NCBI GenBank assembly: GCA_964524735.1
Contig: CAZGCV010000004.1
Span: 1-45,653, forward strand
Length of the DNA: 45,653 bases
Direction: 5' to 3'
Source of the DNA: an uncultured Candidatus Saccharibacteria bacterium
GTDB taxonomy: Bacteria > Patescibacteriota > Doudnabacteria > UBA920
Shown here: piece after piece, positions 1-45,653 of the stretch
How the letters are laid out: each line of letters begins with the position of its first letter
How positions within the stretch are numbered: the first letter of the stretch is position 1
Notes under the pieces: model-generated
What the model saw: only the letters and a program-made list of their open reading frames with translations
The model's database searches: none
Told to the model about the DNA's origin: nothing
Translations under genes and position numbers: made by a program

Positions 1-1
1 G

Positions 2-1063
2 AGCAGTGGTTTAGGAGAGCGCTTAAGTTGGATGGGAATATTATACCCTTTAAAAAATATTTATAATCCAGAAACTGATCTAGGAAACCTAGCTGTAAAA
101 GATATGGTGGTCAACGCTTTGACTGCAACGGATTTATTCTTTGGATTGGCGTATATGCTTCTGAGCAAATCATTTCCAGGAAAAGAGCATATTACGATCT
201 CAGAACTATCAAGAACGCAGGATCATGTACTAAGCAGATTGCAAAAGGCAGCAGAAAATCTAAAAGAGAAACTAATCTTGCTGGAGAGCAAAGTATCTTC
301 TCCAGAGCTGGTTAAAATAGCTAACCGTTTGGATGGCTTTTTCTATGAGTCTGATAATCGGGTGAAGTGGATAAATATAGATGAGCGCAATCTATCATTC
401 CATGACCAACCTATTGATATTGCACCGAGTGTAAAGAAACAGCTGGGATTGTATAAAGAAATTAAGTTCACAGATACTGTTACTAACAGTCCTTTACTTT
501 CTTACTATACCGACCGTCTTGGTTTTCATACAGAACCTACCGATTTTCCTAATGATATTAAAGTAAATAAATTATTATTAAATTGCTTTCAGAAAAAGCT
601 TTCAGAAGATGATCTTTATGAATTAATGAAAAGATCTGCTTTACCAATGATTGTTGCATTGCAAAGTCAGTCTGATATTAAGAATTTTTATAACAATCAT
701 TACCTTGAGATTAAAAAGAACGCGGCTTTGTTTGCTCAAGGTTACTCTGGAGGTGGAAATAAGATGTTTAGAAACTTTAGCATTAATGAAAATAGTGTTT
801 TGCTAGCCACAGCAGACTTCATTGCTAAACAAAATTATAGTATCTCAGCTAAAACTGTAATATTTTCTGAACTTCCAGCTGTTGATGTTGCTCATCCATA
901 CACTTTAGCTCTATTAGATTATTGGAAGAAGCAGTTTCCAGATTTAAAAATGCTTTTAGCATACTCAAAAATCACAGCTGCAATAAAAAAAATAAAATTA
1001 AACACGTCAGTTGATGTTCAAGTGTATAATTTTCCATCAAATGTAAAATTTGTGGACAAGTAA
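2..1063 (+). CDS. DinG/Rad3-like helicase C-terminal region, 5'-truncated by the window edge, motifs degenerate
   Basis: Frame is open to the left edge. Layout resembles a DinG C-terminal half (IKFTDTVTNS..YYTDRLGF like xxTSATL..yf..lG; VLLATADF..VIFSELP like vLlGt.SFWEGVD..vii.kLPF). The SAT, EGVD and motif VI Arg residues are not conserved. Confidence 0.35.
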   Translation, partial: SSGLGERLSWMGILYPLKNIYNPETDLGNLAVKDMVVNALTATDLFFGLAYMLLSKSFPGKEHITISELSRTQDHVLSRLQKAAENLKEKLILLESKVSSPELVKIANRLDGFFYESDNRVKWINIDERNLSFHDQPIDIAPSVKKQLGLYKEIKFTDTVTNSPLLSYYTDRLGFHTEPTDFPNDIKVNKLLLNCFQKKLSEDDLYELMKRSALPMIVALQSQSDIKNFYNNHYLEIKKNAALFAQGYSGGGNKMFRNFSINENSVLLATADFIAKQNYSISAKTVIFSELPAVDVAHPYTLALLDYWKKQFPDLKMLLAYSKITAAIKKIKLNTSVDVQVYNFPSNVKFVDK

Positions 1064-1065
1064 TA

Positions 1066-1094
1066 TTGACATTGTGAAAAATTTATGATAAGAT
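1066..1094 (+). promoter_or_regulatory. Sigma70-type promoter TTGACA-17 nt-TAAGAT with TGn extension
   Basis: TTGACA at 1066-1071, 17-nt spacer, TG at 1086-1087, TAAGAT at 1089-1094. It sits immediately after the upstream stop codon. Confidence 0.6.
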
Positions 1095-1100
1095 ACATTT

Positions 1101-1608
1101 GTAAGTTAATTAGTTCTTTGAAAATAAAATAAAAACACACTGCAGTTAACCAAAATAGTTAGTTGCAGAGCAAACTGAACCGAGGGGATCTGCGCTTGAG
1201 GATCTAGAGACTCATTTGAGCGTAGCTTTCCTTCTTACTTCTCGTCATAGCCTATTCTAATCTGGGCTGATTGAAAAACAAAAATAAAATGTAGGTTCTT
1301 CGCTCCTTATAAAGCGACAAAAATTTTTCCAAAACAAAAACAAAATAAAAGAACAAAAAGTTTAGGTCTTCGGACCACAAGAGAAGTTTGGAGTGCAGTT
1401 TGCAATTGATTAGAGTGTAAGCTTTATCTTTCAGCATCGTGGTTGAAAGACGCTTGAAGTTAACGAAAATGTTAGCTGCTGTTCTAGGTCTAGGTTCTCA
1501 AAGGTTGGGAACCTGCATCTAGAACGGCGACTAGCTCGAAGCTTCGGGTTAGCGCCACTACCGGCCTGTTCATTTATATAATAAGGGGCCCGAGTAGGGG
1601 CGCTTTTT
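1101..1608 (+). ncRNA. Candidate structured non-coding RNA of about 500 nt, family unassigned
   Basis: No credible ORF. Consensus promoter at 1066-1094. Helices at 1140-1168, 1190-1196/1219-1225, 1365-1376 (GGUC-UUCG-GACC), 1459-1476 and 1478-1528. Closing stem plus U-run at 1551-1608. Confidence 0.45.
1551..1608 (+). terminator. Long imperfect stem plus T-run closing the non-coding locus
   Basis: AGCGCCACUACCGGCC (1551-1566) pairs with GGGGCCCGAGUAGGGGCGCU (1585-1604), followed by TTTTT. Confidence 0.5.
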
Positions 1609-1661
1609 GATTTCATTTTGTTTTTCATGTAATCTATCTATAAGAATTAAATAAAATTAAA

Positions 1662-1967
1662 ATGTTATCACAAGAATTTATTGATGAAATGCGCAGCAAG
1701 CTCTTATCAGAACAAGAACGCCTGACTACTGATTTAAATGGTTTGTCTGAGCATACTGAACTAGGCAATGAATACGATGATCAAATTCAGGAAGTGGAAT
1801 TAGATGAAGTTAATCAGGATGTGCGTAGTCGTATTGAATCTGATTTGCTAAAAATCGAAAAGGCTTTAGCTAAGATCGAATCTGGTACTTACGGTACTGA
1901 TGATAATGGCAATGAAATTTCTGAAGAACGCTTACGTGTCATTCCTTGGGCAGATGAAGCAATATAA
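1662..1967 (+). CDS. DksA/TraR-family (YteA-like) protein lacking the Cys4 zinc finger
   Basis: The C-terminus IESGTYGTDDNGNEISEERLRVIPWA matches the DksA/TraR G-x-Y-G-x-C..C-x-x-I-x-x-x-RL-x-x-x-P-x-A pattern, with the cysteines replaced. An acidic coiled-coil N-terminus precedes it. Confidence 0.6.
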   Translation: MLSQEFIDEMRSKLLSEQERLTTDLNGLSEHTELGNEYDDQIQEVELDEVNQDVRSRIESDLLKIEKALAKIESGTYGTDDNGNEISEERLRVIPWADEAI

Positions 1968-1982
1968 TTAACTACATAGTTA

Positions 1983-2390
1983 ATGTTTTGGTTTATTGCA
2001 ACCACAATTTTAATTTTAATCGACCAACTCACAAAGTTTCTTGCAAAGAGCTTTGATTGGCCGATTTTTTTTAATGATCAATTTGCATTTAGCTTGCCGC
2101 TACCATCAGTTGCAATGTTTTTAATTTATTTTGCTGTTTTGAGCGGAATGTCTATTTATATGTTTCGAACATGGCACCGATTTAATCGCATGCAAAAATA
2201 CGCGTGGAGTTTTGTTTATGCAGGCGGCCTTTCTAATATAGGAGAACGAATCTTTACTGGTCATGTTGTTGATTTTATTCCAATTGCAAACGGTATGTTA
2301 AATGTTGCAGACTTTTTTATTTTAATAGGTTTGCTTCTGCTGCTCGCCAGTAGTAGATATCAATCTGAAGCTGAAGAATCACCGTTGTAG
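1983..2390 (+). CDS. lspA: Lipoprotein signal peptidase II
   Basis: Four TM segments. Motifs: LIDQLTK, NDQFAFS, GGLSNIGERIFTGHVVDFI and MLNVADFF (FNxAD). Confidence 0.8.
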   Translation: MFWFIATTILILIDQLTKFLAKSFDWPIFFNDQFAFSLPLPSVAMFLIYFAVLSGMSIYMFRTWHRFNRMQKYAWSFVYAGGLSNIGERIFTGHVVDFIPIANGMLNVADFFILIGLLLLLASSRYQSEAEESPL

Positions 2391-2406
2391 CTACAACGGT
2401 TTTTTA
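2381..2406 (+). terminator. Rho-independent terminator
   Basis: Perfect 10-bp palindrome ACCGTTGTAG/CTACAACGGT spanning the lspA stop codon, followed by a T-run. Confidence 0.7.
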
Positions 2407-2463
2407 TTTAAACTTTATTTTATTTTTACACTGTTTTGATTAGTAGGTTGCTAATCTGTAGAA

Positions 2464-4002
2464 ATGAAAGTTCAAAAAATTACTACAGCAACACTAACAG
2501 GTATTGATGCGGCTTTGGTAGAAGTGGAGGCAGATGTTAGCAATGGGCTGCCAGCGACAATTATTGTAGGTTTACCAGATGTTGCGGTGCAGGAAAGCCG
2601 TGAGCGCGTTCGCTTGGCTATAAAGCATTCTGGTTTAAAGTATCCTCAGATAAGGGTTTCTTTGAACTTGTCTCCTAGTTCTCTTCCTAAGTCTGGTACT
2701 CATTTTGACGTTGCAATTGCTTTGGCGATAATGATGGCTAATGAACTTAAAATTTCTCCATTAAACCAAAAAATTATTTCTGAATCTATATTTATTGGAG
2801 AATTATCATTAGACGGGGATATTAAACCTGTTGCCGGTGTTTTGGCAATGGTAGAAGCTGCTAAAAAGAAAGGGTTAAGTCGAGCTTTTGTTCCTGAGAA
2901 TAATGCAGCAATGGCTTTATTGATTCCGGAAATGGAAGTTTATCCAGTAAAAAGTTTTGCTGAACTAATTGACCATATTACAGGTGGTAGATTAATCGAA
3001 CCTTTAATTTTAGATACAAATCTTGGAGGTGTGGAGAGTAGGAATCCAGAAATAGATTTTTCTGGGATCGCAGGTCAACAACATGCTAAGCGTGCTTTGG
3101 AAATAGTGGCAGCAGGCGGACATAATATTCTTTTATCAGGCCCTCCAGGGAGTGGAAAAACTTTATTAGCCAAAGCTTTGAGCGGAATATTGCCAGAACT
3201 GTCTTATTTAGAAACTTTAGAACTTACAAAAATATATAATAGTGCTGGTTTACTGCAAAGCGGGCGAATGAAATTTAGACCTGTTCGATCACCGCACCAC
3301 ACATCATCTTCTGCTGCTCTAATTGGCGGAGGGGTTATTCCTCGCCCTGGCGAAGTTACGTTGGCTCATTACGGGGTTTTGTTTTTGGATGAATTTCCAG
3401 AATTTTCACGAAGCGTTTTAGAAGTTTTGCGCCAGCCGCTTGAAGATAATAAAGTTAATATCACACGGCTAAGGAATTCGTATGTTTTTCCTGCGTCATT
3501 TATTTTGGTGGCAGCTCAAAATCCATGTCCGTGCGGTAATTTGGGCGAGCCGAAACTAGAATGCGTTTGTTTAACGTCAAATATTGAAAGATATAGAAAG
3601 AAAATATCAGGCCCTTTGTTAGATAGAATAGATCTACATGTTAACGTTCCCCGACTGGAATACAAACAAATGTTTGCTCACAACGATGAGACTATTGAAA
3701 GCTCTGAATTAGTTCGTAAGCGGGTGAGTGCTGCTCGTAATATCCAAACTCATAGGTTTGGGAAAATTCAGACTAATAACGAAATGTCTCCTAGGGAAAT
3801 AAAAAAGTTTTGCAGGTTAAATCCTAAATGCTCTCAGCTACTAGAACAAGCCGCCAATGCTTATCAGATGTCAGGTCGGGCTATTCATAGAACAATCAAA
3901 GTCGCAAGAACAATTGCAGATTTAGCTGAGTCAGAGGAAATTATGCCAAAGCACATTGCTGAAAGCCTTCAATATAGATTGCGGGACAACAGCAGAGCAT
4001 AG
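2464..4002 (+). CDS. YifB/ComM family Mg-chelatase-like ATPase
   Basis: Lon-like N-terminal domain, Walker A GPPGSGKT, FLDEFPEF, CPCG motif, LLDRIDL and C-terminal RAIHRTIKVARTIADL. Confidence 0.9.
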   Translation: MKVQKITTATLTGIDAALVEVEADVSNGLPATIIVGLPDVAVQESRERVRLAIKHSGLKYPQIRVSLNLSPSSLPKSGTHFDVAIALAIMMANELKISPLNQKIISESIFIGELSLDGDIKPVAGVLAMVEAAKKKGLSRAFVPENNAAMALLIPEMEVYPVKSFAELIDHITGGRLIEPLILDTNLGGVESRNPEIDFSGIAGQQHAKRALEIVAAGGHNILLSGPPGSGKTLLAKALSGILPELSYLETLELTKIYNSAGLLQSGRMKFRPVRSPHHTSSSAALIGGGVIPRPGEVTLAHYGVLFLDEFPEFSRSVLEVLRQPLEDNKVNITRLRNSYVFPASFILVAAQNPCPCGNLGEPKLECVCLTSNIERYRKKISGPLLDRIDLHVNVPRLEYKQMFAHNDETIESSELVRKRVSAARNIQTHRFGKIQTNNEMSPREIKKFCRLNPKCSQLLEQAANAYQMSGRAIHRTIKVARTIADLAESEEIMPKHIAESLQYRLRDNSRA

Positions 4003-4008
4003 TATAAT
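4003..4008 (+). promoter_or_regulatory. -10 box TATAAT abutting the yifB stop, 6 nt before the galU ATG (leaderless-type)
   Basis: The sequence reads TAG|TATAAT|aaattt|ATG. Confidence 0.45.
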
Positions 4009-4014
4009 AAATTT

Positions 4015-4911
4015 ATGCAAAAAAAAGTTAGAAAAGCCATAATCCCAGTTGCTGGATTCGGAACTCGTTTCCTTCCTGCAACAAAAGCTCAGCCTAAAGA
4101 AATGCTGCCATTGGTAGATAAGCCAATTATTCAGTATGTAGTAGAAGATGCTGTTTCTGCTGGAATTGAAGATATTATTTTAGTAACTGGCTGGCACAAG
4201 CGCAACATTGAAGACCACTTTGACTATCCGTTTGAACTGGAAAAGCGTTTGGAAGAGGGTGGTAAGCATGAGCAACTAGATGAAATCAGAAAGATTGCTA
4301 ATTTGGCTAACTTTTATTATGTTCGTCAAAAGGGCCCTTTGGGTAATGCAACTCCAATTTGGAATGCACGTCATATTATCGGCGATGAACCCTTTTTGGT
4401 TTTATGGGGAGATGATGTTTTTGAGGCAAGCCCTTCACGCAGTCAGCAATTGGTTAAAGCCTACGAAGAATTAGGTGGTAGCGCAATTTTGGCTGGTATT
4501 GATACTAAGAACCCAGATGATTATAAGCGTTACGGATATGCTGCCGGAACAAGACTAGAAAATGGTGCTTTAAAAATTGATCAGATTGTAGAAAAGCCAG
4601 GCCGTCCTTTAGAAAACGATCATACTGCAGTTGTTTCAGGGCTTGTGCTTGGTCCAGAATTTTGGCCTGCAATGGAAGAAGCTCTGGAAAGATATGAACA
4701 AAAAAATACTCCAGGTGAACTCGTGTATGTAGATGCAATTAATATTCTTTTAGAAAAAGATAAAGAATGTTATGCGCTACCAATTCAAGATGGTAAGTAT
4801 TATGATTGCGGTAATAAACTCGAATATTTAAAAGCTGTAGTAGAGTTTGGATTAAAGCACGATGATATGAAAGAAGAATTTTCAGATTTCTTGAAGAAAA
4901 TTTCCAAGTAA
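4015..4911 (+). CDS. galU: UTP-glucose-1-phosphate uridylyltransferase
   Basis: N-terminus KAIIPVAGFGTRFLPATKAQPKEMLP and VEKP motif. Length is typical for GalU. Confidence 0.9.
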   Translation: MQKKVRKAIIPVAGFGTRFLPATKAQPKEMLPLVDKPIIQYVVEDAVSAGIEDIILVTGWHKRNIEDHFDYPFELEKRLEEGGKHEQLDEIRKIANLANFYYVRQKGPLGNATPIWNARHIIGDEPFLVLWGDDVFEASPSRSQQLVKAYEELGGSAILAGIDTKNPDDYKRYGYAAGTRLENGALKIDQIVEKPGRPLENDHTAVVSGLVLGPEFWPAMEEALERYEQKNTPGELVYVDAINILLEKDKECYALPIQDGKYYDCGNKLEYLKAVVEFGLKHDDMKEEFSDFLKKISK

Positions 4912-4936
4912 ATTAGAAATAAATCAAAAAATAAAA

Positions 4937-6268
4937 ATGAAAAACGAAACTTCAAAAAATAAATTCAGGAAATATTTTAAATTTAGCAGAGCAGCTGTTA
5001 TTTTAGCAGTTGCTGTTTTGCCATTGATGTCATTGAGTTGTGGTGGAGGGGGAAATACAACTGCAGGGCCTGTTACTATTAAAATTTGGAAACCTTTCAT
5101 AGATACAGATAAAATGCAGTCTATTATTACTGCGTATCAGTCACAGCATAGTAATGTAACAATTGAGTATACAAAAAAGAATATTGAAAATTATGAAGCG
5201 GACTTGTTAAATGCTCTTGCGGCTGGAACAGGACCTGACATTTTTTCTATTAATAACTCTTGGGTTCCAAGATATATGGATAAAATTACTCCGGCAACCG
5301 AAAAAGTTTATACTGTAAAAGACTATCGCGATACTTTTGTTGATGCAGCGGCAACCGATTTGATCGTAGACAGCAAAATTTATGGCGTTGCTATGTGGGT
5401 AGATTCTTTAGCTCTTTACTATAATAAAGATTTACTGGGCACTGCTGGTATTGCAACTCCGCCAAAAACCTGGACAGAACTTGCTGAAGATGTTCGCATG
5501 ATTTCTCGACAAAATTCTACTGGTTACTTTGACCGCAGTGGTGTTGCAATGGGAACGAATGCAAATGTGAACCGTGGCGTTGATATTATTTATTTATTAA
5601 TGCTTCAAGCTGGCGCAGTGCCTTGGACATTAGACGGTAGCTCACCTTCATTCGCTAACAGTGTTTCCCGTGGTGGTAACTCTACGAATCCTGGAGCAGA
5701 AGCAGTTGAGTTTTATACATCATTTTCAAATCCTTCAAGTGCTAACTATACTTGGAATGAAGACAGTGATTACTCTATAGATGCATTTGCTAATGGACGC
5801 GCTGCATATTTATATGGCTATGCTTACACTCGTGCGACTATAGACAGTAAGGCACCAAACTTAAATTATGATGTAGCACCAGCACCACAATATAATTTAA
5901 GTAATCCGACTGTTAATTATTCAAATTATTTTGCGGAAGTTGTGAGCAAGCAAAGCAAACAGGCTGCCTGGGCATGGGATTTTCTGAAGTTCGCAACTAG
6001 CAAAAGCTCTTTAGAAGGTTATTATAAATTTGATAAGCAGCCATCATCACGCCGAGATATTATTGAGCAGCAAACAAGTGATACTAAGATTGGGGTTTTC
6101 GCTCACGCAAACTTGACTGGAAAAACTTTTTATAAGGCAGATGAAGCTAAATTTGATGCGATAATCGGTGATATGATTGATAATATAGTATTAAGAGGAC
6201 AGCCAGTTGACCAGGCAGTTACTAGAGCTCAGTCGCAAGCTAGCACTTTATCTTTAATCCGCCGTTAG
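4937..6268 (+). CDS. ABC transporter extracellular solute-binding protein (family 1, sugar-type), probable lipoprotein
   Basis: Signal peptide ending LMSLSC-GGGG (lipobox-like). SBP_bac_1-like pattern (IKIWKPF.., DIFSINNSW, YGVAMWVDSLALYYNKDLL). No permease or ATPase gene is adjacent. Confidence 0.7.
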   Translation: MKNETSKNKFRKYFKFSRAAVILAVAVLPLMSLSCGGGGNTTAGPVTIKIWKPFIDTDKMQSIITAYQSQHSNVTIEYTKKNIENYEADLLNALAAGTGPDIFSINNSWVPRYMDKITPATEKVYTVKDYRDTFVDAAATDLIVDSKIYGVAMWVDSLALYYNKDLLGTAGIATPPKTWTELAEDVRMISRQNSTGYFDRSGVAMGTNANVNRGVDIIYLLMLQAGAVPWTLDGSSPSFANSVSRGGNSTNPGAEAVEFYTSFSNPSSANYTWNEDSDYSIDAFANGRAAYLYGYAYTRATIDSKAPNLNYDVAPAPQYNLSNPTVNYSNYFAEVVSKQSKQAAWAWDFLKFATSKSSLEGYYKFDKQPSSRRDIIEQQTSDTKIGVFAHANLTGKTFYKADEAKFDAIIGDMIDNIVLRGQPVDQAVTRAQSQASTLSLIRR

Positions 6269-6301
6269 TTTCTAAAATATTTAAAATTGTTATACACTTT
6301 C

Positions 6302-6325
6302 AAGCCCGCTCCAAAAGCGGGCTTT
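6302..6325 (+). terminator. Hairpin terminator after the SBP gene
   Basis: AAGCCCGCT-CCAAA-AGCGGGCTT, followed by a weak T tract. Confidence 0.55.
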
Positions 6326-6326
6326 G

Positions 6327-6335
6327 TGATATAAT
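6327..6335 (+). promoter_or_regulatory. Extended -10 promoter (TGaTATAAT) for the pilin-like array; first gene is leaderless
   Basis: TG at 6327-6328 and TATAAT at 6330-6335. The ATG at 6342 is exactly 7 nt after the -10 box. Confidence 0.5.
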
Positions 6336-6341
6336 TTTTAT

Positions 6342-6812
6342 ATGAATTCTCAATCACTTTTAGGAAAAGTTTTAGTTGGAGTAGTAGTTGCTTCTGTTTT
6401 AGCAATGGCTTTAGTACAAGTAACTCCAGCATTGGCTCAATCTGGACCAACTGCAGGTCAAGACGGCGGCTTCGTTATTTGCGGCAACAAGGCAGATGAT
6501 CCTTGTCAGATTGGTGACCTATTCGCAGTTTTTGTTATTATAATTAACTATTTAATTACAATGGCTGGGTTCGTGGCTGTGTTAGCAATTGTTTATGCTG
6601 GGTTTATGATGGTGTATTCGCAAGGCCAGGAGCAACTTAAAGCAGCTAAAGGTAGACTCACTGGTGCGATAATTGGACTGGTTTTGGTAGCTGCAGCATT
6701 TATTTTAATAAATTCAATATTTAGCGGCACATTTAGTGTGGGTGTTTGTAACGGCAATAGTATTTTAACTAGCCCGCTTGAATACATACAGAATGTTGAT
6801 TCTTGTAAATAG
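6342..6812 (+). CDS. VirB2/TrbC-like (T4SS-pilin-type) small membrane protein, paralog A (divergent, Cys-containing C-terminal tail)
   Basis: Signal peptide (..TPALA-QS), short Cys-pair N-domain, then two hydrophobic helices joined by YSQGQEQLKAAKGRLTGAIIGL. Same module as ORFs B-G. Confidence 0.6.
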   Translation: MNSQSLLGKVLVGVVVASVLAMALVQVTPALAQSGPTAGQDGGFVICGNKADDPCQIGDLFAVFVIIINYLITMAGFVAVLAIVYAGFMMVYSQGQEQLKAAKGRLTGAIIGLVLVAAAFILINSIFSGTFSVGVCNGNSILTSPLEYIQNVDSCK

Positions 6813-6815
6813 AAT

Positions 6816-7175
6816 ATGAACACAATAATCGCACAACGAAATACTAATACAGCAAATACTGGCGGAGTAAACCGAAATACGGGTAATTCCAACACTACTC
6901 AAACTGCTGTTCCAGCTATAAAAAACCCTTTCGGAACCAACTCCTTGGGTGGTGTGGTAAACCAGGGGATTAACATTTTGCTAGGATTAATAGTAATCGC
7001 AGCTGTTGTTGTAATTATTGTTGCTGGGTTTAGAATGATAACCGGCGGCGGAAATCCAGATCAGATTTCAAAGGCTAAGCAGACAATAATTTGGGCAATT
7101 ATTGGATTGGTTGTTGCATTTATGTCTTTTGCAATTGTGCAAATTATTCAAAATTTTCTACAGAGAGGTAATTAG
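6816..7175 (+). CDS. VirB2/TrbC-like pilin paralog B (no N-terminal signal peptide; N/T-rich leader)
   Basis: C-module AGFRMITGGGNPDQISKAKQTIIWAIIGLVVAFMSFAIVQII. Closest to paralog C. Confidence 0.6.
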   Translation: MNTIIAQRNTNTANTGGVNRNTGNSNTTQTAVPAIKNPFGTNSLGGVVNQGINILLGLIVIAAVVVIIVAGFRMITGGGNPDQISKAKQTIIWAIIGLVVAFMSFAIVQIIQNFLQRGN

Positions 7176-7176
7176 T

Positions 7177-8091
7177 ATGACTCATTATTCATTTAAACTT
7201 TTTATCGTCATTTTATTATTAAGTCCTTTGGTATTTAGCTTTTCTATTGTTAATGCTGAGGTTCCTGCTGAATATCAGAATTGCCAACCTATAGTTACAA
7301 ACTTTACTGTCAGTCCTACAAGTTTAGTGAGAAGAGAACAAGAAATAAGAACAACAACGAGAGTTGAGACAGTGGGATGTATAATAAGAGGCGATGTGTT
7401 AGGGGGTTCAAAATGGGCTGTGCGAATAGAATTTGTAAATGATAATGGTAGTTATTACGGAGATAACTCAGGTTATACTGTGCCGACGGAATATATAAGA
7501 GGATCTCAATTCGCGCGTATTAGTAATAATACTGCTAGCCCAGATTATAATAAATATTTTGCTACTTATAATGTATCGGTTCCTTCTCCTTTTGTTGGGC
7601 GTAGTGGTAATTCTGTAACTTTGAGGCCGAATGTGTATTGGGATTATGGTAGTGCAGCTAGTACTAGAGTAATTGATAATATTTCGCTTCAGAAAAAAAT
7701 AACAACTTCTCAAAATAACAACACCAATATTAATTCTAATACTACAAACGCAAACACTAGAGCAAATGTAAACACTCAAACCGGCGCAAACTTCAACATG
7801 GATTTAGATTCATCTCAAGGATCATTCTTTAATCCATTAGCAGGAAGTGTAAATAGTGTCCCTCAGTTAATCACTTCAATAATCCGAATATTATTTGTGT
7901 TAATTGGTATTTTATCAGTTGTGATAATCATTGTTTCTGGCTTCCGCATGGTTATATCTAGCGGTAATCAGGATCAAATCACAAAAGCAAAGAAAGCAAT
8001 TACATGGGCGATTATTGGTTTAATAGTTTCCTTGCTATCATTTAGCATTGTTTCAATAATCCAAAGATTAATTCAAGTCGGAGCAAATTAG
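7177..8091 (+). CDS. Pilin-like paralog C with a roughly 200-aa N-terminal globular domain and an N/T-rich linker
   Basis: Start chosen at MTHYSFKLF (signal peptide ..IVNA-EV), 2 nt after the stop of B. C-module is SGFRMVISSGNQDQITKAKKAITWAIIGLIVSLLSFSIVSII. Confidence 0.6.
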   Translation: MTHYSFKLFIVILLLSPLVFSFSIVNAEVPAEYQNCQPIVTNFTVSPTSLVRREQEIRTTTRVETVGCIIRGDVLGGSKWAVRIEFVNDNGSYYGDNSGYTVPTEYIRGSQFARISNNTASPDYNKYFATYNVSVPSPFVGRSGNSVTLRPNVYWDYGSAASTRVIDNISLQKKITTSQNNNTNINSNTTNANTRANVNTQTGANFNMDLDSSQGSFFNPLAGSVNSVPQLITSIIRILFVLIGILSVVIIIVSGFRMVISSGNQDQITKAKKAITWAIIGLIVSLLSFSIVSIIQRLIQVGAN

Positions 8092-8097
8092 TATAAT
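8092..8097 (+). promoter_or_regulatory. -10 box TATAAT abutting the stop of paralog C, 7 nt before the paralog D ATG
   Basis: The sequence reads TAG|TATAAT|tcacact|ATG, the same architecture as at galU. Confidence 0.4.
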
Positions 8098-8104
8098 TCA
8101 CACT

Positions 8105-8518
8105 ATGAAATTTTTAAAAACAGCATTATTGATATTTTCTTTGGCAGTGGTAATATTTTTACCGCAACGAGCAATTGCACAACAAAATTCAGGACAAAAA
8201 GCTCAGTGTGATGAATTGCGTCAGCAGTTTCAGAATGCAGGTGGCGGAGAAATTATCGGAACTTTGCCTGAGTTTTGTTCAACAGGTCAAGTTTATAATA
8301 CTTTCTTAAACGCCGCTTTGTATGCAGTTGGGATCGTGGCGGTAATCATGGTAATTTACGGCGGATATCTGTATATGACATCAGGGGCAAATGAAGGACA
8401 GAAGAAGAAAGGAAGAGATATTCTTGTTTGGTCAATAATCGGTCTGGCTGTTGTGCTAACAGCTGCAGTAATCGTAAATGTAGTAATTCGCGCAATTGTT
8501 GAAAACCGGTTTGTATAA
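8105..8518 (+). CDS. VirB2/TrbC-like pilin paralog D
   Basis: Signal peptide (..RAIA-QQ), Cys-pair N-domain, and C-module YGGYLYMTSGANEGQKKKGRDILVWSIIGLAVV. Confidence 0.65.
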   Translation: MKFLKTALLIFSLAVVIFLPQRAIAQQNSGQKAQCDELRQQFQNAGGGEIIGTLPEFCSTGQVYNTFLNAALYAVGIVAVIMVIYGGYLYMTSGANEGQKKKGRDILVWSIIGLAVVLTAAVIVNVVIRAIVENRFV

Positions 8519-8582
8519 TTCGCTGTTTATCAGTAGAATATAAACAGTTCTATTATAAGTTCTATCTTATACCCGAAAGGCG

Positions 8583-9014
8583 GTGAAAAACTTGAAACAA
8601 ACTTTACAAAAACTAAACTGGTTGAACGTTGTACAATTCGCTCTAATTATGGTGGTAGCTTTAGCTCCAATCGTAGTTCCTCGTGTTGCTGATGCTCAAC
8701 TGGTTAATCAATTCGTAAACAACTGTCCTGCCGATACCGGCGTTCGTTGTTCTGAAGGCAGTATTGCTTCTATTTTCCGCCTGATTATTAACTGGGCATT
8801 AGCAATCTCCTTCATCGTAGCAGTTATTATGCTTATTATCGGTGGATTTAGATATATTACTTCTGCTGGTAACGCTAGTACTGCTGAAGCAGGAAAGAAT
8901 ACAATCGTTAATGCCTTAATTGGTATCGTAATCATTGTTCTTTCTTACATCATCGTTCAAATCGTTTACCGTTTCGTATCTGGTCAAGGTGCTGGCGGTA
9001 TTATGGGACCGTAA
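8583..9014 (+). CDS. VirB2/TrbC-like pilin paralog E (GTG start)
   Basis: Signal peptide (..VADA-QL), CPADTGVRC, and C-module IGGFRYITSAGNASTAEAGKNTIVNALIGIVIIVLSYIIVQIV. Confidence 0.65.
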   Translation: MKNLKQTLQKLNWLNVVQFALIMVVALAPIVVPRVADAQLVNQFVNNCPADTGVRCSEGSIASIFRLIINWALAISFIVAVIMLIIGGFRYITSAGNASTAEAGKNTIVNALIGIVIIVLSYIIVQIVYRFVSGQGAGGIMGP

Positions 9015-9037
9015 AGTTTCTCCCGCACTCTGTGCGG

Positions 9038-9087
9038 GATAACTCCGGCCGCAAAATTATCCTATGAATTTTGCCTCCGGAATTATC
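9038..9087. repeat. 50-nt near-perfect inverted repeat (about 19 bp of pairing) between paralogs E and F
   Basis: GATAACTCCGG-CC-GCAAAATT / AATTTTGC-CT-CCGGAATTATC. It is preceded by a separate hairpin, CCCGCAC-TCT-GTGCGGG, at 9022-9038. Confidence 0.7.
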
Positions 9088-9095
9088 TAAAGTAT

Positions 9096-9500
9096 ATGAA
9101 ACTAAAAACAATTTTACTTACACTCGCTGGCGTTATTTTTTCTTTTGGAATTTTGATGCCAAGCTCTATTCCTGCAATGGCACAGCCAAGTGGAAGCGGG
9201 GATGCAGCTCAGCAAGGACTTGATGCAATAGGTGGCGCATTTCCTCAAGGCGCTCGCCAGGCAAACTATGATATTCAATCAGTAACAAAGAGAGTAATTG
9301 ACTGGGCTTTGTACATAGCTGCTATTGTTGCTGTAATTTACATTATTATCGGCGGATATTTTTACATTACTTCTGCTGGAAACGCCACACAAGCAGGAAA
9401 AGGAAAATCAACTTTGGTGAATGCATTAATTGGTTTAACTTTAATTATTCTTTCTTACGTAATAGTACAGATTGTGTACAATTTCTTAACAAGACCATAA
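9096..9500 (+). CDS. VirB2/TrbC-like pilin paralog F
   Basis: Signal peptide (..PAMA-QP) and C-module IGGYFYITSAGNATQAGKGKSTLVNALIGLTLIILSYVIVQIV. Confidence 0.65.
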   Translation: MKLKTILLTLAGVIFSFGILMPSSIPAMAQPSGSGDAAQQGLDAIGGAFPQGARQANYDIQSVTKRVIDWALYIAAIVAVIYIIIGGYFYITSAGNATQAGKGKSTLVNALIGLTLIILSYVIVQIVYNFLTRP

Positions 9501-9517
9501 TTCACACATTTAGAATC

Positions 9518-10366
9518 GTGTTTAATTTAGCTCTAAAAATTACAAATTTTTCAATCGCCATGCTCGTACTAGCGAGCGCGGCGTTTTTCGTGATGCCTGC
9601 AAGAGAAGATGTCATGGCTCAGAGTGGTAATATGGTTAGTTTTTGTTTTAATTCAAGTACCGGTGAGTTTATGAGACCTCATCAAGCAACAGCTTCTTGT
9701 CCCTCAGATTCTTCTATAACACAAGCACCAAGATCAAACATGGGTTTTTGTGTAGATCGGGGCTCTGGTGGAGGTTATGTTGCTCTTTCTCCATCAATGT
9801 CTAACGGCCAACCTAAATTAAACCAAGCTGGAACTAAGTGTTTAGACGATAATAACGAAGAAATGGGTAACTACCGTTCTTTTACAAGCATTACTCAAAC
9901 TTATACACCACCTGGCACAAATCCAGGAACAACTCCTGGAACCAACACTAATACAACACCTGGAACAGGTATAAATCCAGGTACAAATACAAATCCAGGA
10001 ACAACTCCTGGAACCAACACGGGGGGTACAACTCCAACGCCTCCAACTGGTGGTTGTGAGACTGGCTTTCATAAAGTAGGGCCTTTGTGTGTACCAAATA
10101 GTCCATTCAACAACGGACAGGCGATTACAGGAGAACAAACCCTTGGCGGCTTGGCAACTAGAATTATTAGCTGGCTTCTATATTTTGCTGGAGTTGTAGC
10201 TGTATTTATGGCGATCATTGGCGGTTATCAGGTAATGACAGCAGCTGGCAATGCTACTCAAGCTTCAAACGGCCGCAAGACTTTAACTAATGCGATTATT
10301 GGCCTGGTTATAATAATTTTGTCTTATGTAATTATTCAGGCAGTTATCCGTTTTGTAGTAAATTAG
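9518..10366 (+). CDS. Pilin-like paralog G with a Cys-rich N-domain and PGT-rich repeat linker (GTG start)
   Basis: Signal peptide, about 8 Cys, PGTNPGTTPGTNTNTTPGTGINPGTNTNPGTTPGTN, then IGGYQVMTAAGNATQASNGRKTLTNAIIGLVIIILSYVIIQAV. Confidence 0.6.
   Translation: MFNLALKITNFSIAMLVLASAAFFVMPAREDVMAQSGNMVSFCFNSSTGEFMRPHQATASCPSDSSITQAPRSNMGFCVDRGSGGGYVALSPSMSNGQPKLNQAGTKCLDDNNEEMGNYRSFTSITQTYTPPGTNPGTTPGTNTNTTPGTGINPGTNTNPGTTPGTNTGGTTPTPPTGGCETGFHKVGPLCVPNSPFNNGQAITGEQTLGGLATRIISWLLYFAGVVAVFMAIIGGYQVMTAAGNATQASNGRKTLTNAIIGLVIIILSYVIIQAVIRFVVN
9917..10020 (+). repeat. Perfect 32-nt direct repeat, two copies 72 nt apart, inside paralog G
   Basis: ACAAATCCAGGAACAACTCCTGGAACCAACAC occurs at 9917-9948 and 9989-10020. 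It encodes the (T)NPGTTPGTNT units. Confidence 0.9.
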
Positions 10367-10400
10367 CCCTTTTCAAATTCATAGAAATATCTTATAATTG

Positions 10401-10429
10401 ATAACTAGAGGTAACTCTAGTTATTTTTT
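10401..10429 (+). terminator. Rho-independent terminator closing the pilin-like array
   Basis: ATAACTAGAG-GTAA-CTCTAGTTAT (10 bp perfect) followed by TTTTTT. Confidence 0.8.
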
Positions 10430-10473
10430 CAAAGTTCGCGCGTACTAAATATTAGGTAGCGCAAGCAAAATAC

Positions 10474-10560
10474 GCCGGGGTGGCGAAATTGGCAGACGCA
10501 CCAGCCTTAGGAGCTGGCGGGAGCAATCCCGTGGAGGTTCAAGTCCTCTCCCCGGCACCA
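10474..10560 (+). tRNA. tRNA-Leu(UAG), class II with long variable arm, CCA encoded
   Basis: Acceptor GCCGGGG/CCCCGGC, anticodon arm CCAGC-CUUAGGA-GCUGG, variable arm CGGGAGCAAUCCCGU, T-loop UUCAAGU. Confidence 0.9.
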
Positions 10561-10588
10561 CGAAGTGACATTCTATTAAATTTATTTC

Positions 10589-12490
10589 ATGGGTAAAATC
10601 ATCAAAAATATTATTCTCGTTTTAATCGGTTTCTTGATTCTTTCCGTTGTTGTGGCTGCATTTACAAATAACACCGAAATTAAAACTGTCCCACTTTCCG
10701 AAGTAACCACACTTTTAAATGAAGATAAAGTAGAGAGTCTCGAAGTTAGCTCTTCTACACTAGTAGCAAAACTTAAAGACAGCGATACAGAATTAAAATC
10801 CAATATTGGCGCCCGTACTGAAATTCCTCAGTACTTCATTGACAGTGGTGTCAGCACAGAACGCATCAGTTCTGTAAAAATTGAATTTAAAACTCCAAGC
10901 ACTGCATCACAAATTGCAGGTGCTATTTTGCCATTCCTGATTCCTTTCGTGCTAATTGCTTTGTTCATCTACTTCTTGATGCGTCAGGTACAAGGTTCAA
11001 ACAATCGAGCATTAACTTTCGGACAAAGTTCAGTAAAGTTAAGCGATGATCAAAAAAATAAAGTTCGTTTTGCAGATGTAGCTGGTGCAAAAGAAGCAAA
11101 GGAAGAACTTTCAGAAGTTGTTCAATTTTTACGCTACCCTCAAAAGTTTTTAGCGCTTGGCGCAAAAATTCCAAAAGGTGTTTTGTTACTAGGAAGTCCT
11201 GGTGTTGGTAAAACAATGCTTGCTCGTGCTGTAGCTGGAGAAGCAAATGTTCCTTTCTTCCATATTTCAGGTTCTGAATTCGTGGAAATGTTTGTAGGTG
11301 TTGGTGCCTCTCGTGTGCGTGACTTGTTTAAAAAAGCAAAGCGTAATGCTCCTTGTATTGTTTTCATAGATGAAATTGATGCAGTAGGTCGTCAGCGCGG
11401 TGCTGGCCTTGGTGGTGGTCATGATGAACGCGAACAAACTTTAAACCAAATTCTTGTAGAGATGGATGGTTTTGAAACTGATACAAACGTAATTGTTGTA
11501 GCAGCAACAAACCGCCCGGATGTACTTGATCCCGCTCTTCTTCGTCCAGGTCGTTTTGACCGTCAGGTTGTTCTGGATTTACCAGACATAAACGACCGCG
11601 AAGCGATTCTAAAAGTTCACTCTAGCAATAAGCCGTTAACTAAGAATGTTGATCTTCGCAAAATCGCAGAACGAACTCCTGGTTTCTCTGGTGCAGACTT
11701 AGCTAACTTGGTTAATGAAGGTGCTATTTTAGCAGCCCGACAAGACAAAAAAGAAATTGGTACAGACGATTTGAAAGAAGCGATTGAAAAGGTAATCATG
11801 GGGCCTGCTCGTAAGGGCCATGTAATTTCCGATAAAGAAAAGAAAATTACTGCATATCATGAAGGCGGTCATGCTCTAGTTGGAGCGGTAATGCCAGAAG
11901 CTGATCCTGTTCATAAAGTTACAATTTTGTCTCGCGGTCGTGCTGGCGGTTACACCTTGAACCTTCCGACTGAAGATAAACACTATCATAGTAAATCTGG
12001 TTTCCTAGATCAGATCGCAATGATGCTTGGTGGTTATACTGCAGAAAAACTCGTGTTCAACGAAATTACTACAGGTGCTAGCAATGACTTAGAAAAGGCA
12101 ACAAAGCTTGCACGTAGGCTGGTAACTCAATATGGTATGAGTGATGAAATTGGTCCAGTGGTGCTTGGTGAAAATCACTCAAACGTTTTCTTGGGTCGCG
12201 ATATTGGCGAACAAAAGAATTATAGTGAAGCTATAGCTGAAAAGATTGATGCTGAGGTTCGACGCATCTTGGTAGATGCAGAAGCTCGTGCTGCTGAAGC
12301 AATTTCTAAGTACCGAAACTATCTGGATGTAATTGCCGAACGCTTGCTAAAAGAAGAAACTTTGGAACAAAAGGAATTCACTGAAATTGTTAAAGATATT
12401 ATTCCCGCAAATAAAAAACAATTAACTGAATTTGAAAACCTAGACGCTGAGCTTTCTGATGCTGCTCCTGCAGAATCAGCTGCCGCTTAA
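10589..12490 (+). CDS. ftsH: ATP-dependent zinc metalloprotease FtsH
   Basis: Two TM segments, Walker A GSPGVGKT, Walker [33 protein letters not shown], and zinc site HEGGH. Confidence 0.95.
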
Positions 12491-12506
12491 AACTACAGTT
12501 TAATTA

Positions 12507-13400
12507 GTGATTACGCAAATGCGTTACACAAAAATCCTCCGAACCGCATATCAAATTACCATAAACAATCCAGTGTTGTGGTTACTTGGTCTGTTCCTGT
12601 TCGGGGGATTTAATTTTTATTTGCTTTCATTTTTTGCATCTTTAACAGGCGATAGTCTGTCTTCTTTTTTGATTATCATTAATGATGCTTTTGCGCTTCT
12701 TCCTGGGAATTTTATAGTAACAATTATTGTTGTATCTATCTTGTTCGTAGTATTTAACGCAGTAAAAGTTTTGTTTATTGTATATGCGCATCAATATTTG
12801 CATATAAGTAAAGCAAAAGAATGTTTGTTATGCGTTGTAAATGAAGACAGATCTTTCCCTGTATTTTCATGGCTATGGAAAGCGCTGGCAGCTAGTTTAA
12901 TTACAATTATAGTTAATTTTATTTTTGTTCTGATAATTGCAGCGTTGCCTGCAAAATTTAGCGCGTACGGAAACATCGCTATGTATACAAATATCTTTTT
13001 GGTTACTTTAGCAGCAACAGTGACTGGGGCGTGGAATATGTTTACTAATTACTTTGTTATTCTGCATAATTTGAATTTTCGAAATGCTGCAGGTAGTGCT
13101 TTGGATTTGCTGATTGAAAAATTTAGAAATGTTCTCGAATTTATTTTAATTTTAGGAATAGTTTATGCACTTTGTGCTATGATCGGCAATGTAATGATAA
13201 ATATTTGGAGAACAGGCTATTTAGGCGTGGAAACTTTGTATGTTAAAACTATTTTTGCAGGTTTGTTTGTGATTTGGTTTGCATTAACAAATACATTTTT
13301 TGCTGCAGCTATGCTTGTCTTTTTTGACCATTTAATTAAAGCTGTTACTTCAAATAAAACTGCTAAGAATAGACAATTGCCTGTAAATGTATTAAACTAG
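12507..13400 (+). CDS. Polytopic membrane protein, unknown function
   Basis: About 7 hydrophobic segments and no recognisable motif. GTG start at 12507, or ATG at 12519. Confidence 0.4.
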   Translation: MITQMRYTKILRTAYQITINNPVLWLLGLFLFGGFNFYLLSFFASLTGDSLSSFLIIINDAFALLPGNFIVTIIVVSILFVVFNAVKVLFIVYAHQYLHISKAKECLLCVVNEDRSFPVFSWLWKALAASLITIIVNFIFVLIIAALPAKFSAYGNIAMYTNIFLVTLAATVTGAWNMFTNYFVILHNLNFRNAAGSALDLLIEKFRNVLEFILILGIVYALCAMIGNVMINIWRTGYLGVETLYVKTIFAGLFVIWFALTNTFFAAAMLVFFDHLIKAVTSNKTAKNRQLPVNVLN

Positions 13401-13410
13401 GATAGTTTTA

Positions 13411-13486
13411 GGACGGTTAGCTCACTTGGTAGAGCGTCCCCTTGACGTGGGGAAGGTAACAGGTTCGATTCCTGTACCGTCCACCA
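13411..13486 (+). tRNA. tRNA-Val(GAC), CCA encoded
   Basis: Acceptor GGACGGU/ACCGUCC, anticodon arm UCCCC-UUGACGU-GGGGA, T-loop UUCGAUU. Confidence 0.9.
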
Positions 13487-13611
13487 TTTAACGCATTATT
13501 TGCGTGTAATTAACTACAAGAGTTAAGAACTTTGCATGAATATATTCATTCATGGTTCGTGATTCTTGGCAAAAAGGACCGGTCTAAAGAAATTAGCTCC
13601 GGCAAAACAAT

Positions 13612-14307
13612 ATGCCAAATGTAACCTCATCGGATATAAAGCAGATTATCGGTTATACGCCGAATAATTTGGATTTATACATCTCCAGTTTTACTCACCG
13701 TTCTTACTTAAATGAGAATAGGGATTTTCATTTGCCTCATAACGAGCGTCTCGAATTTTTAGGAGACGCGGTTTTGGAATTGGTCTCAACAGAGTATTTG
13801 TACAAAAATTACGATCATCCAGAAGGTGAACTAACTAACTTTCGCAGCGCACTTGTAAATTACAAGATGCTTTCTGAAATTGCAGCAAGATTGAATTTTG
13901 AAAAGTTTCTGTTAATGTCTCGCGGGGAAGCGAAAGATACTGGCCGCGCGCGCCAAGTGATTTTAGCAAACGCTATTGAAGCGTTCATTGGAGCTTTATA
14001 TATGGACTTAGGATACGAAGCAACACAACAATTCATTGTTAAAGAAATTTTAGTTGAGTTGCCGCAAATTATTTCCGGCGGCACTTATATGGATCCAAAA
14101 TCTAAACTGCAAGAATTGGTTCAGGAAAAGCATGGTATTACGCCGACTTATGGAGTGGTGTCTGAGAGCGGTCCGGATCATGACAAAGTGTTCGTTGTAG
14201 CAGCTTATATGAAAGATAAAGAAATCGGTCGCGGCGAGGGTCCTAGCAAGCAGGAAGGTGAAGTATCTGCTGCTGAGCATGCTTTGAAAACAATCGAAGG
14301 TAAATAG
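13612..14307 (+). CDS. rnc: Ribonuclease III
   Basis: Signature ERLEFLGDAVLE and a C-terminal dsRBD (DPKSKLQE...GPDHDKVF...G.G.SKQEGE..AA). Confidence 0.9.
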   Translation: MPNVTSSDIKQIIGYTPNNLDLYISSFTHRSYLNENRDFHLPHNERLEFLGDAVLELVSTEYLYKNYDHPEGELTNFRSALVNYKMLSEIAARLNFEKFLLMSRGEAKDTGRARQVILANAIEAFIGALYMDLGYEATQQFIVKEILVELPQIISGGTYMDPKSKLQELVQEKHGITPTYGVVSESGPDHDKVFVVAAYMKDKEIGRGEGPSKQEGEVSAAEHALKTIEGK

Positions 14308-14433
14308 TTGATTAGATTTTTATAAAACTATTTGAAATGGGGATAACTGGCGTTGATGCGAACCATGCTGCGTGATATATTTAAGTCACGAGAATAATTC
14401 TCCGAGTAACCAAACAAAGACAAAGTACAAAAA

Positions 14434-14464
14434 CGACTTCCTCATAAAGTGGAAGCCGTTTTTG
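14434..14464 (+). terminator. Hairpin plus T-run after a roughly 125-nt rnc 3' region
   Basis: CG-A-CTTCC..GGAAG-C-CG followed by TTTTTG. Confidence 0.5.
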
Positions 14465-14474
14465 TTTTCTCTTA

Positions 14475-14483
14475 TGGTATAAT
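14475..14483 (+). promoter_or_regulatory. Extended -10 promoter TGgTATAAT for smc (leader about 4 nt)
   Basis: TATAAT at 14478-14483 and the ATG at 14494. Confidence 0.45.
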
Positions 14484-14493
14484 TACATAAGTT

Positions 14494-17121
14494 ATGTACC
14501 TCAAACGACTTGAAATACAAGGCTTTAAATCATTCGCAAAAAAGACAGTTTTAGAGTTTGAAAACGGCATCACAGCAATTGTGGGTCCAAACGGCAGTGG
14601 GAAATCCAACTCTGCTGATTGTTTGCGTTGGGTGCTTGGTGAACAGAGCGCTAAGCTTATGCGCGGCAAGAAAAGCGAAGATGTGATTTTTGCTGGTTCA
14701 GACAAAAAGTCTCGTGGTGGTTTTGCTGAGGTTATTGCTACTTTTGATAACCGTGATCACAAAATTCCAGTAGATGCAGCTGAAGTTAGTATTGGTCGCC
14801 GTATTACTCGCAGTGGTGAAAGCGAATACTTAATTAACGGTGCTCGCGTTCGTTTGCTCGACATTGTAGATTTGGTCTTAAAATCCAACATCGGAACTTC
14901 CCGCTATACAGTTATTGGTCAAGGAACAATTGATTCAATGATTTTAGCAGGACCGCAAGAAATTAAAAATTTAATTGATGAAGCATCAGGCGTAAAAACT
15001 TACTACTTGAAACGAGAACGTACTTTGCGTCGCTTAGAACAGACTGCACAGAATTTGATGCGCGCTGAAGATTTACTTCGTGAGCTTGAGCCTCGCGTAA
15101 AGTCTTTGCGTCGCCAAGCGAAGCGCATGGAAGCACGTGCGGAAATTGAAGTTGACTTACGTGCATATCAGAAAGAACATTTGGGTTCACAATGGTGGAA
15201 TTTAAAAACATCAATTGATTCTTTAAACAAAGAGTTGGAAATTTTCGCATCTCAACGTGCCCAGGTAGAAGCTACTATGGAAGCGCATTTGCAAAAGATT
15301 GAGCAGCATGAGAAAGAGAATGCTCAAGCCCTTGGCGATTACAAACACATTCAGGAAAAGTTACAGCAGCTTCAAAGCGAAAAGAACGGCTTGCTTGAAC
15401 AAGTTAGTTTGATTCGCGGCAAAATGCAGAGCCAGAAGACTGGTGTTGCGGGCGATAGCAATAGTCTGCAAATCGAGAGTCATACTTTGGCACAAAAAAT
15501 TATTGAAATAGAAACGCAATTAAAGCAAGCTGAGGAGCAGCAAAAGGCTGCTGCAGCTCAAGCTAACGGGCAAGACCAAGCGCTTGCTTCTGTTAACGCT
15601 CAGTTAACAGAATTGTATACAGCGTTAAGTAATCCAGCAGGAAGTGATTGGGTTCAAGTTGAAACTCATATGACTGAGTTGGATAATACTTTTACTCAAT
15701 TTCAAAGAATTATAGACGAAACTGATGATATGGGTCAGGTTCGAAATGCCACAGCTGCAGTTGTGCATGCATGGGGTGAATTTAAGAAGACAGCTAATGA
15801 AGCTGCGAAGCATCCAGATTACAATAAAAAGCTTCAAGAGCAGCTTCAGGAATTAACTGCGCAAAAAGATAAACTAGCTGCAGAGCAACAAACTTTGGCA
15901 ATGAGTGCTTCTAAAGCTGTAATGACTAAGGACTTTTTAACAGGTCAGTTGTCTAATTTGCAGAATGAAAAACTTCAAGTCGATTTAGAACTAAAAAAAG
16001 CAACTAGTGGCAGTGCAGATAGTTTTGTACAAGAACTAGTTGGTGAAGAAAATAAGCTACAAGAAAAAGTTTCTGCTGTAACTGAACAAATAAATAAACT
16101 TGAAACGCAACTACAAGGATTTTACAACGCAGAATCAAATTGGAAAGCTGCAATTTCAGAAGAAGATAAACGTTTTAGACAACAGCAAGATGAGTTGGGG
16201 AGAATTCGAGATAATCAATCAAAGGTAGAAGTTGAAAAAGCAAAATATGAAACTCAGTCAGATGCAATAGTGTCGGAAATTGTTGCGCAGCTTGGAAGCG
16301 ATCTGCTTGCAAAAATTCAAGAACATGAGATTAAGAAAGAAACCGAAGGTTTGGGGGAGAAGATAGACAAGCTGAAGAAGCAGCTTGAATTAATCGGCGG
16401 TGTAGATGAGCTTACGATCCAGGAATATCATGAAACTGAAGGTCGCTATACAAACTTAGAACATCAAATTACAGACTTGCAAAAGAGCATGGCAGATTTG
16501 CGCGCTGTAATGGATGAACTTGATGAACATATTAAGACTAAGTTTAACGAAGCATTTCATAAAGTAAATGCTCAGTTTGAACAATATTTCCGAGCTTTGT
16601 TTAATGGAGGTAGGGCGTACCTTTCACTGGTTAAGCCGAATGATGCAAAAACCGAAGCAGAGGCCGAGCTTGATGCAGAAGAAGTGGCTGAACAAAAAGC
16701 AGAGCAAGATGGTATGCGTCCGGAAGAAAAGATTGTTGCTAAATATGAAAAAGGCAGTTTGGCAGTTGCTGGAGTAGAAATTCGCGCAACTCCTCCAGGA
16801 AAGAAGTTGTCTGCTATTAATGCTCTTTCTGGTGGAGAACGTTCGTTAACTTCTATCGCATTGCTTTGTAGTTTATTAACTTGTTTCCCCTCGCCATTCG
16901 TTGTTCTAGATGAAGTTGATGCAGCCTTGGATGAAGCAAATACAATCCGTTTTGGGCAAATTCTTGGAAAGCTTTCTCATCAGACTCAATTCATAACCAT
17001 TACTCATAATAGAGAAACTATGGCTCAGGCTAACATTATTTACGGTGTAACTATGGGCGATGATGGTATTTCTCAGCTTTTGTCTATTAAGATGGATCAA
17101 GCAAAAGCCTACGCTAAGTAA
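14494..17121 (+). CDS. smc: SMC-family chromosome partition ATPase, short form (875 aa) without a recognisable hinge domain
   Basis: Canonical SMC N-head (LEIQGFKSF..GPNGSGKSN..RGKKSEDVIFAGS) and C-head (LSGGERSLTSIALL..VVLDEVDAALD..ITHN). The middle is coiled coil, with only a roughly 65-aa non-coil segment. Confidence 0.85.
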   Translation: MYLKRLEIQGFKSFAKKTVLEFENGITAIVGPNGSGKSNSADCLRWVLGEQSAKLMRGKKSEDVIFAGSDKKSRGGFAEVIATFDNRDHKIPVDAAEVSIGRRITRSGESEYLINGARVRLLDIVDLVLKSNIGTSRYTVIGQGTIDSMILAGPQEIKNLIDEASGVKTYYLKRERTLRRLEQTAQNLMRAEDLLRELEPRVKSLRRQAKRMEARAEIEVDLRAYQKEHLGSQWWNLKTSIDSLNKELEIFASQRAQVEATMEAHLQKIEQHEKENAQALGDYKHIQEKLQQLQSEKNGLLEQVSLIRGKMQSQKTGVAGDSNSLQIESHTLAQKIIEIETQLKQAEEQQKAAAAQANGQDQALASVNAQLTELYTALSNPAGSDWVQVETHMTELDNTFTQFQRIIDETDDMGQVRNATAAVVHAWGEFKKTANEAAKHPDYNKKLQEQLQELTAQKDKLAAEQQTLAMSASKAVMTKDFLTGQLSNLQNEKLQVDLELKKATSGSADSFVQELVGEENKLQEKVSAVTEQINKLETQLQGFYNAESNWKAAISEEDKRFRQQQDELGRIRDNQSKVEVEKAKYETQSDAIVSEIVAQLGSDLLAKIQEHEIKKETEGLGEKIDKLKKQLELIGGVDELTIQEYHETEGRYTNLEHQITDLQKSMADLRAVMDELDEHIKTKFNEAFHKVNAQFEQYFRALFNGGRAYLSLVKPNDAKTEAEAELDAEEVAEQKAEQDGMRPEEKIVAKYEKGSLAVAGVEIRATPPGKKLSAINALSGGERSLTSIALLCSLLTCFPSPFVVLDEVDAALDEANTIRFGQILGKLSHQTQFITITHNRETMAQANIIYGVTMGDDGISQLLSIKMDQAKAYAK

Positions 17122-17141
17122 TATCCATGTTACTTTAGAAG

Positions 17142-17462
17142 ATGAAAATTTTCAAGTTAAAACCAGATAAAGTGGAATCCTTTAAGTCTTGGGCAAATGA
17201 AATATCAACTTCTCTTTTGAATGAAGCGATTGAGTCTTTAAAGGAAGAACATTGCACCAGAGAGGTTTTTTACACTTTTGCTATAGGTAACGATACTTAT
17301 GTAGTGGCTCATATGGAAGGTGAAAATATATTACCTGCAAATTTGGACAGGGATATAAATATCAAGCACAGGCAGATCATGACAGAGTCTATAGCTCAAG
17401 TAGTTAATTTAGATCTTTTATACGATATATCGATAAATAATCAAAATGATACTTTGAAATAA
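17142..17462 (+). CDS. Small hypothetical protein (106 aa)
   Basis: The ORF is followed by a clean terminator. No motif recognised. Confidence 0.35.
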   Translation: MKIFKLKPDKVESFKSWANEISTSLLNEAIESLKEEHCTREVFYTFAIGNDTYVVAHMEGENILPANLDRDINIKHRQIMTESIAQVVNLDLLYDISINNQNDTLK

Positions 17463-17489
17463 AACCGCTTATAACTTAAGCGGTTTTTT
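17461..17489 (+). terminator. Rho-independent terminator
   Basis: AAAACCGCTTA-loop-TAAGCGGTTTTTT. Confidence 0.75.
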
Positions 17490-17508
17490 AATTTTTCTTT
17501 ATATCGAC

Positions 17509-17538
17509 TTGAACAGGTTTTGCTACACTTGATATAAT
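17509..17538 (+). promoter_or_regulatory. Promoter TTGAAC-18 nt-TATAAT with TGa extension
   Basis: TTGAAC at 17509-17514 and TATAAT at 17533-17538. It lies upstream of the ORF at 17554. Confidence 0.5.
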
Positions 17539-17553
17539 TAAAAAAACAAAGCC

Positions 17554-17799
17554 ATGACAGAAATAAATTTCCAACCCATGTTTGATTATTTTGATCATGT
17601 GTTAGACAAAAAACTATCTGAACAAAAACAAGATATACTTTCTGAAATTCGTAATGAATTTAACGGGCGTTTTGATGGCATCAGCAAGCAGTTGTTGGAT
17701 TTAACTCAAGAAATGCATGTTAACAATCATCGTATATACCGACTGGAAAATTGGGCGGATGTAGTTGGATTAAAAACGAAAATCCCTTTCGAAACCTAA
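17554..17799 (+). CDS. Small hypothetical coiled-coil protein (81 aa)
   Basis: The ORF has its own promoter and terminator. No motif recognised. Confidence 0.3.
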   Translation: MTEINFQPMFDYFDHVLDKKLSEQKQDILSEIRNEFNGRFDGISKQLLDLTQEMHVNNHRIYRLENWADVVGLKTKIPFET

Positions 17800-17829
17800 A
17801 ATTAAAGAAAACAGAACGCTTGACTAAAA

Positions 17830-17863
17830 GGACTTTCAGTGGTAGACTATGGAAGTCCTTTTT
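17830..17863 (+). terminator. Hairpin plus T-run
   Basis: GGACTT(T)C..GAAGTCC followed by TTTTT. Confidence 0.55.
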
Positions 17864-17960
17864 ATCTTTTTGAAAGTATTTTCATAGATAATCGTAGCTA
17901 TTTGAGACCGTCAAACTCAGTTAGTTGCACCACAGACTAATCAAATATTTACTTTAAATA

Positions 17961-18437
17961 ATGTTAACTATTCGTTTACAGCGCGCTGGCAGAAAAAACA
18001 AAGCTGATTTCAGAATTGTTTTGGCAGAAAAAACTGCAGCTAGCCAAAAGAAGTTTACCGAAGTTATCGGTGCTTACAACCCACATACTAAAGCGTTGCA
18101 TATTCGTGATGAAGCTCGTTTGAACTACTGGGTAAATGAACAGCATGTAGATATCTCTGCAACTGTTCGCAATCTATTTATTTCAAAAGATTTGATCAAA
18201 GGCGGTAAAGTAAAAGCTTTCACTGTTCCTAAGAAAGAAGTGGCTCCAGAAGAAACTCCAGCTCCTGCAGCTGAAGAAAACACTGAAGCAAAATCAGAAA
18301 TTACAGAAGAAACTGAAAAGCCTGCAGAAGAACTAGCTGAAAAAGTTGAAGAAAATGCTCCTGAAGCTGTAGCTGAGACTCCAGCTGAAGCTGCTGAACC
18401 AGCAACTGAAGAATCAAAAGAAGAAGCACAGGCTTAA
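17961..18437 (+). CDS. rpsP: 30S ribosomal protein S16 with a roughly 70-aa acidic P/E/A-rich C-terminal extension
   Basis: N-terminus MLTIRLQRAGRKNKADFRIVLAEK...GAYNP. The tail is APEETPAPAAEENTE... Confidence 0.9.
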   Translation: MLTIRLQRAGRKNKADFRIVLAEKTAASQKKFTEVIGAYNPHTKALHIRDEARLNYWVNEQHVDISATVRNLFISKDLIKGGKVKAFTVPKKEVAPEETPAPAAEENTEAKSEITEETEKPAEELAEKVEENAPEAVAETPAEAAEPATEESKEEAQA

Positions 18438-18441
18438 ATAA

Positions 18442-18474
18442 AAAAATCCCGTCCACAAGCGGGATTTTTATTTT
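18442..18474 (+). terminator. Rho-independent terminator after rpsP
   Basis: AAAAATCCCG-loop-CGGGATTTTTATTTT. Confidence 0.75.
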
Positions 18475-18485
18475 CCCCAAGTTTT

Positions 18486-18494
18486 TGGTATAAT
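18486..18494 (+). promoter_or_regulatory. Extended -10 promoter TGgTATAAT
   Basis: TATAAT at 18489-18494, upstream of the ORF at 18527. Confidence 0.45.
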
Positions 18495-18526
18495 AAATCT
18501 GTTAAAAATAACTTAACGAAACAAAA

Positions 18527-19021
18527 ATGAATTACAATGATTCAATCAAAAAAGTTTTAGTGGTTCTAATTATGATAGTAGCTTTGGCTGCTGCTGTAAC
18601 TGTAGTTATGACTTTCTTTATGAAGAAAGACAAAGCTGAGAATCCTAGATCAGAAGAAGTAAGGCAAGAGATAACGAAAACCGAAGTAGAAGCAAACAAA
18701 GACCCTGAAAAATTCCCAACTGGGATTCCTATAGAATCTGGCGCTAAAATTACCCAGAACTATAATGCTACAGCTGCAGATGGTCGTTTCCAAGCTACAA
18801 AAGTTTTTGAAACTAACCGAACTTTGGCGCAGAATCTGACTACGTATCAGGAATATATGAGAAGTAACGGTTGGGAAATTCAAAGTACTGTAGATGAAGA
18901 AAACTATAAAATGGTTTTCGGAACTAAAGAAGGTGAAACGCTTCAAGTGAGCATAGATAACAACTTGGCTCAAAACATTAAATCAGTAAACATTTCTTAT
19001 ACTGAAATCTCGCAGAAATAG
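18527..19021 (+). CDS. N-terminally membrane-anchored hypothetical protein (164 aa)
   Basis: One TM segment (VLVVLIMIVALAAAVTVVMTFF) followed by a hydrophilic domain. Has its own promoter and terminator. Confidence 0.4.
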   Translation: MNYNDSIKKVLVVLIMIVALAAAVTVVMTFFMKKDKAENPRSEEVRQEITKTEVEANKDPEKFPTGIPIESGAKITQNYNATAADGRFQATKVFETNRTLAQNLTTYQEYMRSNGWEIQSTVDEENYKMVFGTKEGETLQVSIDNNLAQNIKSVNISYTEISQK

Positions 19022-19031
19022 AGACATTACT

Positions 19032-19058
19032 AAAACCCCTGTATAAACAGGGGTTTTA
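19032..19058 (+). terminator. Rho-independent terminator
   Basis: AAAACCCCTG-TATAAA-CAGGGGTTTT. Confidence 0.75.
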
Positions 19059-19122
19059 ATTTTAGGTAAAAATTGATATATTATAAATCTTGCTTTTATA
19101 AAAATAGAATAAGGAGGAAATT

Positions 19123-19374
19123 ATGGCTAGTAATCAGTCAATAAAAGTGTTGGTATTAGCAGGTGATAATATCTCAATTTCGGAAGAAGAAGTTCCTCAG
19201 CATATCGCTGGGTCAAATAATGAGCATTTAATTGATTTCTACAAAGATAGAAGTAAATTAGAAGAAAAAGATTTCGTAGTAGTTGTTTTTATGAGAAATA
19301 CTAATAAGGTAAATTATTTGCTTGTTTCTGATCATTTGGAATTCAAAAGTATGGTTCTTGACAATTCTGAGTAA
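19123..19374 (+). CDS. Small hypothetical protein (83 aa)
   Basis: Strong SD AAGGAGG lies 7 nt upstream of the ATG. No motif recognised. Confidence 0.4.
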   Translation: MASNQSIKVLVLAGDNISISEEEVPQHIAGSNNEHLIDFYKDRSKLEEKDFVVVVFMRNTNKVNYLLVSDHLEFKSMVLDNSE

Positions 19375-19416
19375 AAATACTATAATCCAATAAATAAAAC
19401 TTATTGGAGGTTAGAT

Positions 19417-20043
19417 ATGAGAATTGCAGGATTTTTGATCGCGATTTTATTGTTGATGGTGAGTGTCGAAGCACAGAACGCATCGGTATTCTTTAATTAC
19501 GCAGGCAAACAATATTCTATACAAAAGAGTATTGATCCTGCAAAAAAGTTTGCTAATGTGCCTCTGAGCCTAGATGGGCAATTTTTAAAAGACGAGCTGG
19601 GACAAGTTATTACCAGTGGTCTCGCAATAAAGATCGAGTATTCTTTCATTCATAATGATGAGAAGGTTTCGTTGCCAAACGAACTTAAGGTTCGCGAGGA
19701 AGTTGAAACTCTGTATCACAATGTGAAAGGGTCAGTGCTGTCGAGTTTATACTCGATTGAGGTTCCTGTTGTTGATGGAGTGGTGAGCGATGTCATTTTT
19801 GTTGGCACTTCGCGACCTGCAAAATCTCTCAAGGCTCTTGAGATGGTAAAAAGACAGAAAGTTTTTGTTGTAGATAATAAAGGCTTTGAGCATCTGTTTA
19901 TTGACCAGTTAATCGCAATTAATTGGGACAAAGGGGTAATTACGCTTATTCCAACTCAAGATAAAGACTTGGCTTATGTGGCTGGGCTTAAAAATAACCA
20001 GGTGATTCCAAACCGGTTATTACCAGCTTTGGCTAAAAACTAG
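19417..20043 (+). CDS. Secreted hypothetical protein (208 aa)
   Basis: SD GGAGG and a signal peptide (MRIAGFLIAILLLMVSVEA-QN). Confidence 0.45.
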   Translation: MRIAGFLIAILLLMVSVEAQNASVFFNYAGKQYSIQKSIDPAKKFANVPLSLDGQFLKDELGQVITSGLAIKIEYSFIHNDEKVSLPNELKVREEVETLYHNVKGSVLSSLYSIEVPVVDGVVSDVIFVGTSRPAKSLKALEMVKRQKVFVVDNKGFEHLFIDQLIAINWDKGVITLIPTQDKDLAYVAGLKNNQVIPNRLLPALAKN

Positions 20044-20056
20044 CAAAGTCTTATAT

Positions 20057-20088
20057 AAGCCAGGGTATTAAATATCCTGGCTTTTTTC
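20057..20088 (+). terminator. Rho-independent terminator
   Basis: AAGCCAGGGTA-loop-TATCCTGGCTTTTTT. Confidence 0.75.
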
Positions 20089-20097
20089 TTTTGATTA

Positions 20098-20106
20098 TGG
20101 TATAAT
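20098..20106 (+). promoter_or_regulatory. Extended -10 promoter TGgTATAAT
   Basis: TATAAT at 20101-20106, upstream of the ORF at 20141. Confidence 0.45.
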
Positions 20107-20140
20107 ATTTGTAGTTGAGTAACTACAAAAAGAAACAAAA

Positions 20141-21310
20141 ATGTCTAAAAATATAAAGTTAATTTTAATGTTTTTAGTAATAATACCTTTTTTGGGTATT
20201 GTTGAAACTAAAACAGCTCAGGCACAGGTTGGGGTATCAACTTCAATCAGAATGCAAGCTCAGGGATCATTCTATTATGGTAGTGGTAATATTATGTCTT
20301 TACCTTGTGCACAATTGACCAATGATGGAAACCGTCTTGTTATGAGGAATCGTTTTAGTACCAATGCTAATCCAGGTGGGGGTAGTACTACTTTGCAAAT
20401 TTATAATGCTAGTAATGGACAACTTCTTAATACTATAAATGGCAGCATTAGTGGTACGAGTTATGATTCGGGCGCAGTGGCAATTAATTTGCCATCCCAG
20501 GTCAGTACAATTTATATGTATTTAAGTGTTTCTTCGGTAAGAAATAATGTAACTGGTCACAATATTTCATTTTCAAGAGATAGTAGATCAGGTAATGGTA
20601 CTGTATCTATGGGAGGAGGTTCTGGCGGTGATTCTGTCACATACGTTGTTCAGGCTCCTTCAAGCGACAGTGGTTGTAATGATCCTGCTCCTGCTCCAAA
20701 TTTTTCAATCTCATGCACTCCTGCATCAACAACTATTACTGCTGGAAGCTCAACTTCATTTAATCTTTCAACTACAGCTCAGAATGGATTTAACTCAAAT
20801 GTAAACTTTACCCATTCAATTAGTCCGAATGCAGGAAATGTGCCAGGTATTAGCTATTCAAATAACAACAGGGTTCCTCCTGCGACTACCACAGCTACTA
20901 TTAGCACATCTGCATCAACTACACCGGCAACATATAATATTATCTTTACCGCAACTAGTGGTTCAATAACTAAACAATGTAGTGTCCAGTTAATAGTCAA
21001 TGCTCAGCCCGCTCAACCTGCATTTACTTTGTCTGTTACTCCAGCCAACAGGGATGCATTGAGAACAGCTGGATCTCAGGCGTACAATGTAACGGCTAAC
21101 TGTTCAAACATGAACGGACCAATTACAGGCTTGCAAGCTTCTAGTCCATTCTCTGGGCTTTCTTACAGCTTTTCTAGTACAACAGTTGCTTGTGGTGGAA
21201 CTGTAACCTTAACAGTTGGCAATTTAGGATCTGTTCCAAACGGACAGCTCTCTGATCCTCAACAAAGACTGCCTCAAAATATATCTGTCACAGGTACAGC
21301 AGCTAATTAA
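20141..21310 (+). CDS. Secreted surface protein with Cys-bracketed Ig-like domains (paralogous domain shared with 22139-24655)
   Basis: Signal peptide (..TKTAQA-QV). The domain FSISCTPASTTITAGSSTSF...TATSGSITKQCSVQLIVN closely matches FNISCSPASRTITAGSSASV...TASGGSITKQCSVSLTVN. Confidence 0.6.
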   Translation: MSKNIKLILMFLVIIPFLGIVETKTAQAQVGVSTSIRMQAQGSFYYGSGNIMSLPCAQLTNDGNRLVMRNRFSTNANPGGGSTTLQIYNASNGQLLNTINGSISGTSYDSGAVAINLPSQVSTIYMYLSVSSVRNNVTGHNISFSRDSRSGNGTVSMGGGSGGDSVTYVVQAPSSDSGCNDPAPAPNFSISCTPASTTITAGSSTSFNLSTTAQNGFNSNVNFTHSISPNAGNVPGISYSNNNRVPPATTTATISTSASTTPATYNIIFTATSGSITKQCSVQLIVNAQPAQPAFTLSVTPANRDALRTAGSQAYNVTANCSNMNGPITGLQASSPFSGLSYSFSSTTVACGGTVTLTVGNLGSVPNGQLSDPQQRLPQNISVTGTAAN

Positions 21311-21318
21311 AATATTTT

Positions 21319-21345
21319 AAAAACCCCCTAATTTTAGGGGGTTTA
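21319..21345 (+). terminator. Rho-independent terminator
   Basis: AAAAACCCCCTA-ATTT-TAGGGGGTTT. Confidence 0.75.
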
Positions 21346-21363
21346 ATTATGATTTGTTTAAGC

Positions 21364-21392
21364 TTGACATATTAAGATAAAGTTAGTATAAT
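21364..21392 (+). promoter_or_regulatory. Consensus promoter TTGACA-17 nt-TATAAT
   Basis: TTGACA at 21364-21369 and TATAAT at 21387-21392. Confidence 0.65.
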
Positions 21393-21428
21393 TTGGATAG
21401 TTCTTTATATTTCAAATTTGGAGGGATT

Positions 21429-22055
21429 ATGAAAAAGTTAGTATTAGGGTCAATGTTTATGGTAGCTTTTCTGTTTTTTGCGGTCCCTCTTGCGGCTAAC
21501 GCCCAAACAGAGAACGTAAAAAAGATGAGCTCGAACGAACAAGCAATTTACTTGGCAGCAATGAATCTGTTAAGTGATGAGGATTATTCTGTTTTGGAAC
21601 AATTCCAAGTTCAGAACAAGACTGGGGCGATATCATTTGTTTTTGACAAGCAGCTTACTTTAATTACTCAAGATAAAACTTCATTGAAGGAAATGAAGAG
21701 TAAGGCTATGTTTTGTCTCGGTGAAAAAGCCTCTTTTCCAATTTACATTAGAAGAGAGAGCGATTTCTTTACTTCTCTGGTTTCTGGGTATCTAAGAACC
21801 AGTCATTTAGTCAAAGTTGATGAACACCCCGTTTCTATGGCTTTGGCTGCTAAAATTTCTCATGAAATATTTCATGTGAATAATCCCGGTATAGCAGAAA
21901 GTGAAGTGCTGGCAATTCAGCATGAGCAAAAGATTTTTAATGGATACAAAAAGAACTTTGCTCAAACTTTGGCAATATCTGGTCTAGCATCAATTGTAAG
22001 TGATTATTCCGATAATTTGGATAAGGATCTTAGAATAGCAAAAGCTGGAAAATAA
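21429..22055 (+). CDS. Small secreted protein with an HExxH motif (putative metallopeptidase-like)
   Basis: Start moved to the ATG after the GGAGG SD. Signal peptide (..VPLAANA-QT). HEIFH lies within AAKISHEIFHVNNPG. Confidence 0.45.
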   Translation: MKKLVLGSMFMVAFLFFAVPLAANAQTENVKKMSSNEQAIYLAAMNLLSDEDYSVLEQFQVQNKTGAISFVFDKQLTLITQDKTSLKEMKSKAMFCLGEKASFPIYIRRESDFFTSLVSGYLRTSHLVKVDEHPVSMALAAKISHEIFHVNNPGIAESEVLAIQHEQKIFNGYKKNFAQTLAISGLASIVSDYSDNLDKDLRIAKAGK

Positions 22056-22063
22056 CTTTTTCT

Positions 22064-22097
22064 AAAGAGATTATGTACTTGCATAATCTCTTTTTTT
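22064..22097 (+). terminator. Rho-independent terminator
   Basis: AGAGATTATG-loop-CATAATCTCT followed by TTTTTTT. Confidence 0.8.
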
Positions 22098-22107
22098 ATG
22101 CTATAAT
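22079..22107 (+). promoter_or_regulatory. Promoter TTGCAT-17 nt-TATAAT nested in the preceding terminator
   Basis: TTGCAT at 22079-22084 and TATAAT at 22102-22107. Confidence 0.55.
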
Positions 22108-22138
22108 TTTAGTATAAAGTCCACAAAAAGAAACAAAA

Positions 22139-24655
22139 ATGAAAATTAAGAAAATATTTTTAAGCTTTGCAGCGGTATTTGTCACAATATCGTCTTTTGG
22201 TTTTACAGGATTAATCCAAAAGGAAGACGTTACTTCATTAATTGAACCTGTAAAAGAAGCTAAGGCTCAGTATTGTGGGGCTCCTTCAGAAATTGAAGCA
22301 GGCACAACAGGATGGTTTTCCGTAGAAATTCAATCTCCTTGGAGTGGTGCTTGTATGCCTGGAAGTGTTGATTCAAATGTTCCAGGAATTATTTTCGGCC
22401 AGCAGTATGAGCGATGTGATGACCAGGCTGGTTGGTGGAACTGGGAGTATTCAACTTCATATAATGCAAATAACTACGCAAATATCACTTCTCCTCAAAC
22501 GATTGGTGTTATGGTTAGTTCTATGTCAGGAACAGGCGGTGAATGTGAGGCCTTTCAAGATTACGTAGAAATTACCATAGTTCCAAATGGATGGTACAAT
22601 CAGGACTTTAATATTAGCTGTTCTCCTGCTTCAAGAACTATTACAGCAGGAAGCTCTGCATCAGTAACAATTTCTACAACTAAAACAGGCGCATTTAATA
22701 GTCCTGTGAATGTGACTCATTCAATTTCACCTGGTGGTAATCAGCCGACTATTAGCTATACAAACAATAACCAGATTCCTCCAGCGACAACTACTGCTAA
22801 TATTTCAACAACTACTTCAACAAGCGCAAATACTTATACGATTGTATTTACGGCTTCAGGAGGTTCAATTACTAAACAGTGCAGTGTTTCTTTAACTGTA
22901 AACCCGTCTGTTCCAATCGTTGGTGGCGGCACAACTCAGTTGGCTGTGTATCAAACACCAACAGCAACATTTCAAATTAATGGCGCAGCTTCATCTACTA
23001 TTAATCAAGGACAAACAGCTGTATTAAGCTGGCAGCCAAGCGCTACTAATAGCGGCACTGCTTGTACTGCTGGTAATGCATGGGGTGGTGCTAAAAGCAG
23101 TACTCCTGGATCAAATTATTCAGAAGTTATTGGCCCTTTAAATACTCCAGGTACTTATACTTACACTATTCAGTGTTCAGGTGCTTTAAGTTCATTTAGT
23201 CCTACTTACTCTGTTACTTTAACTGTTCAAGCTTTGGTGCCAACATCTGACATTAAAGCAAATGGTTCAGATGGACCAATTACAATTCCATATAACACCG
23301 CAGCAACTATCACATGGACTTCTACTAATACAACTTCTTGTACTGTAAGTCCTTCAAGTTGGACTGGGGTAACTGGAAGTCAGTCAACTGGAGCATTAAC
23401 TTCTGCAAGAACTTATACATTGTCATGTACAGGTCCTGGTGGAAACACAACAGACTCAGTTACAGTGAACGTAACTAACCCATCTTTTTCTATTAACTGT
23501 ACTCCGGCAACAACAACTATTATTGCTGGTAGTTCAACTTCATACATCATTACTGTAAGTGGTCAGAATGGTTTCTCAGGGCAAGTAAGTTTTAGTTCTA
23601 ATGTTTCTGGTCCTGCAATTGGTAAAAATCAAACAGCGCCTAATATTACTTTTAGCCCAAATCCAAGCGGTACTGGTACTGTAACTGGTTTGGTAACAAC
23701 GAGTCCTTCAACCACTCCAAGCGGTACTTATACAATTACTATTACAGCTGCGAGCGCGGGATTTGCTAACCAGACTTGTAACGTACAGCTGGTAATTAAC
23801 CCGGCAACCCCTCCTAACCCTCCAACAAATGTAGCTGTTTCAAATTCAGGGCAATGTGGAACTATAGATATTTCTTGGAGAAATAGCACTGGTTCACCTA
23901 CTCCAGTTGCGTATCGTGTATACCGAAGAATTTCTCCTACAGATCCTTGGCAGCAGCTTGGAGCAGATATTCCTTATACTGCCGGCGCTGCGCATGTATA
24001 CTCTCTAAGAGATAACACTCCATTAAGTTTGGCAGGGTCTAACTACTATGCCGTAGCTGCTGTAGCAAACAGTGTTGAATCTACATACGCATCAGCAAGT
24101 CCGTCTCCAATAGTTCCAGTTGCTTGTACTCCAAACTTGGGTAGTTCCGATAAAGACGTACTAAGTGTTTCTGGAAGAATCAACCGTACATTTACTCCAA
24201 TACAATGTTCTGGAACATCAGAAACTGCTGCATTACCTAATGGCGCATTGTATGCTCCTGGTGATGTAGTAACTTTCCAAATTAACGTATGTAACACTGG
24301 AACCCAAGAACTTACTGGAGTTCAGGTCACAGATACATTTACTAATTTGTCTAACATGACAGTGTTGCCTTCTGTTCCACCTGGATGTGTTACTGGAAGT
24401 TCTGTAAATGCCAACAACGTCACATTTAGCTTGGCTAATGTTGCTGCTAATAATGGTATTTGTGCAATTCGCTTGCGAGGAACAGTTACTGCTCCCGCAA
24501 ACCCTACTGCTGCAATTTATAGATTCCAGAACAGAGCTATAATTACAGGAAATGGAGGTAGTGTTACTCGAGAAGTGTATACTCCACCTTACTTGTTTAG
24601 TGTAACTGGTGGTACACCAGATCGCGGTGAAACTGCTCCTCCTCGCCCTCAATAA
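22139..24655 (+). CDS. Large secreted multidomain surface protein (838 aa): Ig-like repeats, FN3-like and DUF11-like domains
   Basis: Signal/anchor N-terminus. Two copies of the Cys-bracketed domain shared with 20141. Two W..C..C Ig-like repeats, an FN3-like segment (PTNVAVS..ISWRNS..YRVYRR), and a DUF11-like VTFQINVCNTGTQELTGVQVTDTF. Confidence 0.7.
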   Translation: MKIKKIFLSFAAVFVTISSFGFTGLIQKEDVTSLIEPVKEAKAQYCGAPSEIEAGTTGWFSVEIQSPWSGACMPGSVDSNVPGIIFGQQYERCDDQAGWWNWEYSTSYNANNYANITSPQTIGVMVSSMSGTGGECEAFQDYVEITIVPNGWYNQDFNISCSPASRTITAGSSASVTISTTKTGAFNSPVNVTHSISPGGNQPTISYTNNNQIPPATTTANISTTTSTSANTYTIVFTASGGSITKQCSVSLTVNPSVPIVGGGTTQLAVYQTPTATFQINGAASSTINQGQTAVLSWQPSATNSGTACTAGNAWGGAKSSTPGSNYSEVIGPLNTPGTYTYTIQCSGALSSFSPTYSVTLTVQALVPTSDIKANGSDGPITIPYNTAATITWTSTNTTSCTVSPSSWTGVTGSQSTGALTSARTYTLSCTGPGGNTTDSVTVNVTNPSFSINCTPATTTIIAGSSTSYIITVSGQNGFSGQVSFSSNVSGPAIGKNQTAPNITFSPNPSGTGTVTGLVTTSPSTTPSGTYTITITAASAGFANQTCNVQLVINPATPPNPPTNVAVSNSGQCGTIDISWRNSTGSPTPVAYRVYRRISPTDPWQQLGADIPYTAGAAHVYSLRDNTPLSLAGSNYYAVAAVANSVESTYASASPSPIVPVACTPNLGSSDKDVLSVSGRINRTFTPIQCSGTSETAALPNGALYAPGDVVTFQINVCNTGTQELTGVQVTDTFTNLSNMTVLPSVPPGCVTGSSVNANNVTFSLANVAANNGICAIRLRGTVTAPANPTAAIYRFQNRAIITGNGGSVTREVYTPPYLFSVTGGTPDRGETAPPRPQ

Positions 24656-24661
24656 AAAATT

Positions 24662-24692
24662 AAAACCGTTCTCTAACAGAGAGCGGTTTTTT
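24662..24692 (+). terminator. Rho-independent terminator closing the surface-protein island
   Basis: AAAACCGTTCTCT-AAC-AGAGAGCGGTTTTTT. Confidence 0.8.
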
Positions 24693-24713
24693 ATTTTGTG
24701 CACAGCTTATGCT

Positions 24714-24742
24714 TTGACACTAACCTTAATAACTGATACAAT
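24714..24742 (+). promoter_or_regulatory. Promoter TTGACA-17 nt-TACAAT for the KH-trmD-rluD-rplS operon
   Basis: TTGACA at 24714-24719 and TACAAT at 24737-24742. Confidence 0.6.
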
Positions 24743-24815
24743 GCGTGTGCAATAGAGGCTCAAGCAGAAAAGGTCGAAGCCATACTTCTATAGCAGAAAT
24801 TCTAACAGAACGAAC

Positions 24816-25148
24816 ATGGAAAGAGATCAGGAATTCGTAGAATATATTATCAAGGCGTTAGTTGATAACCCTCAAGACGTTCGTACTGACCGCAGCGTAG
24901 ATGAGATGGGTGTGTTAATCACTCTTCACATCAATCCAGCTGATATGGGTCAGGTTATCGGCCGCATGGGTCAAACAGCAAAAGCTGTTCGCACTCTACT
25001 ACGCGTTGTAGGTGCTAAGCACAAATCTCGCGTAAACTTGAAGATTGATGAACCAGAAGGTTCACACCGCGGTCCTCGCCGCTCTCATGATGAAGCACCA
25101 ACTGCTTCTGACGACAGCGCACCGGACATGGACGACTTCAAGCTTTAA
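24816..25148 (+). CDS. KH-domain RNA-binding protein (YlqC/UPF0109 family) with a C-terminal extension
   Basis: IIKALVDNPQDVRTD...GVLITLHINPADMGQVIGRMGQTAKAVRTLL. Confidence 0.8.
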   Translation: MERDQEFVEYIIKALVDNPQDVRTDRSVDEMGVLITLHINPADMGQVIGRMGQTAKAVRTLLRVVGAKHKSRVNLKIDEPEGSHRGPRRSHDEAPTASDDSAPDMDDFKL

Positions 25149-25161
25149 TTTAAAACAATTC

Positions 25162-25208
25162 AAAACCCGCGCCTTACTTCTTTCGAGAAGATGCGGGTTT
25201 TGTTTTTT
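25162..25208 (+). terminator. Long hairpin plus T-run between the KH gene and trmD (terminator or attenuator)
   Basis: AAAACCCGC..(inner CTTCT-TTCG-AGAAG)..GCGGGTTTTGTTTTTT. It overlaps the ORF-track extension of trmD. Confidence 0.55.
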
Positions 25209-25214
25209 AAAACA

Positions 25215-25970
25215 ATGAAAAAGATTTCCATAGTTACATTATTTCCAGAATTCATTGAGCAATATGCTGGATTCGGAATTATCTCTCGCGCCATCAAGCG
25301 CAAGCTTGTTGATATACGTGCAGTAAATCTGCGCGGTTTTGCTATTGATAAACGCGGTACTGTTGATGACCGCCCTTATGGCGGCGGTTTGGGAATGGTT
25401 TTAAGACCTGATGTAGTAATTAAAGCGATTCAAAAATTGCGTGGTCGCGCTGGTGTTTCTGGAAAAACTGCAGCGGCAAAAAAGACTCGTGTGGTTTTAA
25501 TGACTCCTCAAGGAAAGCCTTTTACTCAGGACATTGCTCGCAAGCTCGCGAAGCATGATCATGTTGTTTTTGTTTGTGGTCGCTACGAAGGTTTCGATGA
25601 ACGTGTGCGGAAATTTGTAGATGAAGAAATTTCTATTGGCGACTATGTGCTTATGGGCGGTGAACTCCCAGCATTAGTAATTAGCGAAGCATTGTTGCGC
25701 ATGGTTCCAGGCGTTCTTGGTAAAGATGATTCTGCTGCAGCTGAAAGTTTTTCTGCTGAAAAGGGTAAAGCTGCGATGCTTGAGTATCCTCAATATACAA
25801 AACCTGAAGTTTTAGAAGTTAAAGTTACTGACCGAAATGGAGAAAAGAAAGTTAAGAAAATTTCTGTGCCAAAAGTTTTGTTAAGTGGGCATCATGAAAA
25901 CGTAGAGAAGTGGCGAAATGAAGAAGCTTTAAAGCGTACGCAAAAACGTCGTCCGGATTTGTTAAAATAA
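25215..25970 (+). CDS. trmD: tRNA (guanine37-N1)-methyltransferase
   Basis: Start at MKKISIVTLFPEF. Motifs: DDRPYGGGLGMV, CGRYEGFDERV, IGDYVLMGGELPA and LLSGHHENVEKWR. Confidence 0.9.
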   Translation: MKKISIVTLFPEFIEQYAGFGIISRAIKRKLVDIRAVNLRGFAIDKRGTVDDRPYGGGLGMVLRPDVVIKAIQKLRGRAGVSGKTAAAKKTRVVLMTPQGKPFTQDIARKLAKHDHVVFVCGRYEGFDERVRKFVDEEISIGDYVLMGGELPALVISEALLRMVPGVLGKDDSAAAESFSAEKGKAAMLEYPQYTKPEVLEVKVTDRNGEKKVKKISVPKVLLSGHHENVEKWRNEEALKRTQKRRPDLLK

Positions 25971-26009
25971 AAAAGCTCCGTGGTTGTAATTCCACAGCGC
26001 TACTTAATT

Positions 26010-26969
26010 ATGTCAAACATTAAAAAATTCACAGTTGAGGATCTCAAAACCCGCTTAGATAAATTTTTAGCTGAGCAGGTTTTGGAATTGTCTGGAAAGA
26101 TTGTGTCACGAGGGAAGATTCAACGTGATATTGAATTAGGCTTTGTGAAAGTAAATGACGTAGTTCAAGAATCACCCAAGTTTACAGTCCGCAAAGACGA
26201 TAAAATTTCTTACGATCTTAAAGAGGAAGAAAAACCTCAGCCAAAGAATATCCCGCTGCATACTTTGTACAATAGTCATGGTTTGCTGGTTATAGACAAA
26301 CCAGCTGGGTTAGTTGTTCATCCTGGCGCAGGTTTTAAAGGTGATTCTTTGGCTCAAGCTCTTTTGTATCATTTTAAGGATATTCATTTGGTGGGTGAAG
26401 AGGGCCGAAACGGAATTGTACATCGTTTAGACAAAGATACGAGCGGTGTAATGCTTATTGCTCTGACTCCAGAAATGTATGATCATTTGAAAGAAGGATT
26501 TTCTGAACGCAAGATTAAAAAGGAGTATACTGCCTTAGTTAAAGGGAAAATTGAAGAAAAGCATGCAAAAATTGACCTGCCTCTTGGCAAAAGCCAGAAA
26601 GATTTCCGTAAATACACCACAAACACAGCTGATATGGTCCGGGAAAAGCCTTCTTTAACTGAATATTGGGTTCAAGGCTATTACACCGATGGGGTTGACT
26701 TTTTCACCCAAATTAAGGTAAAATTACACACAGGTAGAACGCATCAGATTCGCGTTCATTTTTCTTCTCTTGGTTTTCCCTTGGTAGGCGATGAGCTGTA
26801 CGGCGGAAAGAAAGTGATGAAGCTGGCAGACGGGCAAAAGCCTGAAAGGCAGTTTCTGCACTCAACAAAGATTGAAGTGCAATTACCTAATCAAGAATGG
26901 ATTGAAGCAGAAAGCAAACTGCCAAAAGATCTTGAAGAAATTTTATCAAGTTTAAAGAAAGTTAATTAA
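26010..26969 (+). CDS. RluA/RluD-family 23S rRNA pseudouridine synthase
   Basis: S4-like N-terminus, catalytic [12 protein letters not shown], and GRTHQIRVH. Confidence 0.85.
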
Positions 26970-26974
26970 CAAGT

Positions 26975-27400
26975 ATGCCAATTGTAAAAAATTTAAAAGC
27001 TGAACAGTTGAAAGAATTGCCTGCATTTGAAGTTGGCAATACTGTTAAAGTTCACCAGCGTATTAAAGAAGGTGGTAAGGAACGTATCCAGATTTTTGAA
27101 GGAATCGTTATTGCTCGCAAAGGCGGTAAAGGCGCTAATGCAACTTTCATGGTTCGCAAGATTGCTAGCGGTGTAGGTGTAGAACGTATTTACCCATTGC
27201 ACTCTCCAAACATTGCAAAGCTAGAAGTTGTAAAAGATGATAAAGTTCGCCAAGCGAAAATTTACTACGTTCGTGAACGTCGCGATAATGCTCCACGTAC
27301 ACGCCGTAAACTAATCATCACTAAAAAGATGAAAGAAGCTGCTGCAAAGAAGGAAGCTGCTAAAAAATCAGCACCAAAGGCTGAAGCAAAAGCTGAATAA
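26975..27400 (+). CDS. rplS: 50S ribosomal protein L19 with a K/A-rich C-terminal tail
   Basis: [34 protein letters not shown]...[11 protein letters not shown]. Confidence 0.9.
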
Positions 27401-27411
27401 TTTAGAAATTT

Positions 27412-27441
27412 AAAACCGCTCCATTACGGAGCGGTTTTTTT
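27412..27441. terminator. Bidirectional terminator between convergent rplS and the ORF at 27454
   Basis: AAAACCGCTCC-ATTAC-GGAGCGGTTTTTTT. Confidence 0.8.
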
Positions 27442-27453
27442 GTTTGTAGTTTT

Positions 27454-27756
27454 TTATATTTTATAGCCTTGTTGTCCAAGAACACCCTTAATTTTTTCTA
27501 CATCTTTCATTGTTGCGCGAATATCTTCGTCGCTTCCTTTGTCTAAGCGCATAACAATTTCTTTCACTTCTGCGAGCTCAGTCTTAGTCGCCATATTAAC
27601 CCTAATGTCAGAAATATCAGCCTCCAGTTTGGCAATGTCATCCTTGGTTGCAAAGCTTTTAATATCGTCTTTGGTGACAAATCCTTTCAAGTCGTCCTTA
27701 GTCGCGACATTTGAAAACTGGTCTATTACGTATTGTTGAAATTCTTGAGTATTCAT
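27454..27756 (-). CDS. Small coiled-coil protein with TKDD(L/I) repeats (DUF1640-like)
   Basis: ATKDDLKGFVTKDDIKSFATKDDIAKLEADISDIRVNMATKTELAEVK. Confidence 0.4.
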   Translation of the reverse strand: MNTQEFQQYVIDQFSNVATKDDLKGFVTKDDIKSFATKDDIAKLEADISDIRVNMATKTELAEVKEIVMRLDKGSDEDIRATMKDVEKIKGVLGQQGYKI

Positions 27757-27825
27757 AAAGCATAAAAATTAATTACGCTGTTATTATATGATACCACACT
27801 TCAAATTCAGCTAAAGATATTTTAA

Positions 27826-27856
27826 ATAAAAACCCTCTTACAAAGAGGGTTTTTAT
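27826..27856 (-). terminator. Terminator after the SOD gene (minus strand)
   Basis: AAAAACCCTCTT-ACA-AAGAGGGTTTTT, flanked by A and T runs. Confidence 0.7.
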
Positions 27857-27862
27857 TTATTA

Positions 27863-28471
27863 TTAGTTAGAATTATTTTTCCAATTTTCTATACCAATAT
27901 TTGCTATGGTTTTCTCTACATCTTCCCAGTTAAGGTTTTTGAAGAATGCTTCAATATAGTCAGCACGAGCAATTCCATAGTCGTTTATATAAGCATGTTC
28001 GTAGACATCTAGGGCAACTAGAGGAGTGGCGTGCCAGATTGGGAATGTGTCCTGAGAATCTCCTAAGTAGTTAAAAATTGATCCAGTCTGCCAGTCAAAA
28101 GCAAACCATACCCAGCCGCGCGCAGCTAAGCCTGTAGCTTTCATGTCCGCTAACCAATTTTCATATGAACCGAATGTTTCGTTGATTTTATCTGCTATCC
28201 AGCCCTTTGGAGCTTCGCCATTTCCAGAAAGATTTTGGAAATAGATTTCATGCGATCTAATTGCATTTACGGCAAATGAATAACCAAGTTTTAGAGCACG
28301 AAGATCAGATTGAGTTGCATTGGCAGTACTTAAGTCCACAGTCTTAAGCTTTTCAAGAATTTCATTAGCTTTTTTTACATAGCCTTCATAGAGTTTGTAG
28401 TGTTCGCTCATCATTTTTGCGGATAAGCCGTCCACTCCTTCTATGCTTTTAAATTTTTTTGCTTCAAACAT
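27863..28471 (-). CDS. Fe/Mn-family superoxide dismutase (divergent N-terminal helix)
   Basis: Start trimmed to MFEAKKF. Motifs: SEHYKLYEGYVKKAN, RSHEIYFQNL, WVWFAF and LDVYEHAYINDY (D/H metal ligands). Confidence 0.8.
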   Translation of the reverse strand: MFEAKKFKSIEGVDGLSAKMMSEHYKLYEGYVKKANEILEKLKTVDLSTANATQSDLRALKLGYSFAVNAIRSHEIYFQNLSGNGEAPKGWIADKINETFGSYENWLADMKATGLAARGWVWFAFDWQTGSIFNYLGDSQDTFPIWHATPLVALDVYEHAYINDYGIARADYIEAFFKNLNWEDVEKTIANIGIENWKNNSN

Positions 28472-28488
28472 ATTTTTGTTGGAAATAA

Positions 28489-28513
28489 AACTGCTGCCAT
28501 TGCGACAGCAGTT
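28489..28513 (-). terminator. Intercistronic hairpin between the prx and sod genes
   Basis: On the minus strand: AACTGCTG-TCGCAATGG-CAGCAGTT followed by TTATTT. Confidence 0.5.
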
Positions 28514-28527
28514 CAATTATAAATTAA

Positions 28528-29091
28528 TTATTTACCTAGAGTTGCATCGCCTTTTTTCCAGTTTGCAGGACAACGTTCGCCAGTTTGTAATGCTTCAACG
28601 ACACGCAAGATTTCCTTTGTGTTGCGGCCCACTGAACCATCTGAAACCAATACATAACGTAATATTCCTTCAGGATCAATAATGAAAGTTCCGCGTTGTG
28701 CAGCGCCGTCATCATCTAGAACATTGTAAGCATCAGCTAGTTCTTGAGTTGTGTCTGCGATGATCGGGAACTTAACACCTTTCAAACGTTCATCAGTTTC
28801 AAACCAAGCTTTGTGTGAGAATTCACTGTCAGTGCTAGCAGAAATAACTTCACAGTTTAGTTTAAGGAAGTCTTCGTAGTGTTCGCCGAATTCCTGAATT
28901 TCTGTTGGGCAGATGAAAGTGAAGTCTCGTGGGTAGAAAAATAGTACAGCCCATTTTCCTGCGTAGTCATGTAATGACGCTTTTTTAAATTCACCTTGAT
29001 GGTAAGTTGTCATGTCTTCAAATACTGGCGCAGGCTGTCCAATTTGAGGCGCAAGCATGAAGTCCATTTCTTCAATATCTTCTTCGTACAT
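28528..29091 (-). CDS. Typical 2-Cys peroxiredoxin (AhpC/Prx1 type)
   Basis: FFYPRDFTFICPTEI (peroxidatic Cys) and C-terminal GERCPANW (resolving Cys). Confidence 0.9.
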   Translation of the reverse strand: MYEEDIEEMDFMLAPQIGQPAPVFEDMTTYHQGEFKKASLHDYAGKWAVLFFYPRDFTFICPTEIQEFGEHYEDFLKLNCEVISASTDSEFSHKAWFETDERLKGVKFPIIADTTQELADAYNVLDDDGAAQRGTFIIDPEGILRYVLVSDGSVGRNTKEILRVVEALQTGERCPANWKKGDATLGK

Positions 29092-29236
29092 TTTATAAAG
29101 TTTAATAGTCTATATAGTTATATTAATGTTTGGCGAGAAAAGAATCAAATCTCTAAATGGAGTATATTTATGCACAAATTTTCTGGTTATAAGCCAAAAA
29201 TGAATGTATAATTAAATTAAATAATATTTCCATGTT

Positions 29237-30847
29237 ATGAATACAGCTCCGCATATTAGCACATATACTATTTCATATAACAATAAAAAAAAGAAGAGCG
29301 TAGCTTTTAATCTAAATAAGCTTGTGATCTCCTTTTTTATTACCGCTTTAGTTTTTAATCAGTTTTTCTTGCCAGTCGAAACTGTAGTGGCTGCTGACTA
29401 CATACCAGTTTCTTCTTGCCAAGACCTTCAAGATATAAATCAAGATTTAACAGCTAATTACGTACTTCAAAATGATATTGATTGTAGTGGTTTTGACTTT
29501 ACTCCAATTACGACAGAAGATGGCGATCCTTTTACTGGAGTTCTTGATGGTAATAATTTTAAGATAGATAATTTGAGTATAATTGATCCTGAGGGTTTTT
29601 CTGCATTATTCGTGCGTACTAACGGGGCTGAAATAAAAAATTTAAAAATCTCTAATTTAGAGATAGAATCTCTTGCTTGCTCCGCATCTTTAGTTGTTTT
29701 GGCTTTCGAAAATTTGATTATTGATAATGTAAATGTCAACGGTTCGTTAGTTGATTTTTCCACTTCAGAATGTGCTAGCGGTGGGTTAGTTGGGTATTAT
29801 GGTAGTTCTGATGAGTCTGGTAATTTAACAATTAATAGAAGTTCATTTATAGGAACAATTTCTTCACAAATTACCGCGGGTTTAATTGGAATAGCTGTTT
29901 CAGGTGAGGTCGTAATTGAAAACTCCTACACACAAGGATCAATAACAGCAGAAAATGCTAGTGGTGTTTTGTTAGCGGGTCTGTTTAGTTCTATTATTAT
30001 AAATAACTCGTATTCAAGCATGGATTTGTATGTCCCTGGAACCGAATCTGCTTATGTTCCTGATCTTTTAAATGCAGGGATGGTGGCAGTAGCAACTGAT
30101 TTAGATATTTCAAATTCTTTTTACTCTGGTCATATATATATGAGCGAAGAAGATGGTGTGGCTGGAGGAATAACAGCATATCCAGTAAATTCTTCAGGTT
30201 TTACTACATTAGTTGATAATGTGTATTATTTTCTTCCTGAAGAAAGTGATTTACCTTGTATTTATTACGCGCCAGATGCAGATGCAGATGTTGTTGATTG
30301 TCCTTCAGTAGCCAGTCAAGATTATTTTAAAGGGTTGGATGTACAAAGCCGCAATCCTTTCAGTGCTTGGGATTTTGAAGATGTGTGGACAGCTAAAGCA
30401 GGAGACTTTCCAATTTTAAAGAGTTTGACTGCTCCAGAACCGAACCCTTCAACTCCTAGAAGATCTGGCAGTGTTATTAGAAAACCGGAGCAGGATATTG
30501 TAGTGCCATCAGGATTATCGTATGAAGAGTTAAAAAATAGCTTTACTAACAGTAATGGTAATCTGCCTCAAAATAATTTTAGATTTACAAGGAATTTAGG
30601 ATTAGGAAGTAATAGTAGCGATGTGAAATATCTTCAAGAGTTTTTGAATAAGAATAATTTTATGGTTTCTGATAGTGGAGCAGGGTCAGTTGGGAAGGAG
30701 ACAAATTATTTCGGGATAAAAACATATAATGCTGTGCGTAAATTTCAGGAAGCTTATCCTCAGCATATACTGACACCTTTGAATTTAATTAGAGGAACAG
30801 GTTTCTTCGGTGACAAAACAAGAGAGTTTGTGAACACGCTGTTTTAA
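29237..30847 (+). CDS. Surface protein with GLUG-type repeats and a C-terminal peptidoglycan-binding (PG_binding_1) domain
   Basis: TM/signal N-terminus. YVLQNDIDCSG..FTGVLDGNNFKIDNLSI, repeated GGLVG/AGLIG/AGGIT motifs, and C-terminal SDVKYLQEFLN..FGIKTYNAVRKFQEAY. Confidence 0.6.
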   Translation: MNTAPHISTYTISYNNKKKKSVAFNLNKLVISFFITALVFNQFFLPVETVVAADYIPVSSCQDLQDINQDLTANYVLQNDIDCSGFDFTPITTEDGDPFTGVLDGNNFKIDNLSIIDPEGFSALFVRTNGAEIKNLKISNLEIESLACSASLVVLAFENLIIDNVNVNGSLVDFSTSECASGGLVGYYGSSDESGNLTINRSSFIGTISSQITAGLIGIAVSGEVVIENSYTQGSITAENASGVLLAGLFSSIIINNSYSSMDLYVPGTESAYVPDLLNAGMVAVATDLDISNSFYSGHIYMSEEDGVAGGITAYPVNSSGFTTLVDNVYYFLPEESDLPCIYYAPDADADVVDCPSVASQDYFKGLDVQSRNPFSAWDFEDVWTAKAGDFPILKSLTAPEPNPSTPRRSGSVIRKPEQDIVVPSGLSYEELKNSFTNSNGNLPQNNFRFTRNLGLGSNSSDVKYLQEFLNKNNFMVSDSGAGSVGKETNYFGIKTYNAVRKFQEAYPQHILTPLNLIRGTGFFGDKTREFVNTLF

Positions 30848-30925
30848 TTTGACCAATAAGTTGGAAATGTGGTACAGTAAAGCCATAAAAATCAATTTTA
30901 AACATCCGTACCTGAAAAGCTGATT

Positions 30926-30955
30926 TTGACTGAAAACGATGATATTGCATATAAT
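30926..30955 (+). promoter_or_regulatory. Promoter TTGACT-18 nt-TATAAT upstream of rny (about 120-nt leader)
   Basis: TTGACT at 30926-30931 and TATAAT at 30950-30955. Confidence 0.55.
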
Positions 30956-31082
30956 TTCAACTATTTTAACTGTTTCTAAAACGTTACCTGTTAGTTTTAA
31001 AGAGCTGGGCAAGATTTTGCGCAGCTAGTTTTGCATTTATCTAAAATTCAGCAACAGCCTTACGGTCGGAGTAAGGTATTTT

Positions 31083-32627
31083 ATGTTAATTATTTATATT
31101 GCCATTGGTTTGCTGGTTGGAGGTGTCGTTGGATACCTAATCCGCCAAAGCTTGGCTTCCAAGAAAGTTTCCGGAGCTGAGTCTCGTGCCGAACGCATTT
31201 TAGAAGACGCGAAGAATCGTGAAAAAGAAATGCTAATTGAGGCAAAGTCTCAAGCAATGGAAATCACTGAAAGTGCTAAAAAATCTGAAGCAGATTTTCG
31301 TGCACAGATTGTTCGTTTTGAAGAACGAATTGATAGAAAAGAAAAAGAACTTGATCAAAAATCTAATTCTTTAGAGCAAAAAACTGCAGATTTGGAACAA
31401 AGAACGGAAAGCTTGAAGAAGAACGAGGAAGAAATTAAAGAAATTAAAGCGCAGCAGCTGGAAAAGCTAGAGAAGATTGCTGGTTTAACTCGAGAAGAAG
31501 CATCAAAGGTGCTTATGGAAAATGCTGAAAAAGGCATTTCCGAAGAAATGATGAAGCTCCACCGCAAGCTTTTGAATGAAGCTCATGAAACTGCAGAAAA
31601 AGAAGCTCGTAAGATTGTTGCTCAAGCAATTGAACGTATTGCAACTGAAGTAACTGCTGAAAGTACTACTACAACTGTAATGATTCCTAACGAAGAAATG
31701 AAAGGACGCATTATTGGTAAAGAAGGTCGTAATATTCGTGCGTTTGAACAATTGATGGGTGTTGAGATTCTTATTGATGACAGTCCAGATACAGTTGTTA
31801 TTTCAGGTTTCAATTCTATTCGTCGTCACATTGCTAAGCTGACTTTGGAAAAACTCCTTCAGGATGGACGTATTCATCCAGCGCGTATTGAAGAAGCTTA
31901 TGAAAAGAGTAAATCTGAAATTAATGATCAGATTAAAAAAGCCGGCGAAGATACGGTTTATGAACTTGGTATTACTAACTTCCCGCCAAAACTGGTTCAT
32001 CTAGTTGGTCGTTTGTTGTACCGTACATCTTACGGTCAGAATATTTTGAAGCATTCTACTGAAATGGCTAAAGTTGCTGCATTAATTGCGCAGGACTTGG
32101 GCGCAGATGTTTCTATAGTTAAGCAAGGTGCTTTGCTTCACGATATTGGTAAAGCTTTGGATCAAGACATGGAAGGAACTCACGTGGAAATTGGCGCGCG
32201 TATTGCAACCAAATTTGGTTTGGATCATCGCGTTATTGAAGCGATTGAATCTCATCACCACGATACAGATGTTTCAGAGCATGCGAATGCTCATGCTCCG
32301 CTTTCAATTGAAGCAATGATTGTAGATGCCGCAGATGGTATTTCTGGTTCCCGTCCAGGCGCTCGCAAGGACAGCTTTGAAAATTATGTAAAACGTTTGT
32401 CTGACTTAGAAGATATTGCAAACTCATTTGAAGGCGTAGAAAAGACTTATGCGATCCAAGGTGGTCGTGAACTCCGTGTGTTCGTAACACCTAATGCTCT
32501 TGATGATTACGCTTGTCAGAAACTTGCTCGTGAAATTGCTAATCGTCTGGAAGACGAACTGAAATTCCCTGGAGAAATTCGCGTCCACGTAATTCGCGAT
32601 TATCGTGTAATTGAGTACGCTAGATAA
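31083..32627 (+). CDS. rny: Ribonuclease Y
   Basis: N-terminal TM, coiled coil, KH (GRIIGKEGRNIRAFE) and HD domain (LLHDIGKA...HH). Confidence 0.9.
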   Translation: MLIIYIAIGLLVGGVVGYLIRQSLASKKVSGAESRAERILEDAKNREKEMLIEAKSQAMEITESAKKSEADFRAQIVRFEERIDRKEKELDQKSNSLEQKTADLEQRTESLKKNEEEIKEIKAQQLEKLEKIAGLTREEASKVLMENAEKGISEEMMKLHRKLLNEAHETAEKEARKIVAQAIERIATEVTAESTTTTVMIPNEEMKGRIIGKEGRNIRAFEQLMGVEILIDDSPDTVVISGFNSIRRHIAKLTLEKLLQDGRIHPARIEEAYEKSKSEINDQIKKAGEDTVYELGITNFPPKLVHLVGRLLYRTSYGQNILKHSTEMAKVAALIAQDLGADVSIVKQGALLHDIGKALDQDMEGTHVEIGARIATKFGLDHRVIEAIESHHHDTDVSEHANAHAPLSIEAMIVDAADGISGSRPGARKDSFENYVKRLSDLEDIANSFEGVEKTYAIQGGRELRVFVTPNALDDYACQKLAREIANRLEDELKFPGEIRVHVIRDYRVIEYAR

Positions 32628-32629
32628 TA

Positions 32630-33445
32630 ATGGCAAAAATTTTAATCATTGGTGATATTATGGGACGACCTGGGCGGCTTGCGCTAGCTCAGGTTTTGCC
32701 TATGTGGAAGGAAGAGTTTCAGTTCGATTCAAAAACCGATGCAATAATTGGAAACGTGGAAAATCTTGCGCATGGTCGTGGCATTACTCCAAACACAATG
32801 GCAGAGCTAGAATTGTTGGGCTTTGATGCTTACACTTCTGGAAATCATGTATTTGAAACTGGTCCTCATGCTCAAGAATGTTTTCAAAAATACGATAAAA
32901 TTATTCGCCCGCAAAACTATACAGCAGATCTTCCTGGTGTAGGGTACTATCGCTTTGCAAAAAACGGCCAACAGTTTTTGGTTGTTAATATTTCCGGTAA
33001 AGTTTTTATGGATCCGGCAGATCGACTAAGTATCTCTAATGCATTTTTTGCAATGGATCAGCTTATTCAAGATCAATCTCAAAAAGATGATATAATTATT
33101 GTAGACATGCATGCGGAAGCAACTAGTGAAAAAGTTGCAATGGGTTGGCATTTGGACGGTCGCGCAACAGTTGTTTATGGTACTCATACTCATGTGACAA
33201 CTGGAGATGAAAGAATTTTGCCAAAAGGAACAGCTTACTTAACAGATGCTGGCTTAACTGGTGCGTATAATTCTGTCTTAGGTGTTTCAGTGGATGCAGC
33301 GCTGGGTATGTTTTTGGAAAAACATAAATTAAAAAATGATATTCCAGAATCAGGTTCAGCAGTAGTAAATGCATTGCTTGTAGAAACAGACGGAAATAAG
33401 GTTAATAAAATTCAAAGATTACAAAAAATTGTACACGTTGAATAA
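32630..33445 (+). CDS. ymdB: YmdB-family metallophosphoesterase (2',3'-cyclic-nucleotide phosphodiesterase type)
   Basis: ILIIGDIMGRPGR, GNVENLAHGRG, TSGNH, DMHAEATSEK and GTHTHV. The conserved rny-ymdB pairing supports the call. Confidence 0.85.
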   Translation: MAKILIIGDIMGRPGRLALAQVLPMWKEEFQFDSKTDAIIGNVENLAHGRGITPNTMAELELLGFDAYTSGNHVFETGPHAQECFQKYDKIIRPQNYTADLPGVGYYRFAKNGQQFLVVNISGKVFMDPADRLSISNAFFAMDQLIQDQSQKDDIIIVDMHAEATSEKVAMGWHLDGRATVVYGTHTHVTTGDERILPKGTAYLTDAGLTGAYNSVLGVSVDAALGMFLEKHKLKNDIPESGSAVVNALLVETDGNKVNKIQRLQKIVHVE

Positions 33446-33480
33446 ATTTACTTTTTAAAAGCATCGAAATTTAAACAAAA

Positions 33481-34005
33481 ATGAAATTCATTAAACCACA
33501 AAATGTTGTTGCTCAAATGGGCTTAAAGACAGGGCAAACTGTAGCTGACTTTGGTTCAGGTTCCGGCTTCTTTGCTATAGGCGCAGCTAAAATGGTTGGG
33601 AATACTGGTAAGGTTTTGGCATTTGATGTGCAGCAATCTAAGTTAACAGCTGTATATTCAGCTGCGAGTCAGCAGGGATATAAAAATATTCAAATCTTTC
33701 AGGCAGATTTAGACAAGCCATTAGATGAAATATCAGAAAGTTCTTGTGACGCAGTAATAATGGCTAGTGTGCTTCATGAAGTTTCTAGTCGAGAACAGTT
33801 GCTAAAGAATGCGTATAAGGTTTTGAAAACTGGCGGGTTGCTACTTGCTGTAGAATGGAAGGCAGAACATACTATTTTCGGACCCGCTTTAGAAAAGCGT
33901 ATTGCAGAAGATCAGCTTGAACAAGAACTTGCCAAGCTAGGCCTGCACAAGGTAAAATCTATTCCAGCGGACATGTATCATTACGCTATGGTTTTTAAAA
34001 AATAA
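33481..34005 (+). CDS. Class I SAM-dependent methyltransferase
   Basis: Motif I VADFGSGSGFFA and post-I FDV. Confidence 0.7.
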   Translation: MKFIKPQNVVAQMGLKTGQTVADFGSGSGFFAIGAAKMVGNTGKVLAFDVQQSKLTAVYSAASQQGYKNIQIFQADLDKPLDEISESSCDAVIMASVLHEVSSREQLLKNAYKVLKTGGLLLAVEWKAEHTIFGPALEKRIAEDQLEQELAKLGLHKVKSIPADMYHYAMVFKK

Positions 34006-34041
34006 CCACAAAACAGATAAGTAATTAAAGATATTTTTTAG

Positions 34042-34455
34042 ATGAATTTAAAAGAGATAAACTGGGCAGAAGTATTTTCAAGAGATTTTTGGTTCGGAAT
34101 TGACCGTTTCTCAATCCATTTTACAGATAAAGCATTTTTGTGGATTGGTGTCGCGCTTGTGGTGTTAAGTGTTATTGCTTTGCTTTACGCGCGTTTCGCT
34201 GACAATGAATTTTTAGCTAAAGTTGCTGTACGAATTTCTAAAATTTTTATGGTAATTGGTTTGTTTGAGGGGTTGTGGTATTTGCTTCGCACTCAATACG
34301 TTGCAGCTTTAGGAACTCGTACAGTAGCCTTGCTTATTCTTGTTTGGGGTTTGATTTGGATTTATTTTCCAATTCGCTACATCGTTACTCACTACAAAAC
34401 AGATATGGAAAAAGCACAACGCCAAGCTAGTCGAGAAAAGTATTTGAAAAAATAA
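34042..34455 (+). CDS. Membrane protein, unknown function (137 aa)
   Basis: Three to four hydrophobic segments and no motif. Confidence 0.4.
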   Translation: MNLKEINWAEVFSRDFWFGIDRFSIHFTDKAFLWIGVALVVLSVIALLYARFADNEFLAKVAVRISKIFMVIGLFEGLWYLLRTQYVAALGTRTVALLILVWGLIWIYFPIRYIVTHYKTDMEKAQRQASREKYLKK

Positions 34456-34498
34456 ATTCAGGAAAAGTTTAATTTATTTTTACAGAAATTTGAAAGAT

Positions 34499-34532
34499 AA
34501 AATGTCATGCTAATAGCATGACATTTTTATTT
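34499..34532 (+). terminator. Terminator hairpin whose 3' arm contains the yraN start codon
   Basis: AAAATGTCATGC-TAATA-GCATGACATTTT followed by TATTT. The ATG at 34518 lies inside the stem. Confidence 0.65.
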
Positions 34533-34904
34533 AAAAATAAACTTGGAGTTTGGGGCGAGCAATACGCTGAGCAAGTCTATTTAAAACGTGGTTATGTTTT
34601 AGTTGCTCGTAATATTTACAACAGAAAAGGGAAACGCATGGGCGAAATAGATTTAATTTTCCGAAACGATGAAGTAATACTTTTTGTTGAAGTAAAAACC
34701 AGAAAAGGGAATCGTTTTGGTTCTGCTAGTGAAGCCATTACTCAAGCAAAAAAGCAGCGATTAATTCGGGCTGTTAGATGGTTTTTGCGCATGTTTCCTC
34801 GCTATGCCCAACTGCGGCCGCGAATAGATCTATGCGCGATAGACATTGACAAATCATCAATAAATGTTATAATAATTCCATCAGCTGTAACTTTAGATTA
34901 TTGA
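34518..34904 (+). CDS. yraN: YraN-family (UPF0102) endonuclease-like protein
   Basis: GEQYAEQVYLKRGY..GEIDLIFRNDEVILFVEVKTR..A..A.T..K. Confidence 0.75.
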   Translation: MTFLFKNKLGVWGEQYAEQVYLKRGYVLVARNIYNRKGKRMGEIDLIFRNDEVILFVEVKTRKGNRFGSASEAITQAKKQRLIRAVRWFLRMFPRYAQLRPRIDLCAIDIDKSSINVIIIPSAVTLDY

Positions 34905-34925
34905 TGGGCCCCGCTCATCTTTTTT
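34903..34925 (+). terminator. Rho-independent terminator
   Basis: GATGGGC-CCC-GCTCATC followed by TTTTTT. Confidence 0.6.
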
Positions 34926-34985
34926 GTTACCAAAACAATTAAATAGCGTATCTATTTAATATAGAACGCAGAAACAATTAAATAT

Positions 34986-36155
34986 ATGAATGAACAATTT
35001 GAACAAGCTCTGGCGCAGATCGCTGAAGAAAAAGGCGTATCCCGCGACGAGATTATAAACATGATTGAAGCCTCATTGGCTGCAGCTTTCCGAAAAGATT
35101 ACGGAGAAAAAGACCAGAACCCTGTTGTGGTTTTTGACCCTGAACATTTATCAGCAAAAATTTATGATGAAAAAACTATTGTATCAGGGAAGACTTTAGA
35201 AAATGAAGATCCTGAACTGCAGTTAGATCCTTCTAAAGAAATTGATATTGAAGTTGCTAAATCAGAAAATCCAGATGCTAAAGTTGGTCAGGTTATTCGT
35301 AATGAAATTACTCCTTCAGATGGTGTAGAGTTTGGGCGCATTGCTGCTCAAACTGCAAAGCAGGTTATTATTCAAAAACTTCGAGAAGCGGAACGCAATG
35401 TTCAGTTTTCTGACTTTAAAGCAAAAGAACGTACTTTGGTAAATGGTATTGTGCAGCGTATTGAAGGCGATACAGTTCTGGTAGATCTTGGTAAAGGCGT
35501 TGGTGTTTTGTTTCCTTCAGAGCAAATCCGCGGCGAACGTTATGAAATTGGCCAACGTGTAAAAGTTTTAATTTTGCATGTTGAACCTGCGACTCGCGGA
35601 CCAAAGATTACTTTGTCCCGTAGTCATCCAGATATTGTACGCAAACTTTTTGAAATGGAAGTTCCAGAAATTTTTAACGGCGCAGTGGAAATTAAATCCG
35701 TTGCTCGTGAAGCTGGCTCTCGTAGTAAAATTGCTGTTGCTTCAATGCAAGAAGGTATTGATCCTATTGGCGCATGTGTTGGTCAAAAAGGAACCCGTGT
35801 ACAAACTGTAATGGCTGAGCTTGGCGGCGAAAAGATTGATATCATTGAATGGAGCGAAGATCCTATTAAGTTTATAGCTAACTCTTTGTCTCCAGCAAAA
35901 ATTTTGAATGTCGCTCCTGACTACGAAGAAAAAGAAGCAAAAGTTGGGGTTTTAGAAGATCAGCTTTCTCTTGCAATTGGTAAAGCCGGACAAAACGTTC
36001 GTCTTGCTGCACGTTTGACTGGCTGGAAAATAGATATTAATCAGGAAAATGTTGGCGGTGAATCAACCGAAGAAGTTACTGAAGAAACTTCAAATGAAAT
36101 GCCTGAGCAAGATGCAGAAGCTATTGAAGAATCCGCATCTTCAGACGAAGAATAA
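34986..36155 (+). CDS. nusA: Transcription termination/antitermination factor NusA
   Basis: N-terminal domain, S1 (GIVQRIEGDTVLVDLG), two KH domains (RSKIAV..GIDPIGACVGQKG; SLAIGKAGQNVRLAARLTGWKIDI), and an acidic tail. Confidence 0.9.
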   Translation: MNEQFEQALAQIAEEKGVSRDEIINMIEASLAAAFRKDYGEKDQNPVVVFDPEHLSAKIYDEKTIVSGKTLENEDPELQLDPSKEIDIEVAKSENPDAKVGQVIRNEITPSDGVEFGRIAAQTAKQVIIQKLREAERNVQFSDFKAKERTLVNGIVQRIEGDTVLVDLGKGVGVLFPSEQIRGERYEIGQRVKVLILHVEPATRGPKITLSRSHPDIVRKLFEMEVPEIFNGAVEIKSVAREAGSRSKIAVASMQEGIDPIGACVGQKGTRVQTVMAELGGEKIDIIEWSEDPIKFIANSLSPAKILNVAPDYEEKEAKVGVLEDQLSLAIGKAGQNVRLAARLTGWKIDINQENVGGESTEEVTEETSNEMPEQDAEAIEESASSDEE

Positions 36156-36179
36156 ATTTAACAATTAAATTATAATCCT

Positions 36180-36755
36180 ATGCCGTTAGTACCAATGGTT
36201 ATTGAAAAGTCTCCGATGGGTGAGCGCGCGTACGACATTTACAGTCGCTTACTTAAAGATCGAGTTATATTTTTGGGCGAACCGATTGATGATAACGTAG
36301 TGAATACTATTATCGCTCAATTACTTTTCTTAGACACTGAAAGCAGTACAGAAGATATTAAAATCTATATTAACTCTCCTGGCGGGAGTGTAACTGCTGC
36401 TCTTGCTTTGTATGATACGATCCAGCATGTAAAAGCTGATGTTTCTACAATAGTTCTTGGGCAAGCAGCTTCGGCTGCAGCATTTCTTCTTTCTGCTGGA
36501 ACAAAAGGCAAGCGCTTTGCTTTGCCTAATGCTCGCATAATGATCCACCAAGTAATGGGTGGTATGGAAGGTCAGCAGACAGATGTGGAAATTCAGGCAC
36601 GCGAAATGTTGCGTATGAAAAATCAGCTTAATCAAATTATGGCCAAGCATACTGGTCAAAGTGTTAAGAAGATTGAACAAGATACAGAACGTGATTACTT
36701 CATGATGCCAGAAGACGCAAAGAAGTATGGAATAATCGATAAAATTATTCAGTAA
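36180..36755 (+). CDS. clpP: ATP-dependent Clp protease proteolytic subunit
   Basis: [16 protein letters not shown], the catalytic Ser in [11 protein letters not shown], and IMIHQ. Confidence 0.95.
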
Positions 36756-36767
36756 TAGCTCAATAAA

Positions 36768-36799
36768 GAAAAACAGCGTTGACAAAACGCTGTTTTTTT
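36768..36799 (+). terminator. Terminator after clpP with a promoter nested inside it
   Basis: AAAAACAGCGT-TGACAAA-ACGCTGTTTTTTT. Confidence 0.8.
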
Positions 36800-36807
36800 G
36801 ATATACT
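36779..36807 (+). promoter_or_regulatory. Promoter TTGACA-17 nt-TATACT for the HTH/tail-fibre-like module (about 95-nt leader)
   Basis: TTGACA at 36779-36784 (in the terminator loop) and TATACT at 36802-36807. Confidence 0.55.
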
Positions 36808-36906
36808 AAAAAGGTAAAAGTATCGGATGACCGAGCAGTATAGTCAAAATCAGCTATATTCGCAAAAATCGGACATTTAGAAACAAAAATAAAAACACAA
36901 TTCAAT

Positions 36907-37155
36907 ATGTCTGAGAATCAAAAACAGCTTTTAGCTGATCCGACAAAGCTAATTTCTTTGTCTGAAGCTGCAGAAGCAACGCCTTATTCTGCGGAGTATC
37001 TATCTTTACTTTCACGTAAAGGTAGAATTCCAGCAATTAAAATTTCACGTGACTGGCTTACGACTCGTAAGGCGGTTTTGTTGTATGTAAGCGAGCAGAA
37101 AAAGAAACATGCTGAGTTGTTTAAAAGATTTAAAACATCTGGAGGATTACGCTAA
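36907..37155 (+). CDS. Small excisionase/MerR-like helix-turn-helix protein (82 aa)
   Basis: LISLSEAAEATPYSAEYLSLLSRKGRIPAIKISRDWLTTRKAVLLYV resembles an HTH_17-type winged HTH. Its stop overlaps the next start (TAATG). Confidence 0.55.
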   Translation: MSENQKQLLADPTKLISLSEAAEATPYSAEYLSLLSRKGRIPAIKISRDWLTTRKAVLLYVSEQKKKHAELFKRFKTSGGLR

Positions 37156-40100
37156 TGCCACAAATTACAGTAAATTTGATTCATGATTTAAAAAAAGCTC
37201 ATGAACATAAGGAAAAAGTGCCATTTATTGGTGGTTTGCGAACTGGATTTGTTCACGCATGGTTTGTAACCGCAGTTAAGGTGATGTTTATTTTTGCGCT
37301 ATTGTCAGGAGTGGATATTGTAGGAAAACTGCAAGAAAATGTTGTTTTGCTAGACCAATTGGTTGGTAATGATTTTACTGTCAATTCAGAAGATAGCTTG
37401 CCTAAGCGCATTGTTATTCGTGACAATAATTTTATGCCTAGAGGGGAATCTTTTGGAGTAGTGGCATCTGAATTTTCTGATAATTCTAGTATGCAGACTA
37501 ATGGTGTAGTTGCGAGTGAAAACACTGTTGTTGTAAATAATATTCAAAATGCTCCTGTTTCAGGATCAGGAATTACGCAATCATATATTGATGAACTAAT
37601 TCGTTATAATATTGCGAATGCAATTGCAGCTCGTTTTTTACTTCCAGGAACAGGCGATAACAGCGATGGTTGTTTGCAAATTGATCGTGCTGGTACAGTA
37701 ACCACTCGCGGATCTCGTTGTGGTTCCGGCGGAGGCGGTGGAGGAGGTTCATCTCCAGCTAACTTGTCTATTGGTAGTATTATTTCTGGCGCGACTCCGA
37801 ATTCTATCTTGTTTGTTGGTGCTGGCGGTGAACTTGCTCAAGACGCCGCGAATCTATTTTGGGATGACGCAAATAACAGTTTAGTTATCGATGGCGAAAT
37901 GCTTGTGACAAGCTTGGCTACTGGTGGCGCTACTGAGTGTGTTCAGGCAAATATATTAGGTGTTCTATCAACTACTGGCGCTCCCTGCGGAGCAGGCGGT
38001 GGTGGAATGTCTATTGGTGGATCAATCACTTCTGCAACAACAGGTTCAGTTCTTTTTGCAGGAGCTGCTGGTGTTCTACAACAAGACAATGCTAACTTCT
38101 TCTGGGATGACACAAACAACAGACTTGGTATTGGAACTGCTTCTCCTATAGCGCCTTTGCATGTTGGAGGTTCAAATAATTTCGGGAGTGTTTCCCTGTT
38201 TGGTTACAGCGGAGCTGTAAATACATACATCAACCCAGTATACAGTACAGACACTGGAACTGATCAGGTTACTGCTAATACAGCTTTACTTGAGTTAACT
38301 AACAGCTCTCAGGCAGATATGGTATCTTTCTCTGGACAAACAGGAGTTGTGATTAACTCTTCTTCCGCAGATATGGCATCAACATATTCTCAAATGATTG
38401 GCGGAGCATTTTATTCAGGCTTGTACGGTACAGGCTCTATCTACGGAGCAACTGGTGTTATGGGTATAGTTATGCGAGCTAATAGTGGTACTGTTGAATC
38501 TGCTCAAGGTGGATACTTCGCATTCCAGAATGCTAATGGCACGGGGACTACATCATCGGTTATAGGTGTTAATATTGGACAACCAGTTAGTCCAGCAGGC
38601 CACACTATTACCAGTACTTTTGGTCTATATATCGCAGACCAGACTAACATAGGAGGAGGTACTCAAACCAACACACCTTATGGTATTTACCAGGCTGGTG
38701 CTTCTAACCTTAACTATTTTGGAGGGACTATTACTGCTCCTGGAGCAGGTGCAAGTTCTGAACGGTTTGGGTTTGGAAGCAGTGCTGATGGTGCAAGTGC
38801 AACTGCTTTGGGGTGGCTTTCAAGTGCTTCTGGTGACGGAGATTTAGCGGTAGGGGGTGGAGCGGAATCTAGCGGCGGATATTCAATCGCAATCGGATAC
38901 GGAGCACAATCAACAGGTGTACAAGGTATATCTTTAGGGTTCACTGCATCTGCTTCAGGTAATGCAAGTGTGGCTTTGGGTAATTTTGCTTCAGCATCAA
39001 GTGTTATGGGTCATGCTTTTGGGTATAGTGCAACATCTAGTGCTCTAGGTGGCTTGGCTATTGGTCAAGCTGCAACCGTAAATGGCACTGCTGGAATTGC
39101 TTTAGGTGGGGGTACTGCAGCAGGTGCGCATGAGTTAGTAATTGGCGGCGAGTATGATACTTTTAACTCCATTGATTATGGGATTAATAATGTTTACATT
39201 GGTAATGGAGTAACTAACGCTACTCCTCAAAGTTTTGCGCTAAACGCTACGGGCGGACAAGGTGCTAACATAGCTGGAGCAAACATCGCTATAGCTGGTG
39301 GTAAAGGAACAGGAAGTGCTGTTGGTGGAAACATTCTTTTCCAATATGCTCCAGCAGGATCTTCTGGATCATCTCTTAATTCATTACAAACAGCTTGTGC
39401 TATTTCAGGTACTAATGGAAGTTTAAACTGTCCTGGTACAGGCGCTTTTTCTGCTAGATTTGGTTCTGGTGCAACAGCTGGTGGGCTCGGTGCTAATGCT
39501 TTTGGTACTAATGCTAATGCAGGAGGTTTGAGCGCTGCAGCGTATGGAGGTAATGCATACGCTCCATCTGATTATGCTACTGCTTTAGGTTCATTAGCCT
39601 CATCTTTGGGTCCTAACTCTGTAGCAGCTGGTGCATTGGCTACTGCTTATGATAATGGTTCTGCTTTTGGGGCATATGCTTTTGCAAACAATAATTCCAT
39701 TGCTCTAGGATATTCTGCAGCAACATCAGCAGCCAACCAACTTGTCATAGGATCAGGATCTGCATCTATTCAAACAGCATACATTGGTAACGGAGTAACT
39801 AACGCTACTCCTCAAGGATTCTCTCTTAATGCAACAGGCGGTAGTGGAACAAACATTGCTGGAGCAAACATGACTCTAGCATCAGGACGTGCTACAGGAA
39901 ACGCAGCTGGTGGAAACATTCTTTTCCAGACATCAGATGTAGGATCTTCAGGATCAACACTACAAACTCTTACTACCAAAGCTACTCTCTTAGCTAATGG
40001 TAATTTTGGTATAGGGACAGCGGCTCCAGCTTTAAAATTTAGCGTAGAAGCAGACGCAGCATCATCGTATGTAGCAAGCTTTCAAAACACTGGAAACAAC

Positions 40101-40949
40101 GCCAATAGATATGGTATTCAAATCCAAGCTGGTGCAGACGATGGTAGTGGAACAACGTATTACCTCAACGCTCTAGACGGTGATGGTACTCAAGTAGGAT
40201 ACATCTCAAGAACAGGTGGTACTTTTGCACTAACTGATGTTTCTGATTTTAGAACAAAGACCAATATTCAAAACTCTGAAGTAGACGCTATGGAAGTCCT
40301 TACTGGTCTTCGTGTAGTGGATTTCAATCGTTTGGCAGATCCAAATGGAGCTGTTATTACAGGCTTCATTGCTCAAGAAGTGCAGTCTGTATATCCGCAG
40401 ATTGTTACAACAGGAGAGAATGGAATGCTTGGAATCACCAAGGAGAATTTAATTCCTGTTCTTGTGAAAGGATTCCAGCAGCAGCAAAATCAGATTAACT
40501 CTTTGCTTAACCAAGTTAATTCCTTGCAAGGAAACTCTCAGGGAAACCTTTCAGGAAATACTCCAATTGTCCTAGCTCATCATCTGTATCTTTCAGAAGA
40601 TACTGTTGGGCAAGCTGAGATTTTAGCGGGAGAGAAGAGTGTTAGAATTACATTCACTCAGAATTATGAATATCAACCAATTGTAACTGTAACTCCACAG
40701 AGCCGTGTTGGTGGTGAATATTGGGTAAGCGACAAAGGCGCAACAGGATTCACTATTCACATTGAAGATGGAGCCTCAGATAATATTTTATTTGACTGGC
40801 ATGCCTTTGCTACGAAATCTATTCCTTTGCTGACAGTTGAATCAGCTCCTATTACACCTTCGTTGTCTTCGCCTATTGATGAAGATGGTGTTGTGGCAAC
40901 AGAAGAACAAGTTGATGATTCGTCTAATTCAAACGACCCCGTTAATTAA
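37155..40949 (+). CDS. Membrane-anchored giant tail-fibre-like adhesin (1264 aa) with YadA-head-like repeats and an S74-type intramolecular chaperone domain
   Basis: SD GGAGGA. TM at about aa 33-55, a poly-Gly run, and two FWDDxNNxL modules. Two roughly 195-aa modules contain Hep_Hag-like repeats plus YIGNGVTNATPQ..GGNILFQ. SDFRTKTNI...GFIAQEVQSVYPQ...LIPVLVKGFQ (endosialidase-chaperone-like) is followed by an extra C-terminal beta domain. Confidence 0.7.
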   Translation: MPQITVNLIHDLKKAHEHKEKVPFIGGLRTGFVHAWFVTAVKVMFIFALLSGVDIVGKLQENVVLLDQLVGNDFTVNSEDSLPKRIVIRDNNFMPRGESFGVVASEFSDNSSMQTNGVVASENTVVVNNIQNAPVSGSGITQSYIDELIRYNIANAIAARFLLPGTGDNSDGCLQIDRAGTVTTRGSRCGSGGGGGGGSSPANLSIGSIISGATPNSILFVGAGGELAQDAANLFWDDANNSLVIDGEMLVTSLATGGATECVQANILGVLSTTGAPCGAGGGGMSIGGSITSATTGSVLFAGAAGVLQQDNANFFWDDTNNRLGIGTASPIAPLHVGGSNNFGSVSLFGYSGAVNTYINPVYSTDTGTDQVTANTALLELTNSSQADMVSFSGQTGVVINSSSADMASTYSQMIGGAFYSGLYGTGSIYGATGVMGIVMRANSGTVESAQGGYFAFQNANGTGTTSSVIGVNIGQPVSPAGHTITSTFGLYIADQTNIGGGTQTNTPYGIYQAGASNLNYFGGTITAPGAGASSERFGFGSSADGASATALGWLSSASGDGDLAVGGGAESSGGYSIAIGYGAQSTGVQGISLGFTASASGNASVALGNFASASSVMGHAFGYSATSSALGGLAIGQAATVNGTAGIALGGGTAAGAHELVIGGEYDTFNSIDYGINNVYIGNGVTNATPQSFALNATGGQGANIAGANIAIAGGKGTGSAVGGNILFQYAPAGSSGSSLNSLQTACAISGTNGSLNCPGTGAFSARFGSGATAGGLGANAFGTNANAGGLSAAAYGGNAYAPSDYATALGSLASSLGPNSVAAGALATAYDNGSAFGAYAFANNNSIALGYSAATSAANQLVIGSGSASIQTAYIGNGVTNATPQGFSLNATGGSGTNIAGANMTLASGRATGNAAGGNILFQTSDVGSSGSTLQTLTTKATLLANGNFGIGTAAPALKFSVEADAASSYVASFQNTGNNANRYGIQIQAGADDGSGTTYYLNALDGDGTQVGYISRTGGTFALTDVSDFRTKTNIQNSEVDAMEVLTGLRVVDFNRLADPNGAVITGFIAQEVQSVYPQIVTTGENGMLGITKENLIPVLVKGFQQQQNQINSLLNQVNSLQGNSQGNLSGNTPIVLAHHLYLSEDTVGQAEILAGEKSVRITFTQNYEYQPIVTVTPQSRVGGEYWVSDKGATGFTIHIEDGASDNILFDWHAFATKSIPLLTVESAPITPSLSSPIDEDGVVATEEQVDDSSNSNDPVN
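39207..39815 (+). repeat. Internal duplication of about 585 nt in the tail-fibre-like gene, with an exact 24-nt core
   Basis: GGAGTAACTAACGCTACTCCTCAA occurs at 39207-39230 and 39792-39815. The flanking protein sequence is about 60-70 percent identical across roughly 195-aa units. Confidence 0.85.
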
Positions 40950-40992
40950 TTTAACAGGGTCTTTATTTTGTTTAATAATTAAACTTTTAAAA

Positions 40993-43560
40993 ATGATACT
41001 AAAAAAATATTCAATATTCTCCATGGCGATAATTCTGATTTTTGCCTCGTTTGGTTTTTCTGAGAAAGCGTCTGCGGCATTTTTCTATCCATCTAATGGC
41101 GCAGAATTTCAGCAGGCATTGGACGATGCAAATTTAGGAGATGAAATTGTGTTAACTGCAGGCACAACTTATATAGGAGATTTTGTGCTCCCATATAAAT
41201 CTACCGGATCCGGTTATGTGACAATTCGATCTTCAATGCTTGATCAAATGCCGGAAGGAAAGCGCGTAACTCCAGCAGATGCAAACAAAATGCCAAAAAT
41301 CCGCGCGGCTAATATTTATTCCGCAGCGATATCAACTGGAATATCAGGCGGTAATCCCGCACATCATTACAAACTGCTTGGGTTAGAAGTGGTGCGTTTG
41401 CCAGGAGCAGGGTTGAATTACAATTTAATAGATTTAAGTACCGAGGACACTACTTCTTTATCTGAGGTTCCTCACGATATTATTATTGATCGCAGTTATG
41501 TGCATGGTTTAGATGGTGCGATGACTCGCCGTGGTTTGTTTTTGAACTCAAAAGACACGGAAATCACAAATAGTTATTTTTCAAAGTTCTTTGATGATGG
41601 AGCAGATTCGCAAGCCATTTTGGGTATCGGCGGTCCGGGCGGGTATTTAATTTCCAATAATTATTTAGAAGCAGCTGGTGAAAACATTATGTTTGGCGGC
41701 GGTGACCCTTCTATTATTAACTTAGTGCCTTCAGATATAGTTATTGAGAATAATCACATTTTTAAACCATTGTCTTGGAAAGGTAATGAGCCGGGCGTGG
41801 TGAAGAATCTTCTCGAACTGAAGAATGCAAAGAATGTGATTATCAGAAATAATATTCTTGAAAATAACTGGCCAGCTGGACAAGGTGGTACCGCAGTTCT
41901 GTTTACTGTTCGCAATCAGGATGGTACAGCGCCATGGTCTACTGTAGAAGATGTGCTTTTTGAATACAACATTATTAAAAATGTTCCTTCTGCTGTTACT
42001 ATTTTGGTAAGTGATGATGAAAGTAATAGTCAATCAGAAAAAAATATTACGATTCGAAATAACTTTATTCAATTCGATCCTACACATAATGGCAACGATC
42101 GTACTTTTGCAATCATGACTGGTCAATTAAACGGCGATCCGGGCGAGAATATTATTATCGAACATAACACTTCAATTCGTTATGGGTCCGCAGGAGAATA
42201 TTACACTCCGTATATATATTTTGGAGATGAAGCAGGTGGCTTCTTGGATGGTATTGATATCAATAATAATATTGAAGCTATGACTTCGCCATTAACTATC
42301 TGGGCTGGTCTGTTGTGGGTAGGGCAAGTTGACGGAGTTGCTCCTGAAGACGGTATAGATACTTTAAATCATGTTGCTTACAACAATAATTGGAGTTATT
42401 CAAAAAATGTTATTACTACAGGAGGTAATTCAATAGACTATCCTTTAACTTCTAGTTATGTTAATGATATTGAAGCGGTGGGATTTGAAGATGTTGGTAA
42501 CGAAATTTTTAAGCTTGCCAACAACTCTCCATTTAAAGGAGACTCAACAACTCCAGGCACTGATCCTGGTGTTAATTGGGATGAGCTGATGTCCCGTACA
42601 GAAAATGTTGTTAGTGGCGATTATTCTGAAAACCCTCCACAGGACACAACACCTCCATCAGTTTCAATAACTGCTCCATCTGCAAGTACTACTGTTAGCG
42701 GTTCAACAGTTACAGTAAGTGCTAACGCTTCAGATAACGTTGGAGTTGCTGGTGTTCAGTTTCAGTTAAATGGTTCTAATTTAGGAGCGGAAGATACTCA
42801 AGCTCCTTATAGTATTGTGTGGGATACAACACAAGTTACTAATGGGTCTTATACTCTAACTGCCATCGCTCGCGATGCGGCACATAATACCACTACTTCT
42901 TCCTCGGTAAATGTTAACGTTAATAACGTTACTCCACCGTCTAGCGGTGGAGGCGGTGGCGGAGGAGGTAGTAGAAATACTTCTCCGACTGTGCCAACTT
43001 CTAATGCATCATCAAGATTAATAAATAGTAACGGAACTTATTATTTAATTCAGAACGGCCAGAAAAAAGGAGTTACCTCTCCTGGTATTCTGAATTCATG
43101 CGGATTTGAATTCAAAGATGCTATGCAAGCTACAGCTGCAGACAGCTCATTGCCAATAAACTCTCTACTGCTTCCGTGTGGCGGATCCTTGGTAAAGAGT
43201 TATGAAGATCCTACTGTCTATTTAGTATCAAACGGAAAAAGATATGCATTTACTTCCGCTAGCGTATTTGCAGGAATGGGTTACAAGTTTTCTTCAGTGC
43301 TAATTGTAACTAATCCTGAATTGCAGGCGTTGCAAAGAGGTGTTGATCTGACTAATCCTGATTTAGCTCATTTGCCACAGACTAATATAAATATTAATGG
43401 AACTATTTATTGGATCGACTTAACTGGTAAGAAGCAACCTTATCCTTCCCTTGAAGTTTATAATTCGTGGAATGTAGATAATGATTTTTCAAATGTAGTG
43501 CCAGCAAATTCCGCAGATTTAGCTCTGCCTACAGGAGGGTCAGTAATTCCTCGTATGTAA
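40993..43560 (+). CDS. Secreted right-handed beta-helix protein (polysaccharide lyase/depolymerase-like) with an Ig-like domain and three C-terminal repeats
   Basis: Start trimmed to MILKKYS (signal ..EKASA-AF). PbH1-like turns (ENNHIF, IRNNILENN, YNIIKN, IRNNFIQ, IEHNTS). Ig-like VSGSTVTVSANASDNVGVAGVQFQLNG..APYSIVWDT..YTLTAIARDAAHN, then a poly-Gly run and three repeats of about 60 aa (TVYLVSNGKRYAF-type). Confidence 0.65.
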   Translation: MILKKYSIFSMAIILIFASFGFSEKASAAFFYPSNGAEFQQALDDANLGDEIVLTAGTTYIGDFVLPYKSTGSGYVTIRSSMLDQMPEGKRVTPADANKMPKIRAANIYSAAISTGISGGNPAHHYKLLGLEVVRLPGAGLNYNLIDLSTEDTTSLSEVPHDIIIDRSYVHGLDGAMTRRGLFLNSKDTEITNSYFSKFFDDGADSQAILGIGGPGGYLISNNYLEAAGENIMFGGGDPSIINLVPSDIVIENNHIFKPLSWKGNEPGVVKNLLELKNAKNVIIRNNILENNWPAGQGGTAVLFTVRNQDGTAPWSTVEDVLFEYNIIKNVPSAVTILVSDDESNSQSEKNITIRNNFIQFDPTHNGNDRTFAIMTGQLNGDPGENIIIEHNTSIRYGSAGEYYTPYIYFGDEAGGFLDGIDINNNIEAMTSPLTIWAGLLWVGQVDGVAPEDGIDTLNHVAYNNNWSYSKNVITTGGNSIDYPLTSSYVNDIEAVGFEDVGNEIFKLANNSPFKGDSTTPGTDPGVNWDELMSRTENVVSGDYSENPPQDTTPPSVSITAPSASTTVSGSTVTVSANASDNVGVAGVQFQLNGSNLGAEDTQAPYSIVWDTTQVTNGSYTLTAIARDAAHNTTTSSSVNVNVNNVTPPSSGGGGGGGGSRNTSPTVPTSNASSRLINSNGTYYLIQNGQKKGVTSPGILNSCGFEFKDAMQATAADSSLPINSLLLPCGGSLVKSYEDPTVYLVSNGKRYAFTSASVFAGMGYKFSSVLIVTNPELQALQRGVDLTNPDLAHLPQTNININGTIYWIDLTGKKQPYPSLEVYNSWNVDNDFSNVVPANSADLALPTGGSVIPRM

Positions 43561-43587
43561 ACTTAAAGTAAGTTCGCAGATTGATAT

Positions 43588-43614
43588 AAGCGCCGCTAAT
43601 AGCGGCGCTTTTTC
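43588..43614 (+). terminator. Rho-independent terminator
   Basis: AAGCGCCGCT-AAT-AGCGGCGCTT followed by TTT. Confidence 0.8.
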
Positions 43615-43655
43615 TTTTGATTTTCTAAAGCTATAATATATGTACATTTTGCAAA

Positions 43656-44327
43656 ATGATTAACGAACAGAATTTCACAATTGTAGATGTTGAAACAACT
43701 GGCGGAAGCCCGTTTTTTAATCGTGTCATAGAAATCGGTTTATTGAGAGTTGAAAAAGGAGAGATTGTTGAGAAGTATCAGACTTTGTTAAATCCAGGCA
43801 TGGAAATTCCAGAGTTTATTACCAAGATGACAGGGATTACAAACGAAGCTGTTGCATCTGCTCCAGCTTTCGAAGAAATTGCAGAAGATCTTGCTGCAAA
43901 GTTTGAAGGAAATATTTTTGTGGCACATAATTCCCAGTTTGATTATGGTTTTCTTAAAGAAGAATTTCGTCGACTGGGTTATGGATTTACTTTGCCGCAG
44001 CTTTGTACTGTTCGTCTTTCTCGTGCTCTATATAAAGAGCATAAGCATCATAATCTGAGTGCGATTATTGAACGTTTTGAATTTGAATGTGAAAACCGTC
44101 ATCGTGCTTTTGATGATGCAAAAGTTCTGTGGGACTTCCTTCAGCACATTAATTTGAATGTTGATTCAACTCAGTTGCATAGAGCTTTTAGGCAAGTATT
44201 GCGCAAGCCTCGCGTGTTAAGCAAGCCAGCTTTGCTGGCAAAGCCAAAAAATAAATTAGTAGAAGATTTTGAATATGTCCAAGAAGAATCTGAAATCGGA
44301 TCCGATCAAGTATCTGCAATTAGCTGA
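43656..44327 (+). CDS. DnaQ/DEDDh-family 3'-5' exonuclease (Pol III epsilon-like)
   Basis: ExoI FTIVDVETTG, ExoII FVAHNSQFDYGFL and ExoIII HRAFDDA. Confidence 0.8.
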   Translation: MINEQNFTIVDVETTGGSPFFNRVIEIGLLRVEKGEIVEKYQTLLNPGMEIPEFITKMTGITNEAVASAPAFEEIAEDLAAKFEGNIFVAHNSQFDYGFLKEEFRRLGYGFTLPQLCTVRLSRALYKEHKHHNLSAIIERFEFECENRHRAFDDAKVLWDFLQHINLNVDSTQLHRAFRQVLRKPRVLSKPALLAKPKNKLVEDFEYVQEESEIGSDQVSAIS

Positions 44328-44919
44328 TCCAATCCTTGCTGCTGTTATAGAAAAGTACGCTCTTAAGGAGGATCGTAAAAAGTCTGCGAATCATTTCCGT
44401 ACTTTAGTTGAGTCGATTGTTTCTCAGCAGCTTTCTGTTAAAGCTTCGGATACTATTTTTAAACGTTTTTTAGAATTGTTTGCAAAGCAATCTGGTATCA
44501 AAAGTTTTCCAAAGCCAGAATCGGTTTTAAAGATGTCCGATATTAAACTTCGGAAAGTTGGTTTATCAGCTCAAAAAATTAAGTACATTAAAAATCTATC
44601 TGAGAAAATCAGTAAAAAAGATGTCCAGCTGAACCGTTTAAGAAAAATGTCTGATGAAGAAGTAATAGAGCATCTTGTTCAGGTTAAAGGGATTGGGCGC
44701 TGGACTGCAGAAATGTTTTTGATGTTTTCCTTGCAAAGACCAGATGTATTTTCGCATGGAGATTTAGGTTTGCGAAATGCCATCATAAAGCTTTATGGTT
44801 TTAAAAATCCTCCTACTTTTGAGCAAATTGAGGAGATTGTTTCTGTGTGGTCGCCGTATCGTACTGTGGCTAGCAGATATCTTTGGAAAAGTTTGGAAAA
44901 TTCTCCAAAAAACCCTTGA
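44275..44919 (+). CDS. HhH-GPD DNA glycosylase (DNA-3-methyladenine glycosylase II, AlkA-like)
   Basis: ESIVSQQLS, the HhH motif VKGIGRWTAEMFLMF, and the catalytic-Asp region FSHGDLGLRNA. The ATG at 44275 is preferred over the TTG at 44269. It overlaps the upstream gene by 53 nt. Confidence 0.8.
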   Translation: MSKKNLKSDPIKYLQLADPILAAVIEKYALKEDRKKSANHFRTLVESIVSQQLSVKASDTIFKRFLELFAKQSGIKSFPKPESVLKMSDIKLRKVGLSAQKIKYIKNLSEKISKKDVQLNRLRKMSDEEVIEHLVQVKGIGRWTAEMFLMFSLQRPDVFSHGDLGLRNAIIKLYGFKNPPTFEQIEEIVSVWSPYRTVASRYLWKSLENSPKNP

Positions 44920-44944
44920 CAAGCAGTAAAAAAATGCTTAATAT
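44916..44944 (+). promoter_or_regulatory. rRNA operon promoter TTGACA-17 nt-TAATAT
   Basis: TTGACA at 44916-44921 and TAATAT at 44939-44944, about 460 nt upstream of the 16S 5' end. Confidence 0.65.
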
Positions 44945-45134
44945 AGTGAAGGATCAATCAGTAATCCACAGGAGATTTAAAAAGGCAATAAACATAGGCA
45001 ATTCTACTCAAATGTAACTACGGTGATTATTTGAGGTCCGGCAAGCTTTTAGCGAGTTCCGGAGAATGAGCACTCTACGTCCAGAGTAATAGACGTACGA
45101 GTTTTTTATTTCCCTAAATCGGCCTTTGGTCCAC

Positions 45135-45147
45135 TGCACTTTGACAA
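45135..45147 (+). promoter_or_regulatory. boxA-like antitermination element in the rRNA leader
   Basis: TGCACTTTGACAA versus the E. coli rrn boxA TGCTCTTTAACAA (11 of 13 positions match). Confidence 0.35.
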
Positions 45148-45403
45148 CTGCATAGTGATTGAAATGTGTACAAACTTAATTTATTAAGTGTGTCGTCCGA
45201 GGGAGTAGAAATACGACCTCAGACAAAACAAACCAATTACGTCAATTTTTTAGAGTTCAATGACTCCGTCTATTTATTTAGACAAACGTTTTGATATGTT
45301 GTGCGTTTATAAAAAACAACTATCGCCAGTTCTCATGAGCACATGCACCTCGGTGTGTCATGTGTGAGGACAAACTTTCTTCTACGCCGAGAGGTGAAGA
45401 ATT

Positions 45404-45653
<250 letters not shown>

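Follow-up and report, generated by a model that had tools for sequence, protein, structure and literature searches.

A large structured noncoding RNA, new to catalogued families, linked to a DksA-like gene in Patescibacteria

Introduction

OLE (RF01071), GOLLD (RF01998), ROOL (RF03087) and the raiA-motif RNA are bacterial RNAs of the 0.5-kb class, with many covarying helices and tertiary contacts, that were discovered by comparative genomics and whose functions were unknown or only partly known at discovery. OLE, GOLLD and ROOL have since been studied by cryo-EM (PMC12286853). 6S RNA (RF00013), which is widespread in bacteria, is a rod with a central bubble, and the sponge RNAs CrcZ/CrcY (Hfq/Crc, with A-rich CA motifs) and CsrB/RsmZ (CsrA) are loose arrays of repeated sites. 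Hfq is the classic binder of ARN-type A-rich tracts. Invariant junction nucleotides combined with tertiary contacts are the pattern of RNase P RNA and self-splicing introns. The genomes of the CPR/Patescibacteria are among the smallest of free-standing cells.

Here we describe a locus near the start of a 45,653-nt stretch of patescibacterial DNA (the window) that resembles each of these systems in part. It shares with OLE, GOLLD, ROOL and raiA the size class, the covarying helices and the manner of discovery, but has no sequence or structure match to them at E ≤ 10; it is a class-wide, single-copy chromosomal gene rather than a patchy or prophage-linked one, and a boxA-like motif in the leader and long A-rich single strands of invariant sequence set it apart. 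With 6S RNA and Ms1 it has in common a promoter of the type that serves abundant RNAs, a housekeeping distribution and, through its DksA-like neighbor, a possible link to the transcription machinery, but it is two to three times longer, strongly conserved in primary sequence and multidomain, built with junctions and a kissing loop. Single-stranded A-rich tracts lie between its hairpins, as in the sponge RNAs, but they are two unique segments with no repeat array and are held in a rigid long-range fold. As in an rRNA operon leader, a consensus promoter is followed by a boxA-type motif with G2, C5, Y6 and U8, whereas the locus has no LSU, SSU or 5S match and forms a separate 0.5-kb unit ~44 kb from the 16S gene. 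RNase P RNA (RF00010) is likewise a universal single-copy RNA of similar size, with a multidomain fold and long-range and loop-loop contacts, but its CR-I to CR-V are missing here.

Results

Transcription unit and coding potential

The gap between the flanking genes (1064 to 1661) contains only two open reading frames (ORFs), both antisense (1252 to 1437, 61 amino acids [aa]; 1431 to 1628, 65 aa). A first-pass annotation, made from the letters of this one stretch, had judged neither credible, and indeed neither is conserved. We found no conserved ORF among 47 homologues; the longest ORF varied in strand, position and length and was 25 to 29 aa in some, and coding on either strand was rejected for this reason. 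An AUG (1290 to 1292) that follows an A-rich tract is succeeded by UAG in this genome and opens frames of variable length in relatives.

The gap carries the following signals.

1051 to 1059, no strand assigned: DnaA-box-like 9-mer TGTGGACAA, the reverse complement of TTATCCACA with one mismatch, 7 nt upstream of the −35 element
1066 to 1094, + strand: sigma-70-type promoter, TTGACA, 17 nt, TG-extended TAAGAT; the top-scoring site within 800 to 2600
1113 to 1124, + strand: boxA-like motif GUUCUUUGAAAA at +13 (read as AGUUCUUUGAAA at 1112 to 1123), a putative NusB-NusE (S10) site; key positions invariant in 47 homologues
1551 to 1608, + strand: intrinsic terminator, whose long GC-rich stem runs into UUUUU (helix 10, 97% paired)

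The promoter begins 2 nt past the stop codon (1061 to 1063) of the upstream ORF, and its TTGAC-N-TGnTAnnAT arrangement is present in 64 of 68 homologous loci. The earlier claim of an outstanding promoter at this place thus stands, as does that of a closing stem and U-run, for which covariation supports a terminator. A strong terminator is kept in all homologues, with the sequence GCGCUUUU in all members of the class. Promoter, boxA-like motif and terminator all lie on the + strand, in agreement with the direction of expression proposed at the outset. The transcription start at ~1101 is inferred from promoter spacing only; the ends, abundance and stability of the RNA are also inferences, as there are no expression data.

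Search for known RNA families

Rfam 15 (4227 models) was searched at gathering score over the whole window and at E ≤ 10 over positions 950 to 1750. At gathering score, only the 16S rRNA and two tRNAs were matched in the whole window, with nothing at the RNA locus. At E ≤ 10, positions 950 to 1750 gave three matches only, all at chance level: Phe_leader (on the wrong strand, 18.8 of 55 bits), MIR7996 and CrcZ. The last was the sole such alignment over the A-rich tract and lay far below threshold (E = 3.5, 9.8 bits versus a gathering score of 95). The models of OLE, GOLLD, ROOL and raiA were included, along with those of T-boxes, riboswitches, RNase P RNA, tmRNA, SRP RNA and 6S RNA, and with no family matching, the suspected novelty stands. 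We also found no description of a large CPR RNA of this kind in the literature searched.

The first-pass annotation had set aside the housekeeping RNAs, and these exclusions survive. The locus has no match to the RNase P RNA model, and the genuine RNase P RNA lies elsewhere in the genome (RF00010 match at G000:C19:6203-6549, 115 bits). ARAGORN finds no tmRNA in the window, and RF00023 matches elsewhere in the genome (C1:18518-18908). There is no domain-IV-like motif and no SRP RNA model match at E ≤ 10. As for length, the RNA is far larger than known leaders and also exceeds 6S RNA.

The SRP RNA models (RF00169, RF01854) have no match in the window, in the genome or in 61 genomes of the order, and neither Ffh nor FtsY occurs in the genome, in the order or in a phylum sample of 151 genomes. 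The Ffh domains PF02978 and PF00448 were not found in the genome, and the DTAGR motif occurs in none of its six frames. SRP subunits are missing in many CPR bacteria (PMC8080830). SRP loss does not track the distribution of the RNA. A divergent SRP RNA was rejected as the identity of the locus; without Ffh and FtsY, an SRP RNA would have no partner. The 6S RNA model (RF00013) has no match at the locus or in the genome, but it finds only 5 of 14 controls; because it misses many true 6S RNAs, this absence is weak evidence. Hfq (PF17209) has no match in the 99.4%-complete genome, and an Hfq sponge of the CrcZ type was rejected on this ground.

Distribution and gene neighborhood

A covariance model, R1, built on the core region (1220 to 1393), matches exactly once in 98 of 101 class genomes, so that the conservation in relatives on which the noncoding call had been staked is borne out. 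Across the genus, the noncoding gap retains 72 to 84% DNA identity. The lack of an Rfam match, the covariance-model count, the identity within the genus and the absence of a shared ORF are the evidence that this is a real conserved gene. We conclude with high confidence that positions 1101 to 1608 (+ strand) are a single-copy, independently transcribed gene for a structured noncoding RNA of ~510 nt, the transcript itself being inferred. Of the two options offered by the first-pass annotation, that of a new large noncoding RNA is favored by the want of an Rfam family, by single-copy occurrence across the class and by strong covariation of the helices. A large RNA new to catalogued families is thus supported; its function is not shown.

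Gene order around the RNA is kept (DinG-like, RNA, DksA-like, LspA). Of 102 loci, 89 have the DksA-like gene directly downstream on the same strand; a DinG-like gene precedes the RNA in 65 of 84 loci, and LspA is found downstream in 69 of 78. The downstream gene in the window is as follows.

1662 to 1967, + strand: gene for a DksA/TraR-family protein of 101 aa, with orthologues above the PF01258 cut-off

The window's protein has no Pfam match of its own, although its orthologues pass PF01258, and the zinc-finger cysteines have been lost in this genus. Diverged copies of the RNA occupy the same chromosomal position, upstream of a DksA/TraR-like gene, in other families of Patescibacteria; among 23 loci from other CPR families, 12 have their best weak model match upstream of a DksA-like gene and on its strand. 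In a distant family (f43), an opposite-strand gene intervenes between the RNA and the dksA-like gene, and two Kerfeldbacteria-like genomes have the RNA with no DksA-like gene downstream. In five genomes, drawn from three families, 48 to 81 kb separate the RNA gene from dnaA. Proteins of the DksA/YlyA-like family bind the secondary channel of RNA polymerase; ylyA and lspA are adjacent in Bacillus too. The linkage could reflect inherited gene order instead of function.

Predicted fold

When the predicted pairs were placed on 47 nonredundant homologues, 95.6% were kept, compared with 80.7% for shuffles and 39 to 48% when the partners were slid. Compensatory changes were found in 48 of the 66 pairs, the covariation in relatives that the first-pass annotation had hoped to see, and none of 500 shuffles reached any of the measures. 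The minimum free energy (MFE) was −165.6 kcal/mol, versus −122.6 ± 5.9 for shuffles (z = −7.3), and the core fold is also upheld when the alignment is widened to other families. This comparison of sequences shows a predicted fold that is compact and evolutionarily maintained. Its elements are listed below.

1140 to 1168, + strand: insertion hairpin of 11 bp, in the MFE structure; lineage specific and missing from most homologues
1171 to 1176, + strand: 5′ strand (AAACUG) of P0, a tentative long-range helix with CAGUUU at 1397 to 1402; 90% of cells paired
1185 to 1230, + strand: P1, helix 1185-1193/1222-1230 around a variable hairpin; 5 of 7 pairs compensatory, 91% of cells paired
1231 to 1393, + strand: core domain closed by the 13-bp long-range helix P2 (1231-1243/1381-1393); 98% paired, seven compensatory pairs
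1248 to 1269, + strand: P3 hairpin, with invariant UCGUCAUAG just before it; stem variants AGCC/GGCU, AGGAG/CUCCU and AGUCUG/CAGACU
1300 to 1317, + strand: P4 hairpin; 5 of 5 pairs compensatory, missing in family f3
1365 to 1376, + strand: P5 hairpin, GGUC-loop-GACC, followed by a conserved ACAAGA junction; stem invariant, loop variable
1398 to 1422, + strand: P6 hairpin, supported by covariation, with the loop GAUUAG (1408 to 1413) as partner of the P3 loop
1427 to 1450, + strand: P7, a variable hairpin of the MFE fold; homologues have a hairpin of other sequence at the same place
1452 to 1549, + strand: 3′ domain, an outer helix (1452-1461/1540-1549) enclosing P8; supported by covariation and the MFE fold

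The fold was thereby shown to comprise a P2-closed core with three hairpins, kissing between the P3 and P6 loops, a three-tier 3′ hairpin and the terminator. The core domain is the most conserved part of the RNA, and P2 holds on the wider alignment as well. In the kissing helix, the P3 loop CUAAUC (1257 to 1262) pairs with the P6 loop; 94.7% of cells are paired and five of the six pairs are compensatory. P0 competes with P6 and has four pairs with compensatory changes (for example, AAGCUA/UAGCUU and UAACUA/UAGUUA). P8 is built in tiers (1471-1475/1531-1535, 1478-1487/1519-1528 and 1493-1499/1507-1513), with compensatory changes in 20 of 22 pairs. The outer helix around it rests on the MFE fold and on compensatory pairs noted by eye (CUGAAAG/CUUUCAG, GAAUGAA/UUCAUUC), with no formal count.

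Most of the helices drawn by the first-pass annotation from the single sequence recur in this structure. Its CUGC/GUAG helix was recovered by covariation within P1, its possible long-range pairing of ACUUCUC with GAGAAGU was both confirmed and extended to the full P2, and its bipartite helix at 1478 to 1528 corresponds to covarying tiers of P8 (P8b/c). Two proposals were correct in part: the hairpin at 1140 to 1168 folds in this sequence but, as an insertion, is restricted to some relatives, and the stem of the GGUC-UUCG-GACC hairpin is kept as P5, but its loop varies, so that UUCG is not conserved. One proposal found no support. In place of the hairpin GUUAAC-GAAAAU-GUUAGC (1459 to 1476), there is covarying pairing of GUUAG (1471 to 1475) with CUAGC (1531 to 1535), and 1452 to 1461 pairs with 1540 to 1549.

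A further candidate pseudoknot, UGUAGG (1291 to 1296) with CCUGCA (~1511 to 1516), has near-invariant sides, and its single variable position does not covary. Pairing of a 5′ CUUUGA motif with the P8 loop was rejected, being lost in relatives; boxA explains the motif better.

Single-stranded tracts and junctions

Two core strands stand out.

1270 to 1295, + strand: single-stranded A-rich tract UGAUUGAAAAACAAAAAUAAAAUGUAGG, whose A and C residues are nearly all invariant in the class
1318 to 1364, + strand: second A-rich, G-poor linker, part of which is replaced by a small AU hairpin in some genera

Alignment against the consensus structure showed both of these long strands to be predicted single stranded and almost invariant in sequence. 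The consensus of the first is UGNAAAACAAAAAYAAAAUGWAGG, and other CPR families have diverged forms of it, among them CAAAAACAAAAAC. Positions 1274 to 1289 and 1318 to 1360 are conserved, A rich and unpaired in the consensus structure, and so present several single-stranded A-rich (AAnAAnAA) motifs, as in RNAs of the CrcZ type. Invariant unpaired nucleotides also cluster at the multihelix junction (UCGUCAUAG, ACCAYAAGA). Family f3 lacks the AUGWAGG end of the A-rich tract in addition to P4.

boxA-like and DnaA-box-like sites

The boxA-like motif has six positions (G1113, C1116, U1118, U1119, A1121 and A1123) that are invariant in 47 sequences. The sole other match in the window to the pattern GYWCYTTGAMAA is in the 16S leader (45136 to 45147), and the 16S leaders of three of four relatives checked have the same type of motif, the fourth having no match to a loose pattern. 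The key positions of boxA are G2, C5, C/U6 and U8 (PMC3177189), and the motif in the RNA meets them, shortly after the promoter. The genome encodes nusB (C11:10295-10666). Genome-wide, the boxA-like 12-mer occurs three times versus ~2.4 expected by a base-composition estimate and is therefore not enriched, so that the boxA claim rests on position and conservation. On these motifs, and with no data on NusB-S10 binding, transcription of the boxA type, with rRNA-style antitermination, seems to us somewhat probable. The Rho Walker-A motif (PPKAGKT) was found nowhere in a six-frame translation of the genome, which is a weak test.

A DnaA-box-like 9-mer (≤1 mismatch) occurs at a fixed position, −49 or +7 to +11, in 25 of 47 nonredundant loci, where the background is 0.083 per 145 nt. 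There is one such site per locus, and its orientation flips between families, implying a site that acts at the level of DNA. The idea that it is a feature shared with rRNA leaders was rejected, as it is found in this window's leader only and is inconsistent across four relatives.

Discussion

The best explanation as a whole, to which we give a probability of roughly 0.5 (a blend of the figures for its tiers), is that the locus encodes a stable RNA acting in trans with a protein partner. Transcription would start at the near-consensus sigma-70 promoter, as inferred from motifs, and would probably be modulated by the DnaA-box-like site, which flanks the unit or falls just within it. In the nascent RNA, boxA at +13 would recruit NusB-S10 and Nus factors, as in rRNA operons; the Nus-modified polymerase could then traverse and fold the long untranslated RNA until the terminator releases it. 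The mature RNA may serve in trans as a stable ribonucleoprotein scaffold or as a sequestering RNA, its framework, made rigid by the kissing loop, displaying the invariant A-rich strands and junction nucleotides as a platform for protein. This platform is the more tentative part of the proposal, in our view rather less likely than not: no protein partner has been identified, Hfq, a candidate for the A-rich tracts, is absent from the genome, and family f3, lacking P4 and AUGWAGG, shows that parts of the platform are not universal. The transcription machinery is the likeliest field of action, given the rRNA-like control signals and a linkage to a DksA/YlyA-like gene on the scale of the phylum, with a possible link to RNA polymerase.

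Even in reduced genomes, 98 of 101 members of the class spend ~0.5 kb and one of the best promoters on this RNA. Such retention implies an important, probably housekeeping, function, for which no described RNA family accounts. If the RNA were an unrecognized housekeeping RNA of all Patescibacteria, made with boxA and Nus factors under DnaA-box control and acting with the DksA/YlyA-like protein as a global regulator of RNA polymerase, or were itself an RNA enzyme, it would be a fifth phylum-universal stable RNA beside rRNA, tRNA, RNase P RNA and tmRNA, in organisms without SRP; this statement is speculative, and we doubt that it will hold. The RNA would also be a rare nonribosomal stable RNA that apparently uses rRNA-type antitermination. 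The defined fold, kissing loop, invariant tracts, boxA-like element, DnaA-box-like site and fixed protein-gene neighbor are concrete handles that bring questions of binding and function directly within reach of in vitro work, with no culture of the organism needed.

One specific form of the trans-acting explanation makes the RNA a functional analogue of 6S RNA or of mycobacterial Ms1, that is, a global regulator directed at RNA polymerase, perhaps together with the DksA/YlyA-like protein, that tunes transcription to the state of growth or replication. The tight phylum-scale linkage to the DksA/TraR-family gene speaks for it, as do the rRNA-like promoter and boxA signals, the DnaA-box-like site at the promoter, the location 48 to 81 kb away from dnaA (five genomes, three families) and the failure to detect 6S RNA in the genome. 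However, the last point is weak, given how few controls the 6S model finds, and adjacency of genes is no evidence of binding. Furthermore, the architecture is unlike that of 6S RNA, with multihelix junctions and a kissing loop in place of a rod with a central bubble, and the primary sequence, unlike that of 6S RNA, is strongly conserved. We consider this version unlikely as matters stand, without being implausible.

The second option of the first-pass annotation was a long structured leader of the dksA-like gene. As a cis-acting leader or attenuator of a DksA-like/LspA operon, the RNA would use the terminator at 1551 to 1608 as a signal-dependent switch; its position directly upstream on the same strand (89 of 102 loci) and the T-run adjoining the upstream region of the next gene speak for such a reading. 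At 510 nt, however, it is far beyond known leaders, and no pairing that competes with the terminator appears in the MFE, centroid or consensus structures; P8, the outer helix (1452-1461/1540-1549, covariation by eye) and the terminator stem each show stability and covariation of their own. The terminator is conserved, the T-run is succeeded in families f1 and f3 by elements that resemble a promoter for the downstream gene, an opposite-strand gene parts the RNA from the DksA-like gene in f43, and the two Kerfeldbacteria-like genomes have the RNA with no such gene to control. A leader is improbable on this evidence, and a stable RNA acting in trans remains the preferred account.

A ribozyme or a ligand-binding pocket would account equally well for the invariant junction nucleotides. 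The RNA might have a biochemical activity of its own, with UCGUCAUAG and ACCAYAAGA as active site or ligand pocket, and a large tertiary-structured RNA with invariant unpaired nucleotides at a multihelix junction and a covarying kissing loop has the right look. But no Rfam ribozyme family is similar, a candidate substrate, flanking exons and repeats are all missing, and the long unstructured A-rich tracts would be unusual in a ribozyme core, so that we rate an RNA enzyme, too, as a poor prospect beside a trans-acting RNA with a protein partner.

A very divergent form of SRP RNA, 6S RNA, RNase P RNA or tmRNA would, like this RNA, be universal (98 of 101), single copy and strongly promoted, and SRP RNA and 6S RNA went undetected in the genome; but RNase P RNA and tmRNA were found elsewhere in it, an SRP RNA would be partnerless without Ffh and FtsY, and the locus has neither a domain-IV-like motif nor a model match at E ≤ 10, which leaves this identity very improbable.

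A DNA-level element (for DnaA titration or associated with the origin) or a small-protein gene is scarcely tenable: the fixed DnaA-box-like site, the AT-rich tracts, dnaA within 48 to 81 kb and the AUG at 1290 to 1292 could be cited for it, but there is a single box per locus, UAG follows the AUG here and frame lengths vary elsewhere, and neither a DNA site nor a reading frame can explain compensatory changes that keep one-strand helices, including long-range and loop-loop pairs. A replication origin was rejected for the distance of dnaA, the one box per locus and the covarying helices; the covariation already refutes most of the DNA-level and coding readings.

A structured RNA gene without a known counterpart

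The interval between the stop codon at 1061-1063 and the ATG at 1662 carries a single-copy, class-universal and independently bounded gene for a non-protein-coding RNA of ~510 nt, whose secondary and tertiary pairing has been maintained by evolution. The RNA is new and its function is unknown; we found no description of it in Rfam 15 or in the literature searched. The first-pass annotation had described this 600-bp gap as free of credible ORFs, and only two antisense ORFs, of 61 and 65 aa, were present; no conserved reading frame was found in the RNA locus, and among close relatives the longest ORFs shift in strand and place. The promoter it had singled out, TTGACA-17-TAAGAT with an upstream TG (1066-1094), came out top-ranked of the region in a promoter scan, and the arrangement TTGAC(A)-N-TGnTAnnAT is kept in 64 of 68 loci. 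The transcript ends are inferred, in the absence of expression data.

The fold of 1101-1612 (+) had an energy of −165.6 kcal/mol, compared with −122.6 ± 5.9 for dinucleotide shuffles (z = −7.3). From a MAFFT alignment of 47 sequences with <93% pairwise identity, RNAalifold predicted 66 pairs, and compensatory changes were seen in 48, so that the covariation for which the annotation had suggested looking in relatives was indeed present. In an independent count, pairing held in 95.6% of cells; column shuffles gave 80.7%, and sliding the 3′ partners gave 39-48%. Cells with changes on both sides numbered 475, compared with 135 for the shuffles, and none of 500 shuffles matched any of these measures.

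Helices of the 47-sequence consensus
1185-1193 / 1222-1230, + strand, helix P1
1231-1243 / 1381-1393, + strand, helix P2
1248-1254 / 1263-1269, + strand, helix P3
1300-1304 / 1313-1317, + strand, helix P4
1365-1367 / 1374-1376, + strand, helix P5
1398-1403 / 1417-1422, + strand, helix P6
1471-1475 / 1531-1535, + strand, helix P8, tier 1
1478-1487 / 1519-1528, + strand, helix P8, tier 2
1493-1499 / 1507-1513, + strand, helix P8, tier 3
1552-1556 / 1599-1603, + strand, outer pairs of the terminator

On a model-based alignment with other families, 92.4% of the P2 and P3 cells were paired and 116 were changed on both sides. The loops of P3 (CUAAUC, 1257-1262) and P6 (GAUUAG, 1408-1413) are complementary and covary (e.g., CCAAUC/GAUUGG, CCAAAC/GUUUGG, GCAAUC/GAUUGC, UAAGUC/GACUUA, UAAGCC/GGCUUA and CCAGUC/GACUGG), with 94.7% of cells paired and compensatory changes in five of the six pairs; this covarying kissing loop is new. 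Pairing of AAACUG (1171-1176) with CAGUUU (1397-1402) held in 90% of cells, with compensatory changes in four pairs, and remains tentative because it competes with the outer part of P6. A helix around P8 (1452-1461 / 1540-1549) rests on the minimum-free-energy fold and on compensatory examples seen by eye, without a formal count. Since 1452-1461 pairs with 1540-1549, and 1471-1475 with 1531-1535, the small hairpin at 1459-1476 in the first-pass annotation is unsupported; that at 1140-1168 stands only as a lineage-specific insertion.

Three unpaired stretches are invariant or nearly so: UCGUCAUAG ahead of P3, the tract UGNAAAACAAAAAYAAAAUGWAGG (1270-1295) and ACCAYAAGA after P5. A second A/C-rich, G-poor linker (1318-1364) is kept in most of family f1, part of it being swapped for a small hairpin in some genera, and family f3 lacks both P4 and the AUGWAGG end of the A-rich tract. 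In the window's own genome, G000, a start-stop pair AUG-UAG lies right after the A-rich tract at 1290-1295, where relatives alternate between UAG and AAG, so that the resulting frames are short and differ in length; AAUGWAGG behaves like a motif of the RNA rather than a gene.

Distribution of the RNA

By BLASTN, 24 of 24 genomes in the genus have the locus, at 72-84% identity across 440-550 nt, so the conservation in relatives that the annotation had asked for is present, and the RNA core was also found in other families of the order. An exact core pattern (TCGTYATAG...CTG...AAAACMAAAA) matched 84 of the 146 genomes of the order, in which its reversed control gave no matches. Of 101 class members, 98 gave exactly one match to R1, a covariance model built on the core (1220-1393), with all six families covered; the remaining three are fragmented assemblies, 89-95% complete. 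Contigs carrying homologues are labeled Candidatus Doudnabacteria (e.g., MFEQ01000003.1, from G036 of the same order), "Patescibacteria group" or Saccharibacteria (many third-party metagenome-assembled genomes).

Under strict filters, R1 gave only three weak matches in 144 other Patescibacteria genomes. One of these, in G241 (family f43), showed the same gene order as the window (DinG-like helicase, RNA, DksA-like gene, LspA), and we therefore collected loci by means of a DksA-like protein profile, present in 92 of 151 genomes of the phylum. With filters off, 12 of 23 other-family loci had their best weak match ahead of the DksA-like gene and in the same orientation. These sequences share a common plan: a hairpin and a tract of the CAAAAACAAAAAC type lie inside a long-range helix (e.g., CUGUUC.../...GAAUGG), beyond which come a structured 3′ portion and a terminator. 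Clear homologues (~60 bits) were found on contigs labeled Kerfeldbacteria and Parcubacteria. Because of these homologues and the shared plan, we conclude that the RNA family is older and wider than the class; its phylum-wide extent rests on weak model matches and synteny. Three loci of family f27 (L202, L208 and L210) have another ~0.5-kb structured, terminator-ended non-coding unit ~600 nt upstream of DksA-like genes, which may be this RNA in its f27 form, although homology has not been shown. Within the unit are an A/C-rich tract and a hairpin, UUAGGGAGUAUUUCCCCCUAUACUCCCUAA, conserved to a striking degree.

Conserved gene neighborhood

In 89 of 102 loci, a same-strand DksA-like gene comes after the RNA, the exceptions being mostly contig ends; LspA follows in 69 of 78, and a DinG-like gene precedes in 65 of 84, with recA there in family f3. 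This synteny, and its extension to other CPR families, is new. The 101-aa protein encoded at 1662-1967 has no Pfam match of its own, and its orthologues in other lineages score above the cut-off for the DksA/TraR zinc finger (PF01258). All four zinc-finger cysteines are lost in the window's genus (GTYGTDDNGNEISEERLRVIPWADEAI), families f2 and f3 retain one or two, and distant CPR lineages (L111 and L179) retain the full set. The zinc site is thus lost by degrees from a protein that is conserved in other respects. In Bacillus subtilis, the DksA-like gene ylyA presumably adjoins lspA, and part of the synteny may therefore be inherited; YlyA binds RNA polymerase.

The upstream ORF (2-1063) has no Pfam match. 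Its positional counterpart at L179:2448-3158 shows, by eye, DinG/Rad3 helicase C-terminal motifs (TATFWQGIDIPGE..., ...GRLIRSKKDRG), a comparison that fits erosion of these motifs in the window's genus.

Known RNAs and the missing SRP pathway

At gathering score, Rfam 15 found only a 16S fragment and two tRNAs in the whole window, and at E ≤ 10 nothing above chance-level alignments in 950-1750, so the lack of a recognizable family in the first-pass annotation was upheld. ARAGORN found no tmRNA at the locus; in G000 (0.79 Mb, 49 contigs, 99.4% complete) the RNase P RNA is on contig 19 and the tmRNA on contig 1. The RNA resembles CrcZ in form only, since Hfq is absent from the genome.

The SRP RNA models (RF00169 and RF01854) and the 6S model had no matches in G000. 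It seemed suspicious that a genome without detectable SRP RNA should carry an RNA both universal and strongly promoted, and we therefore pursued this lead. Neither the Ffh M domain nor the SRP54-type GTPase domain common to Ffh and FtsY was found in G000, and the near-invariant DTAGR motif occurred in none of its six frames. SRP proteins were likewise absent from the 146 genomes of the order, with one exception (a 1.6-kb contig in a bin that is 8% contaminated), from five more distant RNA-carrying genomes and from 151 genomes drawn across the phylum; controls were positive in 14 of 14. The whole pathway thus seems to be absent from G000, the order and the phylum sample, and absence of SRP subunits has been described in many CPR bacteria (PMC8080830). 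It follows that the RNA cannot be an Ffh-bound SRP RNA, an exclusion that is new in resting on loss of the whole pathway. SRP loss does not follow the distribution of the RNA, and how membrane proteins are targeted in cells without SRP is an open question.

A boxA-like motif shared with the rRNA leader

A boxA-like motif, GUUCUUUGAAAA, lies at +13 of the RNA (1113-1124); none of the 47 sequences departs from G1113, C1116, U1118, U1119, A1121 and A1123, and the motif also occurs near the 5′ end of diverged CPR versions. boxA is the NusB-S10 site of rRNA antitermination, with key positions G2, C5, C/U6 and U8; the Aquifex version is GGCUCCUUGGCA, from which that of E. coli differs at positions 1, 6 and 9 (PMC3177189). 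The RNA motif satisfies all of these key positions, and nusB is encoded in G000. A degenerate form, GYWCYTTGAMAA, has only two matches in the 45.6-kb window (chance expectation, 0.25): the RNA locus and the 16S leader. The latter match, GCACUUUGACAA (45136-45147), lies ~215 nt past the rRNA operon promoter (44917-44945; consensus TTGACA-17-TG-extended TAATAT) and ~260 nt ahead of the 16S gene. Three of the four relatives examined have a motif of this kind in the 16S leader, 210-290 nt before the gene. Relatives retain G..CYUURACA, then CUGMAUAGUGAUU. There was no genome-wide enrichment of the strict boxA-like 12-mer, and the assignment is based on position, invariance and the rRNA parallel, without binding data. 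Both the element and the parallel are new.

Of 47 loci, 25 carry a DnaA-box-like 9-mer (≤1 mismatch to TTATCCACA), where the background rate over an equal length is 0.083. It lies at −49 in the window's sub-genus (1051-1059) and at +7 to +11 in most other lineages; such a site at a fixed position is also new. In family f2 it is inverted, which suggests a DNA-level site. Five genomes from three families have the RNA gene at a distance of 48-81 kb from dnaA. Roughly half of the genus (e.g., L020-L040) lacks such a 9-mer between −100 and +45. Another, TAATCCACA, just past the rRNA promoter (44963-44971), was inconsistent across four relatives.

Possible roles of the RNA

Judging from these motifs, transcription of the RNA would start at a strong promoter close to a DnaA-type site and would be boxA/Nus-modified in the manner of rRNA. 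We propose that it may act in trans as a stable RNA whose rigid framework offers invariant A-rich single strands to a protein partner; the most plausible target is the transcription apparatus, because of the DksA-like neighbor and the rRNA-like control. A polymerase regulator of the 6S/Ms1 kind would be a specific form of this proposal. A cis-acting leader of the DksA-like gene would account for their shared strand; the RNA is nonetheless an independently bounded unit. The remaining rivals, a ribozyme, a divergent known RNA and a DNA-level or coding element, are considered less likely, and the last leaves the covarying helices unexplained.

A Rho-type Walker A motif (PP[KR]xGKT) was not found in the six-frame translation of G000, a weak hint that Rho is possibly absent, which, if true, bears on the reason for boxA retention. 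Looser boxA-like motifs (GYWCYUU.A.AA) were seen in G000 at C13:12777(−), C3:8024(−), C5:10005(+) and C2:36407(−), in the 5′ untranslated regions of protein genes just upstream of a GGAGG Shine-Dalgarno sequence. They could be additional targets of Nus factors or could have arisen by chance; on these untranslated regions, the organism uses Shine-Dalgarno sequences.

Follow-up and report, generated by a model that had tools for sequence, protein, structure and literature searches.

What would seven tandem pilin-like genes do in a Saccharibacteria chromosome with no secretion machinery beside them? The window, by which we mean the whole 45,653-nucleotide stretch of DNA analyzed, carries these genes as consecutive plus-strand open reading frames spanning 6342-10366: A (6342-6812, 156 aa), B (6816-7175, 119 aa), C (7177-8091, 304 aa), D (8105-8518, 137 aa), E (8583-9014, 143 aa, GTG start), F (9096-9500, 134 aa) and G (9518-10366, 282 aa, GTG start). 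Alignment revealed a C-terminal module of ~75 aa, consisting of a helix, a short basic loop and a second helix, in all seven. The genes and the common module described in an earlier note are therefore real, and the motifs that it gave are approximately right: GG[FY]..T[SA].GN describes D to G, [AS]GF takes its place in B and C, and A diverges most; S[YF]xIVQ is present in B, E, F and G, with a looser version in C. Full-length identity among the paralogs is 21-28%. Module identities group B with C (55%) and E, F and G with one another (47-58%) and leave D and A apart at 26-38%, bearing out the proposed sub-families.

These genes form an operon on the chromosome of a member of the Saccharibacteria (class Saccharimonadia, Patescibacteria/CPR). 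Flanked by an SBP lipoprotein gene and by ftsH, the array lies amid housekeeping genes, and the same SBP-[pilins]-FtsH arrangement occupies the same chromosomal site in at least 10 related Saccharibacteria genomes, the nearest of which are labelled Candidatus Saccharibacteria. Seven genes are present in L001, L003-L009, L013, L014 and one JGI contig, and eight in L010 and L011, where an additional ~135-aa gene between E and G resembles a duplicate of F in size and position. A plus-strand hairpin (AGCCCGCT-ccaaa-AGCGGGCT, 6302-6324, -15.5 kcal/mol, z -4.1), similar to hairpins in L001 and L006, closes the upstream solute-binding lipoprotein gene and is the upstream boundary of the pilin operon. 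It is followed by a putative extended -10 promoter element on the plus strand (TGATATAAT, 6327-6335); the spacing of -10 hexamer, 6 nt and ATG is kept in L001 and L005. Because the ATG of gene A starts 7 nt past the end of this element, the mRNA is probably leaderless. At the other end, a plus-strand intrinsic terminator (ATAACTAGAG-gtaa-CTCTAGTTAT plus a T-run, 10400-10431, -13.7 kcal/mol, z -4.6) is conserved with compensatory stem changes in seven genomes, directly preceded by a conserved TTxCAA-17-TATAAT box (10370-10398) and followed by tRNA-Leu (10474-10560). Both ends of the transcription unit in the earlier note were thus recovered. Its description as a unit with a single promoter and a single terminator is an oversimplification, since a plus-strand double hairpin lies between E and F (9016-9081, -30.5 kcal/mol, z -6.0). 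This element is conserved in seven genomes, with compensatory changes in five of 20 pairs, matches no Rfam family and is possibly a processing, stability or attenuation element.

By family and predicted fold, the operon consists of seven VirB2-like T4SS_pilin family genes, as the earlier note had proposed. Six proteins exceeded the cut-off of 26.6 bits for Pfam T4SS_pilin (PF18895), with scores of 34-49 bits for B to G (including 41.9 for B, 48.8 for D, 35.8 for F and 34.1 for G); A scored 22.5 bits, below the cut-off. One, B, also exceeded that of TrbC/VirB2 (PF04956; 28.7 versus 27.9 bits), for which D and F gave weak matches. The NCBIfam model NF045849, an 80-residue Mycoplasma-ICE "pilin-like" model, matched all seven (B with 48.1 bits versus a cut-off of 40), and an HMM built from the array's own modules scored the module of A at 88 bits. 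AF2 predicted a two-helix hairpin, the module reaching pLDDT 84-90 in D and roughly 76-83 in C. Signal peptides, a net-basic loop and extracellular Cys pairs accompany the predicted hairpin.

Signal peptides with an AxA|Q site are encoded by six of the seven genes, the exception being B, and Cys pairs by A, C, D and E. In A, the signal peptide is followed by a Cys-pair loop and the hairpin module in its divergent form; a 20-aa tail at the C-terminus holds another Cys pair. B has an N/T-rich N-tail and then the module; among its orthologs, that of L003 has a signal peptide and those of L005 and L007 an N-terminal extension of roughly 110-195 aa. The earliest possible start of C is TTG at 7102, and ATG at 7177 is supported as the start by the signal peptide, an upstream GAGAGG Shine-Dalgarno sequence and a match to a 304-aa database entry (P0171). 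The predicted layout of C places a β-sandwich (residues ~35-178, folded ~145 aa) after the signal peptide and an N/T-rich, disordered linker (181-227) ahead of the hairpin module. Its N-domain, only 25-27% identical between orthologs, gave weak Ig/FN3/CBM-like fold matches, including adhesin, FnIII and carbohydrate-binding folds, and is predicted to be a β-sandwich of the adhesin or carbohydrate-binding type; fn3 domains are present in other, related C-type pilins. In D, the signal peptide precedes a conserved Cys35-Cys58 loop and a module whose AF2 helices span 60-92 and 97-134; F, which is free of Cys, likewise pairs a signal peptide with the module. E, the best conserved of the array, combines a signal peptide, a NNCPADTGVRCSEGSI loop and a module; its N-region is 65-83% and its module 81-88% identical to those of orthologs, and its GTG start is supported by an N-terminus conserved in L003 and L005. 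In G, the signal peptide is followed by an N-domain with six Cys, a PGT-rich linker of repeats with a 12-nt period, a conserved CETGFHKVGPLCVPNSP motif and the module. The G N-domain was found in only 28 cluster representatives among 1.84 billion, 26 of which are of G-type size (245-305 aa). These features agree with the earlier account of the N-regions in its signal peptides, its Cys pairs (none in F), the folded domain of C and the Cys-rich, PGT-containing G. The term "hypervariable" holds between paralogs; between orthologs it applies strongly only to B and C, whose N-terminal regions are replaced or fast-diverging.

We consider it somewhat probable (about 0.55) that the seven individually conserved VirB2-like subunits assemble, dependent on a T4SS, into a heteromeric surface filament whose minor subunits bear adhesins. 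Sec would export each protein, six of them with a cleavable signal peptide, and each would form a helical hairpin across the membrane, leaving its two ends outside and the short basic loop inside. T4SS machinery presumably encoded elsewhere in the genome (VirB4, PrgI/VirB3 and a VirB6-like protein) would then extract the subunits and build from them a single heteromeric, pilus-like structure on the cell surface. Its body would be made of the short paralogs (A, B, D, E and F), and C and G would be minor subunits displaying the β-sandwich and the Cys-rich domain on flexible low-complexity linkers, where these domains may replace VirB5 of diderm systems as adhesin or nucleator. Such a structure would serve contact or exchange with the host bacterium in epibiotic growth, not conjugation. 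The T4SS is conserved throughout Saccharibacteria (PMC11665869); in Ca. Southlakia epibionticum ML1, both the six-pilin array (Wang et al., 2023; PMC10633639) and the T4SS are essential (PMC10633639; PMC12857230). In the Saccharibacteria L050 and L068, pilin arrays directly adjoin PrgI and VirB4. That linkage and the essential array speak for a T4SS-dependent filament, as do the family matches, the predicted fold and topology, the conserved array with its one-to-one orthology, the constraint on the modules and the adhesin-like fold matches of C; B without a signal peptide and an array not beside T4SS genes speak against it.

Rather unlikely, in our view, is that the hairpin serves as a permanent two-helix membrane anchor, the array then encoding seven membrane-tethered surface proteins or peptides, with low-complexity linkers carrying their ectodomains across the cell wall and no T4SS involved. 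The same module is found at the N-terminus of 2,200-3,500-aa proteins of other Patescibacteria and of ~700-aa partner proteins at many Patescibacteria loci, the C and G linkers (roughly 45-50 aa) suffice to cross the cell wall, the array here is unlinked from T4SS genes, and Gram-positive-type T4SSs are normally without a pilus (PMC12102498). An anchor would also fit the lack of detected similarity to solved pilins: PDB profile searches for solved conjugative pilins returned no hits, hhalign against A. tumefaciens VirB2 gave a probability of 0.2, and the best conjugative-pilus match in Foldseek had E=2.1. This lack of similarity and the N-terminal module of the giant proteins are likewise points against a T4SS-dependent filament. 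However, five of the proteins have little to display, with no more than about 20-45 exposed residues, the TrbC and Mycoplasma-ICE pilin-like models match, and arrays elsewhere in Saccharibacteria adjoin VirB4/PrgI and are essential together with the T4SS. Module identity, moreover, is 58-94% between orthologs versus 26-58% between paralogs, the former comparable to that of FtsH among these genomes (79-93%). The hairpin modules, in which G, GG[FY] and IG positions are invariant, change at about the slow pace of housekeeping proteins, and this constraint, unlike that on generic anchors, far exceeds the need of a simple hydrophobic anchor.

The earlier note itself suggested a cassette for surface variation or host range, made of interchangeable pilus subunits. 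Such a cassette would be analogous to the variable trwL/trwJ copies of Bartonella, with strain-variable copy number and content. The same speculation has been published (PMC12102498), and it is in keeping with the low full-length identity and mutually unrelated N-regions of the paralogs, the B and C N-domains that differ between relatives, and the extra F-like gene of L010 and L011. Yet gene order, number and site are constant across at least 10 genomes whose FtsH divergence marks them as well-diverged lineages, and E is strongly conserved throughout. Orthology, tested in eight genomes, was strictly one-to-one in all eight, and an NJ tree resolved seven clean orthogroups with no sign of recent duplication or gene conversion. 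Given this strict orthology, the array looks like a fixed, non-redundant set, and an interchangeable variation cassette is distinctly improbable. An ortholog of its own at each position, together with ortholog modules more alike than paralog modules, points to fixed roles, i.e., co-assembly. Of the "interchangeable or co-assembling" subunits first envisaged, the latter are thus favored, and the suggested comparison of relatives found an eighth gene in two genomes and N-domain turnover at B and C only.

A mating pilus of a DNA-transferring conjugative element is very improbable, despite homology to the TrbC/VirB2 and Mycoplasma ICE "pilin-like conjugal transfer protein" families. Scanning every ORF of 100 aa or more against Pfam revealed no VirB4, VirB6, VirD4, PrgI or relaxase in the window, and tblastn with Patescibacteria T4SS proteins found nothing there, in agreement with the earlier note; nor do the 45 kb contain a coupling protein or integrase. 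No T4SS genes lie within ±10 kb of the array in relatives, and in this clade the array is unlinked from VirB4/PrgI. Its site between housekeeping genes is syntenic in all relatives, its composition is the same as that of its flanks, and Patescibacteria T4SSs are mostly without relaxases (PMC12102498), all of which accords with the earlier statement that this is not a conjugation locus. Membership of the module in an unrelated family of small membrane proteins, such as holins or bacteriocin-immunity proteins, is scarcely credible: the small size and the two transmembrane helices would fit, but Pfam, NCBIfam and PHROGs gave no such match and there is no phage or bacteriocin context.

The array belongs to a published class of Patescibacteria pilin-gene arrays. 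Across Patescibacteria, and in Saccharimonadia above all, Quinonero-Coronel et al. (2025; PMC12102498) described 441 VirB2 arrays with 2-11 genes each and a within-array identity of 25% on average and 54% at maximum. With arrays such as those of S. epibionticum ML1 and TM7x ("Sec secreted array"), the one studied here shares PF18895/PF04956, the class Saccharimonadia, tandem genes, signal peptides, the absence of a relaxase and low identity (here up to 58% in the module). It differs in having two members with 150-200-aa domains and in location, since the arrays of S. epibionticum, L050 and L068 lie inside or beside the T4SS cluster. Whereas the pilins of this clade form their own seven orthogroups, nearly all L050 and L068 pilins fall on a separate branch of the tree, the L050_1 pilin being a long-branch outlier next to the D group. 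To this class our analysis adds a syntenic array in at least 10 genomes, with one-to-one orthology in the eight tested, slowly evolving modules and N-domain turnover at B and C, a predicted β-sandwich in C, and an array separated from VirB4/PrgI.

The VirB2/TrbC/TraA pilins of diderms (PF04956; T-pilus 8cue/8exh, F-pilus) likewise have a signal peptide, two hydrophobic helices and a short basic loop. Here, by contrast, the host is monoderm, seven paralogs stand where one is expected, N-terminal domains are fused, and the genes lie apart from VirB4, VirB5 and VirB6. According to the literature, no pilus made of such proteins has been seen in any Patescibacterium, which also speaks against a T4SS-dependent filament. 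The Bartonella Trw system, for which variant pili for host-specific adhesion have been proposed from divergent trwL/trwJ copies (PMC12857230), resembles the array in its tandem divergent VirB2 (trwL) paralogs and a T4SS without a coupling protein. The trwL and trwJ (VirB5) copies are, however, recent tandem amplifications inside a T4SS operon, as opposed to ancient, stably inherited orthogroups away from T4SS genes. The Mycoplasma ICE "Mbov_0395 family pilin-like conjugal transfer protein" (NF045849) is alike in its model match, single-membrane hosts and MPF-FATA-type T4SSs, but is a single gene on a mobile element, in contrast to seven chromosomal genes with extra domains and no ICE context. 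The major and minor pilins of type IV pili and of type II secretion pseudopili offer a functional analogy only: their fold and assembly machinery are unrelated to those of the array, and T4P pilins are built on one N-terminal helix and carry a prepilin peptidase site. They too comprise a fixed set of paralogs with one assembly module and their own orthologs across species, in which one subunit is abundant and several are minor or tip-forming, some with extra domains.

The window carries seven consecutive plus-strand genes of the T4SS_pilin type, A to G, as the earlier note had read from the sequence. The ORF listing places them, all on the plus strand, at 6342-6812 (A), 6816-7175 (B), 7177-8091 (C), 8105-8518 (D), 8583-9014 (E), 9096-9500 (F), and 9518-10366 (G). 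The mechanical ORF of gene C begins with a TTG at 7102; we take the ATG at 7177 as its real start because this yields a signal peptide, is preceded by a GAGAGG Shine-Dalgarno sequence, and matches the 304-aa database protein P0171. MAFFT alignment of the paralogs revealed a common C-terminal module in all seven, which consists of two hydrophobic helices joined by a short loop rich in G, N, Q, and K, with four invariant columns. The paralogs are 21-28% identical over their full length and 26-58% identical in the module. Module identities reproduced the sub-families noticed earlier, with B grouping with C (55%), E with F and G (47-58%), and D and A standing separate. The descriptions of the regions ahead of the module (N-regions) held as well: six of the seven pilins have a hydrophobic leader with an AxA-Q end and B lacks one; A, C, D, and E carry one Cys pair each and F carries none; C has a folded domain; and in G six Cys accompany a PGT-rich linker whose coding sequence repeats with a 12-nt period.

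To the Pfam T4SS_pilin model PF18895, for which the gathering cut-off is a whole-protein HMM score of 26.6 bits, B (41.9), C (39.5), D (48.8), E (41.4), F (35.8), and G (34.1) all matched above the cut-off. Pilin A scored 22.5 bits (E 1.2e-4), which is under the cut-off, and is tied to the other six by the paralog alignment and by an array-derived HMM (88 bits). At the level of sequence profiles, membership in the T4SS_pilin family is solid. The relation to TrbC/VirB2 (PF04956, gathering cut-off 27.9 bits) that had also been proposed stood for B (28.7), with D (25.1) and F (20.4) below the cut-off and no match for A, C, E, or G. All seven matched the NCBIfam model NF045849, B above the cut-off of 40 (48.1), D at 38.5, and the others at 24-33. 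This model represents the "Mbov_0395 family pilin-like conjugal transfer protein" of Mycoplasma ICEs, an unexpected link; the family is located in ICEs, whereas the window array has no ICE context. Set against the stated absence of VirB2-like pilins from MPF-FATA systems (PMC12102498), the match suggests that the Patescibacteria pilin may have arrived with a monoderm-type T4SS rather than by co-option from diderm systems.

It is the Pfam and NCBIfam profiles that point to kinship with the classical VirB2/TrbC pilins. Profile searches of the PDB with alignments of the D family and of the general module gave 0 matches at E<=10. Comparison of the general module with A. tumefaciens VirB2 (its sequence checked against 8cue/8exh) by hhalign, a weak test with its single-sequence template, gave no alignment (probability 0.2). 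A Foldseek search with the D model returned generic, non-significant helical-hairpin matches, of which the best conjugation pilus, that of Aeropyrum (8dfu, rank 6, E 2.1, TM 0.59), is usable neither for nor against such kinship. By these three approaches the window pilins have no detectable similarity to the solved VirB2/TrbC pilus subunits.

Hydropathy analysis of all seven proteins indicated a hairpin of about 70 residues formed by two hydrophobic helices. AF2 modeled the helices as antiparallel, at residues 60-92 and 97-134 of D (module pLDDT 84-90) and 228-260 and 265-303 of C (module pLDDT about 76-83). In the C model, the signal peptide is followed by a β-sandwich that spans residues 35-178 (pLDDT mostly >80), and a disordered linker rich in N and T leads from this domain to the hairpin. 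As modeled, the N-domain of C has a generic fold of the adhesin or carbohydrate-binding module (CBM) type, its weak Foldseek matches being RbmA, a Streptococcus adhesin, CBMs, and Gram-positive pilins. In six of the seven proteins, the sequence features (a signal-peptide-like segment with AxA-Q, a loop of basic character, and Cys pairs in the N- or C-tails) would fit signal-peptide-dependent membrane insertion with the termini outside and the loop inside; B lacks the signal peptide. We consider it the best explanation, with a probability of roughly 0.55, that the seven would be Sec-exported hairpins kept in the membrane with the N- and C-terminus outside, which a T4SS encoded elsewhere would assemble into one heteromeric pilus-like structure. 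In this structure, C and G would be minor subunits displaying adhesin-like domains on flexible linkers, and the whole would serve host contact in epibiosis. The analysis shows the family, the fold, the orthology, the unequal evolutionary rates, and the lack of linked machinery, whereas export, polymerization, dependence on a T4SS, and the part played by each paralog are inferred.

For comparison with relatives we used the pilin D orthologs P0003, P0006, P0015, and P0030, an exact-protein look-up of window D having returned no record. These orthologs led to the loci L001, L003, and L005 and to a JGI contig, and a scan of species-representative genomes gave L006-L014. The relatives are labeled Candidatus Saccharibacteria or Patescibacteria group bacterium, encode FtsH and SMC proteins 77-93% identical to those of the window, and have the common layout LspA-ComM-NTP transferase-SBP-pilin array-FtsH; the nearest genomes, MAGs of Candidatus Saccharibacteria, have the same synteny as the window. 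Evolution of the hairpin modules is about as slow as that of housekeeping proteins, and the N-regions evolve faster and unevenly. The E N-region is the most conserved (65-83% identity among orthologs); identity is 35-55% for G, 32-73% for A, D, and F, and 25-27% for C. The B N-region is not comparable, with a length of 41-195 aa and a signal peptide or whole domain gained in some genomes; large N-terminal extensions occur at position B in L005:8293-9066 (about 195 aa) and L007:5217-5912 (a 231-aa protein). Four database proteins only have the C N-domain in common, and other C-type pilins carry an fn3 or purple-acid-phosphatase-N domain in its place. The G N-domain was found in 28 cluster representatives of 1.84 billion, 26 of which are 245-305 aa long and thus G-type by size.

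Giant fusions also exist: many non-Saccharibacteria Patescibacteria have pairs of genes encoding proteins of about 700 aa and 2,200-3,500 aa, with the T4SS_pilin module N-terminal (residues ~50-150) in both. Such pairs lie at the database loci L036, L043, L052, L053, L055, L058, L059, L062, L064, L066, L072-L074, L077, L081, and L083. The main rival to a pilus-like structure, that the hairpin is a plain membrane anchor for surface display, draws support from this N-terminal placement in proteins of up to 3,500 aa. Conservation of the hairpin at the housekeeping level and the very short ectodomains of five members speak against a plain anchor, and we consider it doubtful.

The module HMM detected seven pilin genes per relative contig and eight in L010 and L011, where the extra gene (L010:10917-11841 and L011:10837-11744) is F-like by size and position. 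In all genomes tested, the best match of each window paralog lay at the corresponding position, with module identities of 58-94% there versus 34-63% at the second-best position, and a neighbor-joining tree of eight genomes resolved seven orthogroups with one member per genome. These best matches and orthogroups imply that the seven-fold expansion is old and stably inherited, which favors seven non-redundant roles over interchangeable copies. The proposal that the array is an interchangeable, surface-variation cassette was therefore not borne out, the extra F-like gene of L010 and L011 being the sole exception to the seven orthogroups in eight genomes, and with strict orthology weakening it we regard this reading as improbable. 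In the variable Trw cassette of Bartonella, copy number and content vary among close relatives by recent duplication or recombination, a feature that the window array does not share.

We scanned every other window ORF of at least 100 aa with Pfam. LspA, ComM, a nucleotidyl transferase, and an SBP lipoprotein are encoded upstream of the array, and tRNA-Leu, FtsH, RNase III, SMC, S16, TrmD, L19, RNase Y, NusA, and ClpP downstream. Consistent with the earlier note's remark that secretion machinery is missing nearby, the scan found no VirB4, VirB6, VirD4, PrgI, or relaxase in the window. Searching the window by tblastn with two T4SS-type ATPases of other Patescibacteria (VirB4- or coupling-protein-like) and with a complete Saccharibacteria T4SS cluster returned nothing, and tblastn likewise found no T4SS proteins within ±10 kb of the array in the relatives. 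That the array serves conjugation is unlikely. The array does not differ from its flanks in base composition, and we rejected a mobile element on the basis of this uniform composition and the housekeeping synteny. Holin-type proteins are also unlikely, and a holin or bacteriocin-immunity assignment was rejected as no such match was found in Pfam, NCBIfam, or PHROGs.

Screening 79 related loci for VirB4-like ORFs by the Walker-A motif yielded only two T4SS-type ATPases, VirB4- or coupling-protein-like (L051 and L054), each beside a single pilin. This screen missed two Saccharibacteria VirB4 proteins of 599 and 611 aa, both of which we found by inspecting L050 (Candidatus Nanosyncoccus) and L068, other Saccharibacteria in which a pilin array of four to six genes adjoins a divergently transcribed T4SS cluster. 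The core cluster, on the minus strand beside the pilin array (L050:1393-8110 and L068:1802-9065), encodes a ~1,100-aa protein, PrgI/VirB3 (PF12666), a ~295-aa protein, and the 599- or 611-aa VirB4 (PF19044, PF12846). VirB4 is conserved to an extraordinary degree: the two proteins are 88% identical, and with that of L068 as the query, the best 120 of at least 8,000 database matches were all at least 90% identical.

Several other features of the window deserve mention. An orphan solute-binding lipoprotein gene (4937-6268; SBP_bac_1/8, lipobox LSLSC) always directly precedes the array, with a terminator hairpin between the two, and has no ABC permease or ATPase gene near it. Directly 3' of ftsH is a fast-evolving 297-aa ORF (12507-13400) that keeps its position in all relatives at just 24-57% identity and has no Pfam or NCBIfam match. 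The regions 19417-24655 and 37155-43560 contain a block of unannotated ORFs, an 838-aa DUF11/DUF7507-repeat protein among them, and two very large predicted surface proteins, one of 1,264 aa with Peptidase_S74 and YadA-head matches and one of 907 aa with a Big_7 match; these are candidate epibiont adhesins. A 16S rRNA gene (45404-45653; Rfam SSU_rRNA_bacteria, 186 bits) is cut off by the contig end, so that its 5' part alone is present.

The transcription signals that the earlier note had assigned to the array are present. An extended -10 element, TGATATAAT, lies at 6327-6335 directly behind the hairpin that terminates the upstream gene, and a terminator hairpin with a T-run at 10400-10431 (fold z -4.6) has compensatory changes in its stem in seven related genomes. 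Gene A starts with an ATG 7 nt past the end of the extended -10, a spacing kept in L001 and L005, and the sequence suggests that the gene A mRNA may be leaderless. A TATAAT also precedes the gene D ATG by 7 nt (region 8092-8107), and the majority of the array genes have no Shine-Dalgarno sequence. Between E and F we found a conserved double RNA hairpin (9016-9081; -30.5 kcal/mol, z -6.0). Its first stem, UCCCGCA/UGCGGGA, is invariant with a variable loop, and its second stem has compensatory changes at five of 20 pairs in seven genomes. The double hairpin is followed by no clean U-run and matches no Rfam family; it may act in RNA processing, stability, or attenuation and in this way fix the proportion of A-E relative to F-G. 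In the region 10370-10398, a promoter-like TTxCAA-17-TATAAT box kept in seven genomes ends 1-2 nt before the operon terminator hairpin. Transcripts from this box would start within the terminator stem and would escape termination; the arrangement looks like an overlapping terminator and promoter feeding tRNA-Leu(UAG) (10474-10560) and perhaps ftsH.

A more specific and only tentative proposal is that the seven pilins form an obligate, stoichiometrically controlled set for one heteromeric T4SS pilus in a monoderm, with one or a few members building the shaft. E, the most conserved and followed by the conserved RNA double hairpin, would be a shaft candidate; C and G would act as the tip adhesin or nucleator in place of VirB5, which is missing; and host specificity would be determined by their β-sandwich and Cys-rich domains, which are replaced rapidly. 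As the operon has moved off the T4SS cluster, pilus composition could on this proposal be regulated independently of the machine. Returning to the broader reading of a heteromeric pilus-like structure, a fixed set of seven individually conserved pilins in one Saccharibacteria clade argues for co-assembly and against antigenic variation. Variation is concentrated in the N-domains at positions B and C, making these obvious candidates for host recognition, and the genes offer targets for knock-down, localization, and multimer modeling in cultivable relatives.

Saccharibacteria conserve a T4SS throughout, and in the one genetically studied member the T4SS and pilin array are essential for epibiotic growth, with a function termed completely unknown (PMC11665869). 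In S. epibionticum, a series of pilins inside the T4SS cluster was essential by Tn-seq (Wang et al. 2023, PMC10633639). A 2025 review described six sequence-divergent VirB2-like pilins and raised a pilus in a monoderm as a possibility (PMC12857230); pilus polymerization has not been shown for any Patescibacterium (PMC12857230, PMC10633639). Quinonero-Coronel et al. (2025) searched 3,035 Patescibacteria genomes with the same two Pfam models, PF18895 and PF04956, and found VirB2-like pilins in 1,948 VirB4-containing assemblies, near virB4 in 1,135 (PMC12102498). Their VirB2 arrays are defined as at least two PF18895/PF04956 genes in tandem or one non-pilin gene apart, a definition that includes the window array. 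Identity among members of the published arrays is low (25% on average, maximum 54%; PMC12102498), as it is among those of the window (21-28% full-length, 26-58% module). The arrays of L050 and L068 lie beside the T4SS cluster in the published arrangement, whereas the array of the window clade has no such neighbors and is thus genetically unlinked, and separable, from the secretion machinery. The earlier note's observation was therefore confirmed and its interpretation supported in part; both restate a published class, of which the window locus is a further member that a specialist would recognize at once. To the existing picture of the Saccharibacteria T4SS and pilin array, which it sharpens but does not change, the locus adds refinements rather than surprises: seven fixed orthogroups, an unlinked position, turnover of the B and C N-domains, and a conserved intercistronic RNA structure.

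What the first reader, a model, noticed from the sequence alone, without database searches (positions are those of the whole stretch)
36779..43560. Chromosomal three-gene module: HTH protein, giant tail-fibre-like adhesin and beta-helix depolymerase-like protein, with no other phage genes
One promoter (36779-36807) and one terminator (43588-43614) bracket three genes. The first is an 82-aa excisionase-like HTH protein. The second is a 1264-aa membrane-anchored protein that combines trimeric-adhesin (YadA-head/Hep_Hag-like) repeats with phage tail-fibre hallmarks: FWDDxNNxLGIGT motifs and an endosialidase-type intramolecular chaperone domain beginning at SDFRTKTNI. The third is an 855-aa secreted parallel beta-helix protein with an Ig-like domain, the architecture typical of phage tailspike depolymerases and polysaccharide lyases. 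The flanking genes are core housekeeping (clpP upstream, an exonuclease downstream). The window contains no integrase, capsid, terminase, baseplate or att-like tRNA junction. This looks like a domesticated tail-fibre plus depolymerase pair used as a cell-surface device. In an ultra-small episymbiont, a plausible role is recognising and locally degrading the host cell envelope or capsule, with a dedicated small DNA-binding partner. I do not know of this organisation being described as a system.
Basis: partly seen in the sequence, partly recalled or inferred. Interest (0 to 1): 0.85.

Follow-up and report, generated by a model that had tools for sequence, protein, structure and literature searches.

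The report
Self-regulated giant surface fibre cassette
The three genes are real, but only the first two belong together: across ultra-small (CPR) bacteria a small DNA-binding protein is always coupled, or in other lineages physically fused through a membrane anchor, to a giant cell-surface fibre, which suggests a previously undescribed way for these cells to control or sense their main surface adhesins.

Summary
All three ORFs, the promoter, the terminator and the domain calls hold up. The window is a whole 45.6-kb Patescibacteria contig with no phage genes. The trio is not a conserved unit. The beta-helix N-domain is absent from all 83 loci fetched through the HTH gene. One syntenic relative has the HTH-giant pair without it, and another has a beta-helix homologue without the pair. 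A terminator-like hairpin and a promoter-like site separate genes 2 and 3.

The conserved unit is the HTH gene plus a giant ORF that overlaps its stop codon, seen in every split locus. In other CPR classes one to three HTH copies are fused through a linker and a single transmembrane helix to proteins of up to 6,890 aa. The HTH profile finds 1,497 representative clusters at E<=1e-10.

The pair has a conserved leader: a consensus promoter, an invariant GTATCGG box near the start site that is palindromic in fused loci (20-40-fold enriched), and a covarying RNA hairpin.

Best reading: an autoregulated, N-terminally membrane-anchored, probably trimeric adhesin fibre with a self-cleaving S74 chaperone, next to an independent secreted polysaccharide-lyase-like enzyme. 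No phage origin is shown. I found no description of the HTH-giant coupling.

The parts
36769..36797 (+). Stem-loop ending the clpP unit (AAAAACAGCG-TTGACAAAA-CGCTGTTTTT plus T-run). Its loop carries the -35 hexamer of the next promoter.
36779..36807 (+). Sigma-70-type promoter: TTGACA, 17 nt, TG-extended TATACT.
   Evidence: Scores 11/12, the best in the region. The same TTGACA-N17-TGCTATAAT lies upstream of the HTH gene in about 25 related loci.
36820..36830 (+). GTATCGGATGA box, the candidate operator of the HTH protein. It starts 13 nt after the -10 hexamer, so it lies at or just after the transcription start.
   Evidence: TATCGG.T is invariant in the leader alignment A3. The box occurs once per locus, always upstream of the HTH gene. 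It is enriched 19-fold, and 39-fold, often as palindromes, in fused and Fic-HTH loci.
36836..36861 (+). Leader RNA hairpin: 9-bp stem with conserved loop CAAAAYYA.
   Evidence: 88.9% of cells paired against 25-40% in slid controls. Eight of 9 pairs show compensatory changes, G-U pairs are present, and 0 of 500 shuffles reach the observed values. The leader folds with z = -3.57. No Rfam match.
36880..36906 (+). Conserved A/C-rich, G-poor tract (GAAACAAAAATAAAAACACAATTCAAT) directly before the AUG. There is no Shine-Dalgarno sequence.
36907..37155 (+). Gene 1: 82-aa Xis/MerR-type winged-helix protein with a long C-terminal helix. Its recognition helix and wing are nearly invariant (TPYSAEYLSLLxRKGRxPAxKISRDWLTT).
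37139..37143 (+). GGAGG Shine-Dalgarno sequence for the giant gene, inside the end of the HTH ORF. The HTH stop codon (TAA) overlaps the giant gene's ATG by 1 nt.
   Evidence: Overlaps of 1, 4 or more nucleotides (up to about 50) are seen in every split locus.
37155..40949 (+). Gene 2: 1264-aa giant surface protein.
37155..37313 (+). Conserved basic N-terminal tail (aa 1-30, predicted cytoplasmic) and single transmembrane signal-anchor (aa about 31-53).
   Evidence: Hydropathy, with positive charges before the helix. aa 1-280 are conserved in L001, L002 and L004-L008.
37755..38138 (+). Two copies of a module of about 85 aa, each ending in FWDDxNNxL(G/V)I(G/D)(T/G) and each preceded by a Gly run.
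   Evidence: This is the stretch shared by most of the 119 listed homologues.
38706..39764 (+). YadA/EibD/Hep_Hag-like head repeats (aa 518-693 and 769-870). Each is followed by a repeated GNGVTNATPQ...GGNILFQ unit.
40242..40406 (+). Peptidase_S74 intramolecular-chaperone domain, starting at S1030-D-F-R-T-K1035.
   Evidence: 40.3 bits against a cut-off of 22. PHROG tail-fibre C-terminal hits. PDB 8jov. The Ser-x4-Lys spacing is kept in relatives.
40572..40814 (+). Conserved domain after S74 (aa about 1140-1220). Its fold was not determined.
   Evidence: Conserved in L001-L008, L015, L018 and L021. In the CPR proteins 125-400 aa follow the S74 domain.
40935..40972 (+). Terminator-like hairpin across the stop codon of gene 2, followed by TTTATTTTGTTT.
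   Evidence: dG -12.9, z -3.59
40951..40979 (+). Promoter-like site (TTAACA-17-AATAAT) in front of gene 3.
   Evidence: 10/12 matches. This is a consensus match only.
40993..43560 (+). Gene 3: 855-aa secreted protein made of four parts. A signal peptide ends at ASA|A (aa 1-28). A right-handed beta-helix covers aa 30-540 (41080-42612). A Big_7 Ig domain covers aa 555-624 (42655-42864). An uncharacterised triple-repeat C-terminal domain covers aa 667-855 (42991-43557). This gene is not part of the conserved cassette.
43588..43620 (+). Intrinsic terminator: 10-bp stem, 7 GC pairs, T-run.

Best explanation
The region holds two independent units that share a variable slot between clpP and the exonuclease gene.

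Unit 1 (36779-40972) is a self-contained cassette for a giant surface fibre.
- Shown: a near-consensus promoter; an invariant GTATCGG box at or just after the start site; a covarying RNA hairpin; an SD-less A/C-rich leader; an 82-aa Xis/MerR-type winged-helix gene; and a giant gene whose ATG overlaps the HTH stop codon behind a GGAGG.
- Shown: this pairing is universal in relatives. In other CPR classes it is replaced by one polypeptide with the order HTH(x1-3), linker, one TM helix, giant remainder.
- Inferred: the HTH binds the GTATCGG box and autoregulates the operon. Because translation of the two genes is coupled, regulator output follows fibre output.
- Inferred: in fused relatives the HTH is a membrane-tethered, ToxR-like regulator.
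- Inferred: in this window the free HTH may dock, through its long C-terminal helix, on the conserved 30-aa cytoplasmic tail of the fibre.
- Inferred for the giant protein: it is inserted N-in/C-out by its signal anchor and trimerises. The YadA-like beta-roll heads and the S74 chaperone occur in proteins known to be trimers. It then cuts itself at Ser1030, shedding the C-terminal chaperone and the domain after it. The result is an N-terminally anchored fibre that most likely binds a host or partner cell surface. Its variable middle between conserved ends fits diversifying recognition.

Unit 2 (40951-43620) is a separately inherited secreted enzyme. It has a right-handed beta-helix resembling polysaccharide lyases, a Big_7 domain and a C-terminal repeat domain shared with other secreted proteins of this island. 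It probably acts on an extracellular polysaccharide.
For: Pairing of the HTH and giant genes.
- The HTH stop codon overlaps the start of an ORF of 900 to more than 3,300 aa in L001, L002, L003, L004 and L005-L032.
- These pairs sit in different genomic neighbourhoods: after rpoBC, beside ACR_tran, and after clpP. Several genomes have two copies.

Fusion.
- About 40 loci from Paceibacteria-type MAGs have the HTH at the N-terminus of ORFs of 893 to more than 3,400 aa, followed by a TM helix 80-170 aa further on.
- L073 has HTH_17 at aa 31-80 and S74 at aa 1441-1496 in one protein.
- The HTH profile finds 4,353 representatives. Of the top 147, 119 have tandem HTH copies. The 34 that are at least 800 aa long (up to 6,890 aa) have the order HTH, TM helix (detected in 33 of the 34), long remainder.

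HTH fold. The AF2 model has pLDDT 87.6. It matches TraN, RdfS, Pukovnik Xis, BldC, RacA and MerR-family structures at rmsd 1.8-2.6 A over 48-58 residues.

Candidate operator.
- Box density is 2.26/kb upstream of the HTH against 0.12/kb elsewhere.
- In 49 distant loci the density is 4.8/kb, and 27 have at least two boxes, typically ATCCGATAC-N3-GTATCGGAT just before the ORF.
- Extra box arrays in L019 and L020 precede extra HTH genes.
- The same boxes precede Fic proteins with this HTH in archaea and other bacteria.

Leader RNA. Covariation is strong.

Fibre. S74 scores above the Pfam cut-off, and the head-repeat hits are as listed under the observation check. The ends are conserved and the middle is not.

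Independence of gene 3.
Against: - No experiment exists, and DNA binding by this HTH is inferred from co-occurrence only.
- The box also lies in the transcribed leader, so it could act as RNA.
- The window's own box (GTATCGGATGA) differs from the consensus at two positions and is a single copy.
- HTH_17 and YadA_head are below the Pfam cut-offs, and the Foldseek E-values for the small HTH domain are not significant (0.07-0.6).
- About half of the HTH-linked giants lack S74, so the S74 fibre is one of several ectodomain types.
- Some split-type giants have a cleavable AxA|A signal peptide and no cytoplasmic tail. The HTH cannot dock on those.
- Trimerisation, cleavage and binding of a host surface are inferred from family knowledge.
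- The internal terminator and promoter between genes 2 and 3 are pattern matches, so read-through co-transcription of gene 3 is not excluded.
Confidence: 0.6

Rival explanations
1. An obligate three-gene device in which a domesticated phage tail fibre and a domesticated tailspike depolymerase work together under a dedicated HTH to recognise and locally degrade the host envelope.
For: The three genes are adjacent, on the same strand, and lie between a strong promoter and a strong terminator. S74 and PHROG tail-fibre hits are present. The beta-helix model also matches phage tailspikes. L007 has a third-position secreted protein that shares the Big_7 and C-terminal domains.
Against: The beta-helix N-domain is absent from all 83 HTH-anchored loci. 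L004 has the pair alone, and L092 has the beta-helix homologue alone in the same slot. A terminator-like hairpin and a promoter-like site separate genes 2 and 3. The beta-helix family is cellular and sits in EPS clusters elsewhere. Only one phage record matches the fibre, and only in the S74 part.
Confidence: 0.07
2. The HTH-like domain is not a transcription regulator. It is a cytoplasmic protein-protein or nucleoid-anchoring module. RodZ, whose HTH binds MreB, and RacA, which tethers DNA to the pole, are precedents. On this view it fixes the base of the giant fibre to an internal structure or assists its export. The conserved box and hairpin would then act as RNA elements bound by something else.
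For: The domain is fused in front of a TM helix in thousands of proteins. The near-invariance of the domain contrasts with hypervariable ectodomains. The box is inside the transcribed leader and next to a covarying RNA hairpin. RacA is among the structural matches. The fused clade keeps a signal peptidase I gene directly upstream.
Against: The palindromic arrangement ATCCGATAC-N3-GTATCGGAT immediately upstream of HTH-bearing genes is what a dimeric or tandem DNA-binding HTH would be expected to recognise. It also occurs with soluble Fic-HTH proteins that have no giant partner. All close structural matches bind double-stranded DNA.
Confidence: 0.17
3. The HTH is a true excisionase or recombination-directionality factor that drives phase or antigenic variation of the giant gene by site-specific recombination.
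For: The best PHROG hits are excisionases. The RdfS and Xis structures match. The middle of the giant genes is variable. GTATCGG boxes occur as repeats in some loci.
Against: No integrase or recombinase is present in the contig or recurrent among neighbours of 60 loci. The box sits at a fixed position at the promoter and does not flank an invertible segment. A membrane-tethered fusion is hard to reconcile with an excisionase role.
Confidence: 0.04
4. The region is a remnant of a prophage tail module.
For: PGAP names relatives 'tail fiber domain-containing protein'. S74 and beta-helix folds are common in phage tails.
Against: The whole contig is housekeeping genes. The synteny of RNase Y ... 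NusA-ClpP | slot | RNase_T-HhH-GPD is kept in relatives. The HTH family and the leader pattern are absent from 2.9 million viral contigs. Composition shows no break beyond the Gly/Ala-rich gene itself.
Confidence: 0.02

Closest known systems
Phage endosialidase and tail-fibre proteins with a C-terminal intramolecular chaperone (Peptidase_S74; e.g. K1F endoNF, T5 L-shaped fibre)
   Same: An S74 domain scoring above the Pfam cut-off, with the SDxRxK start. It sits at the far end of a long, repeat-rich and probably trimeric rod whose other end is the attachment end.
   Different: The protein is attached to a cell membrane by an N-terminal TM helix, not to a virion. About 180 further residues follow the S74 domain. 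There is no phage context. Homology to phage proteins is limited to the S74 region.
Trimeric autotransporter adhesins (YadA, EibD, Hep_Hag proteins)
   Same: Head-type repeat sequence similarity at aa 518-693 and 769-870. Presumed adhesive surface fibre.
   Different: There is no C-terminal beta-barrel anchor, and the polarity is opposite (anchored at the N-terminus). The host organism is not a classical diderm. The Pfam and NCBIfam scores are far below the membership cut-offs.
ToxR/CadC/TcpP-type membrane-integrated one-component transcription regulators
   Same: In the fused relatives the order is an N-terminal cytoplasmic winged-helix domain, a single TM helix, and an extracytoplasmic domain, with a candidate operator at the protein's own promoter.
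   Different: The DNA-binding domain is Xis/MerR-type (often in tandem), not OmpR-type. The ectodomain is a fibre of 1,000-6,800 aa rather than a small sensor. In this window the HTH is a separate polypeptide.
MYRF, a eukaryotic membrane-tethered transcription factor with an S74-type auto-processing domain (from my own knowledge)
   Same: It combines a DNA-binding domain, a TM helix and an S74 chaperone/self-cleavage domain in one gene product or operon.
   Different: In MYRF the S74 domain lies between the DNA-binding domain and the TM helix, and its cleavage releases the DNA-binding domain. Here S74 is at the extracellular far end, so its cleavage cannot free the HTH.
Small Xis/MerR-fold DNA binders (BldC, RdfS, TraN, phage Xis) and Fic proteins with a C-terminal HTH
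   Same: The fold. Fic-HTH proteins carry the same HTH subtype and the same TATCGG palindromes upstream.
   Different: No recombinase partner. The dedicated coupling or fusion to giant membrane proteins has not been described for those families.
PL6/PL31 polysaccharide lyases and phage tailspike depolymerases (for gene 3)
   Same: A right-handed parallel beta-helix with an N-terminal cap motif. The best structural matches are 6kfn and PL6 lyases, followed by tailspikes.
   Different: The catalytic residues were not identified. The protein has a Sec signal peptide, Big_7 and a novel C-terminal repeat domain, and lacks a virion-binding N-domain. It belongs to a large cellular family.
RodZ (HTH, TM helix, periplasmic domain)
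   Same: A bitopic protein with an N-terminal cytoplasmic HTH.
   Different: RodZ has an Xre-type HTH that binds MreB, and its ectodomain is small.

Membership tests
Peptidase_S74 / intramolecular-chaperone fibre proteins | PF13884 match at or above the gathering score | tested here: met
   40.3 bits against 22; aa 1030-1084; profile positions 1-57 of 58
Peptidase_S74 / intramolecular-chaperone fibre proteins | Catalytic Ser with Lys five residues later at the start of the domain (SDxRxK; motif from family knowledge) | tested here: met
   S1030-D-F-R-T-K1035. The same spacing is seen in 25 of 44 related domains exactly, and as S-x4-K in most of the others.
Peptidase_S74 / intramolecular-chaperone fibre proteins | Trimerisation and autoproteolytic release of the C-terminal part | not testable with these tools
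   Needs multimer modelling or proteomics.
Phage tail module / prophage | Neighbouring virion, terminase or integrase genes, or presence on viral contigs | tested here: not met
   None in the whole contig. The HTH family and the leader are absent from IMG/VR. One phage hit, restricted to the S74 part.
Trimeric autotransporter adhesins | YadA-type head repeats | tested here: inconclusive
   Pfam YadA_head scores 21.5 against 25. PDB hits: EibD 1.2e-5, YadA 1e-4, Hep_Hag 6e-3. NCBIfam scores 28 bits against 750.
Trimeric autotransporter adhesins | C-terminal YadA-type beta-barrel membrane anchor | tested here: not met
   No such Pfam hit. The C-terminus is S74 followed by an unknown domain, and the anchor is an N-terminal TM helix.
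Excisionase / HTH_17 (MerR-superfamily winged helix) | PF12728 match at or above the gathering score | tested here: not met
   19.2 bits against 27 for the window protein. Fused relatives score 20.8 and 25.1. A few family members carry a precomputed PF12728 hit.
Excisionase / HTH_17 (MerR-superfamily winged helix) | beta-alpha-alpha-beta-beta winged-helix fold | tested here: met
   AF2 pLDDT 87.6, with elements E15-17, H18-24, H29-38, E43-46, E49-53. Foldseek probabilities are 0.9-0.99 to TraN, RdfS, Xis and BldC, but E-values are 0.07-0.6.
Excisionase / HTH_17 (MerR-superfamily winged helix) | Works with a site-specific recombinase (for the excisionase function) | tested here: not met
   No recombinase in the contig or among recurrent neighbours.
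ToxR-like membrane-integrated transcription regulators | One polypeptide: cytoplasmic DNA-binding domain, single TM helix, external domain | tested here: not met
   In the window the HTH is a separate 82-aa protein. The feature is met in fused relatives.
ToxR-like membrane-integrated transcription regulators | OmpR-type winged-helix DNA-binding domain | tested here: not met
   The fold is Xis/MerR-type.
ToxR-like membrane-integrated transcription regulators | Sequence-specific binding to target promoters | not testable with these tools
   Comparative evidence only: box enrichment of 19-39-fold and palindromes.
Polysaccharide lyase / tailspike depolymerase (gene 3) | Right-handed parallel beta-helix | tested here: met
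   AF2 model, aa 30-540, pLDDT mostly above 90. Foldseek matches: PL31 6kfn 1e-5, PL6 lyases 1.7e-5 to 5e-4, tailspikes 3e-4 to 1e-3.
Polysaccharide lyase / tailspike depolymerase (gene 3) | Sequence membership in a defined lyase or hydrolase family, with its catalytic residues | tested here: inconclusive
   No Pfam beta-helix or lyase hit for the query. The profile matches only the 53-residue N-cap of 6kfn (2.2e-6). Catalytic residues were not examined.
Polysaccharide lyase / tailspike depolymerase (gene 3) | Virion-attachment N-domain and phage context (for a tailspike) | tested here: not met
   Sec signal peptide at the N-terminus. Homologues are cellular and sit in EPS clusters or in the same chromosomal slot.

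The most novel reading that the evidence does not exclude
The HTH-TM-giant architecture, and its split form in this window, is a CPR-wide contact-sensing circuit in which the giant adhesin is both the fibre and the sensor. Its own Xis/MerR-type DNA-binding module sits at the cytoplasmic base and reads out fibre production, occupancy or tension at the GTATCGG operator. It could do so on the gene that is being co-translationally inserted next to it. This would give ultra-small episymbionts a direct wire from host contact to transcription, with the leader hairpin as a second control layer.
Probability: 0.25. Interest if true: 0.85.

Novelty: new variant of a known kind. Interest (0 to 1): 0.6.

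Why it matters
How CPR/Patescibacteria recognise and respond to host cells is largely unknown, and their giant surface proteins are mostly unannotated.

This locus leads to a large family: 1,497 representative clusters at E<=1e-10. In this family a giant surface protein always comes with its own DNA-binding module, either translationally coupled or fused through the membrane. The family also has a predicted operator and a conserved leader RNA.

These features give concrete, testable handles: a 10-nt box, an 82-aa protein and a 26-nt hairpin. They can be used to study regulation of the main adhesins of these organisms, and they provide a simple sequence signature for finding such adhesins in metagenomes.

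The work also corrects an attractive but wrong reading. The 'tail fibre plus depolymerase' pairing is a chance neighbourhood in a variable surface-protein slot, not a system.

Tried and rejected
- Trio synteny. Testing from the HTH side (79 genome loci plus 4 look-ups) and from the beta-helix side (3 look-ups) found no second trio.
- Phage origin. The HTH profile and the leader pattern gave nothing in IMG/VR. The fibre run against 50,697 phage records gave one hit, to the S74 part only.
- PDB sequence search with the HTH profile gave only chance hits such as ankyrin and homeobox proteins. The fold had to come from AF2 and Foldseek.
- RNAalifold on the raw MAFFT leader alignment predicted no structure because the alignment is gappy. 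The hairpin was recovered by anchoring on the loop, then tested with the count of structure pairs.
- Rfam found nothing in the leader at the gathering or E-value thresholds.
- The metagenome scan with the box-plus-loop pattern gave 7 hits. Only two (L086, L090) are true HTH-giant loci. The other five, which represent two distinct elements, are best read as chance.
- Apparent exceptions where the HTH seemed to lack a giant gene (L025, L026, L029) were artefacts of my ORF filter or of runs of N.
- Programmed -1 frameshifting to fuse the HTH and the giant protein in the window was considered. A -1 shift would put the ATG in frame, but there is no slippery site, and a GGAGG sits 11 nt upstream. 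Termination-reinitiation coupling is the simpler reading.
- The local Pfam copy lacks PF26696 and PF26209, which are listed for many fibre homologues. The FWDD module could therefore not be named.
- The C-terminal 190 aa of gene 3 had no Pfam hit, and the AF2 model there has low confidence.

Full report
OBSERVATION

The three ORFs are present at the stated coordinates: 36907-37155 (82 aa), 37155-40949 (1264 aa) and 40993-43560 (855 aa). The window is a complete NCBI contig of 45,653 bp, because all three proteins are recorded on a 'longest contig' of that length. There is therefore nothing outside it to inspect.

The rest of the contig is housekeeping. It encodes FtsH, RNase III, SMC, S16, TrmD, RluD, SOD, AhpC, RNase Y, YmdB, NusA, ClpP, an RNase_T exonuclease, an HhH-GPD glycosylase, two tRNAs and the start of the 16S rRNA gene. 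It also encodes typical CPR proteins such as T4SS_pilin. No integrase, capsid or terminase was found. Homologues carry Patescibacteria, Doudnabacteria, Moranbacteria or 'Saccharibacteria' labels.

DOMAIN CLAIMS

- The giant protein has a Peptidase_S74 domain above the Pfam cut-off (40.3 bits against 22; aa 1030-1084). It starts with SDFRTK.
- It has two FWDDxNNxL.I motifs, at aa 234-247 and 315-328.
- Its YadA-type head similarity is below the Pfam cut-off. It is supported by PDB sequence hits to EibD (1.2e-5), YadA (1e-4) and Hep_Hag and by NCBIfam.
- It has one N-terminal hydrophobic helix (aa about 31-53) preceded by a basic tail. This predicts an N-in/C-out signal anchor.
- The 82-aa protein scores below the cut-off for HTH_17 (19.2 against 27). 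An AlphaFold2 model (pLDDT 87.6) shows beta-alpha-alpha-beta-beta plus a long C-terminal helix. Its best structural neighbours are TraN, RdfS excisionase, Pukovnik Xis, BldC, RacA and MerR-family proteins, at rmsd 1.8-2.6 A over 48-58 residues. The E-values are not significant for so small a domain.
- The 855-aa protein has a signal peptide ending ASA|A and a Big_7 domain (7.6e-21). Pfam finds no beta-helix. The model has a confident right-handed beta-helix at aa 30-540. Its nearest solved structures are the PL31 alginate lyase 6kfn and PL6 lyases, with phage tailspikes somewhat further away.

SIGNALS

The promoter at 36779-36807 (TTGACA-17-TG-TATACT) and the terminator at 43588-43620 are real pattern matches. 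However, a hairpin at 40935-40961 (dG -12.9 kcal/mol, z -3.6) followed by UUUAUUUUGUUU straddles the stop codon of the giant gene. A 10/12 promoter-like site at 40951-40979 precedes gene 3. Gene 3 may therefore be a separate transcription unit.

In contrast, genes 1 and 2 are tightly coupled. The HTH stop codon (TAA) overlaps the giant gene's ATG by one base, and a GGAGG lies 11 nt upstream.

IS THE TRIO A UNIT? NO

I fetched 79 genome loci through the HTH family and 4 further loci by exact look-up.

- tblastn with the beta-helix protein finds its N-terminal 550 residues in none of these loci.
- L004 lies on a 788-kb contig and is syntenic with the window: RNase Y, YmdB, methyltransferase, UPF0102, NusA, ClpP, then the slot, then RNase_T and HhH-GPD. 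Its slot holds a 356-aa protein, the HTH and a 1873-aa giant, with no beta-helix gene.
- L007 has the HTH, a giant and then a different 1234-aa secreted protein. That protein shares only Big_7 and the C-terminal 190-aa domain with gene 3.
- L092 has the same flanks but only a beta-helix homologue (P0129) in the slot, with no HTH-giant pair.
- Other beta-helix homologues sit in exopolysaccharide gene clusters. The family has 2,128 hits, many from Acidobacteria, with fusions to CBM6, VCBS or GT2 domains.

The two parts are therefore independent occupants of a variable slot.

WHAT IS CONSERVED: THE HTH-GIANT PAIR

- In every locus where the HTH is a separate ORF of about 80-136 aa, the next ORF starts within the last nucleotides of the HTH ORF. 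It is 900 to more than 3,300 aa long or runs off the contig. Three apparent exceptions were artefacts.
- The pairs sit in unrelated neighbourhoods, and several MAGs have two copies.
- In about 40 loci from Zambryski-, Kaiser-, Wolfe-, Taga- and Ryanbacteria and other Paceibacteria-type MAGs, the HTH is the N-terminus of the giant ORF itself. A single TM helix follows 80-170 residues later.
- L073 has HTH_17 at aa 31-80 and S74 at aa 1441-1496 in one chain.
- A full HMMER scan of 1.84 billion representatives with the HTH profile gave 4,353 hits at E<=1e-3 and 1,497 at E<=1e-10. Of the top 147, 119 carry two or three tandem HTH copies. The 34 that are at least 800 aa long (up to 6,890 aa) have the order HTH(s), linker, TM helix (detected in 33 of them), long remainder.
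- About half of the complete giants end in an S74 domain. In these CPR proteins it is always followed by another 125-400 residues.
- Among close relatives of the window protein, aa 1-280 and about 940-1262 are conserved and the middle is not.

A CONSERVED CONTROL REGION

Upstream of the HTH gene, about 25 loci share four elements in order:
- TTGACA-N17-TGCTATAAT;
- 12-13 nt later, the invariant box GTATCGG.T(A/G)(G/A);
- a hairpin;
- the G-poor tract GAAACAAAAAYAAAAACACAAT just before the ATG.

The box occurs once per locus, always upstream of the HTH gene. Its density is 2.26/kb in the 530 nt upstream against 0.12/kb elsewhere.

In 49 distant loci (fused CPR genes, and Fic proteins with a C-terminal HTH from archaea and other bacteria) the density is 4.8/kb. 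Twenty-seven of these loci have at least two boxes, typically as the palindrome ATCCGATAC-N3-GTATCGGAT just before the ORF. Secondary box arrays in L019 and L020 turned out to precede additional HTH genes.

An invariant recognition helix and wing (TPYSAEYLS...KISRDW) paired with an invariant, often palindromic box is what an autoregulatory operator would look like. This is inference, not demonstration.

The hairpin (window 36836-36861) has different stem sequences in different loci but a conserved CAAAAYYA loop. In the alignment, 88.9% of cells are paired against 25-40% in slid controls. Eight of 9 pairs show compensatory changes, G-U pairs are present, and 0 of 500 shuffles reach the observed values. 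It is therefore an RNA element on the sense strand. It has no U-tract and no Rfam match, and its role is open.

MECHANISM PROPOSED

Unit 1 is an autoregulated cassette.
- The HTH binds the box at the start site.
- Translational coupling ties HTH output to fibre output.
- The giant protein is inserted with its N-terminus inside the cell.
- By analogy with S74 and YadA-type proteins, it trimerises into a fibre. It then cuts itself at Ser1030 and sheds the chaperone and the domain after it.
- The fibre projects from the cell to bind a partner surface.
- In fused relatives the same module is a membrane-tethered regulator.

Unit 2 is an independent secreted enzyme resembling polysaccharide lyases.

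Shown: gene order, overlap, fusion, fold, box enrichment and RNA covariation. Inferred: DNA binding, the direction of regulation, trimerisation, cleavage and the binding target.

COMPARISON WITH WHAT IS KNOWN

- The fibre works like a phage S74 fibre turned into a cell appendage. It is not part of a phage, and only its S74 part resembles phage proteins.
- It is not a trimeric autotransporter, because it lacks the barrel anchor.
- The fused form resembles ToxR/CadC-type regulators in topology but has a different DNA-binding fold.
- MYRF also combines a DNA-binding domain, a TM helix and S74, but in a different order and with a different consequence (from my own knowledge).
- Full-text searches for CPR giant or surface proteins with HTH, S74 or tail-fibre terms found no description of this pairing. 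Absence from the held library is not proof of novelty.

VERDICT

The three-gene 'domesticated phage device' reading is not. The region instead exposes a widespread, apparently undescribed coupling between a Xis/MerR-type HTH and giant CPR surface proteins, with a candidate operator and a leader RNA hairpin. I rate it a new variant of known kinds (membrane-linked one-component regulation and S74 fibres), with interest 0.6.

Noticed in passing
L035-L082 (e.g. L073 9172-9714, L038 9153-9707): In the clade where the HTH is fused to the giant protein, 28 loci have a signal peptidase I gene (GDSMxPT ... GDNRxxSxDSR) upstream. In 25 of them it is directly upstream on the same strand. Five copies (L035, L036, L040, L046, L052) have a degenerate catalytic Ser box. 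This may mean that the long HTH-linker-TM segment is processed like an oversized signal peptide.
   Followed up: partly
L045 9024-9263(-), L047, L062, L065, L069, L071, L072, L080-L082: Ten fused-clade loci also carry a divergently oriented 75-80-aa MerR-type HTH gene (LTLRNWDKxGKL...NNYRxY) next to the lepB and giant genes.
   Followed up: no
L037, L039, L042, L048, L049, L051, L054-L056, L083: Outside CPR the same HTH subtype is the C-terminal domain of Fic/DOC proteins of about 315-360 aa (Nitrososphaera and relatives, Ardenticatenaceae, Saprospiraceae). The same TATCGG/CCGATA palindromes lie upstream of these genes.
   Followed up: partly
window 42991-43557; L007 about 18019-18582; L010 and L012 about 9196-9757; L018 8284-8625(-): The C-terminal 190 aa or so of the beta-helix protein look like three repeats of about 60 aa (G-T-x-Y-L-I-x-x-G-x-K ... 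F-x-x-x-G-F). The domain recurs at the C-terminus of other secreted proteins beside HTH-giant pairs. It has no Pfam match, a weak hit to an unannotated PHROG (9616), and a low-confidence AF2 model.
   Followed up: partly
L025-L031 (e.g. L025 10212-17021, L026 10204-17811): One sub-clade of split-type giants has a classical cleavable signal peptide, AxA|AFNxxINYQGKLTN, and conserved neighbours: a secreted fn3-like protein of about 445 aa upstream, and a TM protein of about 190 aa plus a secreted protein of about 370 aa downstream.
   Followed up: no
window 7102-8091 and 9518-10366: Two proteins with C-terminal T4SS_pilin domains, typical of Patescibacteria, flank the tRNA-Leu region.
   Followed up: no
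window 22130-24655: An 838-aa ORF (weak DUF7507 hit) is preceded by GAAACAAAAATG, the same A/C-rich SD-less leader type as the HTH gene. It may be another abundant surface protein.
   Followed up: no
window 29237-30847: A 536-aa protein with a PG_binding_1 domain and a weak match to the N-terminal region of M26 IgA1 metalloendopeptidase. It is a possible cell-wall-acting enzyme.
   Followed up: no
window 36769-36797: The clpP terminator hairpin carries the -35 hexamer of the HTH promoter in its loop, so termination of one unit and initiation of the next share the same 29 nt.
   Followed up: partly
L084, L087, L089 (about 1284-1326 in L084): Three metagenome contigs share a near-identical element that matches the box-plus-CAAAA pattern, preceded by the direct repeat CCTTATAGCAA, with no HTH gene nearby. 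It is probably a chance match to an unrelated repeat.
   Followed up: partly
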